In this document: positions 1 through 64,000 of the stretch, piece by piece
How positions within the stretch are numbered: position 1 is the stretch's first letter
Layout of the letters: the number at the start of each line of letters is the position of its first letter
DNA from: Planctomycetota bacterium
Lineage (GTDB): Bacteria > Planctomycetota > B15-G4 > SIAN01
DNA length: 64,000 nt
Direction of reading: 5' to 3'
NCBI GenBank assembly: GCA_031409275.1
Contig: JANNXA010000010.1
Span: 196,040 to 260,039, forward strand
The notes under the pieces: model-generated
Databases searched by the model: none
Told to the model about the DNA's origin: nothing
The model's input: only the letters and a program-made list of their open reading frames with translations
Translations under genes and position numbers: made by a program

Positions 1-3000
1 GCGCCCACCTGCATCGGACCCGCCGCGACGACGGCGACCCGCAACCGCCCTTCGTAGTCGGAAGGCAGCGGAAAGCGGAGCTCCGCATGCCCGTCCGCGT
101 CGAGCACGACGTCGCCGCGAAACAGAGCCACCACTTCGATCGTCGTCGTGCCCAGCGCGAGGTTGGCGGCGACCAGCGCGTCATCGCCGCCGACGAGTCG
201 CTCGAGCGGGAAGCGGGCGCCCGCGAGGAGCGCGACCCGGCTGTCGGCGCCGCGCGTGATCAGGCGACGCGGCAGCAGGAACTCCGCGCGCGGATCGGCG
301 TCGCGATGGCGCGTCTGCTGCAACGTCCCGACATCGACCAGCGCAACGGTCGCCGCCGTCGCCCCGCGCGCGTCGATGGCGACGACGACGGTCGCACCGG
401 GCTCGACGTGCGATGGCGCCGTGACCGCGACCGGCAGGAACGCCGCGCTGCGGTCCACCTGCAGCGGCAGCGCACCGACCAGCCAGTCGGGCGGCGTCGC
501 ATCGCGTCGCGCCTGCGGTCGCGTCAGCGTGACGACGGCATGGACGGTCGGTCCGAGTTCCTCGGCCGGCACCTGCAAGGTCAACGTCGAGCGGCCCGCC
601 GCCACGGCGACGAGCCTCGCCCCGTGCAGCCGCTCCCCTTCGAGTGTGACCAGTGCATGACCGGCGAATGGCGCGTCGACCGTCAGCTCGAACGCGCCGC
701 CGGCGACCACCCGCTCCGGCCCGCTCAACGCCAACCGATCGGGGCGTGCCCCCGCCGCTGCGAGTTCGAGCTCGCAGCGTTGGCCACCGCCCCGCACGAC
801 CACCACCGGCCAACGGCCCGACGCCTCGATCCACGCCGGCAGCTCGACTTCGATGCGACCCGGCGTCGGCACCACCACGCGACGCGTTGCCACCACCTCG
901 ATGGCGACGCGCGACTCGAAGTTCCCGTCGCTGCCCCACTGCCATTGCCGCGCCTGCAGCTCGACGTCCACGGCGAGTGTGGTGTCGGGCGCGCCGCCGC
1001 ACGCGACCACCTCGACGCCGCCGGCCAGCGGTCGCACGCCCAACGTCGTCCCGGCACGAACGGCGCTGGCCACCGACTGCGTGCGCACCACGCGTCCCGA
1101 TGGATCGTCGACCTCGGCCTGCAGCAGCACGTGCCACGCACCGATGCCGGCCGGCAACGGCGGGAGGGAACAGCGGACACGCGCCCGCCCCAGCGCGTCG
1201 GTCACCGTCTCGATCGGCGCGAGATCCCCCGGCGGAGTCCTTCGTTCGAGGTCGGCGAACGAGGCGTCCAGAAGTCCGCTTCCCGACGCGCCGTCGACCG
1301 GCGGCTCGAACCGCGCGACGTCGACCCGCGGTCGCACCACGACGCGTCGCCCCGCGGCGACGCCGCCCGCCAGCCAGCGCGCCTCGAGCTGCCACTCGCA
1401 CGGCTCACCCGCGACCAACGGCGCGAGCCACGCGCCTTGCGCTTCGAGTCGATCGGGCACGAAGGTCTCGACGAAGAGCGTCGCCTCCGCCAGGCGCGGC
1501 CGCGCCGCATCGTCGGGCGCGAGGCCGCCGCGCAGCAGCTCGACCCGCCAGGCGCCAGTGGCATCGGCGACCGACGTTTCGAACGTGAGCGGCAACAGGC
1601 CGCTGCCCGGCACCTCGAACTCCTGGCGCCGCCGCAGTCGCCCGCGCGCGTCGAGCCAGCGCGCGATCACCGGCACGCCCGCCGCCGCGCGGCCGTCGCG
1701 TTCACGGACGAGCGCCGTGGCGTCGATCGTCTGGCCTGGACGCACCAGCCCGCGCGTCGGGTGGAGCAGCACTTCCAGGCCGCCGATCGGCGTCGGCGGC
1801 GCGCCGCCGACCGGCAGATGCGCAAGGTCGACGCGGAACCGCTCGAGCTCGAGCCACGCGACTTCGTCTCCGTGCGTCACCACCACGAGGTAGGGGACGC
1901 GGTCGTCCTGCGGCGCCGGCAACGTCAGCACGGCGAGCCCCTCGCCATCGGTGCGCCCGCGCACCAACCGTTGCCGCGTCGGGGTGTAGAGCGCGACGTC
2001 GGCGTCGGCGACCGCGAGGTCGCTCGCCAACGTGCGAACCGCGACGACCGCATCGCGGACGCCGACGCGCGCCGAAAGGCCCAGCTCGCTCACCTGCAGC
2101 AGGCGCCGCTCCGGCCAGCGGATTCCAGCCTCGGGCGCGGTCAGCTCGACCACGCAGGGGCCGACCGGCGGCGCTCCGAACAAGGCCGCGAGGTCGACGC
2201 GAGTGAGCGCCCCCTCGTTGCGAGCCGCCGTCACCTCGACGAAGGCGCGGCGCGGCGGCGCAGCCAACGACTCAAGGCTCGTGTCGACATCGAGCGCCAG
2301 CGCGACGACGTTGTTCGGGTAGATCGACCAGAGCGCGACCTCGAATCGCGGCACATTCACCGTCGCGACCTCGAGCTCCGCGCCGGCCGCGCTGGAGAGC
2401 ACCTCGCCACGGCGCGCGAAGTCGAGCTGCGGACGACGGTCCGGAACGAAAAGGGCGTGCTGCTCGGCGGCGGCGAGGCGCAGCAAGCCGCGACCAGGGA
2501 AGTCGGTCGCGAGGTGCAGCGTCAACGCGCGTCCCGCCGGAAACGTGCCGCGAAGAAGGAGCGCCCCGTCGCGCAGCTCCGCCGCCCAAGGCGAAGACGG
2601 CTCGACGCGCACCAGCGCGGGATCGAAATCGACCAGCGCGTGGTTGAAGCGGATCGAGAGTCCCGACGCGGTCGCCTCGGCGCGACGGAAGCGCAGCGGT
2701 GCCGCCAGCTCGAGCGGGGCGCGGTAGGGCTCGCCCATCGGCAACGGGCCGACGGTCGAGCACAACGTCGCCGCCAACGCGACTTCGACCTGCGGCGGCA
2801 GCGGCGTCGCGGGCGACGACTCGAGCTGCACGAGGTGGCGTGTCCCATCGCGACTCGTCACGTGCGCGACCAGCGGCGCTCCTGTCGGCGCCGTCACGCT
2901 CAACGCGGTCTGCAACGCCGCCGCCGCGATGGGCAGGTCGAACTCGAGCGCGAAGGCGGACGGAGCAGCGCTTCCCGCGGGCGGCGGCGCGAGCTGCAGA

Positions 3001-3458
3001 TCGACGACGCGCGGCCCCGGTGCCGCGACGTCGAACTCGCGCGCGGGCTCGACGCAGCGACCGTCGATCGCGACGAGACCGGCGGCGAGCCGAACCTGGG
3101 TGCGCCGCGCGCGAGGCAGCGGCTCGGCGAGCCTCACCTCGAGCGTCGTCGGCGAGCTCCACCACAGCGACAGCGGCTGCGGCGGATCGAGCGTGACGTC
3201 GACGCCGGCGGTCGCGCCAGGCAGATCGAGCGCCGCCGCACCGACCATCGGCGTGGCGAACTCGAAGCGCAGACGCTCTTGCGCGACGATCAACCGGATC
3301 GCGCCATCGGGCAGCGGTCGTGCATGCGCGAGCGCGACGCGCGAAGCGGTCTCGCGCCAGCCCGCCGTGACGACGATGCCGAGCGCAAACGAGATCCCCA
3401 GACCGAGCGCGACACGCGCCCGGGCAATGAATGGCGAAAACACCGTCCCCCTCCCCAT
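1..3458 (-). CDS. Alpha-2-macroglobulin family protein (N-terminal ~1150 aa; runs off the left edge)
   Basis: Absent from the ORF track (no stop inside the window). Manual translation of several segments of this minus frame gives an N-terminal hydrophobic segment (RVALGLGISFALGIVVTAGW), MG2-like motifs (LLHPTRGLVRPGQTIDATALVR; FVETFVPDRLE) and an A2M-like motif (VVALFRGDVVLDADGHAELRFPLPSDYEGRLRVAVVA). Start is ATG 3458 or GTG 3443. Confidence 0.85.
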   Translation of the reverse strand, partial: MGRGTVFSPFIARARVALGLGISFALGIVVTAGWRETASRVALAHARPLPDGAIRLIVAQERLRFEFATPMVGAAALDLPGATAGVDVTLDPPQPLSLWWSSPTTLEVRLAEPLPRARRTQVRLAAGLVAIDGRCVEPAREFDVAAPGPRVVDLQLAPPPAGSAAPSAFALEFDLPIAAAALQTALSVTAPTGAPLVAHVTSRDGTRHLVQLESSPATPLPPQVEVALAATLCSTVGPLPMGEPYRAPLELAAPLRFRRAEATASGLSIRFNHALVDFDPALVRVEPSSPWAAELRDGALLLRGTFPAGRALTLHLATDFPGRGLLRLAAAEQHALFVPDRRPQLDFARRGEVLSSAAGAELEVATVNVPRFEVALWSIYPNNVVALALDVDTSLESLAAPPRRAFVEVTAARNEGALTRVDLAALFGAPPVGPCVVELTAPEAGIRWPERRLLQVSELGLSARVGVRDAVVAVRTLASDLAVADADVALYTPTRQRLVRGRTDGEGLAVLTLPAPQDDRVPYLVVVTHGDEVAWLELERFRVDLAHLPVGGAPPTPIGGLEVLLHPTRGLVRPGQTIDATALVRERDGRAAAGVPVIARWLDARGRLRRRQEFEVPGSGLLPLTFETSVADATGAWRVELLRGGLAPDDAARPRLAEATLFVETFVPDRLEAQGAWLAPLVAGEPCEWQLEARWLAGGVAAGRRVVVRPRVDVARFEPPVDGASGSGLLDASFADLERRTPPGDLAPIETVTDALGRARVRCSLPPLPAGIGAWHVLLQAEVDDPSGRVVRTQSVASAVRAGTTLGVRPLAGGVEVVACGGAPDTTLAVDVELQARQWQWGSDGNFESRVAIEVVATRRVVVPTPGRIEVELPAWIEASGRWPVVVVRGGGQRCELELAAAGARPDRLALSGPERVVAGGAFELTVDAPFAGHALVTLEGERLHGARLVAVAAGRSTLTLQVPAEELGPTVHAVVTLTRPQARRDATPPDWLVGALPLQVDRSAAFLPVAVTAPSHVEPGATVVVAIDARGATAATVALVDVGTLQQTRHRDADPRAEFLLPRRLITRGADSRVALLAGARFPLERLVGGDDALVAANLALGTTTIEVVALFRGDVVLDADGHAELRFPLPSDYEGRLRVAVVAAGPMQVG

Positions 3459-3622
3459 CGCGAGCCCATCGGGCTCAGCTGATTCGCGCGGACGAAGTGC
3501 GCGTCAAGGGAACGGCAGCGGCCAATCGCCAGGCCAGCTGCGCTCCTCCCACCACCGGCGACGCATCAGAGCCGCAATCCGGTGGACGTCAATCCGAGCG
3601 AAATGCGGACAGCGTGATCGCG

Positions 3623-4972
3623 TCAGGGCTGCGGCGGAACCGCTGCCATGTAGAGATGCGCGGCGACGGTGAAGTAGATCAGCAAGCCGCTGACATCGCA
3701 GAAGGTGGCGACGAATGGCGAGCACGCGGTGGCGGGGTCGAGCCGGAAAAAGCGCAAAGCGAAGGGCAGCGACGAACCGACCAGCGAGCCGAACAGCACG
3801 ACGCCGGCGACGCTGAACGCGATCGTGAACGAGAGGCGCAGGTTGTGTTCGCCGTAGTCGTAGATGCCGAACCATTGCCAGGCGAGCACGCGGATGACGC
3901 CGATGCCCGCCAACAGCACGCCGAGCGCCACGCCCGAGCCGAGCTCGCGCCGGAAGACGCGCCACCAGTCGGCGAGGCGCAGCTCACCGAGCGCCAGCGC
4001 GCGGATCACCAGCGTCGACGACTGCGACCCGGAGTTGCCGCCGCTCGAGATGATCAGCGGCACGAACAGCATCAGCACGCTCCACTGCTTGAGCGAGTGC
4101 TCGTAATGCTGCATCGCGGAGGCGGTGAAGGTCTCGCCGAGGAAGAGCACGGCGAGCCAGCCGAACCGCTTGCGCAGCAGCTCGACGAACCCGACTTCGA
4201 GGTAGGGCTTGTCGAGCGCCTCGACGCCGCCGAGCTTCTGGATGTCTTCCGTCGCCTCTTCCGTGACGACGTCGACGATGTCTTCCGCGGAGACGACGCC
4301 TTTCATCCGGCCCTCGGCATCGAGGACCGGGAGGGCGACCAGGTTCTTGCTGGAGAAGAGCGGCGCGATCTTCTCCTGGTCGAGGTCTTCGGCCACGGTG
4401 ACGACATCGGTCACCATGACCTCCTCGATCCGCTTCGCCGCCGGCGCGGTCAGCAGCTGGCGGAACGAAAGCACGCCGCGCAGCTTCTGCTCGGCGTCGA
4501 GCACGTAGCAGTAGTAGATCGGGCGGTCCTTCTGCAGCGCCTGCTTGCGCAGGTAGAGGATCGCCTCGTCGACGGTCATCTCGGGACGCAGCCGCACGAA
4601 GCGCGGGTTCATCAAGCCGCCGGCCTCATCCTCGGCGTAGGCCAACAGCGCGCGCACCTCCCGCAGCGAAACGTCGTCGAGCAGCGCCATCAGGCCGTCG
4701 CGCTCGCTGCGCGACGCTTGCTGGACGACGTCGGCCGCCTCATCGAGCGGCAGCAGTCGCAGCCACGTGCGGCGCGTCAGGTTGGGCAGCACCACCAGCA
4801 GCTGCGCCTGCTCGCGCGCCGTGAGGCCGAGGAAGAACTCCTCGGCTTCGTCTTCCGGCAGCAGCTTGAGCGCGTCGATGCGCTCGTCTGCGGACATCAC
4901 CGACCACGCCGCGCGCAGGTCGGTGAGGACCTCGCTGGTTTCGGGAGTGAGCTGTCCTTCGGCGCGATCCAT
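3623..4972 (-). CDS. mgtE: Magnesium transporter MgtE
   Basis: N domain, CBS pair (AGGLMNPRFV, IYYCYVLD), TM domain with GGNSGSQ and DPATACSPFVATFCDVSG. Start placed at MDRAEG; TATCGT -10-like element just upstream. Confidence 0.95.
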   Translation of the reverse strand: MDRAEGQLTPETSEVLTDLRAAWSVMSADERIDALKLLPEDEAEEFFLGLTAREQAQLLVVLPNLTRRTWLRLLPLDEAADVVQQASRSERDGLMALLDDVSLREVRALLAYAEDEAGGLMNPRFVRLRPEMTVDEAILYLRKQALQKDRPIYYCYVLDAEQKLRGVLSFRQLLTAPAAKRIEEVMVTDVVTVAEDLDQEKIAPLFSSKNLVALPVLDAEGRMKGVVSAEDIVDVVTEEATEDIQKLGGVEALDKPYLEVGFVELLRKRFGWLAVLFLGETFTASAMQHYEHSLKQWSVLMLFVPLIISSGGNSGSQSSTLVIRALALGELRLADWWRVFRRELGSGVALGVLLAGIGVIRVLAWQWFGIYDYGEHNLRLSFTIAFSVAGVVLFGSLVGSSLPFALRFFRLDPATACSPFVATFCDVSGLLIYFTVAAHLYMAAVPPQP

Positions 4973-5130
4973 CGTGAGCGGGACGATAGCTCGCACGGCC
5001 TGCGCGAAGCGAGGGTGCAGCTGCCATTCCTTGCGGCGTCCGCAACGAGGACCTATGAGCCAATGCGGTTGCACGGCTCCGTTGCACGATCCGGCAGCGA
5101 GCCCCCACCACCCTTCATGAAGAGCACGCC

Positions 5131-5868
5131 GTGAGCGCCGCTGATCGACGCCCCTTCGAGTTCCTGCCGCGCCTCATCTCGAAGTGGGGCTTCTGTTCGC
5201 GCAAGGAGGCGGAACGGCTGGTGGCCGGCGGTCACGTCACCGTCAATGGCACCATCCGGCGCGACGTGCTGTGGAAGACCAATCCGCGCAAGGACGACGT
5301 CGCCGTCGACGGCCAGCCGGTGAAGCGCGCCGCGCTGCTGTACGCCAAGCTGAACAAGCCGCTCGGCGTGGTGACCACGATGAAGGACCCGGAAGGGCGG
5401 CCCACCGTCGCCGAACTCATCCCGGAACCGCTGCGCGGCGTGATGCCGGTCGGGCGGCTCGACCAGGATTCGACCGGGCTGCTGCTGTTGACCAATGACC
5501 ACGCGCTTGGCGATCGCCTGGTCGGCGCGCAGCGCCACGTCGAGAAGGTCTATCGCGTCGTGGTCGACGGAGCGCCCGCCGACGACCTCTTCGCGCCGCT
5601 GCGCGCGGGAATCGTGCTCGACGATGGCGAGCGCTGCCGACCCGCGCGGGTGACGGTGCAGGGCCGCGAAGCCGACACCACGCTGCTCGAGGTCGTGCTC
5701 GACGAAGGCAAGTTCCGGCAGATCCGCCGCTCGCTGGCGCAGGTCGGGCTGACCGTCCGCTCGCTCCATCGCCTGCGCATCGGCCCCCTCGAGCTGGGGG
5801 CGCTCGCGCCAGGAGCCGTGGTGGCGTTGTCGGCGACGGAACTCGCTTCGCTGCGTCGCTTGCGCTGA
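5131..5868 (+). CDS. rRNA pseudouridine synthase, RsuA/RluB family
   Basis: S4 domain (CSRKEAERLV), LNKPLGVVTT, catalytic GRLDQDSTGLLLLTND, EGKFRQIRR. Confidence 0.92.
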   Translation: MSAADRRPFEFLPRLISKWGFCSRKEAERLVAGGHVTVNGTIRRDVLWKTNPRKDDVAVDGQPVKRAALLYAKLNKPLGVVTTMKDPEGRPTVAELIPEPLRGVMPVGRLDQDSTGLLLLTNDHALGDRLVGAQRHVEKVYRVVVDGAPADDLFAPLRAGIVLDDGERCRPARVTVQGREADTTLLEVVLDEGKFRQIRRSLAQVGLTVRSLHRLRIGPLELGALAPGAVVALSATELASLRRLR

Positions 5869-6023
5869 AGAACGCCGCGCGCCAGAGCGCGACGCGGCGC
5901 GCCCCGCGTCAGGAGCCTTCTCCCAGGCGGCCGGACGCACGACGCGCACGCAGCCGAACTCCGGCCTCGCGGCGCAACGCTGATCGCAAGGCGCGGGCCG
6001 CCGAACTCGCGGAGCGCGCCCGG

Positions 6024-6058
6024 GCAACCGCTCGCCAACGGGAACGAGCGGCCGTTGC
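6024..6058. terminator. GC-rich hairpin between convergent genes, possible terminator
   Basis: CCGCTCG (6028-6034) pairs with CGAGCGG (6045-6051), extended by GCAAC/GTTGC; no U-tract. Confidence 0.3.
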
Positions 6059-6099
6059 GGGTCGCTCGCGTTACCGCGCCGTCACTCCTGGCGCATCGA

Positions 6100-6588
6100 T
6101 CAGACGACCAGCACGCTGATCCTGCCGGACGAGTAGCCCGAGATCGCCACTTCGAGGTCGACGCGGCCGCCGGGCGCCTTCGCGAGCGCGGCGACCGCTT
6201 CCGGCAGTTGCGGGGCGGTCGTCACCGTGCAGAGCGCGACGCGCGGGGTCTTCTGCGAGTTGAAGAGCGCCGCCCAGACGTTCAGGACCTCGTGGAGGTT
6301 CTCCGCGAGGTTGTCCTCGATCTTGCCCGACTTCACGGCCTCTTGCGCGACGACCGGCGGCAACATCACCAACGCGGCCCCAGCGCTCGCCGCAAGCGGC
6401 AGATCGAGGATCAACGCCGCCGCCAGCTTTCCGCCAGCTTCGACGTAGGTCGCGACGACCACCGGCTGCTTCGCCGCCGGCAACACCGGCTTGCCCGCCT
6501 TCGCGGTCGCCGTGCGGCCGATCAGGCCCGACAGCGTCCTCGCGACGACTCCGGCTTCCGGGAGGTGGTGGAGCAAGGTGGTCGGCAT
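6100..6588 (-). CDS. CheX/CheC-like protein, last gene of the che operon
   Basis: MPTTLLHHLPE start. Contains ENLHEVLNV, resembling the ExxN phosphatase motif. Located directly after cheX. Confidence 0.6.
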   Translation of the reverse strand: MPTTLLHHLPEAGVVARTLSGLIGRTATAKAGKPVLPAAKQPVVVATYVEAGGKLAAALILDLPLAASAGAALVMLPPVVAQEAVKSGKIEDNLAENLHEVLNVWAALFNSQKTPRVALCTVTTAPQLPEAVAALAKAPGGRVDLEVAISGYSSGRISVLVV

Positions 6589-6605
6589 GGGCAAAGCTCC
6601 GCGCG

Positions 6606-7088
6606 TCAGCTCGCCTTGAAACGGACGACCAGGAGATGGGCTTCGATCTCGCCCATCTTCACCGCCACGGTGCCAACCTCCTGGCGATCGGAGGCGAGCA
6701 GGCGCCCCTGCATGAAGAGCGGCAGCCCGAGCTTGAAGCCCGGGACGCGCTCCGAGATCAGCCGTTTCACGGAACCACCGAGGATGTTGGCGATCTCGCC
6801 GACGGCATCGCACATGTCGGCATCGCTGATCTCCTCGCTCGGTTCCATGCACAGCATCTTGCGGGCAAGTGCGCGGCAGCCGTCGATCGACGCAACCACG
6901 CCGATCTGTGCCGAAGTCTCGTCGCCGACCAGCGCGACGTAGGAACCGACGTCGGTGACGGGTGCTTCCGTCGCCGAGGGGCCGACTGTGAAGGTCTGGC
7001 AACCGAGCTGCCCCGTGGCGAGTTCCTCGCAGGCCTGGACCGTGATCTGCAACCAGTCTTGCAGCGTGAACTCCTGGGTGACCGTCAC
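6606..7088 (-). CDS. cheX: Chemotaxis phosphatase CheX
   Basis: DMCDAVGEIANILGGSVK and LGLPLF motifs; GTG start overlaps the cheY stop. Confidence 0.85.
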   Translation of the reverse strand: MTVTQEFTLQDWLQITVQACEELATGQLGCQTFTVGPSATEAPVTDVGSYVALVGDETSAQIGVVASIDGCRALARKMLCMEPSEEISDADMCDAVGEIANILGGSVKRLISERVPGFKLGLPLFMQGRLLASDRQEVGTVAVKMGEIEAHLLVVRFKAS

Positions 7089-7450
7089 GATGCGAGCACC
7101 GGCTGGAGGACCTGCTGGAACGTCTCGGGCGTGAACGGCTTGGCGATCAGGAAGAGCGCGCCTGAGTCCATCGCCAGCTTGCGCATCTCGGGCGTGCCCT
7201 CGGTCGTCACGAAGCCGAACTTCACCGTCTGCCCTTCCGAGCGCAGCTTCTGCAGCAGCTCGATTCCATTCATCTCCGGCATGTTCCAATCGCACAGGAC
7301 GAGGTCCGGTGGCGACGCCTTGATGGCGTCGAACGCCAGCGCGCCGTTTTCCGCTTCCTCGACGGCGTGCTGTTCGAAACCCGCCTGCTTCAGCGTGCGT
7401 GCGACGATCTTGCGCATCGCCTTGCTGTCGTCGACCACCAGGATCTTCAT
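7085..7450 (-). CDS. cheY: Chemotaxis response regulator CheY
   Basis: Stand-alone receiver domain: MKILVVDDS, LCDWNMPEMNG, FVTTE, IAKPFT. Confidence 0.9.
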   Translation of the reverse strand: MKILVVDDSKAMRKIVARTLKQAGFEQHAVEEAENGALAFDAIKASPPDLVLCDWNMPEMNGIELLQKLRSEGQTVKFGFVTTEGTPEMRKLAMDSGALFLIAKPFTPETFQQVLQPVLAS

Positions 7451-7535
7451 TCGCTTTCCTCGCGAGAGCTGAGTTGCAGCCATTTCTTCGGCGCAACGTC
7501 CCGGTTCCGTGGAGCGAAAAGTGTTCTGCGCGCGT

Positions 7536-8531
7536 TCATGGTTTGTAGGTCGTCGCGCGGCCGACGCGAACCGCTTTCCAGGACTCGTCGACGCCGAGCA
7601 GGCTCTCCGACGCGCCGATCATCAGCACACCGTCGGGCGCCAGCACGGCGCGGATCCGCTTCAGGATCTGCCGCTTGGTCTCGACGTCGAAGTAGATCAG
7701 CACGTTGCGCAGCAGCACGAGGTCGTAGGTCGCCATCGGCGGGAAGGGCGCGACCAGGTTCATCTCGCGGAAGTCGACCAGCTCGCGCAGCTCTTCCTTC
7801 ACGCGGTAGTCGTCGCCGACCGGCTCGAGCCACTTCCACGTCTGCGCATCGGCCATGCCGCGGCGTACCTCGAAGCTCGAGTACGTGGCCGCCTTCGCGC
7901 GGCGCACCATCTCGGCGCTCAGGTCGGTGCCGAGCAGCTCGAGCTTCCACGCTCCGAGCTGGATGAAGCTGTCGCGCATCATCATCAGCAGGCTGTAGGC
8001 CTCCTGACCGCTCGACGACGCCGCCGACCAGATGCGCAGCGTGCGCTTGCTGGCCCGCGCCCGCAGCAGCTCGGGCAGGATGGATCCTTTCAGTGCCTCG
8101 AACGGCTCGAAGTCGCGAAAGAAGCTGGTCTCGTTGGTGGTCAACGCCTCGACCACCTCGACCGCGAGCTTGGGATCGTGGCCCAGCCGCAGCTGATCGA
8201 ACAGCGTGGCGAGCTTCTCGACGTTGCGCCGCCGCGCGAGTGTCTTGAGTCGCGTCTCGACCAGGTACTCCTGGCGCGGCTCGATCACGATCCCGGCCCG
8301 CTCGCGCACCAGCTTGCGGACGAGCTCGAAGTCGGCCGGGGCGACCAGGGACGGTGCCGGAGGAGCGGCGGCGATCGCGCGCACGGCAGGCGCGACCGAT
8401 GCGTCCGCTGGCGAGTGGAGCAGCGGCGCCGCGATCGTTGCACGAATCGGCGGCAGCGGCTGCACTGGAACCGGCGCGCGTGGTGGCGAGAGCGGCGGCG
8501 GAGGTGAGTTCGACGGCGGCGGAGGGGTCAC
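7536..8531 (-). CDS. cheR: Chemotaxis methyltransferase CheR with Pro-rich N-terminal extension
   Basis: TTNETSFFRD, IWSAASSSGQEAYS, GTDLS, RNVLIYFD. Confidence 0.95.
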   Translation of the reverse strand: MTPPPPSNSPPPPLSPPRAPVPVQPLPPIRATIAAPLLHSPADASVAPAVRAIAAAPPAPSLVAPADFELVRKLVRERAGIVIEPRQEYLVETRLKTLARRRNVEKLATLFDQLRLGHDPKLAVEVVEALTTNETSFFRDFEPFEALKGSILPELLRARASKRTLRIWSAASSSGQEAYSLLMMMRDSFIQLGAWKLELLGTDLSAEMVRRAKAATYSSFEVRRGMADAQTWKWLEPVGDDYRVKEELRELVDFREMNLVAPFPPMATYDLVLLRNVLIYFDVETKRQILKRIRAVLAPDGVLMIGASESLLGVDESWKAVRVGRATTYKP

Positions 8532-9844
8532 GAGCTCACCGGGACCTTGCGTGGCGCTCGACCGCTCGTCGGAACGCGACAGAGGATCTCTGCGGCGATC
8601 TCGCCAAGCGGGAGCACGGCGTCGGCAAGACCGCGACCGGCGACGAAGCCGGGCATTCCCCAGACCACGCTGCTCTGCTCGTCCTGCGCCAGCACGGAAC
8701 CACCGGCTTGCTTGATCGCCTCGGCTCCCTTGGCGCCATCACTGCCCATGCCGGTCAACACCACTCCCAGCACGCGCTTGCCGTAGCAATGCGCCACGGA
8801 CCGGAACAGCGGGTCGACGGCGGGGCGGCAGGAGTTCTCCGGCGCGTCCTGGTTCAACGTGAGCTTGAACTGACTGCCGGCGCGTTCGACGACCATGTGG
8901 TGATCGCCGGGCGCGATGTAGACATGCCCTGGCTCGAGGAGCATGCCCGCTTCCGCCTCGTGCACCTTGACCCGGCACTTGGTGGCAAGCTGCTGCGATA
9001 GCAGCTTGGTGAACAGCGGTGGCATGTGCTGCACGATCACGATCGGCAGCGAGAAGTCGCCGGGGATCGCGGGAAGCAGAACGTTCAGCGCCGACGGGCC
9101 GCCGGTCGAGACGCCGATCGCGACGATCTCAGGCGTATCGCCGGCCGAGAGGCGCGGCGCTTTGCGCGGGAAGCTGGTCGGCGTCGCGGACCGGGATGCG
9201 AGCGCTGGCGGCGCGTGGTGGACCGGCGCTGGCGCCGCGACACGCGGCGTCGGCAGGGCCGGAAGCTTCAAGCCGCGGATCCTGCCGCGGAAGTCGCTGC
9301 GTTGCGCATCGTCCCAATGCGGCGAACCGGGCGGACGCGGCTTGCCGCGGTGATCGAGCGCGGCGGGCGCCGCGGGTGCGATCGCTGCTGGCCGCGTCGC
9401 AGGCGCAGGCGCCACGGGGGTTCGCCGGGCGGCCGAACGCCCGCCGTGATGCTTCAACTTGTTGAAGAGGTCCTCGCGCAGCGCCTGCATCGCCTCGTGC
9501 AGGCTGGCGCTGTTGGTGGGCTTGGCGACGTAGTCGACGGCGCCCGCCCCCAACGCTTCGAGCGTCGCGGTGGCGCCACGTTGCGACAGCGTGCTGAACA
9601 TGATGACCGGCAGCTTCGGCCAGCGCGCGAAGAGCTGGCGCGCCGCTTCGACCCCGTCCATCTCGGGCATCTCGATGTCGAGCGTGACGACGTCGGGCGC
9701 CAGCGCCTCGACCTGCGTCAGCGCGAGCTTTCCGTTGGCGGCGGTACCCACGACCTCGAACATCGGGTCGGCGGCCAGCGTGTCGCACAGGATCTTTCGA
9801 ACGACCGCGGAGTCGTCGACGACCAGCACCCGGATGCACCCCAT
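8528..9844 (-). CDS. cheB: Chemotaxis methylesterase CheB (receiver plus esterase, long linker)
   Basis: VLVVDDS and TLDIEMP receiver motifs; GVSTGGP, QHMP, LTGMGSDG catalytic motifs. Confidence 0.95.
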   Translation of the reverse strand: MGCIRVLVVDDSAVVRKILCDTLAADPMFEVVGTAANGKLALTQVEALAPDVVTLDIEMPEMDGVEAARQLFARWPKLPVIMFSTLSQRGATATLEALGAGAVDYVAKPTNSASLHEAMQALREDLFNKLKHHGGRSAARRTPVAPAPATRPAAIAPAAPAALDHRGKPRPPGSPHWDDAQRSDFRGRIRGLKLPALPTPRVAAPAPVHHAPPALASRSATPTSFPRKAPRLSAGDTPEIVAIGVSTGGPSALNVLLPAIPGDFSLPIVIVQHMPPLFTKLLSQQLATKCRVKVHEAEAGMLLEPGHVYIAPGDHHMVVERAGSQFKLTLNQDAPENSCRPAVDPLFRSVAHCYGKRVLGVVLTGMGSDGAKGAEAIKQAGGSVLAQDEQSSVVWGMPGFVAGRGLADAVLPLGEIAAEILCRVPTSGRAPRKVPVSS

Positions 9845-9848
9845 CGGA

Positions 9849-10649
9849 TCACTCCGCACGCCCGGCGAGCGTCGCGGCCGTCTTCCGACAGGCGACGGCA
9901 GCGCGCGACATCGCGCGCGCCGACTCGCTCACGCGCGCCACGCCCTGGTCGATCTCGCCGCTCTCGCGTGCGGCGTCGGCGACACAGCGAGCGATCTCGG
10001 TCGTCGTCGCATTCTGCTCCTCGACCGCTCCGGCGATGCCGTTCTGGCTGTCGTGGATGCGCGCGATGATCCGCGAGATCGCGGCGATCGCGGCGACGGC
10101 GCTCTTCGTGTCGGCCTGGATCGACTCGACGCGGCGCACGATCTCCGTGGTCGCTTTCGCGGTCGCCCGCGCCAGATCCTTCACCTCGTTCGCGACGACC
10201 GCGAAACCCTTGCCCGCCTCGCCGGCGCGCGCCGCCTCGATGGTGGCGTTCAGCGCCAGCAGGTTGGTCTGTTGCGCGATCGACGAGATCACCTTCACCA
10301 CGTCGCCGATCTCGGCGCTCGAGGCGCCGAGCCGCGAGACGGTCGCCGTGGTCGACTCCGCCGCCGAAACCGCCGAGCGGGCGACCTGCGCCGCCTCGCT
10401 GGTGTTCTTCGAGATCTCGCGGATGCTGGTCGTCATCTGCTCGAGGCTGCCGCTCACGCTGCGCAACCCCTCGCTGACACGGCTCGCGCCGGCGCCGAGC
10501 CGGCTCGCCTCGGTGGTCGTCGTCTCCGCGTCGCGGCCAAGATCGTCGGCGACGCGTGCCAGCTGCTGGATGACTCCGACCTGATCGACGCGCTCCGCGC
10601 CCGGCTCTGCGATCGGCGCGCGCGCGCTCCGCTTTTCGGCGATCGCCAT
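9849..10649 (-). CDS. Short soluble methyl-accepting chemotaxis protein (signalling domain only)
   Basis: [37 protein letters not shown] hairpin. Start MAIAEK overlaps the cheW stop. No TM segment. Confidence 0.9.
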
Positions 10650-11149
10650 CAGAGTTCTCCGGCAGCGGCCGTTGCCGGCACTGCGTGATTGCGCGCGCCG
10701 TCGCGGGCGCCATGCGCGTTCAAGACGCTCGCGCCACTCGCGAGCGCCTTCTCCTTGTCGAGCACGAGGAGCAGCTGCCCCTCGAGCTTGTAGACACCCT
10801 TCAACACTTCGCGGACGACGCCGGGCACGGTGTCGGGCGTCCGCTCGAACCGCTCGGGCTCGGCCGTCACGACGTCGCCGATCTCGTCGATCAGGAAGCT
10901 GACCGCGCCGTGATCGCTGCACACGACCAGGTTGATCGGCGTCTCGCCCTCGCCGCGATCGGGCAGCGACAGGCAGGCGCGCAGATCGATCGCCATGACG
11001 ATCTGGCCCCGCAGATTGAGCAGCCCGCGCACGATGCGCGGCGCCAACGGCACCCGCGTCATGCTCTGCGGCAGGACCACCTCCTGGACCTCGGCAACGT
11101 CGATGCCGAACCGGTGGCCCGCCAGCGTGAACGTGCAGTATTGATGCAT
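10649..11149 (-). CDS. cheW: Chemotaxis coupling protein CheW
   Basis: [36 protein letters not shown]. Confidence 0.95.
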
Positions 11150-11160
11150 GACGTTCTCCT

Positions 11161-13431
11161 TCAGGCGCCGGTCGCGACGGCCGCGAGATCGAACAGGCCC
11201 GGCTGCGCACGCTCGAGCGCCTGGCGCAAGCCGATCAGCTCGGTCACCTTCTCCTGCAGCACCACGGACTCGCTGCCGCGGGATGCGCTCGCGGTCTGAC
11301 GCACGCGAATCGCCTCGTAGACGATGTCGGGCACGCCATCGATCACGAGGCCGAAGTGGTGGCCCTCGAAGGCGTAGACGACGACGTGCGCGACGCCTTC
11401 GGCGCTCGTCCAGGACCGGTCACCGGCCGCGTGCACCAGCGGCATGATCTCGCCGCGGTACTGCACCACCGGCTGATCACCGCCGAACTCGATCTGCTCG
11501 CGCTTGAACTCCTCGAGGCGCGCGGCGTCGGCCAACGGAACCGCCATGCGACGGCCACCGGCCTGGAAGACCAGGACGGTGCTGGGTTCGACGAAGTCGG
11601 CAGCCTCATCCTCGCCGCGCTTGTCGGCGATGCCGTGCTCCTGCATCTTGGTCACCACGCCACCGGCATGGGCGACCCCGCACACGTCGAGGATCAGCGC
11701 CACGCGACCATCGCCCATGATGGTGACGCCGGCGTAGACCTCGATGCTCTTCAGCATCTTGCACAGCGGCTTGACGACGACTTCCTGCGTGTCGTAGATG
11801 TTGTCGACGACGAGGCCGAATTGCAGATCCTCGGCCTGCAGCACCACGATGTTCAGGCACTCGCGTTTGCGCGCGAGGATCTGCGCGCGATCGGCCTTGT
11901 CGCCGCTGAGCAGCGCATCGAGGTCGATCAGCGGCAGGAGGTTGCCGCGCAGCCGGTAGACCGGCGTCCCCTGGATGCTCTCGATCGCCGTCGGCACCTG
12001 TTCGGCGTCGATGCGGATCAACTTGACCAGGTTCACCTGCGGAATGGCGAAGCAGCTTCCGCCCGAGACGACCAGCAGCGCCGGGATGATCGCCAGCGTC
12101 GGCGGGATCTTGATGCGAACGGTGGCGCCCTTGCCGACGTGGCTCTTCAGTTCGATGTCGCCGCCGATCTTCTCGACGTTCGACTTCACCACGTCCATGC
12201 CGACCCCGCGGCCGGAGATGTTGGTGACCTTCTCGGCGGTGGAGAAGCCCGCGAGGAAGATCATCTGGATGGCGTCGCGATCGGACAGCGCGGCGGCCTG
12301 CTCGGGGGTCAGAAGCCCCTTCTCCAGCGCCTTCTTCTTGATGCGTTCGGGATCGATGCCGCCGCCGTCGTCGGAGATCTCGATGATGACCTGGCCGTTC
12401 TCCTGGAATGCGCGCAGCGTCACCACGCCTTCGGCGGGTTTGCCCTTCGCGGTGCGCGCCGCCGGCGTCTCGATGCCGTGGTCGATCGAGTTGCGGACGA
12501 GATGGGTGAGCGGGTCCTTGATCGCCTCGACGATGGTGCGATCGAGTTCCGTCTCCTTGCCCTCCATCTCGAGGCGGACCTGCTTGCCGCAGGCGAGCGA
12601 TACGTCGCGCACGACGCGCGGGAACTTGCTCCAGACGTTGCCGATCGGCTGCATGCGCGTCTTCATCACGCCTTCCTGCAGCTCGGAGGTGATGACATTC
12701 AATCGCTGCATCGTGGCGGTGAGGCCGGCATCGCCCTGGTTCGAGGTCAGCTGCAAGATCTGGTTGCGCGCCAGGACCAGCTCGCCGACCAGGTTCATCA
12801 GCTGGTCGATCAGGCCGACGTCCACACGCAAGCTGGTCTCGGCGACGCCGTGCTTGCCGCCGTCCCCCGCTTCCGCTTCGGCGGGCCGCTTGGCCTCCAC
12901 CGGAACCGCGGGTGCCACGACCAGCACGGCCACTGGAGCGGCGGCCACTGGCACAACAGCGACGGGCGCAGCGACGACCGGCGCAGCAGCGACCGGAACC
13001 GGATTCAGTGGCGCAGCGGCCGGCTTGGCGGCGCCCGCCTTGCTGCGCGACTCGTTTAGTTGCGTGATGTGCGCCTTCAAGGCGTCGTAGCTTTCGTCAC
13101 CCTCGCTGCCGTGATTCTCGATGCGGCCGAGGATCTCGCGCACGGCGTCGACGAGCTTGAGCAGCGCGGTGGTGAGTTCCCCGTCCAGCCCGAACGCGCC
13201 ATCGCGCAGCTTGGAGAGCAGGCTTTCACCGACGTGCGCGACCGCTTCGAGCTTCGAGAAGCCGAGGAATCCGCACGTCCCCTTGATCGTGTGGATCGAG
13301 CGGAAGATGCTGGCCAGGCGCTTGGGATCGCCGGGGTTCTTCTCGAGCGCCACGAACTCCTGATCGAGGCGGTCGAGGTTCTCGGCGCTCTCGACGAGGA
13401 ATTCGCGGACTAGATCGTCCATCTCGCCCAT
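11161..13431 (-). CDS. cheA: Chemotaxis histidine kinase CheA (Hpt, dimerisation, HATPase, two CheW-like domains)
   Basis: [56 protein letters not shown]; no P2 domain evident. Confidence 0.96.
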
Positions 13432-13488
13432 GCCCCGCCTCCCGAACGACCGCCGCTGCAGCCCGCCTCGCGCGCCAATCTCGGCGCC

Positions 13489-13517
13489 TCATCGTCGGGG
13501 TGCGACAGAAGACTGAA
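13489..13517 (-). promoter_or_regulatory. Putative sigma28 (FliA)-like promoter of the che operon
   Basis: TTCAG-N16-GACGATGA, ending 57 nt before the cheA start; resembles TAAAG...GCCGATAA. Confidence 0.35.
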
Positions 13518-13529
13518 GGAGCAAGGGAG

Positions 13530-14360
13530 ATGCCGGAGCTGCCCGAGGTGGAGACCACGCGGCGAGGCATCGCCCCGCACGTACTTGGCGCCGCGATCGT
13601 GCAGCTGGTGGTGCGCGACCGTCGCCTTCGCTGGCCGCTGCCGGCCGGCCTCGAAGCGCGCGTGGCCGGCGCCCGCATCGCCTCGGTCGAGCGGCGCGCG
13701 AAGTACCTGCTGCTGCCGCTCGCACGTCACGGTGCAACTGCCGGAACGCTGCTGCTGCATCTCGGAATGTCGGGCAGCCTGCGCGTGTTGCCGGCGACGA
13801 CGCCGGCGCGACCGCACGACCACGTCGACCTGGTGTTGGAGAGCGGCCGCTGCCTGCGTCTCCACGACCCACGGCGATTCGGTTGCCTGCTGCTGATCGA
13901 GGGCGATCCGCACCAGCATGCGTTGCTGCGCGACCTCGGCCCCGAGCCGCTCGAACGCAGCTTCGACGGAGCGCTGCTGGCCGCGCGTGCCCTCGGTCGC
14001 AGCGCGCCGGTGAAGAGCTTCCTCATGGATGGCACCGTGGTCGTCGGTGTCGGCAACATCTACGCCAACGAGGCGCTGTGGCGCGCCGGCATCGACCCGC
14101 GTCGCGCGGCGGGCCGCGTCGCGCGCGCCCGCTTCGACGCATTGGCTACCGCCGTGAAAGAGGTGTTGCGCGAGGCGATCGAGAAGGGCGGCACCACGCT
14201 GCGCGACTTCGTCCAGGTGGACGGCACCTCCGGCTACTTCCGCCTCGAACTCGCCGTCTACGACCGAGCCGGCGCGCCGTGCCCGCGCTGCCACGCGGCG
14301 ATCCGCGTCGCGCGAGTCGGCCAGCGATCGACCTTCTTCTGCACGCGCTGCCAACGCTGA
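13530..14360 (+). CDS. mutM: Formamidopyrimidine-DNA glycosylase
   Basis: MPELPEVET, HLGMSG, GVGNIYANEALW, C-terminal zinc finger CPRC...CTRCQ. Confidence 0.97.
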   Translation: MPELPEVETTRRGIAPHVLGAAIVQLVVRDRRLRWPLPAGLEARVAGARIASVERRAKYLLLPLARHGATAGTLLLHLGMSGSLRVLPATTPARPHDHVDLVLESGRCLRLHDPRRFGCLLLIEGDPHQHALLRDLGPEPLERSFDGALLAARALGRSAPVKSFLMDGTVVVGVGNIYANEALWRAGIDPRRAAGRVARARFDALATAVKEVLREAIEKGGTTLRDFVQVDGTSGYFRLELAVYDRAGAPCPRCHAAIRVARVGQRSTFFCTRCQR

Positions 14361-14445
14361 TCGGCGCGCCGCGCCAGCCGTATGATCCGCCGCTTCGCGA
14401 CGCCGCGCCGCGGCCTTGCGTTCCGCTCCACCTCGCGAGACCTCC

Positions 14446-15891
14446 ATGCTGTCGATGCTCGTCCCGTTCGTGCTCGCCTGTGCCGTCGGTGACTTGCGCG
14501 ATTCCGTCGTGAAGATCCACGTCACCGTGCGCGCACCCGACGCGATCCGGCCGTGGAGCAAGCAGCAGCCGACCGAGCAGTCGGGTTCGGGCGTCGTCCT
14601 CGAGGGCGGCCGCATCCTCACGAACGCCCATGTCGTGCGTTACGCGACGCAGGTGCGCGTGCAGCCGAACCAATCGAGCGAGAAGCTCAACGCCAAGGTG
14701 CGCGCGATTTCGGTGGGCATGGACCTCGCGCTGCTCGAGCTCGACGATGCGACGGCGCTCGCGACACGACCGGTGGCGACGCTCGCGACGACGCGACCGG
14801 CCGTCGGCGCGAAGGTCGCCGCCTTCGGCTTCCCGATCGGCGGCGACACGCTGTCGGTGACCGAGGGATCGATCTCGCGCATCGAGTATGCGCCGTACAA
14901 CGACGGCGAAGGCGGGTTGCGCATCCAGGTCGACGCCGCGATCAACCCCGGCAACAGCGGCGGCCCCGCCGCCGTCGACGGCCAGGTGGTCGGGCTCTGC
15001 TTCAGCGGCATCCGCGGCGCCGACAACATCGGCTACGTGATCCCGAGCGAAGAGCTGCGGACGTTCCTCGACGATGCCGCGGACGGCAGCGTCGATGGCA
15101 AGCCGCGCCTCGACCTGCGCCTGCAGACGCTCGAAAACCCGGCGCTGCGCACGCGACTCGGCATCGACAAGTCGGTCACCGGGCTGATGCTCACCGGCAC
15201 GCCGTCGGCGTCGACCGCGGGGCTCCTCGAGCCGTGGGACGTCGTGCAGCGCATCGGCCCGCACGCCATCGACAACGACGGCATGGTCGCCGGCGAGGAT
15301 GGCCTGCGCCTGTCGTGGCAGTACTGGGTCGCCTCGATCGAGCACGACGGCAAGGTGGCGGTGACGGTGGTGCGCGGCGGCAAGCCACTCGACTTGCAGC
15401 TGCCCATCGCGCCGCGCGGCGCGCAATTGCTGCCCACACTGGGGAATCGCTACCCGAGCTACTTCGTGTGGGGTCCGTGCGCCTTCTCGCCGGTCTATGC
15501 CGACTATGCCGGCGGCATCGTGCGCGGCGTGCTCGGCTCGAAGAGCCCGATCGTCGATCGGCTGGGCGATGACGTCGCCTTCGCCGGCGAGCAGCTCGTG
15601 ATGCTCTGCTCGCCGCTCCTCCCGCACCAGCTGTCGAAGGGCTACGACGCCGGCCCGTTCAGCGTGGTCGGCAAGGTGAACGGCGTCGCGATCAACAACC
15701 TCGCCCACCTGGTCGAAGTGCTGCGCGACCAGAAGGACGAGTTCGTCGTCATCGAGTTCGCCGATCAAGGCACCGAGACGCTGGTCTTCAAGCGCGCCGA
15801 CGTGCTGGCCGCGCAGGACGAGATCCTCGAAGACAACGGCATCCGCAATGCGTGCTCCACCGACCTCGAGAAGGTCTGGAAGAAGGAGTAG
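14446..15891 (+). CDS. Secreted HtrA/Deg-type serine protease with PDZ-like C-terminal domains
   Basis: GSGVV, LTNAHVV, DLALL, AAINPGNSGGP triad motifs; short signal-like N-terminus. Confidence 0.9.
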   Translation: MLSMLVPFVLACAVGDLRDSVVKIHVTVRAPDAIRPWSKQQPTEQSGSGVVLEGGRILTNAHVVRYATQVRVQPNQSSEKLNAKVRAISVGMDLALLELDDATALATRPVATLATTRPAVGAKVAAFGFPIGGDTLSVTEGSISRIEYAPYNDGEGGLRIQVDAAINPGNSGGPAAVDGQVVGLCFSGIRGADNIGYVIPSEELRTFLDDAADGSVDGKPRLDLRLQTLENPALRTRLGIDKSVTGLMLTGTPSASTAGLLEPWDVVQRIGPHAIDNDGMVAGEDGLRLSWQYWVASIEHDGKVAVTVVRGGKPLDLQLPIAPRGAQLLPTLGNRYPSYFVWGPCAFSPVYADYAGGIVRGVLGSKSPIVDRLGDDVAFAGEQLVMLCSPLLPHQLSKGYDAGPFSVVGKVNGVAINNLAHLVEVLRDQKDEFVVIEFADQGTETLVFKRADVLAAQDEILEDNGIRNACSTDLEKVWKKE

Positions 15892-15894
15892 TCG

Positions 15895-16806
15895 ATGCTC
15901 GGCGCGATCCTGGCGGCCTGTCTCGCACTTCAGGAAGTCGGCGTTCCTTCGACGCGCGCGCCGTCGCTGCCGCCGGAAGAGTTCGCGGGCTGCTGGCAGG
16001 ACGTCGCGGCACCGGGCCACTACCTCCTGCTCGAAGCGGACCGGCTGCGCGAGTTGACGGACGGGCGACTCCTCTTCTCTCGCGCCGACTACGACATCGA
16101 CCATTGCCTGCGCACGACGTGGGGTCGCCGCGTGCGCTGCGACTTCTCCTTCGACGGCGAGCTGCTCGTCGTCACCACCGGCGCCGACAGCGACCGCTTC
16201 CGCGCCGTCGCCGCGGACGCGACACCGGCGGCGCTCGACCCGCCGACACTCGCCTTCGCGACGCCGATCGCGCTGCCAGCCGAGCGCGTCGCCGCCCTGC
16301 AAGCGGAGTTCGCCCGGCGCCGCGAGCTCGACCAGATCGTGCGCACCGATCCCAAGCGACAGGCCGAGATGGCGACGGTCGATCCCGACAACACCGCGTG
16401 GCTCACCAGGCTGGTGCAGGAGATCGGCTGGATCGACGTCGAGCGCTTCGGGAAGGAGGCGGCGGGCGCGGCCTTCCTGATCGTGCAGCACAGCGGCGAC
16501 CTTCCGCTGATGATCGCCGCGCTGCCCATGATCGAACGCGACGTGCGGCAGCACGGGCTGAGTGGCGAGAACTACGCGCTGCTCTTCGATCGCCTGCAGG
16601 TGAACCTCGGGCGTCGCCAGCGCTACGGCTCGCAGCTCGGCAGCGACGAACAGGGGCGCCTCGTCGTCATCGCGCTCGAGGATCGTGACCACGTCGATGC
16701 GCTGCGCAAGGGACTCGGCATGGGGCCGCTCAAGCAGTACGTCGATTTCTTCCGCAGCGGTGCCGACCGGAAAGTCGTCGTCTACGAGGACGACGAGGTG
16801 AAGTGA
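15895..16806 (+). CDS. DUF6624-like exported protein
   Basis: DPDNTAWL...IGW, AFLIVQHS, YALLFDRLQVNLGRRQRYGSQL, as recalled for DUF6624. Confidence 0.75.
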   Translation: MLGAILAACLALQEVGVPSTRAPSLPPEEFAGCWQDVAAPGHYLLLEADRLRELTDGRLLFSRADYDIDHCLRTTWGRRVRCDFSFDGELLVVTTGADSDRFRAVAADATPAALDPPTLAFATPIALPAERVAALQAEFARRRELDQIVRTDPKRQAEMATVDPDNTAWLTRLVQEIGWIDVERFGKEAAGAAFLIVQHSGDLPLMIAALPMIERDVRQHGLSGENYALLFDRLQVNLGRRQRYGSQLGSDEQGRLVVIALEDRDHVDALRKGLGMGPLKQYVDFFRSGADRKVVVYEDDEVK

Positions 16807-17672
16807 GCTCTCCGTTGCGCGTCGTCTCCCTCAATTGCAGCAACACCGAGATCGTCGCGGCGCTCGGCCTCGGCGAGATGCTGGTCGGCGTCGATGACGA
16901 CTCCGACTTTCCCGTCGAGCTGCTGGCGCGGCTGCCACGCGTCGGCCGTGACCTCGACATCGACGTGGCGAAGGTCGCCGCGCTGCGCCCCGACCTCGTC
17001 CTCGCATCGAACACGGTGCCGGGCCACGAGAAGGTCATCGCGCGCCTTGCCGCGGCGGGACTCCCCCACTACGCGCCCGAGACGATCACGCTGGCCGACG
17101 TGGCCACGGACATCCGCGAGATCGCGCACCGCCTCGGCTACGACGCCCGCGGCGAGACGGTCGCGCGCGAGCTCGAAGGAGCGGTGGCGGCGGCACTCGA
17201 ACAGGTCGAGCGCGACGAGGAGCAGCGGCCGGGCGCCGCTTCGCGCCGGCCGCGCGTGCTGGTCGAGTGGTGGCCCAAACCGGTGATCGTGCCAGGACGA
17301 CGCAGCTGGGTGACCGAGCTGATCGCGGCGGCCGGCGGCGAGAACCCGTTCGGTCGCGACGCCGCGAAGAGCCGACCGGTGCGCGACGACGAGGTGGTTG
17401 CCGCCGACCCCGACGCCGTCGTCCTCTGCTGGTGCGGCGTGAAGCCGGAGAAGTATCGAAGCTCGGTGGTGACCGGACGCGCGGCGTGGCAAGGCGTCGC
17501 CGCGTTGCGTCGCGGCGTGATCCGCGCGATCCCGGAGGCGTTCCTCGGCCGTCCCGGCCCGCGGCTGCTCGACGGGTTGCGCGCGCTGCAGCGCGTCGTC
17601 GTCGACGCACGAACCGCGAGGACGCGCGAAGAGGCCGAGCGGGGCTTCCCGACGCGCCAGGAATCGCCCTGA
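16803..17672 (+). CDS. BtuF-like helical-backbone cobalamin/metal-binding protein
   Basis: RVVSLNCSNTEIVAALG, LRPDLVL, ELIAAAGGEN, RPGPRLLDG; no signal peptide. Confidence 0.85.
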   Translation: MSSPLRVVSLNCSNTEIVAALGLGEMLVGVDDDSDFPVELLARLPRVGRDLDIDVAKVAALRPDLVLASNTVPGHEKVIARLAAAGLPHYAPETITLADVATDIREIAHRLGYDARGETVARELEGAVAAALEQVERDEEQRPGAASRRPRVLVEWWPKPVIVPGRRSWVTELIAAAGGENPFGRDAAKSRPVRDDEVVAADPDAVVLCWCGVKPEKYRSSVVTGRAAWQGVAALRRGVIRAIPEAFLGRPGPRLLDGLRALQRVVVDARTARTREEAERGFPTRQESP

Positions 17673-17674
17673 CG

Positions 17675-18295
17675 ATGGCGCTCCTCGAGGTTTCGTGGCG
17701 ACCGAGCAGCACGCCGCTCGATGCGGCCACGGCCGCCTTCCTCGCGGACGCGCAGGCGCGCATCGACGCCTTCTTCGAGGAGCGTTGGCAGGAGCCGATC
17801 GTCGGTTTCGTGCCCAGCGACTTCGCCAAGGTGTGGCCCGCGCTCGCCGCGCTGATCGAGCAGGAGCTGGCGCGGGGCATGCGCTTCTGCGAATGGGGCT
17901 GCGGCTTCGGCGTCGTGGCCGGTCTCGCCCGGCGACTCGGCTTCGACGCTCACGGCATCGAGATCGAGCGCGACCTGATCGACGCCGCACGGCCGCTGCT
18001 GGCCGCGCACTCCCTCGACGTGAAGCTCGCCTGCGGCAGCTTCATCCCGCCCGGCGGCGAGCGCCTCGCGGAGATCCGCGCCGAGATGGCGTGGCTGGTC
18101 ATCGGCGGTCCCGACGGTCACGCCCTGCTGCAGCGTGAGCCCGACGATTGGGATGTCGTCTTCGCCTACCCATGGCCCGGCGAGGAGCATGTCGTCGAGC
18201 GGTTGTTCGATCGCTACGCCCGCGACGGCGCGCTGCTGGTCACCTATCGCACCGAGAAGGGCACGCGCGTGCAGAAGAAGAGCGGGCGGCGGTAA
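17675..18295 (+). CDS. Class I SAM-dependent methyltransferase
   Basis: FCEWGCGFGVV (motif I), GIEIE, DVVFAYPWPGEE. Confidence 0.8.
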   Translation: MALLEVSWRPSSTPLDAATAAFLADAQARIDAFFEERWQEPIVGFVPSDFAKVWPALAALIEQELARGMRFCEWGCGFGVVAGLARRLGFDAHGIEIERDLIDAARPLLAAHSLDVKLACGSFIPPGGERLAEIRAEMAWLVIGGPDGHALLQREPDDWDVVFAYPWPGEEHVVERLFDRYARDGALLVTYRTEKGTRVQKKSGRR

Positions 18296-18460
18296 CGGCG
18301 GGAGCGGCTCGAGCTGGAGGTCCTTGCGGCCGACGTCGGTCTCCGCTGAATCGAACGAGTGAATCGAACGAAGTCGGCCGGGCGTGGTAAGTGCGGTTCT
18401 GAACAAGCTGCGACGCGAAGTACATTCACACGACCGCACTCGACGCTGGAGCTCGCCGCC

Positions 18461-19966
18461 ATGCCCTTCGCATCACCGCTCGCATGGATCACCGCGCTGA
18501 CGATCGGCGCGCAGGAGACACCGGTGGCGCCGGTGGCGTCGGCTGATCCGGCCGCTCCCGCCACTCCCGTCGCTCCGCGCCAGCGCAGCGTCCTCTTCTA
18601 TTTGATCGACACCTGTCGCGCGGACCACCTGAGCGTGAACGGCTACGAACGGCCGACGACGCCCTACCTCGAGGAACTCGCGGCGCGCGGCACGCGCTTC
18701 TCCCACTGCTTCTCGCAGGCGCCGTGGACCAAGCCGTCGATGTCGGCGATCCTCACCTCGTGCTATCCGACGGTGACCGGGATGACCGACCTCATGGCGC
18801 AGCTCGACAACGCCTTCGTGACGTTGCCTGAGTCGTTCCGCGACGCGGGTTGGCACACCGTCGGTTTCTCGGCCAACCCGATCATGGGCCGCTTCTCGAA
18901 CTACAACCAGGGCTTCCGCCAGTTCACCGATGCCACGTCGATCATCCCCAACGGCGATCCGATCGGCTTCGCCAGCGGCTCGGCGAGACGGCTGAACGAC
19001 AAGGTCCTGCCGTGGATCGAGGCGAACGACCGCTGGCCCTTCTTCCTCTACGTCCACTCGGTCGACCCGCACGAGAACTACGAGCCGGCGCAGAAGTACC
19101 TCGAGATGTTCGCCGACCCAGCCGGCGAGAAGCAGTACCGCAGCTGGTGGAACGCGCTCTCCGCGCGGAAGGGGGCGCAGGCGGCGAACCGCTGCACGCC
19201 GACCAGCTTCGAGCTGGCGGGAGTGCCCGTCGACCCCTTCATCAAGTACGGAATCGACCTCTACAACGCCGACATCCGTGCCAACGACGACGAGATCGCG
19301 TTGCTGGTCGACAAGCTCGAGTCGAACCACGCGCTCGACGACATGATCGTGGTCGTGACCTCCGATCACGGCGAGGAGTTCATGGAGCACGGCAGCACCA
19401 GCCACGCCTTCTCGGTGTGGAACGAGCTGCTCCACGTGCCGTTGCTGATCATCGCGCCCGGCCTGGTGCCGGAAGGGCTGGTCATCGAATCGCCGGTCCA
19501 GTCGATCGACCTCTATCCGACCCTGCTCGACCTGGCCGGGATCGCGGCGCCGGAGGGGCTGCAGGGACGGAGCATGCGCCCGCTGCTGGAGGGACAGGAG
19601 CTCGAAGCGCGGCCGATCTTCTCCGAGAACCACACCGCGGCCGGCGGCGAGGCGATGCCGTTTGGACGGATGCTGAGCGTGATCGAGGGGCCGTGGAAGC
19701 TGATCTTGAACCTCGAATCGTCGGCTGGATTGCCACGGCCGCGCCGCGAGCTCTATCGGATCGACCGCGACTTCGGCGAGCGCGAGGAGCTCGCGGAGGC
19801 GAACGCCGAGATCGCCGATCGGCTCGAGACCACGGTCCTGACCTGGTGGGCGCGCAACCGCGCGCGCCGCGAGAAGGTCGACGTCAAGAGCCTCACGCTC
19901 GATCAGTTGAAGGAGGCCGACCCCGCCACGCTCGAGCAGCTGCGCAAGCTCGGCTACGTGCACTAG
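18461..19966 (+). CDS. Exported sulfatase-like (alkaline phosphatase superfamily) hydrolase/transferase
   Basis: LIDTCRADHL, SQAPWTKPSMSAILTS, VDPHENY, TSDHGEEF, HVPLLI, C-terminal LRKLGY. Confidence 0.88.
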   Translation: MPFASPLAWITALTIGAQETPVAPVASADPAAPATPVAPRQRSVLFYLIDTCRADHLSVNGYERPTTPYLEELAARGTRFSHCFSQAPWTKPSMSAILTSCYPTVTGMTDLMAQLDNAFVTLPESFRDAGWHTVGFSANPIMGRFSNYNQGFRQFTDATSIIPNGDPIGFASGSARRLNDKVLPWIEANDRWPFFLYVHSVDPHENYEPAQKYLEMFADPAGEKQYRSWWNALSARKGAQAANRCTPTSFELAGVPVDPFIKYGIDLYNADIRANDDEIALLVDKLESNHALDDMIVVVTSDHGEEFMEHGSTSHAFSVWNELLHVPLLIIAPGLVPEGLVIESPVQSIDLYPTLLDLAGIAAPEGLQGRSMRPLLEGQELEARPIFSENHTAAGGEAMPFGRMLSVIEGPWKLILNLESSAGLPRPRRELYRIDRDFGEREELAEANAEIADRLETTVLTWWARNRARREKVDVKSLTLDQLKEADPATLEQLRKLGYVH

Positions 19967-20140
19967 CAGCCCGTTGGAGAAGTCACCGCGAGTCTGCCGA
20001 GCGAATTTCGAGTCGGGACGAGGAGGAGGTTCGAAGCCAACTCCCCTTGAGTTGTCGAGTTGCGAAGCACGTTCTGACTCCGACGAAGTACCGGCTTGAA
20101 AGACGCCGCCAGGCGACACAGGGAGTTCTCCAACGGGCTG
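19967..20140. mobile_element. 174-bp MITE-like element with 15-bp perfect terminal inverted repeats and CTAG on both sides
   Basis: CAGCCCGTTGGAGAA (19967-19981) and TTCTCCAACGGGCTG (20126-20140); CTAG at 19963-19966 and 20141-20144; no transposase; internal hairpins such as CAACTC-CCCTT-GAGTTG. Confidence 0.8.
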
Positions 20141-20394
20141 CTAGCCGCCTGGCTTCATGAGCCGCTGCTGCGGCTCGCTGGCCGCCACGGGGCGCCGTCC
20201 GGCCGTGATATCTCCCGCGCCCCGCGCACCCTTGCGCCGCCGCGAGTCGCGCCGGCCGCCGGATCCCCTGCGCCCGGCGGCTTCCAGCCCCCTGGCACGC
20301 CGCTAGCATCCTCGCCTTTTCCGGCCTCGGCGGGCGCGCGCGGCATGCGGCGCGATCGGCGACGGGCCGGCTGATCTGCGAGCCGGAGGGTTTC

Positions 20395-21087
20395 ATGGGC
20401 TGGGTTTGCCGGCTGTACCGATCCTCGATCGGCGCCAAGGCCGTGATGGCGCTGACCGGGATCCTGCTCCTGCTGTTCCTGATCGCGCACCTGCTCGGGA
20501 ACCTGCAGGTCTTCGCCGGCGCGGACGCCGTCAACAGCTACGCCGAGAAGCTGCAGAGCCTCGGCCCGCTGTTGTGGGTGGCGCGCATCGGATTGCTGGT
20601 GATCGTCGGCGTGCACGTGGTCACGGCGCTGCGGCTGGCGAAGGCCAACGATGCCGCGCGCCCCGTCGCCTACGCGAAGAAGGCGCACCGGCAGGTGAAG
20701 CCGCAAACGCGGACCATGGTGATGACGGGGCTGGTCATCCTCGCCTACGTCGTCTACCACCTCGCCCACTTCACCTGGGGCTTCGTGCTCCACGACTACT
20801 ACGGCCAGACCGACGCGCTCGGCCGCCACGACGTCTACGCCATGGTCGTGCGCAGCTTCCAATGCTGGTGGGTCTCGGCGAGCTACCTCGTCGCGATGGT
20901 GCTGCTGGCGCTGCACCTCTGCCATGGCGTGACCAGCGCGTTCCAGACCTTCGGCTTGAACCACTCGAAGTACGCGTCCGCGCTGAAGCTCGCCGGCCCG
21001 GCGATCGCGACGCTGATCTTCCTCGGCTACGCCTCGATCCCCGTGGCCTGCTGGCTCGGGATCGTGCACCTCGCGGAGGGCGCGTGA
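20395..21087 (+). CDS. sdhC: Succinate dehydrogenase/fumarate reductase cytochrome b subunit
   Basis: [19 protein letters not shown], five TM helices with heme-ligand His residues, [11 protein letters not shown]. Confidence 0.93.
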
Positions 21088-23015
21088 TGAGCTTCGAAAG
21101 CAGCAAGCTCGACGGGCGCTGCCCGTCCGGGCCGCTCGAGACGCGTTGGGAGCGCTGCAAGTCGGAGTTGAAGCTCATCAACCCCGCCAACAAGCGCAAG
21201 TACAAGGTGCTGGTGGTCGGCACCGGGCTCGCGGGCGCTTCGGCGGCCGCCACGCTCGGCGAGCTCGGCTACCAGGTGCACGCCTTCTGCTTCCAGGATT
21301 CGCCACGGCGCGCCCACTCGATCGCCGCGCAAGGCGGCATCAACGCCGCGAAGAACTACCAGAACGACGGCGACTCGGTCTGGCGCCTCTTCTACGACAC
21401 GATCAAGGGCGGCGACTTCCGCGCCCGCGAGAGCAACGTCCACCGCCTTGCCGAGGTCAGCCGCAACATCATCGACCAGTGCGTCGCGCAGGGCGTCCCG
21501 TTCGCGCGCGAGTACGGCGGGATGCTCGACAACCGCAGCTTCGGCGGCTCGCAGGTGTCGCGCACCTTCTACGCGCGCGGGCAGACCGGTCAGCAGCTCC
21601 TCATCGGCGCCTATCAGGCGCTCGCGCGGCAGATCGGCCTTGGCAGCGTGAAGATGTCGCCGCGCACCGAGATGCTCGACGTCGTCGTCATCGACGGCGT
21701 GGCGCGCGGCATCGTGGTGCGCGACCTCGTCACCGGCAAGGTCGAGTCGCACGTCGGCGACGCGGTGGTGCTGGCGACCGGCGGCTACGGCAACGTCTTC
21801 TTCCTGTCGACCAACGCGAAGAACTGCAACGTCACCGCGACGTGGCGCGCGCACAAGAAGGGCGCCTTCTTCGCGAACCCGTGCTACACGCAGATCCACC
21901 CCACCTGCATCCCGGTGAGCGGCGACCACCAGAGCAAGCTCACGCTGATGTCGGAGTCGCTGCGCAACGACGGCCGCATCTGGGTTCCGAAGAGCAAGGG
22001 CGACCAGCGCGCGCCCGACCAGATCCCCGAGGGCGAGCGCGACTACTACCTCGAACGGCGCTACCCGAGCTACGGCAACCTCGCGCCGCGCGACATCTCG
22101 AGCCGCAGCGCCAAGTACGCGTGCGATGAGGGGCGCGGCGTCGGACCAGGCGGGCTTGGCGTCTACCTCGACTTCGCCGACGCCATCCAGCGGCTGGGCG
22201 AGGCGACGATCCGCGAGCGCTACGGCAACCTGTTCGACATGTACGAGCGGATCACCGGCGAGAACCCCTACCGCGTGCCGATGCGCATCTACCCGGCCGT
22301 CCACTACACCATGGGTGGACTCTGGGTCGACTACCACCTGATGAGCAACCTGCCCGGCCTCTTCGTGCTGGGCGAGGCGAACTTCAGCGACCACGGCGCG
22401 AACCGACTCGGCGCGAGCGCGCTGATGCAGGGGCTCGCCGACGGCTACTTCGTGATCCCCTACACGCTCGGCCACTTCTTCGCGTCGACCAAGCTCGCCA
22501 AGGTCACCACCGACCACGCCGAGTTCAAGAAGGCGGAAGCCGAGGTCAACGGGCGCGCCAACCGGCTGCTGTCGATCCAAGGCAAACGGACCGTCGATTC
22601 GTTCCACCGCGAGCTCGGGAAGCTCATGTGGGACGAGGTCGGGATGGCGCGCAACAAGGAAGGGCTCGAGCGCACCCTGGCTCGCATTCCCGCGCTGCGC
22701 GAGGAGTTCTGGAGCAACGTCATCGTCCCCGGCTCCGGCGCCTCGCTGAACCAGGCGCTCGAGCGCGCCGGCCGCGTCGCCGACTTCCTCGAGTTCGCCG
22801 AGCTCCTCACGCTCGATGCGCTGCAGCGCGACGAATCGTGCGGCGGCCACTTCCGCACCGAGCATCAGACCGAGGATGGCGAAGCGGTCCGCAACGACGA
22901 CGACTACTGCTACGTCTCCGCCTGGGAGTGGAAGGGCGACGGCAAGCGCGCCGCCCTGCACCAGGAAGCGCTCGACTACGAGTTCGTCCACCTCGCGACC
23001 CGGAGCTACAAGTGA
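21087..23015 (+). CDS. sdhA: Succinate dehydrogenase/fumarate reductase flavoprotein subunit
   Basis: [46 protein letters not shown]; start MSFESS overlaps the sdhC stop. Confidence 0.96.
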
Positions 23016-23806
23016 TGAGCGCGCACGCGAACATGAAGCTCACGCTGCACGTCTGGCGGCAGAAGGACGGCAACGATCCCGGCCGCCTGGTCGCCTACCC
23101 GAACATCGACGTCAGCCCCGACATGTCGTTCCTCGAGATGCTCGACGTGCTGAACGAGCAGCTCCAGGCGCGCGGCGAGGAGCCGATCGCCTTCGACAGC
23201 GACTGCCGCGAGGGGATCTGCGGCACCTGCTCGCTCACCGTGAACGGCATTCCGCACGGCCCGCGCAAGGGCACGACGGCCTGCCAGCTCCACATGCGCG
23301 CCTACAAGGATGGCGACGAGATCTTCATCGAACCGTGGCGCGCCAAGGCGTTCCCGGTGCTGAAGGACCTGATCGTCGATCGCAGCGCCTTTGATCGCGT
23401 GATCGCCGCCGGCGGCTTCATCAGCGCGCGCACCGGCGGCTGCCCCGACGGCAACGCGATCGCGGTCCCGAAGCACGAGGCGGATCAGGCGATGGACGCG
23501 GCGGCCTGCATCGGCTGCGGCGCTTGCGTCGCCGCCTGCCCGAATGCGGCCGCGATGCTCTTCGTCGGCGCGAAGGTGAGCCACCTGCGCCACCTGCCGC
23601 AGGGCCAGGCGGAGCAGAAGCGACGCGCGCTGGCGATGGTCGACCAGATGGACAAGGAGGGGTTCGGCAACTGCTCGAACTACCTCGAATGCGAAGCGGT
23701 CTGCCCGAAGGAGATCTCGGTCAAGGTCATCGCCGAGATGAACCGCGACTACCTCTCGGCCTCGCTGCTGCACGACGAGCGCAAGTCCGGCGGCGGCGGC
23801 GGATGA
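23015..23806 (+). CDS. sdhB: Succinate dehydrogenase/fumarate reductase Fe-S subunit
   Basis: [34 protein letters not shown]. Confidence 0.96.
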
Positions 23807-24882
23807 TCCTCGCCCGGGCCGCGCGGGTGCTGGCGCAGTTGGCGCTCGCTTGCGCTGCCGGCGAGGCGACCGTGCGCCTCGTCCACCTGAACGAGCTGGC
23901 GCCGCCCGAGATCCTCGACGAGCAGCGCCGCATGATCGGCGACCTCTCCGAGATCACCTGGTTCTTCGGTCGCGAAGGACAGGAGCCGCCGCCCGGTTCG
24001 CTGACGCAGATCGCGCCGGGCGGCCTGAGCTACGGCTGGTACGACCGCCCGCGCTGGAGCTACTTCGATTCCCGCGGCTGCGTCGAGTACCGCATGAACT
24101 CGCTCGGCTTCCGGGACGCCGACTTCCCGCTTGAGAAGCCTGCCGGCGAGCTGCGCGTGATCGCCGTCGGCGACTCATTCACCTTCGCCGCTGGCGTCAA
24201 CCTCGCCGACTGCTGGGTGCAGCGGCTCGAGAAGAAGCTCACGACGGCGCGCGGCGCTCCGGTCGAGGTGGTGAACGCCGGCTTCTCCCGCGGCTTCCGA
24301 CCGGAGAGCTACGCCCCCTGGCTCGCCGAGCAGGGCGTGCGCCTCGATCCCGACGCGTTGATCGTCGGCTTCTGCCTGAACGACATCTCGACCGAGATCC
24401 CGATGTACGTGCCGCTCGCGCCGGACTTCCAGCCGTGGCTTGGCGGCGCGAGCCGATTGCTGACCGAGCTCCAGCGCACGCTCACCGGCTGGCTCGGCTC
24501 GCTCCATCCGCCGACGCCCACCGTCATCAAGGCGAAGCGGCTCGTCGCCGCCCACGCCGACGAATGGGAGCGGACGCGGCAGGGGCTGCTCGCGATGCGC
24601 GACCTGATGCAGGCGCGCCATGGCCGGATGGTGGTCGCGATCCTGCCGATGTTCTCGCAACTGCAGTCGGGCTACATGTTCGGCGAGCTGCACGCGCTGG
24701 TCCGCGACTTCTGCACCGCCGAGGCGATCGAGTGCGTCGACCTGCTGCCCGCCTTCCTCGGCAGCAACGAGCGCGACCTCTGGGTCCACCCCACCGACCA
24801 GCACCCCAACGACGTCGGCCAGGAGCGCATTGCCGCCACCCTCGCCGACTATTTCGCCAGCCACCCCCTGGCCCCCCGCTGA
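23803..24882 (+). CDS. SGNH/GDSL hydrolase family protein
   Basis: [37 protein letters not shown] overlap with sdhB. Confidence 0.85.
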
Positions 24883-24964
24883 ACACGGGGCGTAGCTAGT
24901 CTCCTGCACTCGCCGATGAGGCGGTGGCGCGACCTGCCACTGTTTTCGTCGCCATGGAGAGGCC

Positions 24965-26404
24965 ATGTCCCGCGCGCTCTGCTCGCTGCTCGTTGCGGTC
25001 GCCGTCGCGATCGCGTCGCTCGGCGCCGTCGCGCGCGACGGGCAGGAGACGCCCGCGCCGCCCCCCGCCGAACTGGGCACGGCCGAGGCCTCGGCAACGC
25101 GCGTCGAAACGCCGCGCGCGAACTTCATCCTGGTGACGCTCGACACGACTCGCGCGGACCACCTCGGCTGCTACGGCTACGCGCGCGCGACCACGCCGAA
25201 CCTCGATGCCTTCGCGGCCGAGTCGCTCCTCTTCGAGAACTGCTACGCCCCCATCGCCCACACGACGCCAAGCCATGCCTCGCTCTTCACCGGCGTCTTC
25301 CCGTACGAGCACGGCGTGCTGGCCTGCTCGTTCCGAGCCGACGAGCGAGTGCAGGAGCAGCGCGCGTTCGTCTCCACCGCGCGCCTGAAGAGCTACCCGC
25401 AGATCCTCGCCGACCACGGCTTCGCCACCGGCGGTTTCGTCACGGCGGCGACCACCAAGAAGGTGACCGGGCTTGCCGCGGGCTTCGCGGCGTGGGGCGA
25501 GCCGAGCGGTGAAGTGCGGGCCGGTGCCGAAGCGCTTTCGGAAGCGCTCGCCTGGCTCGAGACCGCGCCAGAGCCCTTCTGCCTCTGGCTGCATCTCTTC
25601 GATGCCCACGCTCCGCCACGCGAGAAGAACGCGAAGCACGTGCAGAAGTTCCCGGCCGATGCGGCGCTGCGCGCTCACCTCGCGGAACGGAAGATCGATG
25701 GCGGGCTCGCCAACCTCGAGCGCGAGTTCGCCCTCTACGACGCCGGCGTGCGCCTGATGGATGACCACTTCCGCGACCTGCGCGCCGCGCTCGTCGCGAG
25801 AGGCGCGTGGGACGACAGCGTCATCGTGGTCACCGGAGACCACGGGGAAGGGCTCTACCAGCATGGCGAGCGCACGCACGGCACCGTCTGGAAGGAGCAG
25901 CTTCACGTGCCGCTGATGGTGCGCGTGCCCGGCCACGCACCGCAACGCGTTGCGACGGTCCTCTCCACCATCGACATCCTGCCGACCGCGGTGACGCTCG
26001 CCGGCGCCACGCTGCCGTCCGACGAACTCCTGCTGCAAGCGCACGGCCACGCGGCGCTCGCCGAGGACTTCGAGGAGCGCCCGGTCTTCTCGATGTCACC
26101 GCCCAAACGCGGCGAGTTCTCGCTCTCGACGGCGCGCTGGCGGCTGATCCGGCGCAAGGGCGGCGAGTCGGAGCTCTATGACCTCGAAGCCGACCCCTTC
26201 GAGCTGCACGACGTCGCCGCGGCGCAGCCCGACATCACCGACCGCCTCGCCACGCTGCTGCGCCAGTCGATCGCCGAGCAGAAGCGCCGTCACTCCTGGT
26301 ACCACGACGGCAAGGCGGTGACCGACGACCTGTCGGAAGAGGAGCGCGAGCGGCTCCGGAGGGAACTCGAGGCGATCGGCTACACCGAGGGCGATGACGA
26401 CTGA
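24965..26404 (+). CDS. Exported sulfatase-like hydrolase/transferase
   Basis: Signal peptide; LDTTRADHL, HTTPSHASLFTG, FDAHAP, GDHGEG, ELYDLEADPFE, LEAIGY. Confidence 0.88.
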   Translation: MSRALCSLLVAVAVAIASLGAVARDGQETPAPPPAELGTAEASATRVETPRANFILVTLDTTRADHLGCYGYARATTPNLDAFAAESLLFENCYAPIAHTTPSHASLFTGVFPYEHGVLACSFRADERVQEQRAFVSTARLKSYPQILADHGFATGGFVTAATTKKVTGLAAGFAAWGEPSGEVRAGAEALSEALAWLETAPEPFCLWLHLFDAHAPPREKNAKHVQKFPADAALRAHLAERKIDGGLANLEREFALYDAGVRLMDDHFRDLRAALVARGAWDDSVIVVTGDHGEGLYQHGERTHGTVWKEQLHVPLMVRVPGHAPQRVATVLSTIDILPTAVTLAGATLPSDELLLQAHGHAALAEDFEERPVFSMSPPKRGEFSLSTARWRLIRRKGGESELYDLEADPFELHDVAAAQPDITDRLATLLRQSIAEQKRRHSWYHDGKAVTDDLSEEERERLRRELEAIGYTEGDDD

Positions 26405-26413
26405 ACGCGAAGC

Positions 26414-27580
26414 TCACGGGCTCGCGGACGGGAAGACGTCGTAGCGCAGCCACCGGCATTCGATCGGGCCATCCATCAGCGGCATCTTGCGGCTCGCCTT
26501 CAAGCCGAGCAGGCGCGGCAGCTCAGGATTGCCCGACAGCACATGCGCGTGGCAGCCGAGCGCCTTCTGGTGCAGGAAGCGGCCGAGCGCATTCCACGAG
26601 TCGATCAGCTCCTCGCCTTCGCCGAGGCGCTGCCCCCACGGCGGATTGGTCACCAGCGTGAACGGCGGCGCCGGCGGCACGAAGTCGTCGACCTCCGCAT
26701 GCGTGAACGAGACCAGCCCCTCGACCTGCGCTTCGCGCCCGCTCCGCCGCGCCAGCTCGATCGCCCCTTCGTGCCGATCGGCGCCCGCGATCGCGAACGG
26801 CAGCGCCCGCTTCGCGCGCTGCACCGCACCCTCCTTCATGATCGCCCACGTGCGCACGTCGAAGTCGGGGAAGCGCTCGAAGGCGAAGCGACGCAGCATG
26901 CCGGGCGCGCGGTCGGCGGCGATGCACGCGGCCTCCACGACGAACGTCCCCGAGCCGCACATCGGGTCGACCAGCGTCGACTTGCGATCCCACGACGAGG
27001 CCAGCAGCAATCCGGCCGCGATCGCCTCGTTCAGCGGGCTCTTGACCTGGATCGGCCGCCAGCCGCGCTTGTGCAGGCTCTCGCCCGACAGGTTCACGTA
27101 GAGGCGCAGCCGATCCTTGAGCAGCGTGAGCTTGATCGGCAGATGCGGATCGTTGGTGTCGACATTGGGCCGGCGCCCGAACTTCTTGCGGAAGCGGTCG
27201 ACGATCGCGTCCTTCGCGGTGAGCGCGGCGAAGCCGGAGTGAGTGATGGCTGAATCGCGCACCGACGCATCGATGGCCAGCGTGCCGTCCACATCGAGCC
27301 ACCGCTCCCACTCGATCTCGGTGACCGAGCCGTAGAGCTCCTCCTTGATGCGCACCGGAACGTCCAGCACGAGCTGCTGCACGCGCACCGCGGCGCGCAG
27401 CCAGAGGTTCGCCGCGTAGCCGAGGTTCTTGTCGCCGCGGAAGGCGACGCCGCCGCGACGCACTTCGACGTCGCTCGCGCGCAGACCGGCCAGTTCCTCC
27501 GCCACCACCAGCTCGAGGCCGAGCGTGCAGGGGGCGAAGTAGTCGAACAGCGTCGCGCCGTCTTGCGCCGGCAGCGTCAT
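26414..27580 (-). CDS. THUMP-domain 23S rRNA methyltransferase (RlmL/YpsC-like)
   Basis: GLELVVAEEL, SGESLHKRGWR, PLNEAIAAG, DPMCGSGT, TNPPWG. Confidence 0.9.
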   Translation of the reverse strand: MTLPAQDGATLFDYFAPCTLGLELVVAEELAGLRASDVEVRRGGVAFRGDKNLGYAANLWLRAAVRVQQLVLDVPVRIKEELYGSVTEIEWERWLDVDGTLAIDASVRDSAITHSGFAALTAKDAIVDRFRKKFGRRPNVDTNDPHLPIKLTLLKDRLRLYVNLSGESLHKRGWRPIQVKSPLNEAIAAGLLLASSWDRKSTLVDPMCGSGTFVVEAACIAADRAPGMLRRFAFERFPDFDVRTWAIMKEGAVQRAKRALPFAIAGADRHEGAIELARRSGREAQVEGLVSFTHAEVDDFVPPAPPFTLVTNPPWGQRLGEGEELIDSWNALGRFLHQKALGCHAHVLSGNPELPRLLGLKASRKMPLMDGPIECRWLRYDVFPSASP

Positions 27581-30500
27581 CGCAACGACGCCAGGAAGGC
27601 GACGAGGTCGCGCAGATCGCGCGGCTCCATGCGAGTGGCGAGTTCGGCCGGCATCGCCGAGAGGCCGATCCGTCGCGATTGGACGCCGCTCTTCAGCACC
27701 GCGAGCTGACGGAAGTCGACGGTCGCCACCCGCCAATGGGTCGCGTCCTCGCCGATCACGCGACCGTCGACCACCTGGCCATCGCTCATGACGAACACGG
27801 TCGAGTTGTAGCCCACCGCGGCGTCGCGATTCGGATCGACGATCGAAGCCAGCAGGTAGGTGGCATCGCGCCGCGCGGCGATCCCGGCGAGATCAGGGCC
27901 CGCTTCACCGGCGCCCTCGTTGCCGACCTTGTGGCACTTCACGCACTGCAGGTCATTGCGGTTGAAGAAGAGGTCGCGGCCGCGCCCGGCATCGCCGCCG
28001 CTCGCGCACTCCAGGTAGGCGGCGAGCTTGTCGCCGGCGGGCTGCCGCGCCGCGTGCTCCGCAAGGCGCGCGGCCACTGCCGCCACCGCCTTCTTCTTCC
28101 TTGCCGCTTCCAGCAGGTCGAGCGCCACCGGCGCCGCCAATTTGCCGGCCAGCATGGCATCGAGCTGCTGCACCAGCAGCTCAGCAGCGCGCGGATCGCC
28201 CATCTCGCCAAGGATCGAGTAGGCGTCCTGCTGCTCGGCGATCGAACCGCGCTCCAGCGCCTTGATCAGCACGATCAACGCCTGCTGCGGATCGAGGCGC
28301 GCAAGCTGCTTCCTCGCGGCGCCGCGCACGCGCGAATCGTCATCGGCGAGCAGCGTCTCCACGACGTCGCGCAACTGCGGCGCGGCGGTCGCGGCCAGCG
28401 CGTCGAGCGCCGCGCTGCGTGCCTCGCTGCGCGCCGCGCGTCGCCGCGCCAGCGCCGTGAGCGCGTCGGCATGGATCGCGAGCTTCTCGCGTTGGAGGAA
28501 GCGTGCCGCCTCCTCCGCCAGACTGCCAACCGGCGACGCGAGCAGCGCCTCGACGTGGCCCGCAAGCGCCGCAGCAGCAGCCGGCGCGCGGCCGGGCGCG
28601 CATGGCCGCCAGACGCCGAGCATCCGATCGCGCGCCGGCGGGGCATCGAAGTCCGACAACGCGCGCAGCGCCTCGGCGCGGATCTCTTCGGGTAGATCCT
28701 CGCGCACGGCCGCCGCCTTCGCCAGGCGCGCCGCCTGCTCGGTGCCGCCCAGACGCCACGCCGCGTTCACCGCACGGCGCAAGATCGGCAGCTCATGCAC
28801 GCCGCGCGCATCGAGCAGCGCCGCGACCTGCGGCAGCGCGCTCGCGATCGGCAGGTCATGGATGACGCGCACGGCCTCGGTGACCAGCGCGCGTTCCGGA
28901 TCGGCGAGGAAGCGCTCGAGTTCCGGAGCCGCGTGGCGACGCAACGCGAGCAGCGCCGCCATCCGCACCGCAGGAGACGGGTGGCTCGACAGCGGCGCCA
29001 GGCGCGTCGCATCGGCGCACGCCGCCAACGCCACCACCACCGCGTGGCGGATCAGCAGGTCGGAATCGCCATTCGTCGCGGCCAGCGTCAGCAGCGGCTC
29101 GAAGGCGCGGCCATCGGCCAGGTCGCCCAGCGCCTGCGCCGCGAAGAAGCGAGCGCGCGGTGCGGCGTCGGCCAGCAGCGCGCACAGCGGTGCGAACGCC
29201 GCGACCGCCTTCGCTTCGCCGAGCCCCTTCGCGACCTGCGCTCGCACTTCGGCGTCGGAATCGTTCAGCAGCGGCAGCAGGGCCGCGACCGCGCCAGCGG
29301 CGGCGGGCCCACCCTTGCGCGCGATCTGCGCCAACGCCCAGACGCCGTGAACGCGCGTGCGCGTCCCGCCAGTGAGGCGGGTGATCGTGCGCAACGCGTC
29401 GACGCTGCCGCGCGCCGCCAACGCGAACTGCGCCTCCTGGCGCACGCGCGCATCGGAGTGGCCAAGCAGGCCCTGCAGCTCGCGCTCTTCACGGCCGCTG
29501 AGCCCCTGCGCCAGCAGCCGCTGCACCTCGGCGGTCGCCTTGCTGGCGCGCACGGCCGGATCGAAGACGCGCCAGACGCGGCCGCGCTTGGGCTGCGCCC
29601 AGCCCTCGACCCAGTCGGTGACGTAGAGGCAACCGTCGGCACCGAACTCGCAGTCGGTCGCGACGATGCCGCGCTCGATGAGCGGCTTCTCCCAAGCCAG
29701 TCGATAGCCCGCGCCGTCCGCCGCCACGTCGAAGGCGACGACCCGCGTGTTGTCCCACTGCGCCTCGAAGTCGCAAACGAGGAAGGCGCCGGCGAACTCG
29801 CCCGGCAGGAGCCGACCCGGATCGCGCGTGAGACCCGACGGGCCGTTCACGAGATTGGTCACGCAAGGCAACAGCCACGCCGGCTGCTCGCTGTTGCGCG
29901 GGTGCCACATCTTCTCGCTGTTCCACGGGCCGCGCGCATTGGGCGAGCTGATCCACTGCCAGCCAACGCTCCAGCCCGTCGCGCCGCCCTTCACGATCTG
30001 GACGAGACGGGCGCGATCGCCGCTGTCGGAGTTGTTGTCGCAGGTGAAGAGGTCGCCCTGCTCGTTGAAGGCGAGCTCCTGCGGATTGCGCAGCCCGGTG
30101 TGGAAGAGCTCGAGGTTGGCCCCGTCGGGCTCGCAGCGCAGCACCGCGCCCGTGTCCGGCAGCGCGAGGTGGCGCCCCTCCTTCGTCACCACGTCGAGGC
30201 CGCGATCGCCGAGCGAGAAATAGAGGCGACCGTCGGGTCCGAAGCGCAGGCCGTGCAGGTCGTGGCCCACGAAGTTGAAGTGGACGCCGTACCCGCTCGA
30301 GAGCGCCTCCTTCTGATCGGCGCGGCCATCGCCGTCGACGTCGCGCAGGCGCCACAAGTGCGGCATGTCGGTGAAGTAGACCTCCTTGCCGCGCACCAGC
30401 ACGCCGGCAGCGACGCCGTCCGCCTCCTCGTCGAATCCGTCGGCGAAGACGCTCGACCAGTCGACGCGGCCGTCGCGATCGCGATCGCGCAACAGGCGCA

Positions 30501-30879
30501 CCCGCTCGCTCTCCTTGCGGAAGAGAGCGGGATCCTTCGCGTGCTTGCGGATCATCGCCACGCGGTCGGCCACGGTCCGGCAGGCGAGGTCATCCTCGAG
30601 CCAGTCGGGCCAGTCGCGCATGTCGAGCACCTGCTTGTCGCGGCGGAAGGTCTCCACCACGTAGCAGTCGCCGTTGGGCGCGAGGTCGAGCGCGACGAGG
30701 TTCGCGCAGAACGGTTCGGCCGCGAAGAGCTCGCCCTTCAGGCCGGGCGCGAGCGCCAGACGCGACAGCGCCTTCAGCGCCGAGCCATCGTCGGGAAGGA
30801 TCTCGGGGGCGTAGCCCGATGGGCTTGGGATCACCTGCGCGACCGCGAACGCGGCGCACAGCGAAAGGGGCGTCGACAT
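27577..30879 (-). CDS. PVC-type heme-binding CxxCH protein (glucose/sorbosone dehydrogenase-like propeller, HEAT repeats, cytochrome c)
   Basis: HDLHGLRFGPDGRLYFSLGD, GLRNPQELAF, YVTDW, HEAT repeats, GRDLFF...CVKCH...GPDL, SAMP; start placed at MSTPLS. Confidence 0.9.
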   Translation of the reverse strand: MSTPLSLCAAFAVAQVIPSPSGYAPEILPDDGSALKALSRLALAPGLKGELFAAEPFCANLVALDLAPNGDCYVVETFRRDKQVLDMRDWPDWLEDDLACRTVADRVAMIRKHAKDPALFRKESERVRLLRDRDRDGRVDWSSVFADGFDEEADGVAAGVLVRGKEVYFTDMPHLWRLRDVDGDGRADQKEALSSGYGVHFNFVGHDLHGLRFGPDGRLYFSLGDRGLDVVTKEGRHLALPDTGAVLRCEPDGANLELFHTGLRNPQELAFNEQGDLFTCDNNSDSGDRARLVQIVKGGATGWSVGWQWISSPNARGPWNSEKMWHPRNSEQPAWLLPCVTNLVNGPSGLTRDPGRLLPGEFAGAFLVCDFEAQWDNTRVVAFDVAADGAGYRLAWEKPLIERGIVATDCEFGADGCLYVTDWVEGWAQPKRGRVWRVFDPAVRASKATAEVQRLLAQGLSGREERELQGLLGHSDARVRQEAQFALAARGSVDALRTITRLTGGTRTRVHGVWALAQIARKGGPAAAGAVAALLPLLNDSDAEVRAQVAKGLGEAKAVAAFAPLCALLADAAPRARFFAAQALGDLADGRAFEPLLTLAATNGDSDLLIRHAVVVALAACADATRLAPLSSHPSPAVRMAALLALRRHAAPELERFLADPERALVTEAVRVIHDLPIASALPQVAALLDARGVHELPILRRAVNAAWRLGGTEQAARLAKAAAVREDLPEEIRAEALRALSDFDAPPARDRMLGVWRPCAPGRAPAAAAALAGHVEALLASPVGSLAEEAARFLQREKLAIHADALTALARRRAARSEARSAALDALAATAAPQLRDVVETLLADDDSRVRGAARKQLARLDPQQALIVLIKALERGSIAEQQDAYSILGEMGDPRAAELLVQQLDAMLAGKLAAPVALDLLEAARKKKAVAAVAARLAEHAARQPAGDKLAAYLECASGGDAGRGRDLFFNRNDLQCVKCHKVGNEGAGEAGPDLAGIAARRDATYLLASIVDPNRDAAVGYNSTVFVMSDGQVVDGRVIGEDATHWRVATVDFRQLAVLKSGVQSRRIGLSAMPAELATRMEPRDLRDLVAFLASLR

Positions 30880-31001
30880 CGGCTCGGCTCGCTCCGGAAG
30901 CGGGGACGCAGGTGGACGGAAGGCGCGGGAGCCTACCGTCCGCCGCGAGGGCCCGCAGCGGGCGAGGAGCCGAACGTGGCGGGCTGCGAGGCCGCTCCCT
31001 G

Positions 31002-32900
31002 TCAGTCCGCGGCGAAGATCGCCGTGATCGCGCGATCGGCAGTCATGTGGACCAGGACGACGAGTTCGCCGGGGTCGCCGATGACATCGCCTTCCCAATG
31101 ATCGAGGTGGAAGCCGGTCGCCGGCGTCGCAGCGAGGTAGACGTAGCTGTCGTGGGGATAGCTCGCGATGCAGACGTTCGGGCAGTCGATCTCGTTGTTG
31201 CCGTCGCCGTCGTAGTCGGCAGTGACCGCGCCGCTGCCCGCCAGCGTGACCGTCAGCTCCCACGGCGGGTCGATGTCGGGACCGCCGCCGCCACCGCCAT
31301 CAACGACGGTCACCGTCTTCGTCGCGATCGCCGAGTCGCCCCAGCTGTCGGTGACACGGACGGTCACGGGGTAGGTCCCAGCGGCCGTGAAGTTGACGTT
31401 GGCGGTGAATCCAGTGCTCTCGAACGTGCCATCGGCGTCGAAGTCCCACACCGCGTCCGTCAGCTCGGCGCCAGTCGCGCGTGCGCGGCTCGTGCGGAAG
31501 GCGTCGAAGTTCGCGGCGACACCGGCCGTCGGTGTCTCCGGAGCGACGGTCCAGTTGGCCACGGGATCGAGCATCGCGTTCGCGTCGAGGAGCGACGCTC
31601 TCAGCTCTTCCGTGCCGACGGTGTAGACCGCCAACGTCAGCGGCCCGCCCGCCAGCAGCGTCGGCTTCACGTCGATCGTGCGCGGCGTATCGGCGGCGAG
31701 CAGCGAGCGGACCGCGCTGTGGCTGCCGTCGACTCGGGTACGGCGCGCCACGAGGTCGTAATCGAATCCATCCGGCGTGACGCCCACGCAGGTGATGCGA
31801 CCGCTGCCATCGATCGCCAGGTCGAAGTAAGGCGCGTATTCAGCGGCGGCCTTGATTCCCGTCGCGACGATCGGATCGAAGACGCCCGGCGTCGGCGACC
31901 GGCACCACGCGATGCCCAAGTCGATGCCGATCCAGCAGACGATCAACGCACCGCTCCCGTCGAATCTCGCCAGGATCGGGTCGCGGTAGATGAAGGCGTC
32001 AGGGTCGGCGCCCTCGACGATGACCGACTCGATCGGCGACCAGCCGCCGCTTTGATCGAGGCGACGCACCAGCAGCTCATCCACGCCGGGACTCAAGGTG
32101 CCGTGCCAGGCGAACGCCCGCGTGCCGTCGTCGGCGACGGCGACCCGCAGGTCCCGAGCGGCACCGCTGTCGTCGACACGACCGAGCGGCACGAGGCCGA
32201 GCGAGAGGTCAAGCGCCCATGCCTCGACCGTCACCACACCATCGCCTTGATCCGCCAGGCACGCGACCACGCCATCGCCGCGCGCATTCATCGCGACGAC
32301 CGGCTCGGTGCCGATCGACGGCGAGCCGCCGAACAGGAGCTCCGAGTCGGCGAACGGCAGGTCGACGTCCGCGAGCGCGATGTAGACGACACCATCCGCT
32401 GCGTAGACCAGAAGGCCGTGCCCGGCGGCATCACCGGCCAAGCCGTGACTTCCGTAGTCGATGGATGTCTGCGGGAAGGTCTTCGGCGGCTGCTCCCAGC
32501 TCCCATCGCTGCGGCGCGCGCAACACTGGACCCGTCCTACCTGGTCCGTGTCGAAGTCGGCGGAGCGCCACGCGACCCGCGCCCGCCCGGCGTCTGCGAC
32601 CACGACGCGAGGATCCGCCGCCAGCAACCCGTCGGCAATCAAGGTCGGCTCGCCGAACGTCGCGTCGGCGTTCACCACGATCTCGACCAGTTCCCTCGAG
32701 TACTCGCCAAGCGCCCCATCCACCGGGTCCTGCGTCAGCACGAGGAGCCCGTCGCCCGTCGCGCGCAGCGCACCAGCGACCTCCTCGGGATGGACGTGCT
32801 TCGACACCGACTGACTGCTGCTCGGCGTGCAGGCAATCGTCCCGGCCACGACGACCAGGAGACCAGCAACGACCCGCAGCACGGCTCTCGACGCGTTCAT
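31002..32900 (-). CDS. Putative lipoprotein: propeller-like repeats, PKD domain, C-terminal InlB-B-repeat-like domain (paralog 1)
   Basis: Signal peptide ending TIA-C; WDFDADG...FTAAGTYPVTVRVTD (PKD); LTVTLAGSGAV...WEGD...TAIF. Confidence 0.75.
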   Translation of the reverse strand: MNASRAVLRVVAGLLVVVAGTIACTPSSSQSVSKHVHPEEVAGALRATGDGLLVLTQDPVDGALGEYSRELVEIVVNADATFGEPTLIADGLLAADPRVVVADAGRARVAWRSADFDTDQVGRVQCCARRSDGSWEQPPKTFPQTSIDYGSHGLAGDAAGHGLLVYAADGVVYIALADVDLPFADSELLFGGSPSIGTEPVVAMNARGDGVVACLADQGDGVVTVEAWALDLSLGLVPLGRVDDSGAARDLRVAVADDGTRAFAWHGTLSPGVDELLVRRLDQSGGWSPIESVIVEGADPDAFIYRDPILARFDGSGALIVCWIGIDLGIAWCRSPTPGVFDPIVATGIKAAAEYAPYFDLAIDGSGRITCVGVTPDGFDYDLVARRTRVDGSHSAVRSLLAADTPRTIDVKPTLLAGGPLTLAVYTVGTEELRASLLDANAMLDPVANWTVAPETPTAGVAANFDAFRTSRARATGAELTDAVWDFDADGTFESTGFTANVNFTAAGTYPVTVRVTDSWGDSAIATKTVTVVDGGGGGGPDIDPPWELTVTLAGSGAVTADYDGDGNNEIDCPNVCIASYPHDSYVYLAATPATGFHLDHWEGDVIGDPGELVVLVHMTADRAITAIFAAD

Positions 32901-32961
32901 GGTGGAACTCCGGCGGGCCATCAGGTGACGGTTCGGGATCCTCTCGATCCGCGATCCACCG

Positions 32962-32991
32962 CCTGGAAGGGAGGCGCGCAGCGAACGTGAC
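32962..32991 (-). promoter_or_regulatory. Conserved bipartite motif GTCAC-N15-CCCTTCCAGG (putative ECF promoter)
   Basis: Same motif and spacing as 34945-34974; about 60 nt upstream of the start codon. Confidence 0.6.
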
Positions 32992-33009
32992 CGCCGCGTC
33001 AGTCAGCGT

Positions 33010-34887
33010 TCAGTCCGCCTCGAAGACCGCCGTGATCGTCTTGTCCTGGTTCATCACCACCTCGCAGCCCTCGACACCGAAGTCCTGGTCAAAGGTCGCG
33101 GACAGCCCCTCCCAGCGCACGAAGTGCTGGCCGGGATCCGCCGTCGGCGTGAGGAAGGTGATCAAACCGTCGGCGTAGATCTCGCTGCAGCCCTCGACGC
33201 CGCCGGCCGGACAGTCGATGTCGAGGAGCCGGTCGCCGTTCGAGTCGCGATCGCCCCGCACCGCGCCGCCGCCGTCGAGCACGACCGTCAGCAGCCACGG
33301 CGGTCCCCCGCCGCTGGAGCCGACGGTGATCATCTCGACCGCCTTCGCGACGCCGCGCCGACCGTCCTCCACCGTGAGCTCCACCGCGTACGTTCCGGGC
33401 GCGGCGAAGGTCCATTCGGGCCGATCGCCCTCGTCGTCGAAGCTCCCGTCGCCGTCGAAGTCCCAGTTGAGGAAGCGCGCTCCGTTGGTCGACCGCGAGA
33501 AGCTGGCGTGCGCGTCGAAGCTCACCGCCTCGCCGGCCACCGGTCGACTCGGGCTCCAGGTGAACTCGGCGTGAGGCGGCGCCCAGAGGTTGATCTCGAG
33601 AACGTCATCGACGATCCAGAACGCCATCGCGAGCGGACCTCCCTGGATCAGGTCGAGGTCATGCGGTTCGCTGACGAAGTGGCGGACGCCGGTGACTGGA
33701 TCACCCGTGAGCAACGTGGCATCGGCGAGGAAGCGCGTGCCTCGGATCTTCGGCTCGCCGCCGCTCGACGCCGAACTCTCGAGCGCCACGATCGTGCCGA
33801 GCGCGTCCGCGCCGGCGGCGAGCTGGAGCGCCGCCGGATCGTCGGCCTCGAGGAACAGGGTCGACAAGACGTCGACGTCGCCGAAGCCGGGCGAACGCGC
33901 GATCTGCGCTCGATCGACGTCGGTCCACGCCAGCAGCAACGCGTCGTTCGCATCGAAGGCCATCTCGATCCGCGAGTCGACATCGAGCAGCGACGCGATG
34001 AGCTCCGTGTCGAGGAAGTCGACCGCGGCGTCCGCGCGTCGCACGACGAGCTCGGCGCCGAAGTCGTTCGGCTCCAGCCAAGCGGCGGCGAACCCGCCTG
34101 CGCGCGCAGCGCCGACGACGACATGCGAGGTGACGGCGGAAGCCGAGGCGTCGAGCCGACCGCGCGACGTGAAGCCGGTCGCCGGGTCGTACGACCACGC
34201 CACGACCTCGACCTGGTCGACCGCCAGGACGCGATGCGCGACGATCAGCGCCTTGCCGTCGGCAGCCAGCGCCGCGCGCGGCGTCGCGATCGCATCGGAA
34301 GGAGCCGCGTCGTGCAGCGTGACCGGCGCCGCGAAAGGAGCGCCCGGCGCCGCCAGCGCGGCGCGCAGCGACCCGCCGGTCTCCCAGACCACCAGCGCTG
34401 CGCCGGCGGCGTTGCCGGCGAGGTCGAAGGCGTCCTCGGCGACGTCCGCGTTCTCTACTTCATCGATCGCGCTCCACGCCTCCGCCTCGTCGCGCCGGCT
34501 CGACTGCAGGAGACCGGCACGCACGCCGGCCGTCGTCGGCAGCAACCACGCCGCGCGCGCCGACTCGAGGCCATGGACAAGCAGGCGCGGCTCGATCGCG
34601 CCGGCAGCGTCGAGCACCCGCATGGGGGACGCGACCTGTCCGTCGAGCGCCACCCACAACTCGTAGAGACCTTCGTCGTCGACGGCGTCGGAGTCGCCGG
34701 TGCTCGCTGCCAGCAGCAGACCGCCGCCGCTCTCGCGCAGCGCACCCGTCGCCTCCTGGACCGCCGTCACCTTGGTGAAGCTGCGCGTGCTCGTCTTGCT
34801 CGGGCATGCGGTGCACAGCAACGGCAACAGCAGCAGGGAGAGCGAGCCGGCGCTGGCAGCGGAGCAGGACTTCATCGCGCGCTTCAT
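33010..34887 (-). CDS. Putative lipoprotein: propeller-like repeats, PKD domain, C-terminal InlB-B-repeat-like domain (paralog 2)
   Basis: Signal peptide ending CTA-C; WDFDGDG...FAAPGTYAVELTVED; LTVVLDGGGAV...WEG...TAVF; collinear with 31002-32900. Confidence 0.75.
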   Translation of the reverse strand: MKRAMKSCSAASAGSLSLLLLPLLCTACPSKTSTRSFTKVTAVQEATGALRESGGGLLLAASTGDSDAVDDEGLYELWVALDGQVASPMRVLDAAGAIEPRLLVHGLESARAAWLLPTTAGVRAGLLQSSRRDEAEAWSAIDEVENADVAEDAFDLAGNAAGAALVVWETGGSLRAALAAPGAPFAAPVTLHDAAPSDAIATPRAALAADGKALIVAHRVLAVDQVEVVAWSYDPATGFTSRGRLDASASAVTSHVVVGAARAGGFAAAWLEPNDFGAELVVRRADAAVDFLDTELIASLLDVDSRIEMAFDANDALLLAWTDVDRAQIARSPGFGDVDVLSTLFLEADDPAALQLAAGADALGTIVALESSASSGGEPKIRGTRFLADATLLTGDPVTGVRHFVSEPHDLDLIQGGPLAMAFWIVDDVLEINLWAPPHAEFTWSPSRPVAGEAVSFDAHASFSRSTNGARFLNWDFDGDGSFDDEGDRPEWTFAAPGTYAVELTVEDGRRGVAKAVEMITVGSSGGGPPWLLTVVLDGGGAVRGDRDSNGDRLLDIDCPAGGVEGCSEIYADGLITFLTPTADPGQHFVRWEGLSATFDQDFGVEGCEVVMNQDKTITAVFEAD

Positions 34888-34944
34888 CGAGGGAGCTCCG
34901 GGAGGTGCGAACGGCAATGCGAAGCGCCGGCCGCGGGAATGGCT

Positions 34945-34974
34945 CCTGAAAGGGGATCGCCTCGCCGGTGTGAC
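34945..34974 (-). promoter_or_regulatory. Conserved bipartite motif GTCAC-N15-CCCTTTCAGG (putative ECF promoter)
   Basis: Same motif and spacing as 32962-32991; about 57 nt upstream of the start codon. Confidence 0.6.
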
Positions 34975-35077
34975 TGCGGGAGCCAGCCGTCACGCTTTAC
35001 GGCGCGCGCCCTTTCCTCTCTCATCGAGTCGCGCTGCGAGGCGACGCTCCCGGCCGGCACCGAAACGAAAGGAACCC

Positions 35078-38449
<3,372 letters not shown>

Positions 38450-38509
38450 TCGCCGCGGGAACCGGGTGGCGGGAATCGATGCGACCGCGCGGGCGGACGA
38501 TGAGGACGC

Positions 38510-39085
38510 TCAGCGGAGCGACGTGAGGCGGGCGAGTGCGCGCGAGAGCGTCTGCCGCGACGCTTCGACGGTGATGCCCAGAGCGGCGGCGATCTCGGTG
38601 TGGCTCTTGCCCTCGAAGCGCGCAAGCTCGACGACGCGACGCCACTGCGGCGGCAACTTCGCGATGGCGGCAACGATCTCCTCCGCTCGCTCGCGCGCGA
38701 CGGCATCCTGGCTCGGCGTCGGATCGGGGCCGGCGACGCCTTGCGCCGCGCTCTCGCCGACGCGCCGCACCGCATCGCGCCGCTCGGCGCCGTGGAAGTC
38801 GCGCCGATCGCGCAGCTTGAGCAGCGCCGCCTGGTAGAGCCACTGCTTGAAGGCCGCCTCGCCGCGGTAATCGAACCGGCCGTCGCGCAGCCGCTCGAGC
38901 AGTTCGCGGCACACCGACTGCGCCAGGTCGCTGCCCGATTCCTGCGCCATCAACCCCGCGCCGGCACGCCGTCGCAGGAACGCGGCGAGCCCGTCCCAAT
39001 GGCGGGCGAGCAGCGCGTCGACCGCGGCGGCGTCGCCCTGCCCGGCGCGCTCGACGAAGCCTTGCGTCTCGTCCCGTTCCGCCAC
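38510..39085 (-). CDS. ECF sigma-70 factor (kinase-associated type)
   Basis: AGQGDAAAVDALL, ESGSDLAQS, FKQWLY, region 4 LPPQWRRVVELARFEGKSHTEIAAALG; GTG start inferred. Confidence 0.9.
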   Translation of the reverse strand: MAERDETQGFVERAGQGDAAAVDALLARHWDGLAAFLRRRAGAGLMAQESGSDLAQSVCRELLERLRDGRFDYRGEAAFKQWLYQAALLKLRDRRDFHGAERRDAVRRVGESAAQGVAGPDPTPSQDAVARERAEEIVAAIAKLPPQWRRVVELARFEGKSHTEIAAALGITVEASRQTLSRALARLTSLR

Positions 39086-39111
39086 GTCGCGCTCCGCTGC
39101 GGCTCGCCGCG

Positions 39112-41622
39112 CTACTTCTTCACGGTCGCATCGAGCTGCAGCTCGACTTCGGCGAAACCGCAGCCGCTCCGCTCCGGCGCGGGCGGCGCGAACTCGACGA
39201 TCTCGACGTCGATGCGCCGCACGACCTGCGCGGCGCCCAACGGCACGCGCCACTTGCGCTGCGCCCTCGCCCCGCTCGGCAGGTCGCCGGCGAGCTCGAT
39301 CGGCGTCCCCTTGCCATTCAACGTCACCTTCACCTTCGCCGGCCACGGTCGGTCGGCGCCAAGCCGGATCGGCGTCAGCAGCAGCACGTTGGCGCGCACC
39401 GGCTTCTCGAGCTCGATGGTGAGGCGTGGGCTGCGGTCGGAGTCGTTGCAGCTCCAGCCTCGCGTGACAAGTCCGTCGCACGCGAGCGAGCCGTCCCACG
39501 ACTCGTCGTGGCGGCTCGACGCGACGACGTTGGGCTTCTGCACGCCGAGCAGGTTCTTGCGCGGATCGCCCGAGTAGCCGAAGAGCACCGGGTCCAGCAC
39601 GCCGCGCACCGTCACCGCCAGCAGCGACGACTCGAGCACGATCTCCTCGCTGGCCGCTGCAGCACCGTCGCTCGCGGCCGCGTCCGCGGGAGCGCTCGCC
39701 GGCGGCGCTCGCAATGTGACGCGCGCGAAGAGCGAGTAGTCGCCCGGCAGCGGGAATGAGAACTGCCCGCCGAACCGCTCCTGGCCGCACGGCTGCCCGC
39801 CGTCCTTCTCGATGCGCGCGATGGCGCGCGAGTCAGACTCGCCGGGCAGGCCGACCGCGTGCCACTCGACCGACTTGACGCGCAGCCCGCGCCCCTCCTC
39901 GCCCGGCCACTCGTGGGCGGTGCGTTCGGCCTCGCCCCACGACGAGATCCAGAAGGTGAGCGGAGCGTCGCCGCTCGCGCGCAAGCTGATCGGCTGCGCC
40001 GGATCGTCGGTGCCGTAGGTCGATGGCGAGCGGCCCGAGCCGCCGGTCGATGCCGCCGTCGCGCGCGTGAGGAAGAGGAGCGCCCACGCCGTGCTGCCGA
40101 GCGCCCCGCCGCCGAGCGGCGGCCACGCGCCGCTCCCCTCCTGCTTGCCGATCAGCCAGCGCGCTCCCTCGCGGTACCAGCGATGGCCACCGAACTCCTC
40201 CTGCTGCAGCAGCGCGCCGAGCCGCTCGACGCCATAGAGGTAGTAGTAGGTCCAGGAGCCGTCGCCGCGCGGGTTGCCGTCGACGATGAAGTTCTGGCCG
40301 AGCCACTCGGCGCCGCGCCGCGCGGACGCGATCAAGCCGCCGGACTTGCTCTTGCCGCGCAGCTGCTCGTCGCAGATGGCGAGGATCGACGCTCCGGCCG
40401 ACGTCATGCTGCCGGTCGCCACCGCGCCCGGCGCGTACCGGAAGCCGAGCGGCGCGTACGCCCCGCCACCCGCGTCATCGAGCACCGAGATCACGTACTG
40501 CGCCGCCTTGTCCCACGCCTCGGGCGCGACCTTGAGCCCGTGCTGCGCGGCGGCCCGCAGTCCGAGCACGCCGTATTGCGTGTTGGAGAGGTCGCCACCA
40601 GCGCCCGGCTTGTAGGCGAAGGAGCCGTTCGGGAGCTGATTGCGCAGCAGCGCCTCGAGCAGCTCGCGCATCCACGCCTCCGTGGTCGGGTCGCGCAGCG
40701 CGTGCAGCGCCATCAGCTGGCAGCCGATCGTGTAGGTCTCGATCGGCTTGGCGCACTTGAGCCATTCGAGGGCGCGCACCACCGCGGGGTCGCCCTTCGG
40801 CACGCCGCTCTTCAGCAGCGCGTAGAGGATCAGCGACGTCCCGCCGTTGCGGTATCCGGCCTGGTCGAGATCCCAGCTTCCATCGAACAGCTGCTCGGAG
40901 AGCAGCCAGCTCGTGCCGCGGTCGATCGCTCCGCTGATGCGCGCCTGCACGTCGCCCCAGCTTCGCTCGTCGGCCGGCTGCTCGGCGCGTACCGGCGGCG
41001 GTGCATCAGTCGCGCTGATGCGCACGCACCCGGCGATGTGCTGCGCGCCGTGCTCGAAGCGCAGCTCGAGGGTGAGCAGGTCACCGGCAGCGGCGCTCGC
41101 CTCCTTCGAGAACTCGACGACGAGGTGTTGCGGCGCGTCGAACTTCGGACCGACCGCCCAGCCGCCGGCCGGCTGCCCATCCAACACTCCGAGCGCGGCG
41201 AAGCCCTCCTGCGACCACGACGCGCTGGCCTTCTGCAGGACGATCATCTTCGGCCGCTTCGCGCCTTTCGGCCCGATCGCCGCCGTCATCTCCGAAAGCA
41301 CGAAGTTGCCCTGCGCGCGACCGAGCCCGCCGGTCGGCAGGGACGGATCACGGAGCACCTCGAGGCGCAGAGCGGTCACTTTCGGCGGCAGGCCGGCGAG
41401 CTGCAGCGTCCAGCTCTCCTTGTCGGGGCAGGCGCCTTGCGCCAGCAGTGCGCCATCCTCGCGCGTGACGAACGTGGTGGGTTGCGTCGAACTGCCCTGC
41501 ACCAGCGTCAGCGGCCGCCAACTCGGTGCCGCCGCCTCCTGCACCGCGACCGGCGCTGGCGCAACCGCCACACGGACGGCCGACGCGGAGAGCGCGACGA
41601 CGAGGGCGGGGAGGAGGGGCAT
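39112..41622 (-). CDS. Secreted protein: planctomycete beta-sandwich, prenyltransferase/squalene-cyclase-like (alpha/alpha) barrel, discoidin-like C-terminus (paralog 1)
   Basis: Signal peptide; ALRLEVLRDPSLPTGGLGRAQGNFVLSE; QLFDGSW, DLSNTQYGVLGLRAA, YYLYGVERLG, WYREGARWLIGKQEGSGAW; AEVEL at C-terminus. Confidence 0.7.
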   Translation of the reverse strand: MPLLPALVVALSASAVRVAVAPAPVAVQEAAAPSWRPLTLVQGSSTQPTTFVTREDGALLAQGACPDKESWTLQLAGLPPKVTALRLEVLRDPSLPTGGLGRAQGNFVLSEMTAAIGPKGAKRPKMIVLQKASASWSQEGFAALGVLDGQPAGGWAVGPKFDAPQHLVVEFSKEASAAAGDLLTLELRFEHGAQHIAGCVRISATDAPPPVRAEQPADERSWGDVQARISGAIDRGTSWLLSEQLFDGSWDLDQAGYRNGGTSLILYALLKSGVPKGDPAVVRALEWLKCAKPIETYTIGCQLMALHALRDPTTEAWMRELLEALLRNQLPNGSFAYKPGAGGDLSNTQYGVLGLRAAAQHGLKVAPEAWDKAAQYVISVLDDAGGGAYAPLGFRYAPGAVATGSMTSAGASILAICDEQLRGKSKSGGLIASARRGAEWLGQNFIVDGNPRGDGSWTYYYLYGVERLGALLQQEEFGGHRWYREGARWLIGKQEGSGAWPPLGGGALGSTAWALLFLTRATAASTGGSGRSPSTYGTDDPAQPISLRASGDAPLTFWISSWGEAERTAHEWPGEEGRGLRVKSVEWHAVGLPGESDSRAIARIEKDGGQPCGQERFGGQFSFPLPGDYSLFARVTLRAPPASAPADAAASDGAAAASEEIVLESSLLAVTVRGVLDPVLFGYSGDPRKNLLGVQKPNVVASSRHDESWDGSLACDGLVTRGWSCNDSDRSPRLTIELEKPVRANVLLLTPIRLGADRPWPAKVKVTLNGKGTPIELAGDLPSGARAQRKWRVPLGAAQVVRRIDVEIVEFAPPAPERSGCGFAEVELQLDATVKK

Positions 41623-41751
41623 CGCTGGAACCTCGCTGCGAAGACGCAACAACCGCGGCGCGTTCTAGCCGCCCCCGGCGGCAGGGTCACCCCGCACGTG
41701 CAGCGCGCGGCACGCGGCGCGCCGCGCGCCGCGCGCCGCGCGGGGCACCTG

Positions 41752-44313
41752 TCAGCGACCGCCGCCTTTCGGCTCGCTCTTCTCGCCGGGCTTGCCGCCG
41801 CCCGACTTCTCGGCGACCTTCTCGGCCTGCAGCTCGACCTCCGCAAAACCGACTGCTTTGTCGGGCGTCGAGCTCTCCTGCTTGGAGAGCACCTTCACCT
41901 CGATCTTGCGGATCACCACCGCCTGCGTGAGGCGCAGGCGCAGCTTGGGCGGCGCGTCGTTGGCCGCGACGTCGATCAGCAGCGGCGGCTGCTTCCCGTT
42001 CAGCGTGACGGCGAGCTTGGTGATGCGCGACAGGTAGGTGTCGCCGATGCGCGCCGGCGTCAGCACGATCGTGTTCGCGCGCACCGGTTTCTCGAGCTCG
42101 ATGGTGAGCGTCGGGATCGGGTCCTCCTGGCCCGCCGCCCAACCGCGGCACTGCAGATTGTCGACCGCATGCGCGGGCAGCCAATCCCCGTTCAGCGTGG
42201 AGGAGGCGGACGCCGTGAGCTTCTGGCCGAAGAGGAGGTTCCTGCCCGGATCCTTGGCGCACTGCAGCAGCTCGGGGTCGATCGCCTCCTCGATGCGCAC
42301 TTCGAGCGGCGTCGATTCGAGCGTCACCGCTTCGGGGACGGCGCCTTCCGCGGCGGGCGGCGCGAGCAGCGTCACCTTCGTGCCGATGGTGTAGGTGCCG
42401 GGCAGCGCGAAGCTCCATTGCGCGCCGAAGCGCTCGCGTCCCGCGGGCTGGTCGCCCGGCTTCTCGATCAGCCCCACGACGCGCCCCGCTTCGCCGAGGC
42501 TGCCGCCGCGCGCCCACCACTCGACCTTCGTCACCCGCAGGCCGCGGTCCTTGTCGATGGGCCACTCGTAGTGCGCCACCTCCGGATCGCCGAAGCTCGA
42601 GATCCACATGGTGAGCGGCGTGTCGCCGGACGCACGCACGTTGATCGGCAGCGCCGGATCGTCACCGCCGTAGAGGCGCACACGGCGCGACGACTTGCCC
42701 GACGCCACCGCGGTGGCCCGCTCGAGGAACAGCAGCGCGAAGCAGGTGTTGATCGGCAGGTCGCCGTACGCGCTGCCCCACTGTCCCTTGTCACCCTGCT
42801 TGTCGCACAGGTGCCGCGCGCCGTCGCGATACCAGTCGCGCCCGCCGATCTTTTCGAGCTTCATCAGGCCGCCGACGCGCTCGAGACCATAGAGGTAGTA
42901 GAGGTCCCAACGGTCGTGGCCTTCGTTGATGTTGTCGTCGACGGTGTAGTGGTCCGCGAGCCACTGCACGCCGCGCTTCGCCGCTGCGAGGTAGCCGGCC
43001 GCCTTGCCTTTGCCCTGCAACTGCTCGTCCGCAATGGCGAGGATCGAGGTGCCGGCGGCCGTCATGCTGCTGGTCGGCTTCTGCCCGCCGTTGTAGGTGA
43101 AGCCGAGCGCGGCGTAGGCGCCCTTGCCATCTTCCGACTCCCACTGCAGGACCTGTTGCGCCGCCTTCTCGAAAGCGGCGGGCGGCACCGCGATGCCGTG
43201 CTGCGCCGCGGCGCGCAGGCCGAGCACGCCGTACTGCGTATTCGAGAGGTCGACGCCGCCCCACGGGTAGTTGAAGGCGCCGCCGCGCTGGAACGACAGG
43301 AGCGTGTCGGCGAGCTCCTTCATCCACGGCAGCAAGGTCGGATCGTCCATCGCGCCGAGCGCCATGAGCTGGCAGCCGAGCGAATAGGTCTCCTTTGCCG
43401 GATTGCTGCGCAGGTACTCGATCGCACGCTGCACGGTCGGGTGGCGCTGGTTCACGCCGCTCTTGCGCAACGTGTAGAGCGCGAGCGCCGTGCAGCCGTT
43501 GCGGTAGGTCCACTGCTCGTGGTTCCACGAGCCATCGATCGCCTGGTTCTTGATCAGCCAATCGACGCCGCGATCGATCGCGTTGTTGATGCGTTCCTGC
43601 AGCTTGCCGAGCGTCTCCTCCGCGGCGGCGCCGCCCACCCGCACGGGCCTCGGCTGCGTCGTCGCCGCGATGCGGAAGCGGCCCATCGCGTGCTGCGCGC
43701 CCCAATTGAAGTGGAGCTCCAGCCGCAGCAGCGCCGGACCACCGAAGTCGAGGTCGCGCTTCGTCTCGACCATCAGCACGTGGTTGGCGCCGGTCGCTCC
43801 GAACACCGCCCAGCCGTTGCCACCCGACTGCAGCTCACCGTCATGAACGTCGGTGGCGCGGCGGTTGCCTTCGATGAAGTCGCAGCTCGCGTTGCCGATC
43901 GGCGACGGCTTGAAGCGAACCGCGAGCTTCGCCGACGCTTCCAGCACGAGCTCGTTCAGCACGAAGTTGCCGTTGCCGGCGCGGCCCGGTCCACGCTCAG
44001 GCAATGCGTCGTCGGCCAGCGCCTCGAGGCGAAGCGCCGTCAGCGGCCGCACGTCGGTCTCGAAGTCGAGCGTCCAGAGGTCCTTTTCGGGATTGGCGCC
44101 GCTGACCGCGATCGAGCCGTCGGGAAGCACGGTGAACGTGGCGCCCCCTTCGGAGGCGAGCTTCACCGGCTTCAACACGACCCACGGATCCGCCACCGGA
44201 GCTGCGGCCGGTGGCGACTGGGCCGCGATGGAGGGAGCCAAGGACGCCAACAGCACCCACGTCGTCAAACGACGTCGCCGGTGGATGGCGGAGCGGTGGG
44301 AAGTGGGGGTCAT
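41752..44313 (-). CDS. Secreted protein with the same architecture (paralog 2)
   Basis: ALRLEALADDALPERGPGRAGNGNFVLNE; QAIDGSW, DLSNTQYGVLGLRAAAQHG, YYLYGLERVG; TIELEKPVRAN shared with paralog 1. Confidence 0.7.
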   Translation of the reverse strand: MTPTSHRSAIHRRRRLTTWVLLASLAPSIAAQSPPAAAPVADPWVVLKPVKLASEGGATFTVLPDGSIAVSGANPEKDLWTLDFETDVRPLTALRLEALADDALPERGPGRAGNGNFVLNELVLEASAKLAVRFKPSPIGNASCDFIEGNRRATDVHDGELQSGGNGWAVFGATGANHVLMVETKRDLDFGGPALLRLELHFNWGAQHAMGRFRIAATTQPRPVRVGGAAAEETLGKLQERINNAIDRGVDWLIKNQAIDGSWNHEQWTYRNGCTALALYTLRKSGVNQRHPTVQRAIEYLRSNPAKETYSLGCQLMALGAMDDPTLLPWMKELADTLLSFQRGGAFNYPWGGVDLSNTQYGVLGLRAAAQHGIAVPPAAFEKAAQQVLQWESEDGKGAYAALGFTYNGGQKPTSSMTAAGTSILAIADEQLQGKGKAAGYLAAAKRGVQWLADHYTVDDNINEGHDRWDLYYLYGLERVGGLMKLEKIGGRDWYRDGARHLCDKQGDKGQWGSAYGDLPINTCFALLFLERATAVASGKSSRRVRLYGGDDPALPINVRASGDTPLTMWISSFGDPEVAHYEWPIDKDRGLRVTKVEWWARGGSLGEAGRVVGLIEKPGDQPAGRERFGAQWSFALPGTYTIGTKVTLLAPPAAEGAVPEAVTLESTPLEVRIEEAIDPELLQCAKDPGRNLLFGQKLTASASSTLNGDWLPAHAVDNLQCRGWAAGQEDPIPTLTIELEKPVRANTIVLTPARIGDTYLSRITKLAVTLNGKQPPLLIDVAANDAPPKLRLRLTQAVVIRKIEVKVLSKQESSTPDKAVGFAEVELQAEKVAEKSGGGKPGEKSEPKGGGR

Positions 44314-44370
44314 GGCGGGCGCGGACAATAGCCCGCCGCGGGGCCACGCGGGTCTCAGGGGTACTCCCCC

Positions 44371-44399
44371 GCAAGTCCGCGGCGCGACCCCGCCGATGA
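44371..44399 (+). promoter_or_regulatory. Putative sigma28-like promoter
   Basis: GCAAG-N16-GCCGATGA, 27 nt before the GT2 start. Confidence 0.45.
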
Positions 44400-44426
44400 A
44401 GCGTCGGGAAACCAGGAAGGGGATCC

Positions 44427-45698
44427 ATGGACCTCTCGGTCATCGTTCCGACCGCCGATCGCCCCGATTCGCTGCGGCGCCTGCTCGAGGGGCTCGCGGC
44501 CCAGTCGTTGGCGCGCGAGAAGTTCGAAGTCGTGCTGGCGGACGACGGCAGCACGCCGCCGGTGGCGGCGATGGCAGCGTCGTTTCGCGACCGGCTCGAC
44601 CTGCGCTACCTCTGGCAGGAGCGCAGCGGTCCCGGCGTCGCTCGCAATCGCGCCATCGCTCTCGCGCGCGGCAAGCTGCTGCTCATCCTGAACGACGACG
44701 CCGGCCCGCCACGCGACCTGCTGGCGCGCCACCTCGCCGCGCACGCCACCGCCCCCGAACCGCGCGTCTACCTCGGCGGCTTCGACCTCGCGCCCGACTG
44801 CATCACTCCCGTCGCCCGCGGGTTGCTCGAGCTCGGACTGCCGTTCCCGTTCCACCAGATGCGCCGTGACGCGCCCAACCCGGGCCGCTTCTTCTGGACC
44901 TGCAACTTGAGCGTGCGCCGAGACGTCGTGCTCGATGCCGGCGGCTTCGACGAGGCGTTTCGCCATCCGGTGTGCGAAGACGTCGAGCTCGGCTACCGAC
45001 TCGAAAAGCGCGGCGTCCTGGTCCACTGGCTGACCGGCGCACCCTGCCTGCACCACCATCGGCTCACCGCCGGCTGGTTCTGGCGCAGGCAGATCGAACT
45101 TGGCCGCGCCATCGTCCAGATGTGGCGCAAGCACGGCGATCCCGAGCTGATGCCGTGGCTCTCAGCGACGCAGAACGATGCGCGGCTGCTCGAAGTGACC
45201 GCGAAGCGACTCGTGAGCAATGCCGGCCGGAGCTTCATCGAGCTGGCCGAGGAACTCGATGGCACGACTCGGCCGCCGCCGCCAGCGAATGGCTCGCTCG
45301 CCCCCGAGATGCGTCGGATCGACGACGACGCGCTGCGCGTCGGGCTGTTGGGCGGACTCGCCGGCTGGAGTTCCGTCGAGTGCCTTCGGTGGCTCGATTC
45401 GCTGCCTTCCTTGACGTCGCTGGTGGCGCCGCGCGGTGCCGATCCCTCGACCTGCCAGCGAGCGTTGCAGCTCGCCGCCGCCCCCGTCGAGCTCGTCGAC
45501 GACGTTTCGCAGGCGCGCGGCGAGTGGATCTGCTTCCTCGAGCCCGGCTTCGCCGGTACTCCGAGCTGGCTCCAGAACGTTCGCGCACAGCCGCTCGATG
45601 ACTCGAAGGCGACGGCCGTCGCGGGCGCCTACCGAATCGAGGCGCGCCGCGCAGTCGAGCTCCGATCGCACGATTCGACGAGCGTCGTCAGACGCTGA
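44427..45698 (+). CDS. Glycosyltransferase family 2
   Basis: LSVIVPT, VVLADDGS, GPGVARN, ILNDD, TCNLSV, GGFDEAF, CEDVELGYRL. Confidence 0.9.
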   Translation: MDLSVIVPTADRPDSLRRLLEGLAAQSLAREKFEVVLADDGSTPPVAAMAASFRDRLDLRYLWQERSGPGVARNRAIALARGKLLLILNDDAGPPRDLLARHLAAHATAPEPRVYLGGFDLAPDCITPVARGLLELGLPFPFHQMRRDAPNPGRFFWTCNLSVRRDVVLDAGGFDEAFRHPVCEDVELGYRLEKRGVLVHWLTGAPCLHHHRLTAGWFWRRQIELGRAIVQMWRKHGDPELMPWLSATQNDARLLEVTAKRLVSNAGRSFIELAEELDGTTRPPPPANGSLAPEMRRIDDDALRVGLLGGLAGWSSVECLRWLDSLPSLTSLVAPRGADPSTCQRALQLAAAPVELVDDVSQARGEWICFLEPGFAGTPSWLQNVRAQPLDDSKATAVAGAYRIEARRAVELRSHDSTSVVRR

Positions 45699-48036
45699 GC
45701 TCGTCCCAGACCGGAACGGCGCGCACGCGACGGCCTTCGGTCGACGCCGGCAGGCGCATCGCTGGCGGCGCCACGACCGCGGCGCCGGCGATTGCGGCGG
45801 TCGGCAGCAGCGCGAGCAGATCGTCGACCCCGCGCACTCCGGGCGCACCGGCCCGCGTGAAGCAGCGCCGCCGTTCCCCTGTTTCGCACGCCTCGGTGAG
45901 CAGCGCCGCCGTCACCGCACGACCGAGCCGCGGCCATTCCTCGGCCTTGATCGGCTCGGCGACGACCAGCACCTCGACGTCGACGTCGTGCGGCAGCACC
46001 CGCGAACTCGCCGCTTGCAGGCGCGTCAACGCAGCCTCGAGCGGACCGTCACTGGTCGCTTCGTGGCGCAGGCACAGGCACGGACGCAGCGCTGCAAGGC
46101 GGGCGTCCGCGACGATGCCGAGCAGCGAGGCGAGCTCGGCGTCGTCTTCCCATCGCGGCCATGCAAGCAGCTTGCAGGCGCGCGGCGTGGCCAGCGGCCA
46201 CGGCTTCGCGGTGCGATCGCTCCAGCCGCGCAGCTCCTCGAAGCTGCGCGCTCCGAGGTCCGCGAGCCCGTCCGCAAAACCCTCGTTCCACCAGTGGGCA
46301 TTCAGTCCTTTCAGCAGCCGCGCGAGCTGGATCTGAACGTCGTTCGCCGCGGCGAGCCCTTTCGTCCCCGCGGCCTCGAGCGCTGCGACATCGACCGCGG
46401 CGAGGCGGCGCGCTCGATCGATCGCCGACGGCAGGTCCACCGTCACGCGTGCGATCCGATTCGCCAGTTCCTTCACGTCGAGCGCCGCGGCGCCGCGCCA
46501 GATCGGATGGTCGAGGGTCGCCGGATGCTTGGCGAAGAGGTGGACGAAGGCGCGCGCCACCATGCGCTGCCGCTTGGCGACATCGTCGAACGAAAGCACG
46601 TGGCGATGCCAGGCGCGCGCCGTCGGCTCGAAGACGACCGGCAGCCCCTGCGCCGCCAGGCGGACGCCGAGATCGGTGTCTTCGCAGCCGTAGCGGCGAA
46701 ACGCCGCATCGAAGGCGCCGGCGGCCACCACCGCTTCGCGCGCCACGCTGATGTTGCAGCCCCAGAACTTCATCCAATCGTGCTCGACGCCTGCAGCGAG
46801 CCCGTGGTAGCCGAAGATCAGATCGCTGCGTTCGAGCACGCGCATCAGCGCTTGGGTCAGCTGTTCGGGCGGCTGCTCGAACGAGCCGAGGATCGCCGCA
46901 CGTCGCGCGCCGCGGGCGCGGTGCGCCGCGAGATGACGCTCGATCAGGTCAGGGAACGCGATCGTGTCGTCGTTCACCAGGAGCACGTACTCGCCGCGCG
47001 CCATCGCCACCGCGGTGCTGCGCGCGGCCGCGAGGCCGACGTTGGTGGCGCGCGTCAGGAGCTGCAGCGGCGTGCGCAGCGACAGCGCGCGCACCGCGTC
47101 GCCGCAGCCGTCGTCGTCGCCGTCGATCACGACCACCAGCTCGACCTGCTCCGGCGCAACCGACTGAGCATCGAACGCGCGCAGGCATTCGAGCAGCGTC
47201 TCCTTGCGCCGATAGCTGCAGATCAGGACCGAGAGCTCAGGAGTCGGGCCCGGGATCGTTGCGCTCGCCGCGCTCGGCGCGCTGACCGAAATGGGTGCCA
47301 ACGGCGCGTTGGCGCGGTGACCCGCGAGCTCGCACAGTTCGCCGTACATCGCGTGCGACGCCGCGTCCGCCGGCCGCGCTGCGCGCGAACGCGACAGCTC
47401 GCCGGTCGGGAACGCCGTGTCGACCGGAGCGCCCAGGAAGTCGCCCAGCCGCGCGAGGCCATCGCCCGCCACGACCTGGTCGTAGTGGAGGAAGAGCCAA
47501 TCGCCCTGATGGCGATGGCGCGTGAGGATCTGCTGGTAGTGCGCCCGCCAGATCGCGAGAGCGCGCGCTTCATCGCAATCGACGTCGCGCAGGTAGTCGG
47601 TGCCGCGGCACTCCTTCACGATGCTCGCCGCGGTCACCGCCGGCTCGCGAAAGACGCAGACGAACTTCGCCGCACCGATCCACGGCCGCCACGCTGGCAG
47701 CGTGTAGGAGAAGCGCGGATCCTTGAAGCACCATGGCGAGCGCGCCAGCAACGCGCTCAGGCGCTGCGCGATCGGCGCCGTCACGTGGAGCGGCACGCTC
47801 TGGTCGAGCTGCGCGAGCCAGAGCTGATTGGGCCCGAGCTTCTGCGTCGCCGGAACGTGGCGCGCGAGGATCGCCTCGTTGACGCCGTTCACCTCCGGGT
47901 CCTCGAAGAAGCCGCGCGGGTTGGAGTCGCGCGCGGGATAGAGACGCTCGCCCATGAAGTAGCCGGCCTGCCGCAGCGATCCGGCGACCATGCTGGTTCC
48001 GCTGCGACCCGAACCGAGGATGAAGAGGTTGAACAT
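45688..48036 (-). CDS. Sulfotransferase-glycosyltransferase family 2 fusion
   Basis: N-terminal PAPS-binding motifs ILGSGRSGTS, NPRGFFED, KDPRFSYTLPAW, VFREPAVTAASI; central GT2 domain (SVLICSY, VIDGD, LVNDD, GCEDTDLGVRL); extra C-terminal domain. Confidence 0.88.
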   Translation of the reverse strand: MFNLFILGSGRSGTSMVAGSLRQAGYFMGERLYPARDSNPRGFFEDPEVNGVNEAILARHVPATQKLGPNQLWLAQLDQSVPLHVTAPIAQRLSALLARSPWCFKDPRFSYTLPAWRPWIGAAKFVCVFREPAVTAASIVKECRGTDYLRDVDCDEARALAIWRAHYQQILTRHRHQGDWLFLHYDQVVAGDGLARLGDFLGAPVDTAFPTGELSRSRAARPADAASHAMYGELCELAGHRANAPLAPISVSAPSAASATIPGPTPELSVLICSYRRKETLLECLRAFDAQSVAPEQVELVVVIDGDDDGCGDAVRALSLRTPLQLLTRATNVGLAAARSTAVAMARGEYVLLVNDDTIAFPDLIERHLAAHRARGARRAAILGSFEQPPEQLTQALMRVLERSDLIFGYHGLAAGVEHDWMKFWGCNISVAREAVVAAGAFDAAFRRYGCEDTDLGVRLAAQGLPVVFEPTARAWHRHVLSFDDVAKRQRMVARAFVHLFAKHPATLDHPIWRGAAALDVKELANRIARVTVDLPSAIDRARRLAAVDVAALEAAGTKGLAAANDVQIQLARLLKGLNAHWWNEGFADGLADLGARSFEELRGWSDRTAKPWPLATPRACKLLAWPRWEDDAELASLLGIVADARLAALRPCLCLRHEATSDGPLEAALTRLQAASSRVLPHDVDVEVLVVAEPIKAEEWPRLGRAVTAALLTEACETGERRRCFTRAGAPGVRGVDDLLALLPTAAIAGAAVVAPPAMRLPASTEGRRVRAVPVWDELSV

Positions 48037-48096
48037 CGCGCGCTCCGGCCGCCGCTCCGGAACGAGCCGGAACGGGAACTTGTTTCCCGTCCGTCG

Positions 48097-48124
48097 TCAT
48101 CGACGCGATCGGCGGAGGGCTTGA
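48097..48124 (-). promoter_or_regulatory. Putative sigma28-like promoter
   Basis: TCAAG-N15-GTCGATGA, 60 nt before the sulfotransferase-GT2 start. Confidence 0.45.
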
Positions 48125-48143
48125 GCGGGAGGCGGAAAGCGCG

Positions 48144-49483
48144 TCACTCCTGCCGGGCCACCACGACGTCGAGCGGAAAGGCCCAAGCGCGCAAGCGCTG
48201 CCGAGGAAGACGCCGCTGACGGTCGCCTCCAATTCCCCCGCCGCGTGCAGATCGCCAGCGAGGTCGCCGCGCACGTGCAACTTCGATGCAGCGCGAAGCT
48301 GCAGCGAGCCGACCGTCATGAGGCCGGCGCGCAGCTCGACCTCACGCGCCCGTTCGACTTCGAGCGGCGATGCCAGCGGCTCCACCACCGCGAGCCGATC
48401 CGCGGAGAGCGCCGCGCGCGGCCAACGACCGTCCACTTCGCGCCAGCCCTCCACGATGCGGTCGACCGCCGGCCCCGCCGCGCGGCGCGCGCTGTGGAGG
48501 AAGGTCGCCCGCGAATAGAGCAGCAGGTCGAGCTGCCGCGACCAGTCGGCCCGCGCCGGCTCGAGCCCCATCGCCGCGCACCACTGCGGCCGCCGCAACG
48601 GATGGTCGGCCGGCAACGCACGGAAGTCGATCGCGCCGACGCGTGCGCCGGCGGCCTCGAGCGCCGCCTCGATCGACCCGGGCGCTGGGCCTTGGAGAGC
48701 GTAGGAGACACCACGAGGCAAACCGGTCTCGCCGCGCCACGATGTGCAGCCGACGACGCGGACCGCGGCGCCGAAACGGCGACGAGCGAGCTCCGCGAGC
48801 GTGTCAATCCCGGCGAAACGCCGATCGGTCGCTCCCTCCTCGACCGCGCTTTGCGACTCGAGCGTGCCCGGCTCCGAGAGGCCGTGGAAGCCTCCGGTCC
48901 AGACGATCACCTTGGCGAGCGGATCAACATGCTCGAGGTACCAGACGAGGGAGTTCGCCATGAACTCGTCGCGCGGATTGGTGAGGAGGAGCGGCTGACG
49001 AGGATCAAGGGAGTCGGAGGCGCCCGCGTACCACCCTCCTTGCGCCGCGAGTCCCATCTGATGGAGCGTGAACTCCTGGCGGCAGGCTTCGATTTCTTCG
49101 CGATCGGCGGCGCGTTTCGCCGCGGTTGCATCGCCCCCGCTCTGGTCGAGCCGCGCGACCATCGACTCGATCGCCGAGATCGACGCGCCGCGATCCGGCA
49201 ACGCCTCCGCGATTCGCCGCAGGAACGGGCCAAGCTCCTCTTCGATCGCAACCGCGCCCGCGTCATCGGTACGTCCGATCGCACCGCACTTGCAGTTGAG
49301 CCCGAAAAGGTCGAGAGGCCGATCGCTGCGCTCGGTCGCGACAACGTAGTCGAACAGCTGATCGAGCGCTGAAGCCTGCGACCAAAGAGGCGCGATGCCG
49401 TGACGACGGGCAAGATCGGCGCCGCTCGTCAGCCGCGGCCGCGCGTGCCGGCGGAGCCACCGCTCACAAATCGGCGCTTCCAT
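48144..49483 (-). pseudogene. Erythromycin esterase (EreA/ChaN-fold)-like gene, N-terminally truncated, probable 3' frameshift
   Basis: LWSQAS...LFDYV...PLDLFG, RDEFMANSLVWYL...KVIVWTGGFH, GSIEAAL, DWSRQLDLLL resemble Ere. The GExxHG motif is absent. The frame as read continues to 47570, 467 nt into the next same-strand gene; an out-of-frame TGA lies at 48144-48146. Confidence 0.5.
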
Positions 49484-49850
49484 CGACCGGTGCTGCAAGG
49501 AGAACCGCACCGCACACGAACCAGCTCGCGATCCAGGGTGCGCCATCGCCGATTGCGGCGATCACCGGCCCCGCGCCTGGCATCCAGCGCGAGACTCCGG
49601 CGCCCGGAGCGAGACTCGCAAGAACGAGAAGCGCGGCGCTCGTCACAGCGACCAGCGCAAGCGCCACTCTCCGCGTCGGCCGGCGCGCGAACAGCATCAC
49701 GAGGCAAGATTCCAACACCGCGGCGGCGATCGCGTCGCGGGCTCGAGGAATCTCGAACAGACGCGAAGCCGCACTGCCAGCCAGCAGGAGCGCGAGCCCA
49801 ACACAAGCGACGTCACGCTCGGACACCCTCGTACCACTCGTGGTTCCCAT
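49464..49850 (-). CDS. Small multi-pass membrane protein (MauE/DoxX-like topology)
   Basis: 128 aa with about four hydrophobic segments; starts 2 nt after the upstream stop; AAAVLESCLVML resembles DoxX-type helices, but there is no CGC motif. Confidence 0.5.
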   Translation of the reverse strand: MGTTSGTRVSERDVACVGLALLLAGSAASRLFEIPRARDAIAAAVLESCLVMLFARRPTRRVALALVAVTSAALLVLASLAPGAGVSRWMPGAGPVIAAIGDGAPWIASWFVCGAVLLAAPVDGSADL

Positions 49851-49852
49851 GG

Positions 49853-52390
49853 TCAGTTTCCCTCCAAGCTCGAGTGATGACCAACCCGTGCGAGGAAGTC
49901 GGCAGGGTCGAGCAAGAACATGTCGGAATGCTCCGAAGTGTGGCACGCCGCGCACCGTTCAAGCCCGGGCTCGCCCACGATGGCATCCTGATCACCACCC
50001 TTGGCGACGTGTTGGCCTCCCGGACCATGACACACCTCGCAACCCACGTCGCGCAGCGCCGGATCCGGGCGCTCGAACTCGTAGCCGCTCGGCTGATCAA
50101 AGCCGACGACGTGGCATGCGACGCAGTTGCGCACCCCCTGCCGCTGCGCGCGCTCCAGAGTCTTCCATGCCGTGGCGTGCGGAGAGGCCGACCAGTCCGC
50201 GTGCTCGGCGGCATGGCAGGTCACGCACTTCGCGCTACCGACATACGCATTGCCGGCGACCGCCCGCGGTTCGACGAAGCGAAGCTCAACCGGTCCGTCG
50301 TCCTGCTCGAGGACCTTCCGAGCTCGCTCGCGGAAACGCGCCCGCGCCGGCGCGTCGTGCGCCGAGCCGCGCAGGTCGACCTCGGCGACGGACACTCGAA
50401 TCCCAGGTCGCCATTCGACCCGCTTGACGAAGTAGGCTCCGAGCGGCGCGAAGGCGATCGGCTGCCCGCCAACCGCACCGTCGACCTGATCGCGGACGAT
50501 GCGATCTTCTGCGATGCGAGGGAGCAGTCCGTCACTCGAACAGAACAGCACCGGCCGCCCGGCAGCGGCTGCGATTCGCGCGGCTTCGGCGGGATCGATC
50601 GCCCCGGCGACGATCAGGGCAGCATCCAAGGGAGCGGCAGCGATCTGCGCAACCACGGCGTCGACCGGATCCCGGATCTCGAACATCGCGTCGATCAGCT
50701 CCGCAGTCGCGCGACCGGCATGACGAGCCCTCTCTCGCGTAACGCCAATGATGCGGCAGCGGCCGGCGTTGCCAACGACTTCGGTGAATGGGCGCAGTTG
50801 CATACGCCCGACTCGCACGACGACGTTGCACGCGACGAATTGCGCGACGGCGATGTCCGAGCCTGCGAGATCGCCCGCCGCGAGCGACTCGAGCTCTCGC
50901 ACTCCAGGTACCCAAGCCGCCACCGCGAGCTCGGTAGCGGACTGAAGCAGCAGCTCGTTCGCCTCGCGTCGGTAACCGGAACGAGTCGGCACACCGAGCA
51001 CCTCTCCCAGCAACAACCGGATCTCATCCGCCGCGGGCGGCACCGCCCACCGCGTGTAGAGATCGATGAATCCGCCGCCCTGGGACGCCTTGCAACCGCA
51101 GCTTTCCAGGTAACCGCCGTGATCGTTGGCGAGCTCGACCGTCCACGTCGGTGCGATCGGCGACGCCGCATCCGACCGCGCGTCCCCTGCCACCTGGGGC
51201 GCAGGGACGACCGTCGAACGCATGCGAATCGCGTCGATCGCCGCCGCAACGCTCGCTGCCGGGTCCGCCCAAAGCCGGACATCGTTCGCGGCTGCGCGGT
51301 CAGCCACCCATCGCGACACCTCACGTGCGACGGCTTCGGGGTCCCACTGGATCTCCGCCGCGAGCGACGCACGCAACCGTGCGAGCACGTGCGGCGCCAG
51401 GAGTTCAATCACCCGTTCCTGCTCGATGACCCCCGTCACTTCCTGACAAGCGAGGAACGCCTCCAGGTCCCCGACTCTCGCCAGTCGATGGCGCATCCGC
51501 TCCTCCGCGAGCGGACCGGCGAACACCATGGCCCCGCCGAATAGCGCGTGCTGCAGCAAATCGGCGGCGGCGGCAGTGCAGGCCAGCGTCGCAGGTGCGC
51601 TCGCCGACGCCCCTCCTGCGACCAATCGGTCGAGGACCGCCCGTGCGGCCAGCGAGAAACCGACCGTCGACGAAGCATCTGCGAAAGGTCCGATGAGGAG
51701 GTTGGAGAAGACGTGCGGCGCGGCCTCCTCATCACCGAACTGCCCGCGTCGCCGTACAACCCAGTAATCCGGCGCCTTGTCCCCGTCGCCGCCGACGAGG
51801 TCGCGATCAACCGCGGCAAGGCGATCGAGCCTCGCGACCACCTGCGACGCCAGATCGACGTCGTCATGCTCCGGCGCGACCACCCAGGCGGAATGGTTGG
51901 CCGTACCGATGATCGACCAAGCGGGGCCCGCGAAGGCGACCGTCCTCCCATCGAACGCGAGCGGCAGATCTCGCGTGGCAACTGAGTCACTAGCCTGCGC
52001 AAACGCGACGGTTCGTCGATCAAGCGCCGTCGGCACCATGCGAGCGTCGAGGGTGAATCCGCGCCCGCAGCGACGCGCCCCCAACGACTCCGCCAGCTTC
52101 CGTGGGATCACGGTCTGCTGACCATCGAAGAGAGTTGCCGCCCCGCTCGGCAGGAGCTCGGCGTGCCGGCTTCGCGCGACTTGCTCGAGTCCTCGCGGCA
52201 AGGCGAACGGAGCCGTCCCACCAGCCTCGAACTTTGCCGTGAGGACCAGCATGTCGTCGACGACTTCGTACGAGCATCTCGCCGGCAACAACGGCTCACG
52301 ATTGCGCCAAGCCGCCACGGGCGCACACGCCATCCCGACGAGTGCCGCCACTCGCGCGAGTCGTGGAATGTCACGTTTCGATCTGCCCAC
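49853..52390 (-). CDS. Exported multidomain protein: unknown N-terminus, UshA/5'-nucleotidase-like domain, tetraheme cytochrome c554-like domain
   Basis: NDHGGYLESCGCKASQGGG; YVGSAKCVTCH, CVACH, CEVCHGPGGQH, CAACH (four CxxCH); GTG start after GGAG. Confidence 0.8.
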   Translation of the reverse strand: MGRSKRDIPRLARVAALVGMACAPVAAWRNREPLLPARCSYEVVDDMLVLTAKFEAGGTAPFALPRGLEQVARSRHAELLPSGAATLFDGQQTVIPRKLAESLGARRCGRGFTLDARMVPTALDRRTVAFAQASDSVATRDLPLAFDGRTVAFAGPAWSIIGTANHSAWVVAPEHDDVDLASQVVARLDRLAAVDRDLVGGDGDKAPDYWVVRRRGQFGDEEAAPHVFSNLLIGPFADASSTVGFSLAARAVLDRLVAGGASASAPATLACTAAAADLLQHALFGGAMVFAGPLAEERMRHRLARVGDLEAFLACQEVTGVIEQERVIELLAPHVLARLRASLAAEIQWDPEAVAREVSRWVADRAAANDVRLWADPAASVAAAIDAIRMRSTVVPAPQVAGDARSDAASPIAPTWTVELANDHGGYLESCGCKASQGGGFIDLYTRWAVPPAADEIRLLLGEVLGVPTRSGYRREANELLLQSATELAVAAWVPGVRELESLAAGDLAGSDIAVAQFVACNVVVRVGRMQLRPFTEVVGNAGRCRIIGVTRERARHAGRATAELIDAMFEIRDPVDAVVAQIAAAPLDAALIVAGAIDPAEAARIAAAAGRPVLFCSSDGLLPRIAEDRIVRDQVDGAVGGQPIAFAPLGAYFVKRVEWRPGIRVSVAEVDLRGSAHDAPARARFRERARKVLEQDDGPVELRFVEPRAVAGNAYVGSAKCVTCHAAEHADWSASPHATAWKTLERAQRQGVRNCVACHVVGFDQPSGYEFERPDPALRDVGCEVCHGPGGQHVAKGGDQDAIVGEPGLERCAACHTSEHSDMFLLDPADFLARVGHHSSLEGN

Positions 52391-52449
52391 GGAGGACTCC
52401 AATCGCACCGGCTTCGACTGTCACGACCGGCTCAATGACGCATCTCAAA

Positions 52450-52496
52450 CCGAGCGCTCCCCGGGTCGCGGAGCAACCGCAACCCGGGCCGCTCGG
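52450..52496 (-). terminator. Long GC hairpin directly downstream of the peptide gene (attenuator or mRNA stabiliser)
   Basis: Nested stems CCGAGCG/CGCTCGG, CCCGGGT/ACCCGGG and GCGG/CCGC. Confidence 0.6.
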
Positions 52497-52502
52497 GACG
52501 CT

Positions 52503-52799
52503 TCACGAATCGAAGCAACCGACCTGCTTGATCTTGTCGGGACGAATCGTCGGGTGGCCATTGGCATCCCAGCAGTTCTGTGCGCACTGCTGCTGCTCGA
52601 CCAAGATGCAGATACCGTTGCCCATGTTGCATTCCCAACCGCGCGTAAGCGGACCGGAGCACATCGAGAGCGCAACCTTCGGTGAGGCAGTCGTGTGGTC
52701 GTATGGGAACGTCGGCGAGTACTGAGCAACCGAGATCCCCACCAGACTCAGCACTGCAAGCCCGACTGCGGCCACGGATCGGACATGTCGCCTCGTCAT
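52503..52799 (-). CDS. Small secreted six-cysteine peptide (98 aa precursor)
   Basis: GAGGAG RBS 7 nt upstream; signal peptide MTRRHVRSVAAVGLAVLSLVGISVA; mature region QYSPTF...GCFDS with six Cys; composition unlike the Arg/Ala-rich shadow ORFs. Confidence 0.8.
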   Translation of the reverse strand: MTRRHVRSVAAVGLAVLSLVGISVAQYSPTFPYDHTTASPKVALSMCSGPLTRGWECNMGNGICILVEQQQCAQNCWDANGHPTIRPDKIKQVGCFDS

Positions 52800-52986
52800 C
52801 TTCGATCTCCTCGATGCGGCGTCGGCGTCAGAGCCCGATGCCGCAGGAACACGACTCGCGATGCGACCCGACTCCGGGCGCTTCGCGAGACCGCGTCATC
52901 AGTGTTCGCCGACCTGCATGTCTGTCTTGCGCAAGTTGTGACGAACCGGTCCGCCCGCGCGCTACCATCCGCCCGCGCCCCCACCG

Positions 52987-53607
52987 ATGAACGCCTCCAA
53001 CTCCCACACCGACGACGCTTCACGCGAGCCGACCGCGTTCGACGAGCTCGAACTCGTGCGTCGCGCCGTCGCTGGCGATCCGACGGCTCGCGCCGCGCTC
53101 GCGCCCTACTTCGCGAAGGTGCCGCGCATCGTGGCGGCGCTCTGCCGGCAAAGCGGCACGCGCGTCGCGCCGCAGGACCAGGACGACGTGGTGCAGGACT
53201 GCCTCGCGCTCCTCTGGCGCAAGCTCCCCGACTTCGCGGGTCGCGCGCGCCTCACCACCTGGCTCTTCCGCGTCGTCTCGCTCGAGCTCAAGAACGCGTT
53301 GCGCCGTGTCGCCAAGCGGAAAAGAAGCGCCGCCCCCGCGGACGCTCACGAGCGGGAAGAACCCTCCAGCAGCGCCGACGATCCGAGCGGCCGTCTCGGC
53401 ACCCTCGCCGCCGAGGAGCTACTCGCCAGGCTCGAGCCGACACCAATGGAGGTGGTGCGGAGGCGCCACTGGGAGGAGCAGACGTTCGAGGAGATCGCGG
53501 CAGAGCTCGGACTCAAGGTGAGCCAGGCGAAGAGCCTCTACTACCGGGCGCTGCAGCGACTGCACGGCTTCCTGACCGAGCCGGGCGCGGGGGGTACTCG
53601 CGGATGA
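52987..53607 (+). CDS. ECF sigma-70 factor
   Basis: ELVRRAVAGD, DQDDVVQD, FAGRARLTTWLFRV, region 4 TFEEIAAELG...KSLYYRAL. Confidence 0.92.
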   Translation: MNASNSHTDDASREPTAFDELELVRRAVAGDPTARAALAPYFAKVPRIVAALCRQSGTRVAPQDQDDVVQDCLALLWRKLPDFAGRARLTTWLFRVVSLELKNALRRVAKRKRSAAPADAHEREEPSSSADDPSGRLGTLAAEELLARLEPTPMEVVRRRHWEEQTFEEIAAELGLKVSQAKSLYYRALQRLHGFLTEPGAGGTRG

Positions 53608-54299
53608 ACGATCGATCGATGGCGGGCGGAATGGACGAGAACGAGAAGCGCACGAACGACGCCGACGAGCTGATGGCGGCGGTGGTCGCCGGCGACATCG
53701 TGCGCAACGATCCGCGCGTCGAAGCGCTGCCGGCAAAGCAGCGCGCCCAACTCGACGCGCTGCTGCGCACTCAGGCGCGGCTCGACGAGGCGGCCGAGGA
53801 CGAGCAGGCGTTGCTGGCCGAGATCGAGCGCGGCGACGTCGCGCCGACCGCCGCGACGCCCGGCCCGCGCCGACTCGCCTCGACGTTCTGGCTGCGCGCC
53901 GCGGGCATCGCCGCGATGGCGGCGGGCCTGCTGCTGCTGGCCCAGACGCTGCGCACGACCGATCCGGTCACGCCGATCGGCAGCGGTCAGCTCGGAAGCG
54001 AAGTCGCCATCGAACTGCTCGCGCCGCGCGGCGCCGTCGACGCCTTCGCGCCGTTCCGATGGCAAATGGCCGACGCGCCGCCGCTCTCGCGCTTCGTGCT
54101 GCTGATCTGGGATGGCGGCGGTGCGGCGCCCGAAGCAGGTGGCCGTCCGCTGATCGAACGCGACGTCGATGGGACGCAATGGACGCCCGCCGCCGGCGAT
54201 CCGCCGCTGCCCGATCGCATCGCGTGGCGCGTCGATCTCCGGCCGCTCGATGGAGCGCGCCAGCGCGGGCCGGTGGAGAGCGCTTGGCGGGATCGCTGA
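53604..54299 (+). CDS. Putative single-pass anti-sigma factor with extracytoplasmic beta-sandwich domain
   Basis: ATGA overlap with the sigma gene; helical N-terminus, TM FWLRAAGIAAMAAGLLLLA, then LLAPRG...FRWQ...FVLLIWD...WRVDL. Confidence 0.7.
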   Translation: MNDRSMAGGMDENEKRTNDADELMAAVVAGDIVRNDPRVEALPAKQRAQLDALLRTQARLDEAAEDEQALLAEIERGDVAPTAATPGPRRLASTFWLRAAGIAAMAAGLLLLAQTLRTTDPVTPIGSGQLGSEVAIELLAPRGAVDAFAPFRWQMADAPPLSRFVLLIWDGGGAAPEAGGRPLIERDVDGTQWTPAAGDPPLPDRIAWRVDLRPLDGARQRGPVESAWRDR

Positions 54300-56794
54300 G
54301 AGCAGCGCCACTCCGTTCGCTCCTCCTCGCGGCAGCGACCGCGACGGGTGGTGGAATGGTGTATTCGCGGGAAACGGCGCAAGCGGAGCCGCAACTCCAG
54401 CAACAGGGCGCGCCGCAGGAGCTGCTCGACGAGTGCCGGCTGCGGCTCGCCGATCCGCTGGCGAAGACGGTCGACTTCGAGCAGCTCGCCTATCGGCTGG
54501 TGAACGATCTCCTGTACGACGAGAACTTCCTGGCACAGGTCGATCTGCCGGCGTTGCTCGACCAGCTGAAGCGCGAAGGGCGGGCCGTCGCGCGGCGTGC
54601 GGGCGGCGCCTACCCGCTCACCTTCGACTACGAACTGGCCAATGCCGCGCTGCTGGCGGGCCACGCGACTCTCGCCGGCGAGCTGCTCACCGAAGCACTC
54701 CCGCAATGGCCCGACGACGTCGGACTCCTGGCGCTGGCCGCCGAGCAGGCGATGGCGACGGGCCACTGGAATCTCGCGCGCCAGCACCTCGAACGCGGCC
54801 GCACGATCACGGCGGCGCAGGAGGCCCCCGGCAGCATCGACCGAGTGATGAGCGCGACACTCAAACTCGAACAGATCCTCTTCGACGTCCGCCTCGGCCG
54901 CGCCGACCGCGCGCTGCTGGAGCTGGACGCGCTGCTGAAACGCGGCGGCGAGCCGGCCGAGATCAGGCGCGCCGCCCAAGCGCGAAAGATCGATCTCCTC
55001 CTGCTGGTCGATCGCGCTGACGACGCGCTGGCCGCCATCGACGCGGTGCCACAAGAGGAGTTCAGCGCCGACCTCGCCGCCACTCGCGTCATCGCCCAGT
55101 CGGCCGTGGCGAACCGTGACGACGTCGACGCGACCTTGCTGCTCGACCAGCTCGAAGCGCTCCCTCACCAGCAAGGCATCAGCAAGACGCCGGTGCTGAT
55201 CGCAAGGCTCGCCGCGGCGGAGCTGGCGCTGCGAATCGGGCAGCCCGATCGGGCGCGCGCGGCGATCGACGCCATGGCCACCGAGCTGCCGCGCCAGGCG
55301 GCCGCGAACGGCCTCTTCCTGCGCGAGCGCGCATGGGCGCGGGCGATCGAGGGACGACTCGGACGCCCGGACGCGACGTCGACCGAGCGCCCCGGCGCAA
55401 CCGCCTTCGCGATGCTGCTCGACGAGTGGCGCATGACGCCGCTGCTGCCTGGCGGCATCTCCTTCCTGCGCAGCGGCGCGCGCCGCCTGGTGATCCACGC
55501 GGCGTTGGCGGCCGCCGGCGACGACCTCGCCGCGTTCGAGCTGCTGCTCGCCGCGCAGACGATGGGGTCGCTCGCGCGGCAGCTCGAACTGCCGGCGCCG
55601 ACGTTGCCCGAACTGCGCCGTGAGCTGCTCGCTGCCGGCGAAGTGCTGCTGACCTGGTTGCCGACGACCGACGCGACCCACCTCTTCCTGGTCGACGCGA
55701 CGCGCGTGCGCCACTTCACGCTCCCTTCCGAACGGGAGACGCGCGACGTCGCCAACGCGCTGGCGTCGGCGCGCGGCGTCGAGGCGCGCCGCCCTCACCT
55801 CGCGGCGCTGGCCGCCGCGCTGCTGCCCGATGAGGTTCGCGTCGCACTGGCCGGCGCACGCCATGCGTGGCTCTGCGGCAGCGAGCTGCTGGAGGGCGTG
55901 CCGCTGCTCGAACTGGAGGTGGCGCCTGGCGTGCGGCTGGGCGCGCAGCTGCCGATCGCGGAACTCCCCTCGTTGCCGGTCGCACTCTGGCTGCGGCGCC
56001 GTCCGCGCGCGACTCGCGAGGCGGGCATCGATGCGTGGGTCGGACCCGAGACGAGCCTCAACGGAAAGGCGCGCTTCACCTTCGATCGCGAGAAGTTCGC
56101 GGAGACGGTGCCGACCCTCCGCTACGTCGAAGGCGACGGCAGCGCTGCCGGCGAACGCTCCTCGTTCGGCCAGGAGCTCGGCCGCCGGCTGGCGCATGAC
56201 GTCGGCCTGTTCGTGGCGCATGGCGTCATCGATCGCCACCGCGACCGTTTCGCTGGGCTGCTGCTCCTGGGCGGCGACGACCCCGAGCGCACCGTGGCGT
56301 GGGCCGACGCATTCGAGCGCGCGACGCTGCCTCCCTTCCTGGTGATGGCCGCGTGCTCGGCCGGCGAGGCGCCCAATCGCATCGGCGAGGATGGTGGCGA
56401 GCATCTCGGCGGCGCGGCGCTGATCGGCGGCGCGCGCTGCGTCGTGCTGGGCCGCGGGATGCTCAGCGCGGGCGAGACGTTGCCCGAGCTGGTCACGCTG
56501 CTGCGCGGCGTCACCGCGGGCGAACCGCCGGCAACCGCGCTGTGGCAAGCGCGCCGCGAGCGGCCAGCAGACCAGCCCTTCGTCGGCCTGGCGGTGATCG
56601 GGCTCGGCGACGAGCCGTTGCGCGAACGCAGCGGCGACGACGAGTGCCCGGCGCTCTTTCCCAACGCGATCGCAGGCGCGGCACATCGCGGCATCGGCGG
56701 CTCATCCATCGCGAGGGTCGGCGCGGCGCTCTTGCTGCTCGGCGGCGGGTGGCTGCTGCTGGCGAGCGGCCGGCGGCGAGCGGCGCAGCGCTGA
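54284..56794 (+). CDS. TPR-like and CHAT (caspase-like) domain protein with signal-like N-terminus and C-terminal TM anchor
   Basis: TTG start after GGAGAG (inferred). CHAT motifs LEGVPLLEL, FVAHGV (His), VMAACSAG (Cys), GARCVVLG, PATALWQAR. C-terminus VGAALLLLGGGWLLLASGRRR. Confidence 0.82.
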   Translation: MAGSLRAAPLRSLLLAAATATGGGMVYSRETAQAEPQLQQQGAPQELLDECRLRLADPLAKTVDFEQLAYRLVNDLLYDENFLAQVDLPALLDQLKREGRAVARRAGGAYPLTFDYELANAALLAGHATLAGELLTEALPQWPDDVGLLALAAEQAMATGHWNLARQHLERGRTITAAQEAPGSIDRVMSATLKLEQILFDVRLGRADRALLELDALLKRGGEPAEIRRAAQARKIDLLLLVDRADDALAAIDAVPQEEFSADLAATRVIAQSAVANRDDVDATLLLDQLEALPHQQGISKTPVLIARLAAAELALRIGQPDRARAAIDAMATELPRQAAANGLFLRERAWARAIEGRLGRPDATSTERPGATAFAMLLDEWRMTPLLPGGISFLRSGARRLVIHAALAAAGDDLAAFELLLAAQTMGSLARQLELPAPTLPELRRELLAAGEVLLTWLPTTDATHLFLVDATRVRHFTLPSERETRDVANALASARGVEARRPHLAALAAALLPDEVRVALAGARHAWLCGSELLEGVPLLELEVAPGVRLGAQLPIAELPSLPVALWLRRRPRATREAGIDAWVGPETSLNGKARFTFDREKFAETVPTLRYVEGDGSAAGERSSFGQELGRRLAHDVGLFVAHGVIDRHRDRFAGLLLLGGDDPERTVAWADAFERATLPPFLVMAACSAGEAPNRIGEDGGEHLGGAALIGGARCVVLGRGMLSAGETLPELVTLLRGVTAGEPPATALWQARRERPADQPFVGLAVIGLGDEPLRERSGDDECPALFPNAIAGAAHRGIGGSSIARVGAALLLLGGGWLLLASGRRRAAQR

Positions 56795-56839
56795 GCACTC
56801 GAGTGCGACGCGCTCCGCGACCGTCGAGCGCCGACGAGA

Positions 56840-56874
56840 GCGCCCCGCCGCGCACGGATGGCGCGACGGGGCGC
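56840..56874. terminator. Hairpin between convergent genes
   Basis: GCGCCCCG pairs with CGGGGCGC; inner CGCGC/GCGCG. Confidence 0.4.
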
Positions 56875-56903
56875 AGAAGGTCTGCGATTCGCAAGAGCGT
56901 CCG

Positions 56904-58631
56904 CTACTGGCACTGACCCGGCGCCGGCGGCCCGTACGGAACCGACGGCGGCGTCGAGGGAGCAGTGGGCGGCGGCATGCGACGAATGCGAATGAAGCCG
57001 GCGATGCGGGTGGTCGTGCCGCACTTCGGCACCGCCTGGTAGACCGTCCAACTCGGATGGTTCTCGCCATCAGCGAGAAGAGCCTGGATGTTCTCCTCCG
57101 ACTTGTCGAAGGCGCCGATGATCGCCGGCGACGAGTCCGTCACCGCTCCGCTCTCCACCTTCACCAAGCGCGTCTGGATCACGTACATCGCGCTGGTCGG
57201 CGATGCGTAGAACTTGATCTCGACGTCGTCCGGCTCATTCGGCTCGGGTACCAGCACTTCAGCGATCAACTTGCGGCAGTAGCTGACCGGCGTCGTCGTG
57301 TAGGTCCCGTAGGTCCCGTTGTTCGCGTCGACGAAGGCGAGTCGATACACCAAAGACTCGACGAACCAGGTCGGGTCGGACGCGAGCGCGCCCGCGCTGC
57401 CCAGTCGGGCGATGACGTGCGCACGTTGCGTCGTGGGGTTGATGATCTCGCTGCATGTCTCGTCCGGAGTGAAGTCGTTCACCACCGTCAGCGCCTGCGG
57501 CACTGCCGGCGTGTCGACCAGGGCGAGCTCCTGCGTGCTGGCGAGCGGCACGACGAAGTCGTCGTAGCGATCGCCGCCGAGATCGCCGACGCACGGGCGC
57601 ACCGCCGGGGTCGCGCCCGAACCGCCAAGATCGAACGCGATCTGGGTGCCGTACTGGAAGGGCGCCCCGCCGGAGGTCTGCTGCGGGAAGAGCCACAAGG
57701 CGCTTTCGCCGCCGCGCATCACCGCGAGGTCCGTCGACGTGTCGTCATTGAAGCGGCCGGCCGCCATCGCGCCGAAGGCGTCGCTGGTCGTGAAGCAGAG
57801 CGCGGCACCGCCGAGGTCGATGACGAAGAGGTAGCGCGTCGCATCGCCGGGAGTCGCGGTCGCTGCCGTGAACCACGCCACGCGGTCGTTGGTCTCGGAG
57901 GCCTCGTTGCGGCGAACCAGGGCCATCGAGTCGAGGTCGGGGCGCACCGACGAGGAGGTCGACAGCACCGTGCCGCCGGCCGAGAGGATGCGCAACGCCG
58001 CCTGGTCGTTGATCACCAGTTCCGGCTCAACCGAGTTGGCGTTGAACTCGCCCGCCGCGAGGTTCTTCACGTCGCTGGCCGCGGTCCACTCGAAGCGCCG
58101 CGTGTTGGCCCAGGTCCCGTTCGACTGCTGGATCTTGGCGTCAGTGCTGCGGCCGTTGGCCAGCAGCACGAGGAGGTCGTCATCGCCATCGTTGTCGAGG
58201 TCGGCGACCACGACACGCTTGGCGTTCTGCCACGCCGACGTCGTGTCGACCGCGGTGAAGAGCGGTCCGGTGGCCGTCTCTTTCATGGTCCACAGGCCGT
58301 CGGAAGCCGCCAGCACCAGCAGGTCGCGATCTCCGGCGACTGCCTGGCCGTCGACCGTGAGCGTCGCCACATCGTTGACGTTCCCGGTCGTGGCGATCAC
58401 CGATCCGCCGCCGGAGACGGCCGCTGCATCGAACTGGACCAGATGGTTCGCGCTGACGACGACCACGTCGGTCCGGTGATCCCCGCTCAGCTTGGCCATG
58501 GTGGCACCACTGAAGGGCCCGGACCCAGGGTTGCCCGAGGGCCAAGGAAGCAGTTCGACCACCTGTCCGAGCGCCGGCGGCGCCAAGCCCGCCACAGCGC
58601 AAAGACCCAAGAAGCTGAAGGGACGTCGCAT
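56904..58631 (-). CDS. Secreted FG-GAP/VCBS-repeat beta-propeller protein with C-terminal extra domain
   Basis: Signal MRRPFSFLGLCAVAGLAPPALG; repeats VADLDNDGDDDLLV, AGRFNDDTSTDLAV, VGDLGGDRYDDFVV. Confidence 0.8.
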   Translation of the reverse strand: MRRPFSFLGLCAVAGLAPPALGQVVELLPWPSGNPGSGPFSGATMAKLSGDHRTDVVVVSANHLVQFDAAAVSGGGSVIATTGNVNDVATLTVDGQAVAGDRDLLVLAASDGLWTMKETATGPLFTAVDTTSAWQNAKRVVVADLDNDGDDDLLVLLANGRSTDAKIQQSNGTWANTRRFEWTAASDVKNLAAGEFNANSVEPELVINDQAALRILSAGGTVLSTSSSVRPDLDSMALVRRNEASETNDRVAWFTAATATPGDATRYLFVIDLGGAALCFTTSDAFGAMAAGRFNDDTSTDLAVMRGGESALWLFPQQTSGGAPFQYGTQIAFDLGGSGATPAVRPCVGDLGGDRYDDFVVPLASTQELALVDTPAVPQALTVVNDFTPDETCSEIINPTTQRAHVIARLGSAGALASDPTWFVESLVYRLAFVDANNGTYGTYTTTPVSYCRKLIAEVLVPEPNEPDDVEIKFYASPTSAMYVIQTRLVKVESGAVTDSSPAIIGAFDKSEENIQALLADGENHPSWTVYQAVPKCGTTTRIAGFIRIRRMPPPTAPSTPPSVPYGPPAPGQCQ

Positions 58632-58826
58632 CAGTCGACTCCGAAGTTGATGGCGAACAGCCAGATCAGGGAAGCCCCGCAGGTGCATTTGTGTTCGACC
58701 GCGGTCACTTCGTCAAGCCGCTCGGTGAAAAGGCGGGCAACGAACTCCCGATCGTGACAACCGCCTGCTCGGCGGCCCAGACGCGCGCCCGGGCCGATCA
58801 AGCCGCCGCGCCGCCGCGCCGCTCCT

Positions 58827-59744
58827 TCAAAGCGCTCCGCCGATCAGCTCGGCGAAGTCATCCGGCAACGGCGCTTCGAGCTCGACGCGGGCGCGCGTCT
58901 GCGGATGGGCGAAGGAGAGCTTCCAGGCGTGCAGGGCGGGGCGCCCGAACTTGAGCCGGCTGTCGCGGCCGCGGGCGTACTTGCGCTCGCCGATCAGGGA
59001 GTGGCCGATGGCGACGAAGTGGAGGCGGATCTGGTTGTGGCGACCCGTTTCGAGCTCGATCTCGATCAGGCTCGCGCGGCCGCCGGAATCGAGCGGGCGC
59101 ACCACTTTGTAGTGGGTGATCGACGGCGCCCCGCGCACGCGCACTTCCGCCTTCTTGCCGAGGTCGACGATCGGCCGCTGGATCGTGCCTTGCGCCGGCC
59201 GCGGCGTGCCGTTCACCGCGGCGAGGTAGATCTTGCGGACGGTCCGCGCACGGAACTGCTCCTCGAGCGCCGCCCGCGTCGGCTCGTCGAGCGCGAAGCA
59301 GAGCGCGCCGCTGACATCGCGATCGAGGCGATGGACCGCAAGCGCGGTCGGATGGGAGACGCGCAGCTCGGAGAGGCAGGTCTTGCCGCGATCGCCTTCC
59401 GATGGAACGCTCGAAAGGCCGGCCGGCTTCGCGATGACGACGACGCTGCCTTCCGCATAGAGGATCGGCAGGCGCGTCGACTTGGTGCCGCTTGGGATCC
59501 CGGGCACGCGCGCGTTGGCGGCGGCCGGCACGATGTCGACCGGCACGTCTTCGAGCGTCGCGACCGGCTCGGGCGGCCGCTTCTTCGGCGACGGCCGCTT
59601 GAAGCCGCGCGCACGCTCGGGGCTTGGCGGGGCCGACGGACTCGACGGCGCGGAGGACGGCGCGGAGGGAACGGGACCAGGTTTCGAGGGCGCCGAGGCG
59701 CCGTCTGCCGGCGGCTCCCACCACGGACGACGCGGACCACTCAT
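58827..59744 (-). CDS. RluA-family pseudouridine synthase
   Basis: KPAGL, VHRLDRDVSG, LETGRHNQIRLH, ALHAWKLSFAHP. Confidence 0.92.
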   Translation of the reverse strand: MSGPRRPWWEPPADGASAPSKPGPVPSAPSSAPSSPSAPPSPERARGFKRPSPKKRPPEPVATLEDVPVDIVPAAANARVPGIPSGTKSTRLPILYAEGSVVVIAKPAGLSSVPSEGDRGKTCLSELRVSHPTALAVHRLDRDVSGALCFALDEPTRAALEEQFRARTVRKIYLAAVNGTPRPAQGTIQRPIVDLGKKAEVRVRGAPSITHYKVVRPLDSGGRASLIEIELETGRHNQIRLHFVAIGHSLIGERKYARGRDSRLKFGRPALHAWKLSFAHPQTRARVELEAPLPDDFAELIGGAL

Positions 59745-61903
59745 GCAGCGCTTCCTTCCCGCAGACGTCGCTCGAGCAAGCTCATGCGCCGTTCCACCTG
59801 CCCCATCTCGATGGCGGTCTGCAACGCTCGTTGCGACCCCACCACCACCAGCACGCGCTTGGCACGCGTGATCGCGGTGTAGAGCAGGTTACGGCGCAGC
59901 AGGACGAAGTGCTGCATCGCGAGTCCGAGCACGACGACTTCGAACTCGCAGCCTTGCGATTTGTGGACCGTGATCGCCCACGACGGCTGCAGCGAACCGA
60001 CGCTCTTGCCCGGGAAACGGACCACGCGGTCGTCGAAGTCGACGGTCAGGTCGCCGCTCTTCGAATCGCGCGCCGTGACCTGCCCGATCTCGCCGTTCAT
60101 CACGTCGAGGTCGTAGTCGTTGCGCGTCTGGATCACGCGATCGCCCGGCCCGAGCAGCGCGCCGCCGGCAGGATTGTGCACCGCCCGCAGCTGCTCGTTC
60201 AGCGGGCCGACCCCCATCGGACCGCGATTCATCGGCGAAAGGACCTGCACCGCGCGCCGCGGATCGAGGCAAAGCTTCTTCGGCAGGCGCGTGGCCGCCA
60301 GCTCGACGATCGTCTTCTGCGCCGCGCCCGGATCGTCGCGCACCACGAAGAAGGCGCCGTCGTCGCCGTCGCGCGCGAACTCCGGCAGCTCGCCGCGGCG
60401 CACCGCGTGGGCGGCTCGCACGATCGAGGAGCCCTCGCGCTGCCGCAGGATCCGCTCCAGCCGCGCCACCGGCACGCGGCCGCACTCGACCAGGCTGCGC
60501 AGCACATCGCCCGGCCCGACGCTCGGCAGCTGATCGGCGTCGCCCACCAGCAGGAGCCGCGCGCCGGCCGGCAGCGCGCGCAGCAGATCGCGCAGCAACA
60601 GCAGGTCGATCATCGACGCCTCGTCGACGATCAGCACGTCGACCTCGAGCGGCTGCTCGCGGTTGCGATCGAAACGGTGGCGATGCGGGTTGAACTGCAA
60701 CAGGCGGTGCAGCGTCTGTGCCGGTCGACCGCTCGCCTCCGACAGGCGGCGCGCGGCGCGGCCGGTCGGCGCGGCCAGCGCGACCCGCAGCCCCTTGCGC
60801 TCGAAGATGGTCACCAGCGCGCGCACGATCGTCGTCTTGCCGACGCCAGGACCGCCCGTCAGCACCCCGGTCCGCTCGTTGAACAGCAGCGTGAGCGCCG
60901 CCGCCTGATCGTCGGTGAGGGAAATCGAGAGCTGCGGTCCGGCCCACGCCAGCGCGCGCGCCGCATCGATCGACTGCCGAGCGTCGACTGGGCCCAGCCG
61001 GCGCTGCACGACGGTGGCCACCTCGATCTCGGCAGCGCGCAATCGCGGCAGGAAGAGCGCGCTGTCGCCCTCCAGCGGATCGTGCGCGAGCGTCCCCTGC
61101 TCGAGCAGCACGGCCACGCGATCCTCGATCGGCCCGGTCGGCAACGAGAGGAGCGCCTGCGCGTGGCGCACCAGCGTCGTGCGCGGCAGGTAGCAGTGGC
61201 CTTCATCGGCCGCCTCCTGCAGTACATGCACCGCTCCGGCCTCGATGCGAGCGTCCGCATCGGGCGGCACGTGGAGGCGCGTCGCGATCTCATCCGCGCG
61301 GCGAAACCCGATGCCGTCGACCACCTGCGCCAGCTGCCACGGATTGGCGCGCACGCGCTGCGCGACGTCATCCCCCAGGGCGACGCGCACCTTTTCTGCG
61401 GTTGCGGCGCCAAGCCCCAGTCCCGCCAGGAACGCCTTCTGCTCGTTCTGAGCGCGTGAACGCTGCCATGCGGCGGCGACGGCGGCGATGCGCTTCTTGC
61501 CGAGGCCAGCCACTTCGCTCAGTCGCGCCGGCGCCTCCTCGAGGATGCGCAGCGTGTCGAGCCCGAACGTGTCGACGATGCGCCCCGCCAGCACCGGCCC
61601 GATCCCTTCCACCGAACCCCCGGAAAGGAAACGTCGCAGCCCGAGGTCGGTCGACGGCGGCACCCAGCGCAACGCCACGATGCGGAGCTGCCGCCCCCAC
61701 TTCGCATGTTCGAACGGGACTCCGGTGAGTCGCACCGTATCGCCGATGGCGCAGCCCGCGAGGTCGCCCGCCACCACGTGCCGCTTGCCATCGCGCGCCA
61801 GCAGTTCGGCGACGACGTAACTGCGTTCGCTGCTGGCGTAGATCTCCCGCTCGAGCAGCCCCTCGAGTTCGACCGCAGATTCAGGAGCCGCGTCGCCAGC
61901 CAT
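59741..61903 (-). CDS. recD2: ATP-dependent RecD-like helicase RecD2
   Basis: HhH motifs (GIGPVLA, GIGFRRAD), Walker A GGPGVGKTT, LAAPTGRAA, VDEASM, GDADQLPSVG, AITVHKSQGCE, LLYTAITRAK. Confidence 0.95.
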   Translation of the reverse strand: MAGDAAPESAVELEGLLEREIYASSERSYVVAELLARDGKRHVVAGDLAGCAIGDTVRLTGVPFEHAKWGRQLRIVALRWVPPSTDLGLRRFLSGGSVEGIGPVLAGRIVDTFGLDTLRILEEAPARLSEVAGLGKKRIAAVAAAWQRSRAQNEQKAFLAGLGLGAATAEKVRVALGDDVAQRVRANPWQLAQVVDGIGFRRADEIATRLHVPPDADARIEAGAVHVLQEAADEGHCYLPRTTLVRHAQALLSLPTGPIEDRVAVLLEQGTLAHDPLEGDSALFLPRLRAAEIEVATVVQRRLGPVDARQSIDAARALAWAGPQLSISLTDDQAAALTLLFNERTGVLTGGPGVGKTTIVRALVTIFERKGLRVALAAPTGRAARRLSEASGRPAQTLHRLLQFNPHRHRFDRNREQPLEVDVLIVDEASMIDLLLLRDLLRALPAGARLLLVGDADQLPSVGPGDVLRSLVECGRVPVARLERILRQREGSSIVRAAHAVRRGELPEFARDGDDGAFFVVRDDPGAAQKTIVELAATRLPKKLCLDPRRAVQVLSPMNRGPMGVGPLNEQLRAVHNPAGGALLGPGDRVIQTRNDYDLDVMNGEIGQVTARDSKSGDLTVDFDDRVVRFPGKSVGSLQPSWAITVHKSQGCEFEVVVLGLAMQHFVLLRRNLLYTAITRAKRVLVVVGSQRALQTAIEMGQVERRMSLLERRLREGSAA

Positions 61904-61969
61904 GCCGCGCGGACGATAGCGGCGAGCATTGGTGACGGAGGGAAGGGGGCGAGGCGGCGGTCGCGCCGC

Positions 61970-62449
61970 TCAGCGCCCGCCGTCGCCCCCATCGTCGCAC
62001 TGGCCGAAACAGCAGCCGACGCGCTGGGTGAGATCCAGGAACGCCGGGTGGAGCGAGTCGCCGAACTCCTGCTTCAGCGTGGCGAGCGTGAAGCGAGCGT
62101 ACTGCTTCTTGGAGAACTCAGCGAAGTGGCGGTCGAGCGGGTCGTGATCGATGTAGCGGCCAAAGAAGCGGTCGCAGAAGGCGCGGTAGAGCTTCGTGTT
62201 GAGGACGAAGGCGTGCCAGAGCTTGTCGATCGACTCGACCTGCTGGACCGGCTGGCCGGGACGCGCGAACGGAATGGCGGAGAGCCACTGCAGCAGGCCG
62301 TCGAAGAGCGAGGCGGCGTCGGCGCGAGCGAGGCCGTAGTGCTGGACCGCGGTGTCGAGCACGGGGGTGTAGTCGAAGGCGGAGAGCATGGAGGCGTGGA
62401 GGGCGCGGCCGCGAGGGGCGGTATCGCGGGCGGGCGTGAGCGTAGTCAT
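61970..62449 (-). CDS. Glycine-rich-domain-containing-protein (GRDP)-like hypothetical protein
   Basis: IDKLWHAFVLNTKLYRAFCDRFFGRYIDHDP motif; Cys/Gly tail CCFGQCDDGGDGG. Confidence 0.7.
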   Translation of the reverse strand: MTTLTPARDTAPRGRALHASMLSAFDYTPVLDTAVQHYGLARADAASLFDGLLQWLSAIPFARPGQPVQQVESIDKLWHAFVLNTKLYRAFCDRFFGRYIDHDPLDRHFAEFSKKQYARFTLATLKQEFGDSLHPAFLDLTQRVGCCFGQCDDGGDGGR

Positions 62450-62520
62450 GAAGAGCTCCAAGAAATCGGCAGGTTGACGTCGATCTCGAATTGGACCGTG
62501 GAACGCGGTGCGGGACGCCG

Positions 62521-64000
62521 TCACTGCACGGCCACCACAAATGGCGTGGCATCCATCAGCGGACCACGGCCGGCGCGGTTCTGGGCGTAGGCCATCAGCG
62601 TGAACTCCATACCACTGACGCTCGAGTCCACATCGGCGCAGAGCTGCAGTTCACCATTCGCGTCGAACGGGGCGAGCAAGAGCGGCTCGAAGAGCGGCGT
62701 GCCGTCGAGGTCGACCAGGACGATCAGGCCGAGCGTGCCGGGCGTGCCGGCGCGCAGGTCGACGACGACGGTGTCACCGTCCACCGGCGCCGACGGCTCG
62801 GCTTGGAGGTAGAGGTCGTTCAGGGCGAAGGCAAAGACCTTGCCGCCCTTGGGCTTGGGGTAGCGGACCAGCGGCGCGCCCACCACGAGGTCGGGAATGC
62901 CGTCGCCGTTCAGATCACCGCCGCTGGCCATCGACGCGCCAAACCAACCGCGCTTCTGGCCGTCCGCATAGAAACGGTAGAGCGGGCGCAGCGTCCTGCC
63001 TGAGCAGAGATCGACGCGGCCGGTGTCGGGGCCGTCGCGGTTGTCAGCGACTGCGGAAATCGCAATGTCATCGACACGATCCCCGTCGAGATCGCCGACG
63101 TTGCAGAGGACGTACCCCCAGTAGTCGAACCAGTTGTGCAAGTCCTGGTACGAGAACTCGAACAAGAGAGCATCCTTCGAGGGGGAATAGACTCGCAAGA
63201 TTCCGTCGCCGCGTCCGACGTAAACCAACAGGTCACCGCGACCATCTCCATCCCAGTCACCGGCGTCAAGAAGAGGCGCCCCGAACGGCTCATTCGCATC
63301 GTCGGTCGTGCTCCACATCAACGCACCTGTGGCACCCGAATACAGATCGATGCGGCCGCGACTGAGATTGGGGTCCGTCGTCGCAAGCGCGTAGTCAACG
63401 ACCGCATCGCCATCAACGTCTTGGCATCGAGAAATCGACAAGCCGAGCTTCTCACCGGCGACGGTGCCAGTATGCGACCGGATCACGTGAGCATTGACCG
63501 TCGACACGACGTAGACACGCCCGAAGTCCAACGTGCCCTGCTGAGGTGATGAAACCAGGATCTCATCAAAGCCGTCGCCGTCGATGTCACCGAGGGCGGC
63601 CATGAAGTTGCCGAAGTGGTCGTTCGTTTGTTCGCCAACGAGCTCCCAAATAGGCGCTCCGGAGCTTCCTGACAACAGCACTACACGACCCGCGTCGAAT
63701 CCACCATTGACATCGTCTCGAAACGGACCTGAAACCGCAATATCCGATACCCCGTCACCGTCAACATCCCGCACCACAACGAATTGCGCGCCAGCCCCTT
63801 CTTCGTCGCCGCACCAGTCAAAGAGCTTCAGGCCAGCGACCCCACCGACGAAATCGACGATGCCGTCGTTAAGGCCCGTGCAATCGACCCTAGAGCCGCC
63901 GACCACGACCTCGCTCCGTCCGTCACCATCAACGTCGGGCATGATTGCAGCACCGGAACCATAGTAATCGTCGGCCGTGGTTCGCTCGCGAGTCCACAGC
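62521..64000 (-). CDS. FG-GAP/integrin-alpha repeat protein (5' end outside the window)
   Basis: Seven DxDGDG-type repeats with GRV...SG motifs; frame open to the window edge; distinct C-terminal domain of about 100 aa. Confidence 0.9.
   Translation of the reverse strand, partial: LWTRERTTADDYYGSGAAIMPDVDGDGRSEVVVGGSRVDCTGLNDGIVDFVGGVAGLKLFDWCGDEEGAGAQFVVVRDVDGDGVSDIAVSGPFRDDVNGGFDAGRVVLLSGSSGAPIWELVGEQTNDHFGNFMAALGDIDGDGFDEILVSSPQQGTLDFGRVYVVSTVNAHVIRSHTGTVAGEKLGLSISRCQDVDGDAVVDYALATTDPNLSRGRIDLYSGATGALMWSTTDDANEPFGAPLLDAGDWDGDGRGDLLVYVGRGDGILRVYSPSKDALLFEFSYQDLHNWFDYWGYVLCNVGDLDGDRVDDIAISAVADNRDGPDTGRVDLCSGRTLRPLYRFYADGQKRGWFGASMASGGDLNGDGIPDLVVGAPLVRYPKPKGGKVFAFALNDLYLQAEPSAPVDGDTVVVDLRAGTPGTLGLIVLVDLDGTPLFEPLLLAPFDANGELQLCADVDSSVSGMEFTLMAYAQNRAGRGPLMDATPFVVAVQ

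What the first reader, a model, noticed from the sequence alone, without database searches (positions are those of the whole stretch)
48144..52799. Cys-rich secreted peptide operon with redox/maturation-type partners, divergent from the CHAT-ECF module
Seen: a 98-aa precursor (RBS, signal peptide, mature part starting with Gln, six Cys), then a long hairpin, then three tightly packed genes: a CGC-containing tetraheme protein, a small membrane protein and an Ere-like protein. The block looks richer in A/T-ending codons than its flanks (judged by eye). Known: precursor-hairpin-accessory layouts are typical of peptide clusters in which the precursor mRNA is in excess. Inference: a disulfide-rich signalling or toxin peptide with dedicated extracytoplasmic folding/processing proteins, possibly both the output and the ligand of the adjacent CHAT-ECF system. 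I do not recognise this as a described system.
Basis: partly seen in the sequence, partly recalled or inferred. Interest (0 to 1): 0.75.

Follow-up and report, generated by a model that had tools for sequence, protein, structure and literature searches.

The report
Secreted miniprotein with dedicated heme maturase
This is a rare, patchily distributed planctomycete gene cassette in which a new family of six-cysteine, likely secreted miniproteins sits in front of a four-heme cytochrome carrying a Cys-Gly-Cys motif, a membrane protein and a hydrolase, so it likely encodes an undescribed way of oxidising and trimming an exported peptide, although the hydrolase gene of this particular copy is broken.

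Summary
Real and conserved. The 98-aa six-Cys protein belongs to an unnamed family: 10 database proteins plus 2 more found in genomes, with no Pfam/NCBIfam family or fold match. The order peptide – hairpin – large Cys-Gly-Cys/tetraheme protein – small membrane protein – hydrolase recurs in G002, G169 and G328, across three classes of one phylum. The hydrolase is Ere-like in two loci and trypsin-like lipoproteins in two. The large protein is an N-terminally extended, divergent relative of the UshA-like (seleno)protein NF041198, with its nucleotidase metal site lost. Best reading (about 0.5): a dedicated periplasmic thiol-to-heme oxidase folds the exported miniprotein, and a peptidase trims it. 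Corrections: the Ere-like gene here has lost about 100 N-terminal codons including the GExxH motif, and has no stop at 48144. The 4.8-kb block is missing at the same site in G004, which keeps the ECF–CHAT module, and G169/G328 have no CHAT gene beside it. The CHAT link is therefore optional and the ligand idea unsupported. Not found in the papers searched or in earlier scan notes.

The parts
52503..52799 (-). Precursor of a likely secreted six-Cys miniprotein (98 aa); new family, predicted compact beta-sheet fold
   Evidence: (pLDDT 81.6); no family; no fold match
52441..52501 (-). Long GC-rich stem-loop right after the peptide stop, with no U-run longer than three; likely stabilises the precursor mRNA or limits read-through
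   Evidence: z -3.5; equivalent hairpins of different sequence in G002, G169, G328 and G068
49853..52390 (-). Large exported protein (845 aa from the GTG with a GGAG site): ~400-aa N-terminal region of uncertain family, UshA/SoxB-fold domain with lost metal ligands and an invariant Cys-Gly-Cys (residues 431-433), and a c554-type tetraheme domain (residues ~720-820)
   Evidence: NF041198 119 bits, cut-off 275; Foldseek 5'-nucleotidase/SoxB
49464..49850 (-). Small membrane protein, 3 predicted TM segments, no conserved Cys; weak DoxX/MauE resemblance only in the G169/G328 homologues; C-terminal end altered by the deletion
48179..49477 (-). Remnant of an erythromycin-esterase-fold (Ere) hydrolase gene: lacks the lipoprotein-type signal and the GExxH motif, and runs off without its own stop at the 3' end
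48130..52934 (.). Extent of the accessory block: absent from the syntenic site of G004, which matches the window up to 48129 and again from 52935
52987..56794 (+). Neighbouring ECF sigma, anti-sigma-like gene and CHAT-domain protein (His-Gly and Ala-Cys motifs present, C-terminal TM); optional neighbour, not part of the conserved cassette

Best explanation
A likely horizontally moved cassette encodes a six-cysteine miniprotein that is likely exported and then likely oxidised to three disulfides by its own Cys-Gly-Cys/tetraheme enzyme, with a membrane partner and a hydrolase predicted to finish the job. Steps: (1) The precursor is made in excess because a stem-loop follows its stop codon (hairpin shown in 4 of 4 loci plus G068; the effect on transcripts is inferred). 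(2) Sec export and signal cleavage release a ~70-aa core (inferred from the hydrophobic N-terminus and family conservation). (3) The large periplasmic protein takes electrons from the core's thiols through its Cys-Gly-Cys. That motif lies in the loop after the first, now dead, metal-binding motif of the UshA/SoxB fold, at the place where relatives carry selenocysteine. Electrons pass to four c-type hemes and on to the membrane protein or another respiratory acceptor (domains and motif shown; chemistry inferred). This would give a private, DsbA/DsbB-independent oxidative folding route. (4) A lipoprotein hydrolase trims, releases or clears the product. It is Ere-fold in G000/G002, a trypsin-like pair in G169/G328, and an M28 peptidase beside the sister system in G068 (slot shown; role inferred). 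The product most likely acts outside the cell as a stable effector (antagonism or signalling); its target is unknown. In this genome the hydrolase is broken, so the cassette may be decaying.
For: Six Cys kept in 12 of 12 family members (the G328 member rests on a pattern written after seeing it, which hit only cassette peptides among 71,595 frames). Confident compact model. Same gene order in G002, G169, G328. P0004 and P0006 each lie on one Logan contig of 8280 bp, probably the same one. The 5 cassette enzymes form one clade, 100/100, within a clade of 8 at 96/99. The sister rows L056 and G068 also sit beside small Cys-rich secreted ORFs, while 0 of 19 other c554-domain loci with at least 2 kb upstream do. 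Cys-Gly-Cys is invariant in 5 of 5, and NF041198 is listed as a CxU selenoprotein family (PMC13188914, table passage). The G068 enzyme's N-terminal domain is an M61-type peptidase fold lacking HExxH (hhalign 83%, E 8e-6), the kind of domain that could bind a peptide. Mobility: empty site in G004, low GC3, a ~63% GC island in 70-81% flanks beside a transposase in G169, and 1 of 17 and 1 of 23 genomes positive in those classes.
Against: No biochemistry and no expression data. The broader UshA-like/c554 family is common without any peptide (156 of 401 genomes match, mostly through the heme domain), so its ancestral job is not peptide folding. L057, inside the clade, has no adjacent peptide. The membrane protein has no conserved Cys, and its DoxX/MauE link failed at profile level (E 0.32, within shuffles). 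The N-terminal region of the window's own clade did not align significantly to M61 (E 0.15) or to the sister domains (E 0.5). In lasso-peptide and bufferin clusters the DoxX/oxidoreductase genes proved dispensable (PMC9266682, PMC11626156, passages). The large-protein model is low-confidence (pLDDT 38).
Confidence: 0.5

Rival explanations
1. The small protein is a working partner, not a product. It is a periplasmic thiol carrier or metal/metalloid binder (SoxY-like or bufferin-like) that cycles on the SoxB-fold domain while the hemes move electrons, so the cassette handles sulfur, selenium or metal stress.
For: Foldseek places the middle domain with SoxB as well as the nucleotidases. Relatives are selenoproteins, and a multiheme Sec/Cys enzyme reduces polysulfide (PMC13510729, abstract and passages). 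Bufferins are Sec-exported Cys-rich 80-120-aa proteins under ECF control (PMC11626156, passages). An excess of the small protein suits a carrier or sink.
Against: A carrier would be expected to keep a reactive tail; here mainly the Cys spacing is kept and the sequence diverges fast (21-35% identity). The conserved hydrolase slot is unexplained. No sox or metal-resistance genes were noticed beside the cassettes.
Confidence: 0.2
2. The heme/Cys-Gly-Cys enzyme installs a modification beyond disulfides (thioether or aromatic cross-links, sulfur or selenium addition), making this a new RiPP class matured in the periplasm.
For: Dedicated enzyme, precursor, hairpin and peptidase layout. A multidomain ~850-aa enzyme seems elaborate for plain disulfides. 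MauG-type heme enzymes cross-link residues in an exported substrate (recalled).
Against: An even number of invariant Cys, and a confident fold predicted from the unmodified sequence. No invariant aromatic residue in 12 sequences.
Confidence: 0.15
3. The peptide is the output and/or ligand of the adjacent ECF–anti-sigma–CHAT module.
For: Divergent layout in G000, and probably in G002 from contig-end arithmetic. An ECF-like ORF lies upstream of the G169 peptide (Sigma70_r4_2 E 0.79 only). The CHAT dyad motifs are present.
Against: G004 keeps the module (CHAT 63% identical) with no cassette at the site and no peptide hit in a 91%-complete genome. The G169 and G328 CHAT genes are on other contigs. 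The module recurs with an FG-GAP-type neighbour and no peptide nearby.
Confidence: 0.1
4. Chance mosaic or dead island with no joint function.
For: The Ere gene is broken here; the block has foreign composition.
Against: Order and hairpin are conserved across three classes at 21-44% protein identity, and the enzymes form one clade.
Confidence: 0.05

Closest known systems
UshA-like (seleno)protein, NCBIfam NF041198 (UshA_like_PCGU), and family 2 NF049981
   Same: UshA-fold domain with a CxC/CxU motif followed by a c554-type tetraheme domain (profile positions 402-516 match the heme part).
   Different: Scores 114-123 bits against a cut-off of 275; has Cys instead of Sec and a ~400-aa N-terminal extension; forms its own clade tied to a peptide gene. 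The passages seen give no function or substrate for the family (PMC13188914, table).
Bufferin / gig-like operons (BufA, MNIO BufB, BufC, DoxX BufD; PMC11626156, passages)
   Same: Sec-exported 80-120-aa Cys-rich precursor that folds as a small protein, a small membrane gene in the operon, and ECF genes nearby.
   Different: No MNIO (DUF692) or DUF2063 gene; the precursor is not DUF2282; the putative maturase is a periplasmic heme protein; a hydrolase gene is present.
Class I lasso peptide SviE/SviF and MslE/MslF; sublancin thiol-disulfide oxidoreductases (PMC9266682, passages)
   Same: Peptide cluster with a dedicated membrane protein and a Cys-motif oxidoreductase proposed for disulfide formation.
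   Different: No thioredoxin CxxC domain, no lasso B/C enzymes, no ABC exporter; the oxidoreductase here carries its own four hemes.
Methylamine dehydrogenase biogenesis MauD/MauE/MauG (recalled, not read here)
   Same: Small exported disulfide-rich protein matured by a membrane protein, a thiol protein and a heme enzyme.
   Different: No large subunit or TTQ tryptophans; the membrane protein lacks the MauE CGC motif; the heme domain is c554-type, not a MauG peroxidase.
Erythromycin esterase family PF05139, including homologues in graspetide loci (PMC8939145, one passage)
   Same: Ere-fold hydrolase encoded beside a peptide precursor, function unclear.
   Different: No ATP-grasp ligase; the G002 protein has a lipoprotein-type signal and a C-terminal extension; the window copy is truncated.

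Membership tests
NF041198 UshA-like (seleno)protein | Whole-protein score at or above 275 bits | tested here: not met
   119 bits for the window protein, 114-123 for orthologues
NF041198 UshA-like (seleno)protein | CxU/CxC motif in an UshA fold followed by a tetraheme domain | tested here: met
   Cys-Gly-Cys invariant in 5 of 5; fold; PF13435
Active 5'-nucleotidase / SoxB metallophosphoesterase | Dimetal ligands DxH, GD, GNH(E/D) (motifs recalled) | tested here: not met
   The corresponding columns in A11 read DHG/QHV/DHN/DFF/NMD, G-E/N/G and PG-x-x-E; placed by eye from the strand pattern
Bufferin / MNIO RiPP cluster | MNIO (DUF692) and DUF2063 genes; DUF2282 or BUF_6/12Cys precursor | tested here: not met
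   No such Pfam hit for any cassette gene scanned; one Atlas feature hit named DUF2282 at 0.75, below the lead threshold; BUF_6/12Cys has no profile to test
DoxX / MauE membrane proteins | Pfam PF07681/PF07291 over cut-off; MauE CGC loop | tested here: inconclusive
   Weak hits only in G169 (E 0.025, 0.097) and G328 (E 0.046); profile-profile E 0.32; CGC absent
Erythromycin esterase PF05139 (window copy) | Complete domain with the N-terminal GExxH motif (catalytic role recalled) | tested here: not met
   Profile positions 1-57 missing; met in G002
SpoIVB peptidase S55 (downstream lipoproteins of G169/G328) | PF05580 hit; Ser motif G-x-S-G-S-P | tested here: inconclusive
   No PF05580 hit; Ser motif present in one copy of each pair, with weak trypsin-like hits E 0.01-0.04 for the G328 copy; S55 likeness is recalled
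M61/M1 gluzincin peptidase (N-terminal region) | Fold similarity and HExxH | tested here: inconclusive
   Sister proteins match M61 (E 8e-6 and 5e-4) without HExxH; the window clade only E 0.15
RiPP (post-translationally modified peptide) | Enzymatic modification of the core shown by mass | not testable with these tools
   Needs expression and mass spectrometry
Known disulfide-rich folds (knottin, defensin and others) | Structural match to a solved chain | tested here: inconclusive
   Foldseek best E 1.9; VIA-align best Z 2.5 of 48,161 chains

The most novel reading that the evidence does not exclude
The UshA-like CxC/CxU-tetraheme proteins of this clade are a new class of periplasmic peptide maturase that couples thiol chemistry directly to c-type hemes, in some members behind a dead M61-type peptide-binding domain. 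They serve several unrelated families of secreted cysteine-rich miniproteins and define a new class of exported ribosomal peptide products that moves between planctomycete classes and possibly to Nitrospira. This would give a first substrate for a selenoprotein family without a known function.
Probability: 0.35. Interest if true: 0.82.

Novelty: new variant of a known kind. Interest (0 to 1): 0.64.

Why it matters
It offers a concrete, testable substrate for the UshA-like CxU/CxC-cytochrome family, for which I found only a table listing and no function. It points to an oxidative-folding or modifying route that could run without DsbA/DsbB and possibly without oxygen. It also adds an unnamed family of small disulfide-rich bacterial proteins with no fold match, from a phylum whose peptide products are little known. 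The whole system is four or five genes and could be expressed in a laboratory strain.

Tried and rejected
Complex prediction of the peptide with the UshA+heme part gave no verdict (score 0.00). No RNA holder listed, so expression and read-through are untested. The peptide pattern scan of JGI metagenomes found no relative; plasmid tblastn found none for P0007 or a G169 downstream protein; a viral scan with the peptide alignment could not run. Atlas search with homologue P0007: best feature score 0.76, structure TM at most 0.38. No fold match for the peptide model. Peptide profile A7 missed the G169 and G328 peptides in a 401-genome sample that contained them, so genome-scan absences are soft. 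The contexts of P0005 and P0007-P0012, including the Nitrospira one, could not be fetched; a 25-genome search around G420 was empty. No sequence overlap between the two G002 contig ends. PDB sequence searches: none for the G002 Ere; only E > 0.1 for the trypsin-like alignment. One search used the wrong strand for two rows and was redone. Rejected: pyroglutamate as a family trait; active nucleotidase; assembly artefact for the Ere lesion; obligate CHAT link. Literature: 8 full-text searches found no description of this cassette; the library lacks most subscription papers, and no supplements were read. Earlier scan notes: 4 look-ups by words or sequence were empty.

Full report
Setting. The window is G000:C10:196040-260039, a 70% GC genome found in freshwater-sediment runs. 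The phylum, Planctomycetota, comes from earlier scan notes on this genome and from source names of relatives; I did not test it independently.

Observation. On the minus strand lie a 98-aa ORF (52503-52799, six Cys), a stem-loop (z -3.5), an 845-aa ORF with ESCGCK and four CxxCH motifs, a 128-aa membrane ORF and an Ere-like ORF. GC3 is 0.74, 0.76, 0.71 and 0.81, against a genome median of 0.88 over 3508 called genes. The G002 copies are close to their flanks (0.76-0.87 against 0.84-0.87).

The Ere gene is broken here. G002 has the same four genes in order. Its Ere protein is about 620 aa, with a lipoprotein-like start and the GEVH motif, and matches Pfam positions 1-335. The window copy matches 58-337. 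Membrane-gene homology runs straight into Ere homology, about 400 bp short of G002, and homology ends near 48180, close to the edge of the block. Logan contigs from two samples reproduce the stretch without a difference; either may be the source sample.

The block is an accessory insert. In G004 (same genus, 91% complete) the glycosyltransferase and the ECF gene stand back to back. The DNA matches the window up to 48129 and again from 52935, with 51 nt between. G004 keeps the CHAT orthologue at 63% identity. In G002 the cassette contig ends 121 nt above the peptide and the ECF contig 61 nt above the ECF start, 182 nt in all against 187 in the window. Adjacency there is likely but not shown (no overlap). 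In G169 and G328 the CHAT genes are on other contigs. ECF–anti-sigma–CHAT modules in this genus regularly face an FG-GAP-type gene (Pfam confirmed for the window and G002 copies).

The peptide is a new family. A two-sequence profile found 8 proteins among 1.84 billion representatives; the eight-sequence profile added two. All are about 100 aa with six invariant Cys. Named sources are a Planctomycetota MAG and a Nitrospira. No Pfam or NCBIfam family matches. AlphaFold2 gives a confident beta-rich core (pLDDT 81.6, about 90 over residues 31-98), with no match in Foldseek or VIA-align. It is rare: 2 of 42 genomes of the window's class, G000 included.

The cassette recurs in other classes. With the large-protein profile, 156 of 401 phylum genomes matched, nearly all through the heme domain; apart from G000, only G169 and G328 matched at E < 1e-100 (same two in the overlapping sample). 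Both read: peptide, hairpin, large protein, trypsin-like lipoprotein, membrane protein, second trypsin-like lipoprotein with the Ser replaced. The G169 peptide is a significant family member (E 4e-7 among 71,595 frames). The G328 peptide was not found by an independent profile and is placed by position and Cys pattern. The G328 large gene is interrupted at unread bases. The G169 cassette is a ~63% GC island beside a DDE transposase. P0004 and P0006 each lie on one 8280-bp Logan contig, probably the same one.

The large protein. Foldseek places the middle domain with 5'-nucleotidases and SoxB (best E 8e-7 to 3e-5, on a low-confidence model). The metal-ligand columns are degenerate and Cys-Gly-Cys is invariant. 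NF041198, listed as a CxU selenoprotein family (PMC13188914, table passage), has the same UshA-plus-heme layout, but the score is far below its cut-off. The tree has 38 rows: 53 loci examined, 1 without a target, 16 dropped for lacking the motif pattern, plus the window protein and P0004. The five cassette enzymes are one clade (100/100), inside a clade of eight (96/99) with L056, G068 and L057; the root is midpoint only. L056 is followed by an 88-aa eight-Cys secreted ORF. G068 is preceded by an 87-aa six-Cys secreted ORF and a 13-bp hairpin, and followed by an M28 peptidase. L057 has no such ORF. These sister peptides are not shown to be related to the window family (hhalign 10%). Of 19 other loci with at least 2 kb upstream, none had such an ORF. 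The 26 narrow loci with a target are uninformative: the G068 peptide itself was missed until a wider region was fetched. The G068 and L057 N-terminal domains resemble M61 peptidases without HExxH; for the window clade this is only a hint (E 0.15; score 19.4 against at most 13.9 for 15 shuffles).

Mechanism. Shown: conserved order, hairpin, six Cys, Cys-Gly-Cys plus four heme motifs, an interchangeable hydrolase slot, and patchy spread. Inferred: export, precursor excess, thiol-to-heme oxidation of the peptide, trimming, and an extracellular role. I put dedicated oxidative folding at 0.5, a carrier or metal/sulfur role at 0.2, chemistry beyond disulfides at 0.15, CHAT-ECF ligand at 0.1 and chance at 0.05.

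Comparison. It works like peptide clusters with private oxidation helpers: SviE/F and MslE/F, which proved dispensable (PMC9266682, passages), and bufferin operons with a Sec-exported Cys-rich precursor and DoxX (PMC11626156, passages). It is a member of neither: no MNIO, no thioredoxin domain, no lasso enzymes. Ere homologues beside precursors have been noted once without a function (PMC8939145, one passage). MccSep shows that Sec/Cys plus heme c can do sulfur chemistry (PMC13510729, abstract and passages). Eight full-text searches found no account of this cassette; subscription papers and supplements were not seen.

Verdict. A real, apparently undescribed mobile cassette built around a new miniprotein family and an enzyme clade of unknown function, with this genome's copy partly decayed. 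New variant of a known kind; interest 0.64.

Noticed in passing
window 52987-58688; L044, L046-L049, L051: The ECF sigma – anti-sigma – CHAT protein (C-terminal TM and Arg tail) module regularly faces a convergent secreted FG-GAP-type gene in this genus, in several paralogous copies. In L048 and L051 a ~1130-aa protein with two CxxCH motifs lies divergent from that gene. It looks like a signalling unit of its own.
   Followed up: partly
L136 (G068:C1) 7209-12360; L056 2-1679: Sister systems: a different small Cys-rich secreted family beside a CGC-tetraheme protein; in G068 the enzyme has a dead M61-type domain, a hairpin precedes it and an M28 peptidase follows.
   Followed up: partly
L057 1538-4123: M61-like + CGC + tetraheme protein with no adjacent peptide, convergent with an ECF/anti-sigma-like pair.
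   Followed up: partly
L052 (G000:C40) 5810-7309; L017-L020: G000 and its family carry a separate, syntenic CGC-tetraheme paralogue (YLDACGC) behind a conserved exported protein, with no peptide; probably the housekeeping form.
   Followed up: partly
L095 3070-3846 and 10015-11571: A degenerate ECF-like ORF sits just upstream of the G169 peptide on the same strand, and a DDE transposase flanks the island.
   Followed up: no
L140-L144: True MauE-family proteins of these genomes carry a CGC loop, the same tripeptide that the cassette has in its large protein but not in its membrane protein.
   Followed up: no
window 39112-44328: Two tandem ~850-aa exported proteins combining squalene-cyclase-like repeats with an F5/8 type C domain, next to an ECF gene and a Ser/Thr kinase; conserved in G004.
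   Followed up: no
window 61970-62524 and the contig end: A 184-aa ORF with an acidic, Cys-containing tail (NF047868 only E 0.11) begins an AT-richer stretch (60-65% GC) at the contig end; possibly another insert.
   Followed up: no
window 48076-48090: A short imperfect palindrome upstream of the glycosyltransferase gene is conserved in G004; possible regulator site.
   Followed up: no
G002: 19 CHAT-domain matches in one 78%-complete genome, against 4 each in G000 and G004.
   Followed up: no

Follow-up and report, generated by a model that had tools for sequence, protein, structure and literature searches.

Gene content and conservation of the module

The window, a 64,000-nt stretch of DNA from a Planctomycetota bacterium, contains three co-oriented genes. 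The first encodes an ECF sigma factor, the second a membrane protein that probably serves as the anti-sigma factor of that sigma, and the third a TPR-CHAT protein. The coordinates of the open reading frames overlap by 4 nt and 16 nt, the ATG of the middle gene meeting the sigma stop codon as ATGA and the TTG at 54284 of the large gene lying, in a different frame, 16 nt into the end of the middle gene. The first-pass annotation had described such a run of overlapping genes, and all three are found where it placed them. A convergent fourth gene, absent from that earlier reading, and two upstream blocks complete the locus:

52935..52970, + strand: block of promoter-like sequence before the sigma gene (GTTGTGACGAAC ... 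TACCAT), retained at the orthologous G004 locus
52987..53607, + strand: ECF sigma factor, 206 aa (Pfam Sigma70_r2, Sigma70_r4_2 and Sigma70_ECF; NCBIfam TIGR02937)
53604..54299, + strand: probable anti-sigma factor, 231 aa (ATGA overlap, TM segment, 45-member family alignment, weak profile matches)
54284..56794, + strand: TPR-CHAT caspase-like protease, 836 aa from TTG 54284 (homologues, dyad, fold model)
56904..58631, - strand: convergent secreted FG-GAP repeat protein, fourth module member (Pfam FG-GAP_3, 3.3e-10; 46 of 55 loci)
58750..58761, - strand: GTTGTCACGATC upstream of the FG-GAP gene, a degenerate 12-mer similar to the block that precedes the sigma gene

The sigma gene product is a member of the ECF sigma factors (sigma-70 group 4), as had been proposed, with matches above all cut-offs to Sigma70_r2 (1.1e-8), Sigma70_r4_2 (6.7e-10) and Sigma70_ECF (7e-5), and to TIGR02937 (6.8e-16; 58.3 bits against a cut-off of 42.9); it falls under the cut-off of all specific subfamily models. 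The open reading frame of the FG-GAP gene opens at 58688, and the ATG at 58631-58629 is its likely start because it yields a signal peptide, MRRPFSFLGLCAVAGLAPPALGQ. Pfam identifies a cytochrome and a pseudouridine synthase, besides the FG-GAP protein, as neighbours of the three genes. PADLOC gave no defence or CRISPR match, except a RecD-like helicase, among the module and eight neighbouring ORFs (11 ORFs, about 10 kb). A gene for an M50 (RseP-type) protease is present in the genome.

The module recurs across relatives. Sigma and middle genes lie directly upstream, on the same strand, of 49 of the 51 related CHAT genes that have at least 1800 nt of upstream DNA, the set to which this count is limited; one related locus has the middle gene and no sigma gene, and one has neither adjoining. 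The ATGA overlap is found in most related loci. A convergent FG-GAP homologue is present in 46 of the 55 related loci with enough downstream DNA, and FG-GAP_3 is matched in 30 of 32 neighbours. Distance matrices of the four genes correlate across 40 modules (r 0.56-0.75; the observed values were attained in 0 of 999 permutations), the CHAT and FG-GAP distances at r 0.75. On the evidence of neighbourhood and divergence, the FG-GAP gene is a conserved fourth member of the module, for which up to 23 matches occur in one related genome.

The block at 52935..52970 is retained in the G004 orthologue locus, where the flanking intergenic DNA has diverged. Its sequence is promoter-like, and both a housekeeping-type and an ECF-type promoter are possible; a simple sigma-70 scan gave no match at these positions. 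The degenerate 12-mer, which was derived from the very two sites with which it was then searched, occurs in the 5.59-Mb assembly only at those two sites, before the sigma gene and before the FG-GAP gene, and both are kept in G004. When shared upstream motifs were tested for module-wide, the outcome was negative (own mean 11.64, cross mean 11.75, out of 14), and the apparent likeness of the two blocks is a lead only.

Architecture of the TPR-CHAT protein and the probable anti-sigma factor

The large protein opens with a signal-like stretch (aa 1-35), continues with a TPR/helical scaffold (about aa 43-450) and a CHAT domain, and carries at its C-terminal end a TM helix (aa 807-829; nt 56702-56770) with RRR after it, the terminus reading ...VGAALLLLGGGWLLLASGRRRAAQR. 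It has no Pfam or NCBIfam match at E<=0.01, and at E<=10 only a TPR match (0.11). A phmmer search of 1.84 billion representatives returned 912 relatives at E<=1e-3, whose titles name Planctomycetota and Phycisphaerales, and PF12770 (CHAT) was matched above its cut-off in 26 of 26 sampled relatives (E 1.1e-8 to 1.2e-39). Membership in the CHAT family therefore rests on transitive homology, since the Pfam model does not recognize the window's own protein. The candidate catalytic residues that had been noticed in FVAHG (His646, codon 56219-56221) and MAACS (Cys691, codon 56354-56356) are both present, and neither one varies across the 143 aligned relatives.

The AF2 model (pLDDT 89.0, pTM 0.86) bears out the suggested caspase-like fold, set behind the TPR/helical scaffold. 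The top Foldseek matches are DdvA (8rw5, E 4.4e-12; 8rot_A, 1.3e-11), then Csx29 and separase, over a range of E 4e-12 to 1e-8. VIA alignments span Z-scores of 18.6-26.6, including Csx29 7xc7_D (Z 26.6, rmsd 11.4, 488 aligned), separase 5u1s_A (Z 23.7, rmsd 4.8, 578 aligned) and DdvA 8rot_A (Z 18.9, rmsd 5.1, 559 aligned). By its homologues, modelled structure and conserved dyad, the large protein is a TPR-CHAT protein of the caspase-like clan CD. The public annotation misses the CHAT domain and places the start at ATG 54356, which drops the signal-like N-terminus and probably truncates a signal peptide.

The closest orthologue, in genome G004, has a GTG where TTG 54284 stands, behind the same GGTGGAGA, and begins with a clear signal peptide; it lacks an ATG corresponding to 54356. 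Other orthologues likewise start with a hydrophobic stretch, and classical signal peptides occur in many CHAT homologues. The C-terminal helix with a K/R cluster is found in 69 of 143 relatives and in at least 31 of 56, with the anchor missing from about 19 of 56, and this arrangement fits the positive-inside rule, which favours an extracytoplasmic CHAT domain. Both termini had been read in this way in the first-pass annotation, and here the first is kept in the closest orthologue and the second is common in the wider family. The extracytoplasmic placement built on them is favoured, also by the contact predicted between the protein and the anti-sigma factor's outer domain (below), whereas the protein's own h-region is weak (11-mer Kyte-Doolittle maximum 1.49) and the public start lies later. 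The CHAT protein is thus predicted from its sequence to be exported by an N-terminal signal peptide to the outside of the cytoplasmic membrane, and its C-terminal helix is predicted to hold it in the inner membrane with RRR inside.

In the middle protein, a helical domain at the N-terminus leads into a single TM segment (aa 94-116; nt 53883-53951); beyond this lie a linker with Pro121 and Leu130-Gly131 (nt 53991-53996) and then some 100 aa of conserved outer domain. The single TM helix described at the outset recurs in 45 of 45 family members. Within this 45-sequence family, position 130 is Leu in 40, Met in 2 and Ile in 1, position 131 is Gly in 37, Pro121 is kept in 44, and an [LMI]G motif lies 8-23 residues past the TM segment in 39. 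The middle protein has no Pfam or NCBIfam match, and across the family Pfam matched 0 of 45, with no hit to an anti-sigma model. Three of its six best PDB profile matches, all non-significant, are anti-sigma domains (RslA 3hug_B, E 0.052; RsiW, E 1; the N-terminal domain of DdvA, 8rlz_A, E 1.4). Among Atlas look-alikes, 17 of 30 fall in clusters with zf-HC2, which is found in 15-48% of members, and H...CxxC precedes the TM segment in 16 of 45 paralogues. The CHCC zinc-binding motif is absent from this copy, whose residues 1-94 include neither Cys nor His. The earlier reading of this gene as an anti-sigma factor gains from its position and single TM helix, but not from family models or a zinc motif; on balance of its sequence features, the middle protein is probably the anti-sigma factor of the adjoining ECF sigma.

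A predicted complex and a proposed route of sigma release

A complex prediction with CHAT residues 42-792 and anti-sigma residues 117-231 gave a score of 0.68, against 0.01 for the best control. This score is the model's own confidence and may reflect a resemblance to the solved structure of DdvA, where a linker faces the dyad. Of 157 solved complexes 116 attain this level, as do 2 of 215 mismatched pairs, counts that hold only roughly for this score because our own alignments were used. At least 63% of contacts agree between runs, and the partner pLDDT is at least 77. The predicted interface includes contacts of CHAT residues 644-651 and 689-692 with anti-sigma residues 123-135, with residue 646 paired with residue 130. 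In the model, the outer domain of the anti-sigma factor is predicted to dock on the TPR scaffold, and the juxtamembrane linker with its conserved Leu130-Gly131 to sit at His646/Cys691, although such an enzyme-substrate pose may be an artefact. The binding anticipated for these two proteins is thus also what the structure model predicts, with the linker in the active site.

Collectively, these observations point to an ECF sigma, a probable anti-sigma factor, and an extracytoplasmic TPR-CHAT protein that would act as the site-1 protease on the anti-sigma factor, a reading to which we give about even chances. In such a route, the TPR part would sense a signal, or the FG-GAP protein would deliver it, activating cleavage of the linker. 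The CHAT protease would cut the outer linker of the anti-sigma factor, with Leu130-Gly131 as the candidate site, and the remaining stub would then be cut by the genome's RseP-type site-2 protease. The freed sigma would transcribe its own operon and other targets, possibly including the FG-GAP gene.

Planctomycetota have many ECF sigma factors whose control has not been worked out. The recurrence of the module, each copy with its own sigma, anti-sigma and FG-GAP partner and up to 23 times per genome, suggests a large unannotated signalling family in this phylum. A more far-reaching and rather doubtful reading is a four-gene 'receptor caspase' cassette, in which a secreted FG-GAP propeller would gate a membrane-anchored periplasmic caspase-like protease that cuts a dedicated anti-sigma factor at a Leu-Gly linker to free the ECF sigma; with more than 20 orthogonal copies in some Phycisphaerae genomes, it would be an undescribed major family of trans-envelope signalling in Planctomycetota. 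Because the presumed enzyme and substrate are on separate chains, with a specific and conserved candidate site, the mechanism is testable in trans.

The TPR-CHAT protein could instead be a sensor or co-receptor on the outer domain of the anti-sigma factor that cleaves another substrate, such as the FG-GAP protein or other envelope proteins, while a different protease, or a change of conformation, would inactivate the anti-sigma factor. We regard this as unlikely, if deserving of serious consideration. In its favour, most loci keep the FG-GAP gene, whose divergence parallels that of the CHAT gene, the beta domain could dock on the TPR scaffold without any cleavage, and mutation of the DdvA dyad had no effect in the unstimulated cells described in PMC11506125. 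The model, however, sets the conserved Leu-Gly linker, and not the domain alone, against His646/Cys691, and the dyad is invariant throughout the aligned relatives.

Many ECF operons include the target genes of their sigma factor. The CHAT and FG-GAP genes might accordingly be mere outputs of an autoregulated sigma/anti-sigma operon, a secreted protease and a surface protein with no role in control, and the similar 12-mers before the sigma and FG-GAP genes, found nowhere else in the assembly, would suit this explanation. It stands only a slim chance against the strict one-to-one pairing of the genes through many duplications, the specific interface predicted with the outer domain of the anti-sigma factor, the conservation of that domain and its linker, and the negative module-wide motif test. 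A cytoplasmic, tail-anchored CHAT protein that begins at ATG 54356 and cuts within the anti-sigma factor's cytoplasmic part, as Csx29 cuts Csx30, would agree with the public gene call, with Csx29/craspase chains having the top VIA Z-scores, and with the binding of an ECF-like sigma by Csx30 described in PMC10028731, but is very improbable given the conserved start and signal peptide of the G004 orthologue, which lacks the later ATG, the clear signal peptides of many homologues, the fit of the basic cluster past the C-terminal helix to an N-out topology, the extracytoplasmic location of the predicted interface, and the lack of a defence or CRISPR family among the 11 ORFs scanned.

Relation to known systems

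The first-pass annotation had taken type III-E CRISPR systems, from which caspase-like CHAT control of sigma factors is known (PMC10028731), as the starting point for a CRISPR-independent, trans-envelope site-1 protease. Topology features, dyad, neighbourhood and complex model all favour that reading, but its closest precedent is DdvA-DdvS (PMC11506125; PDB 8rot, 8rw5, 8rlz), not Csx29/Csx30. In Myxococcus xanthus DdvA, an anti-sigma factor and a periplasmic TPR-CHAT part form one chain, the CHAT part is proposed as the site-1 protease, and RseP degrades DdvA from which the TPR-CHAT domain is missing; the site-1 role is put forward as a hypothesis whose validation, according to the authors, must await the signal (PMC11506125). 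The present proposal is therefore a variant of this idea and not a new principle, and if the four-gene reading is true it would offer the first case for testing the CHAT site-1 hypothesis with enzyme and substrate apart.

[quoted passage not shown] Here, two chains stand apart: a probable anti-sigma factor of 231 aa that has a small outer domain itself, and a TPR-CHAT protein of 836 aa that carries a predicted signal peptide and C-terminal anchor. Cleavage would therefore act in trans, from one gene product on another, and not inside a homodimer as for DdvA, and the mechanism may be viewed as a two-chain counterpart of the DdvA autoproteolysis model. The CHCC zinc ligands of DdvA are absent from the N-terminal domain of this copy, a convergent FG-GAP gene belongs to the module, no CBASS or CRISPR genes were found among the nearby ORFs scanned, and the hosts are Planctomycetota with up to 23 matches per genome. 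Fused forms are reported in PMC11506125 from Myxococcota and one Comamonas only; among longer proteins, none was found to be a fused relative of the middle protein, a negative of little weight.

Type III-E craspase, Csx29/Csx30 with CASP-sigma, resembles the present module in that a TPR-CHAT protease cuts a flexible loop of a protein that holds an ECF-like sigma (PMC10028731; such cutting is proposed here), and it gives the highest VIA Z-score. As described in PMC10028731, craspase is cytoplasmic, RNA-activated through Cas7-11 and CRISPR-linked; Csx30, unlike the middle protein, is not a membrane protein. Membership in this system was rejected, as the locus has no association with Cas7-11, Csx30 or Csx31 and PADLOC found no CRISPR match among the 11 ORFs scanned around it.

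In the actinobacterial group ECF54, too, an ECF sigma and TPR-CHAT proteins are linked in the genome independently of CRISPR, with CHAT/TPR, subtilase and carboxypeptidase-regulatory-like neighbours and, in its entry in the supplement of PMC7826278, no anti-sigma factor. The module differs from that description in its phylum, in the membrane anti-sigma-like gene between sigma and CHAT, and in its FG-GAP fourth gene. The ECF54 context was set aside, the relatives being Planctomycetota/Phycisphaerales with FG-GAP, cytochrome and pseudouridine synthase neighbours.

With RseA/DegS/RseP, the proposed route would share the logic of cutting first at site 1, outside the cytoplasm, and then at site 2 with an M50 protease, so that an ECF sigma is freed, but its site-1 enzyme would be an operon-encoded, caspase-like cysteine protease of clan CD instead of a PDZ serine protease.

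Gene layout and identity of the large protein

The G+C content of the region is ~70% and long spurious ORFs are therefore plentiful, despite which three co-oriented ORFs stand out in the window. The three overlapping genes of the first-pass annotation were found where it had placed them, and a fourth conserved gene, a convergent member of the FG-GAP family, lies beyond its coordinates. The genes and their neighbours are as follows.

49853-52408, minus strand: 851-aa protein; cytochrome c554-type multihaem motifs in the last 130 residues (Pfam 1.1e-15)
52503-52799, minus strand: 98-aa ORF divergent from the sigma gene; signal peptide, six cysteines, local G+C dip of 0.65
52987-53607, plus strand: ECF sigma gene, 206 aa, recognized by Pfam and NCBIfam
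53604-54299, plus strand: middle gene (probable anti-sigma), 231 aa; ATG overlaps the sigma stop as ATGA
frame ending at 56794, plus strand: CHAT gene; start at TTG 54284 (836 aa) or ATG 54356 (812 aa)
56904-58688, minus strand: FG-GAP gene (FG-GAP_3 3.3e-10); signal peptide from ATG 58631
58827-59744, minus strand: pseudouridine synthase (PF00849 6.9e-28), upstream of the FG-GAP gene on the same strand
59741-61903, minus strand: RecD-like helicase (PADLOC typeIV_RecD 1.2e-70); 4 nt overlap with the pseudouridine synthase

The TTG 54284 start gives the CHAT gene a 16 nt overlap with the middle gene. The sigma factor matches Sigma70_r2, r4_2 and Sigma70_ECF of Pfam and TIGR02937 of NCBIfam, and falls under the cut-off of all specific subfamilies in these collections. 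The C-terminal 130 residues of the 851-aa protein also match the tail of the 'UshA-like (seleno)protein' model NF041198 (E 1.8e-34, far under the cut-off), and its large N-terminal part is without a family. The 98-aa ORF has no Pfam or PADLOC match, and at its place upstream of the sigma gene the DNA of G004, the genome with the closest CHAT orthologue, differs (260 nt compared by eye). The pseudouridine synthase and RecD-like helicase are probably a housekeeping pair. PADLOC, run on 11 ORFs within ~10 kb, found no defence family for the module, which does not stand beside defence genes.

Searches of the window's CHAT protein against Pfam, NCBIfam and PDB sequences gave no useful match, and a profile of 27 relatives run against the PDB returned TPR proteins only, matching neither DdvA, the M. 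xanthus anti-sigma fused to TPR-CHAT, nor Csx29, a part of the CRISPR type III-E craspase. phmmer, run in full against 1.84 billion representatives, recovered 912 relatives at E<=1e-3, of which 617 reach 1e-10 and 34 reach 1e-30, and PF12770 scored above cut-off in all 26 relatives sampled across this list, several of which also match TPR models. The FVAHG and MAACS motifs noticed in the first-pass annotation are present, and 143 aligned relatives share only four invariant columns, namely the His646 and Cys691 of these motifs together with Gly701 and Gly773. The 45-residue spacing of this dyad is the same as that of H862/C907 in DdvA (main text of PMC11506125).

The AlphaFold2 model of the protein (pLDDT 89.0, pTM 0.86, 82-row alignment) comprises a helical repeat scaffold (~43-450), an alpha/beta domain (~453-773), a disordered stretch (793-806) and a terminal helix (807-835). 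Foldseek lists DdvA 8rw5 (E 4.4e-12) and DdvA 8rot_A (1.3e-11) ahead of Csx29/craspase and separases, and VIA-align places the Csx29 chains 7xc7_D (Z 26.6, rmsd 11.4, 488 aligned) and 7xss_C (Z 26.5, rmsd 3.7, 358 aligned) and separase 5u1s_A (Z 23.7, rmsd 4.8, 578 aligned) over DdvA 8rot_A (Z 18.9, rmsd 5.1, 559 aligned). The predicted fold is the separase/craspase/DdvA TPR-CHAT architecture, a class on which the two programs agree; its nearest member depends on the aligner. Homology, dyad and modelled structure identify the large protein as a CHAT protease.

Recurrence of the module and its partner genes

A six-frame search found CHAT matches in 15 of 41 related genomes, including the window's own (two matches), with 23 in G006, 8 in G018 and 6 in G026; the titles of the few named relatives read Planctomycetota and Phycisphaerales. 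The 23 matches of G006 are scattered over many contigs. Fifty-four loci were fetched and scored with purpose-built family HMMs, making 56 CHAT genes with the window. In this survey of neighbourhoods, which the first-pass annotation had proposed, 51 CHAT genes have 1800 nt or more of DNA upstream, and a sigma and a middle gene precede 49 of them on the same strand. Five genes stand outside this count, four cut by contig ends and one (locus L069) with only ~1,350 nt upstream, in which both genes are nevertheless found. The exceptions are L034 (G018:C100), which keeps the anti-sigma-like and FG-GAP genes and has no sigma gene within 4.3 kb upstream, and L019 (G018:C79), which lacks a neighbouring anti-sigma-like gene and has the closest sigma-like frame ~2 kb away. 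The ATGA overlap of the middle gene with the sigma stop recurs in most loci.

A second complete module (sigma, anti-sigma-like, CHAT and convergent FG-GAP genes) is present in the window's genome (L047, G000:C50:3135-12727), and locus L046 (G021:C7:212219-229447) holds two complete four-gene modules in tandem, ~8 kb apart. By comparison of sequence distances, the four genes have been duplicated and have diverged together: over 40 complete modules the distances correlate with r 0.56-0.75, values reached by 0 of 999 permutations, although the correlation alone is no proof of physical interaction because the four genes are neighbours.

The middle protein has a single hydrophobic segment (residues 94-116) followed by a domain of ~100 residues, in agreement with the single TM helix and outer domain first described for it. 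Together with its counterparts in related modules it forms one family of 45, every member of which has one TM segment. An H...CxxC motif precedes the TM segment in 16 of the 45; the window's protein has no Cys or His there. After the TM segment comes a linker in which Pro121 is kept in 44 of 45 members, position 130 is Leu in 40, Met in 2 and Ile in 1, and Gly131 is kept in 37; the domain beyond the Leu-Gly pair carries Pro141, Gly143, Val145 and conserved F-W and W-P motifs. Pfam and NCBIfam gave no match to the window's middle protein, and Pfam recognized an anti-sigma domain in 0 of the 45. All matches in a PDB profile search with the family were non-significant; among the six top-ranked, three are anti-sigma domains whose alignment covers the CxxC helix (RslA 3hug_B, E 0.052; RsiW, E 1; DdvA N-terminal domain 8rlz_A, E 1.4). 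In the ESM Atlas, 17 of 30 look-alikes fall in clusters with zf-HC2 in 15-48% of members. A single-sequence fold was poor (pLDDT 52.9). A word-index search with the anti-sigma profile returned nine proteins, one called 'hypothetical protein' and the others unnamed, and, as weak evidence against fusions, no longer, fused form. Its position, translational coupling and topology, together with these faint resemblances, make the middle protein a probable anti-sigma.

Downstream, where 55 CHAT genes have 1500 nt or more of DNA, the FG-GAP gene is convergent in 46, on the same strand in 2 and missing in 7. In the two same-strand cases, L053 and L066 of G006, it follows the CHAT gene. Pfam FG-GAP_3 matches 30 of 32 members of the fourth-gene family, whose product could be a ligand, co-sensor, substrate or output. 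A simple scan for sigma-70 promoters and terminators gave nothing informative. The motif TGACGAAC-N-TACCAT occurs upstream of the sigma gene only, and the 12-mer GTTGTSACGAWC has just two sites in the assembly, one before the sigma gene and one before the FG-GAP gene, both of them conserved in G004. No shared promoter is claimed, as GTTGTSACGAWC was derived from those same two sites and a comparison of the DNA before the sigma gene with that before the FG-GAP gene across 28 modules gave no excess (best match 11.64 of 14 within modules vs 11.75 between them); a common upstream element may be taken as a lead only.

Membrane topology, predicted complex and proposed mechanism

The closest CHAT orthologue (G004, 63% identity) has a GTG exactly at the position of the window's TTG 54284, behind the same GGTGGAGA, and has no ATG at the position of ATG 54356. 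Its product begins with two arginines, a hydrophobic run and a VSA-QE junction. The hydrophobic N-terminal stretch is also present in the G002 and G006 orthologues and in the second copy of the window's genome, and textbook signal peptides are seen in many more distant homologues. The public gene call (P0001, 812 aa) begins at the internal ATG 54356 and so leaves out the likely signal peptide. The start and hydrophobic stretch kept in G004 favour the signal-like N-terminus proposed for the TTG start, but the window's own h-region is weak (hydropathy maximum 1.49), for which reason export of the CHAT protein is considered likely only.

By crude hydropathy thresholds, and in collections where start codons are often miscalled, 67 of 143 relatives have a hydrophobic stretch at the N-terminus, 69 carry a C-terminal helix with two or more K/R behind it, and 34 show both features. 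In the genomic frames of the 56 CHAT genes, a strict threshold finds a C-terminal anchor in at least 31, ~6 are just under it and ~19 stop directly after the CHAT domain. The hydrophobic C-terminal helix with RRR described in the first-pass annotation is present in the window's protein, and because the basic cluster stands after this helix the bulk of the protein would be outside. A sorting-tail reading was rejected: the PEP-CTERM and GlyGly-CTERM models did not match, for which reason the tail is treated as a plain membrane anchor, and the last 59 residues gave a sub-threshold sortase-signal match only (E 0.044, 13.9 bits vs a cut-off of 27).

Modelling of the complex, also envisaged at the outset, paired CHAT 42-792 with anti-sigma 117-231, each with its own alignment, alongside three controls. 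The score was 0.68 (runs 0.68, 0.68 and 0.62) vs 0.01 for the best control, and part of it may reflect likeness to DdvA because solved DdvA has its linker facing the dyad. Among solved complexes 116 of 157 reach a mark of 0.68, as do 2 of 215 mismatched pairs, counts that are rough here with custom alignments in use. The runs share at least 63% of their contacts, and the partner pLDDT is no lower than 77. The anti-sigma beta domain (156-222) is predicted to dock on TPR residues 207-244 and 490-501, and linker 123-135 to run along the two strands of the dyad (CHAT 644-651 and 689-692), with CHAT 646 paired with anti-sigma 130. Predicted contacts include CHAT 207-215, 238-244 and 494-498 and anti-sigma 159-161 and 215-219. 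The models support binding of the anti-sigma outer part by CHAT, and in them Leu130-Gly131, the best-kept pair of the linker, occupies the catalytic centre as a substrate would.

The best-supported reading of the module is regulated proteolysis of the membrane anti-sigma by an operon-encoded caspase-like site-1 protease. Given the module anatomy shown here, the TPR-CHAT protein, with its predicted export and docking, would be anchored outside and hold the outer domain of the anti-sigma. A presumed signal would switch on the dyad, CHAT would cut the linker near Leu130-Gly131, and the remaining stub would be cut by an RseP-type M50 protease, a gene for which is present in the window's genome (G000:C22; 121.5 and 96 bits), with freed sigma as the presumed output. 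The earlier proposal of CHAT as the site-1 protease is favoured by the module and by the predicted docking of the linker at the dyad, whereas cleavage is presumed; overall, what had been observed stands, and its interpretation is borne out in part only.

Relationship to known CHAT-linked sigma factor systems

The closest known system is DdvA-DdvS of M. xanthus, an anti-sigma/ECF sigma pair. In the main text of PMC11506125, DdvA is a single chain of zinc anti-sigma domain, TM helix, flexible linker and periplasmic TPR-CHAT, for which signal-induced autoproteolysis in trans within a dimer, followed by RseP, is proposed. DdvA without TPR-CHAT was shown there to be an RseP substrate, the site-1 role of CHAT awaits validation according to the authors, and fused anti-sigmas are reported in Myxococcota and one Comamonas only; the terms Planctomycet, FG-GAP and standalone are all missing from that main text. 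The logic of the two systems is alike, whereas the window system is split into two genes, its anti-sigma has its own small outer domain, an FG-GAP partner is added, and the module is not beside defence genes and has multiplied in a different phylum.

The Csx29/Csx30/CASP-sigma system of type III-E has the protease class and sigma output in common with the window system, and is described in PMC10028731 as cytoplasmic and RNA-activated. Actinobacterial ECF54 is linked to CHAT/TPR proteins without an anti-sigma, according to a part of the supplement of PMC7826278, the rest of which may mention such a context for other ECF groups. Literature text searches combining CHAT or TPR-CHAT with ECF, anti-sigma, periplasm, Planctomycetes and genomic context returned no description of a split module. 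The window system is a split, four-gene, multi-copy variant of the proposed DdvA-type CHAT-controlled ECF switch, and its module offers, in the modelled placement of the linker, a concrete and testable candidate cleavage site.
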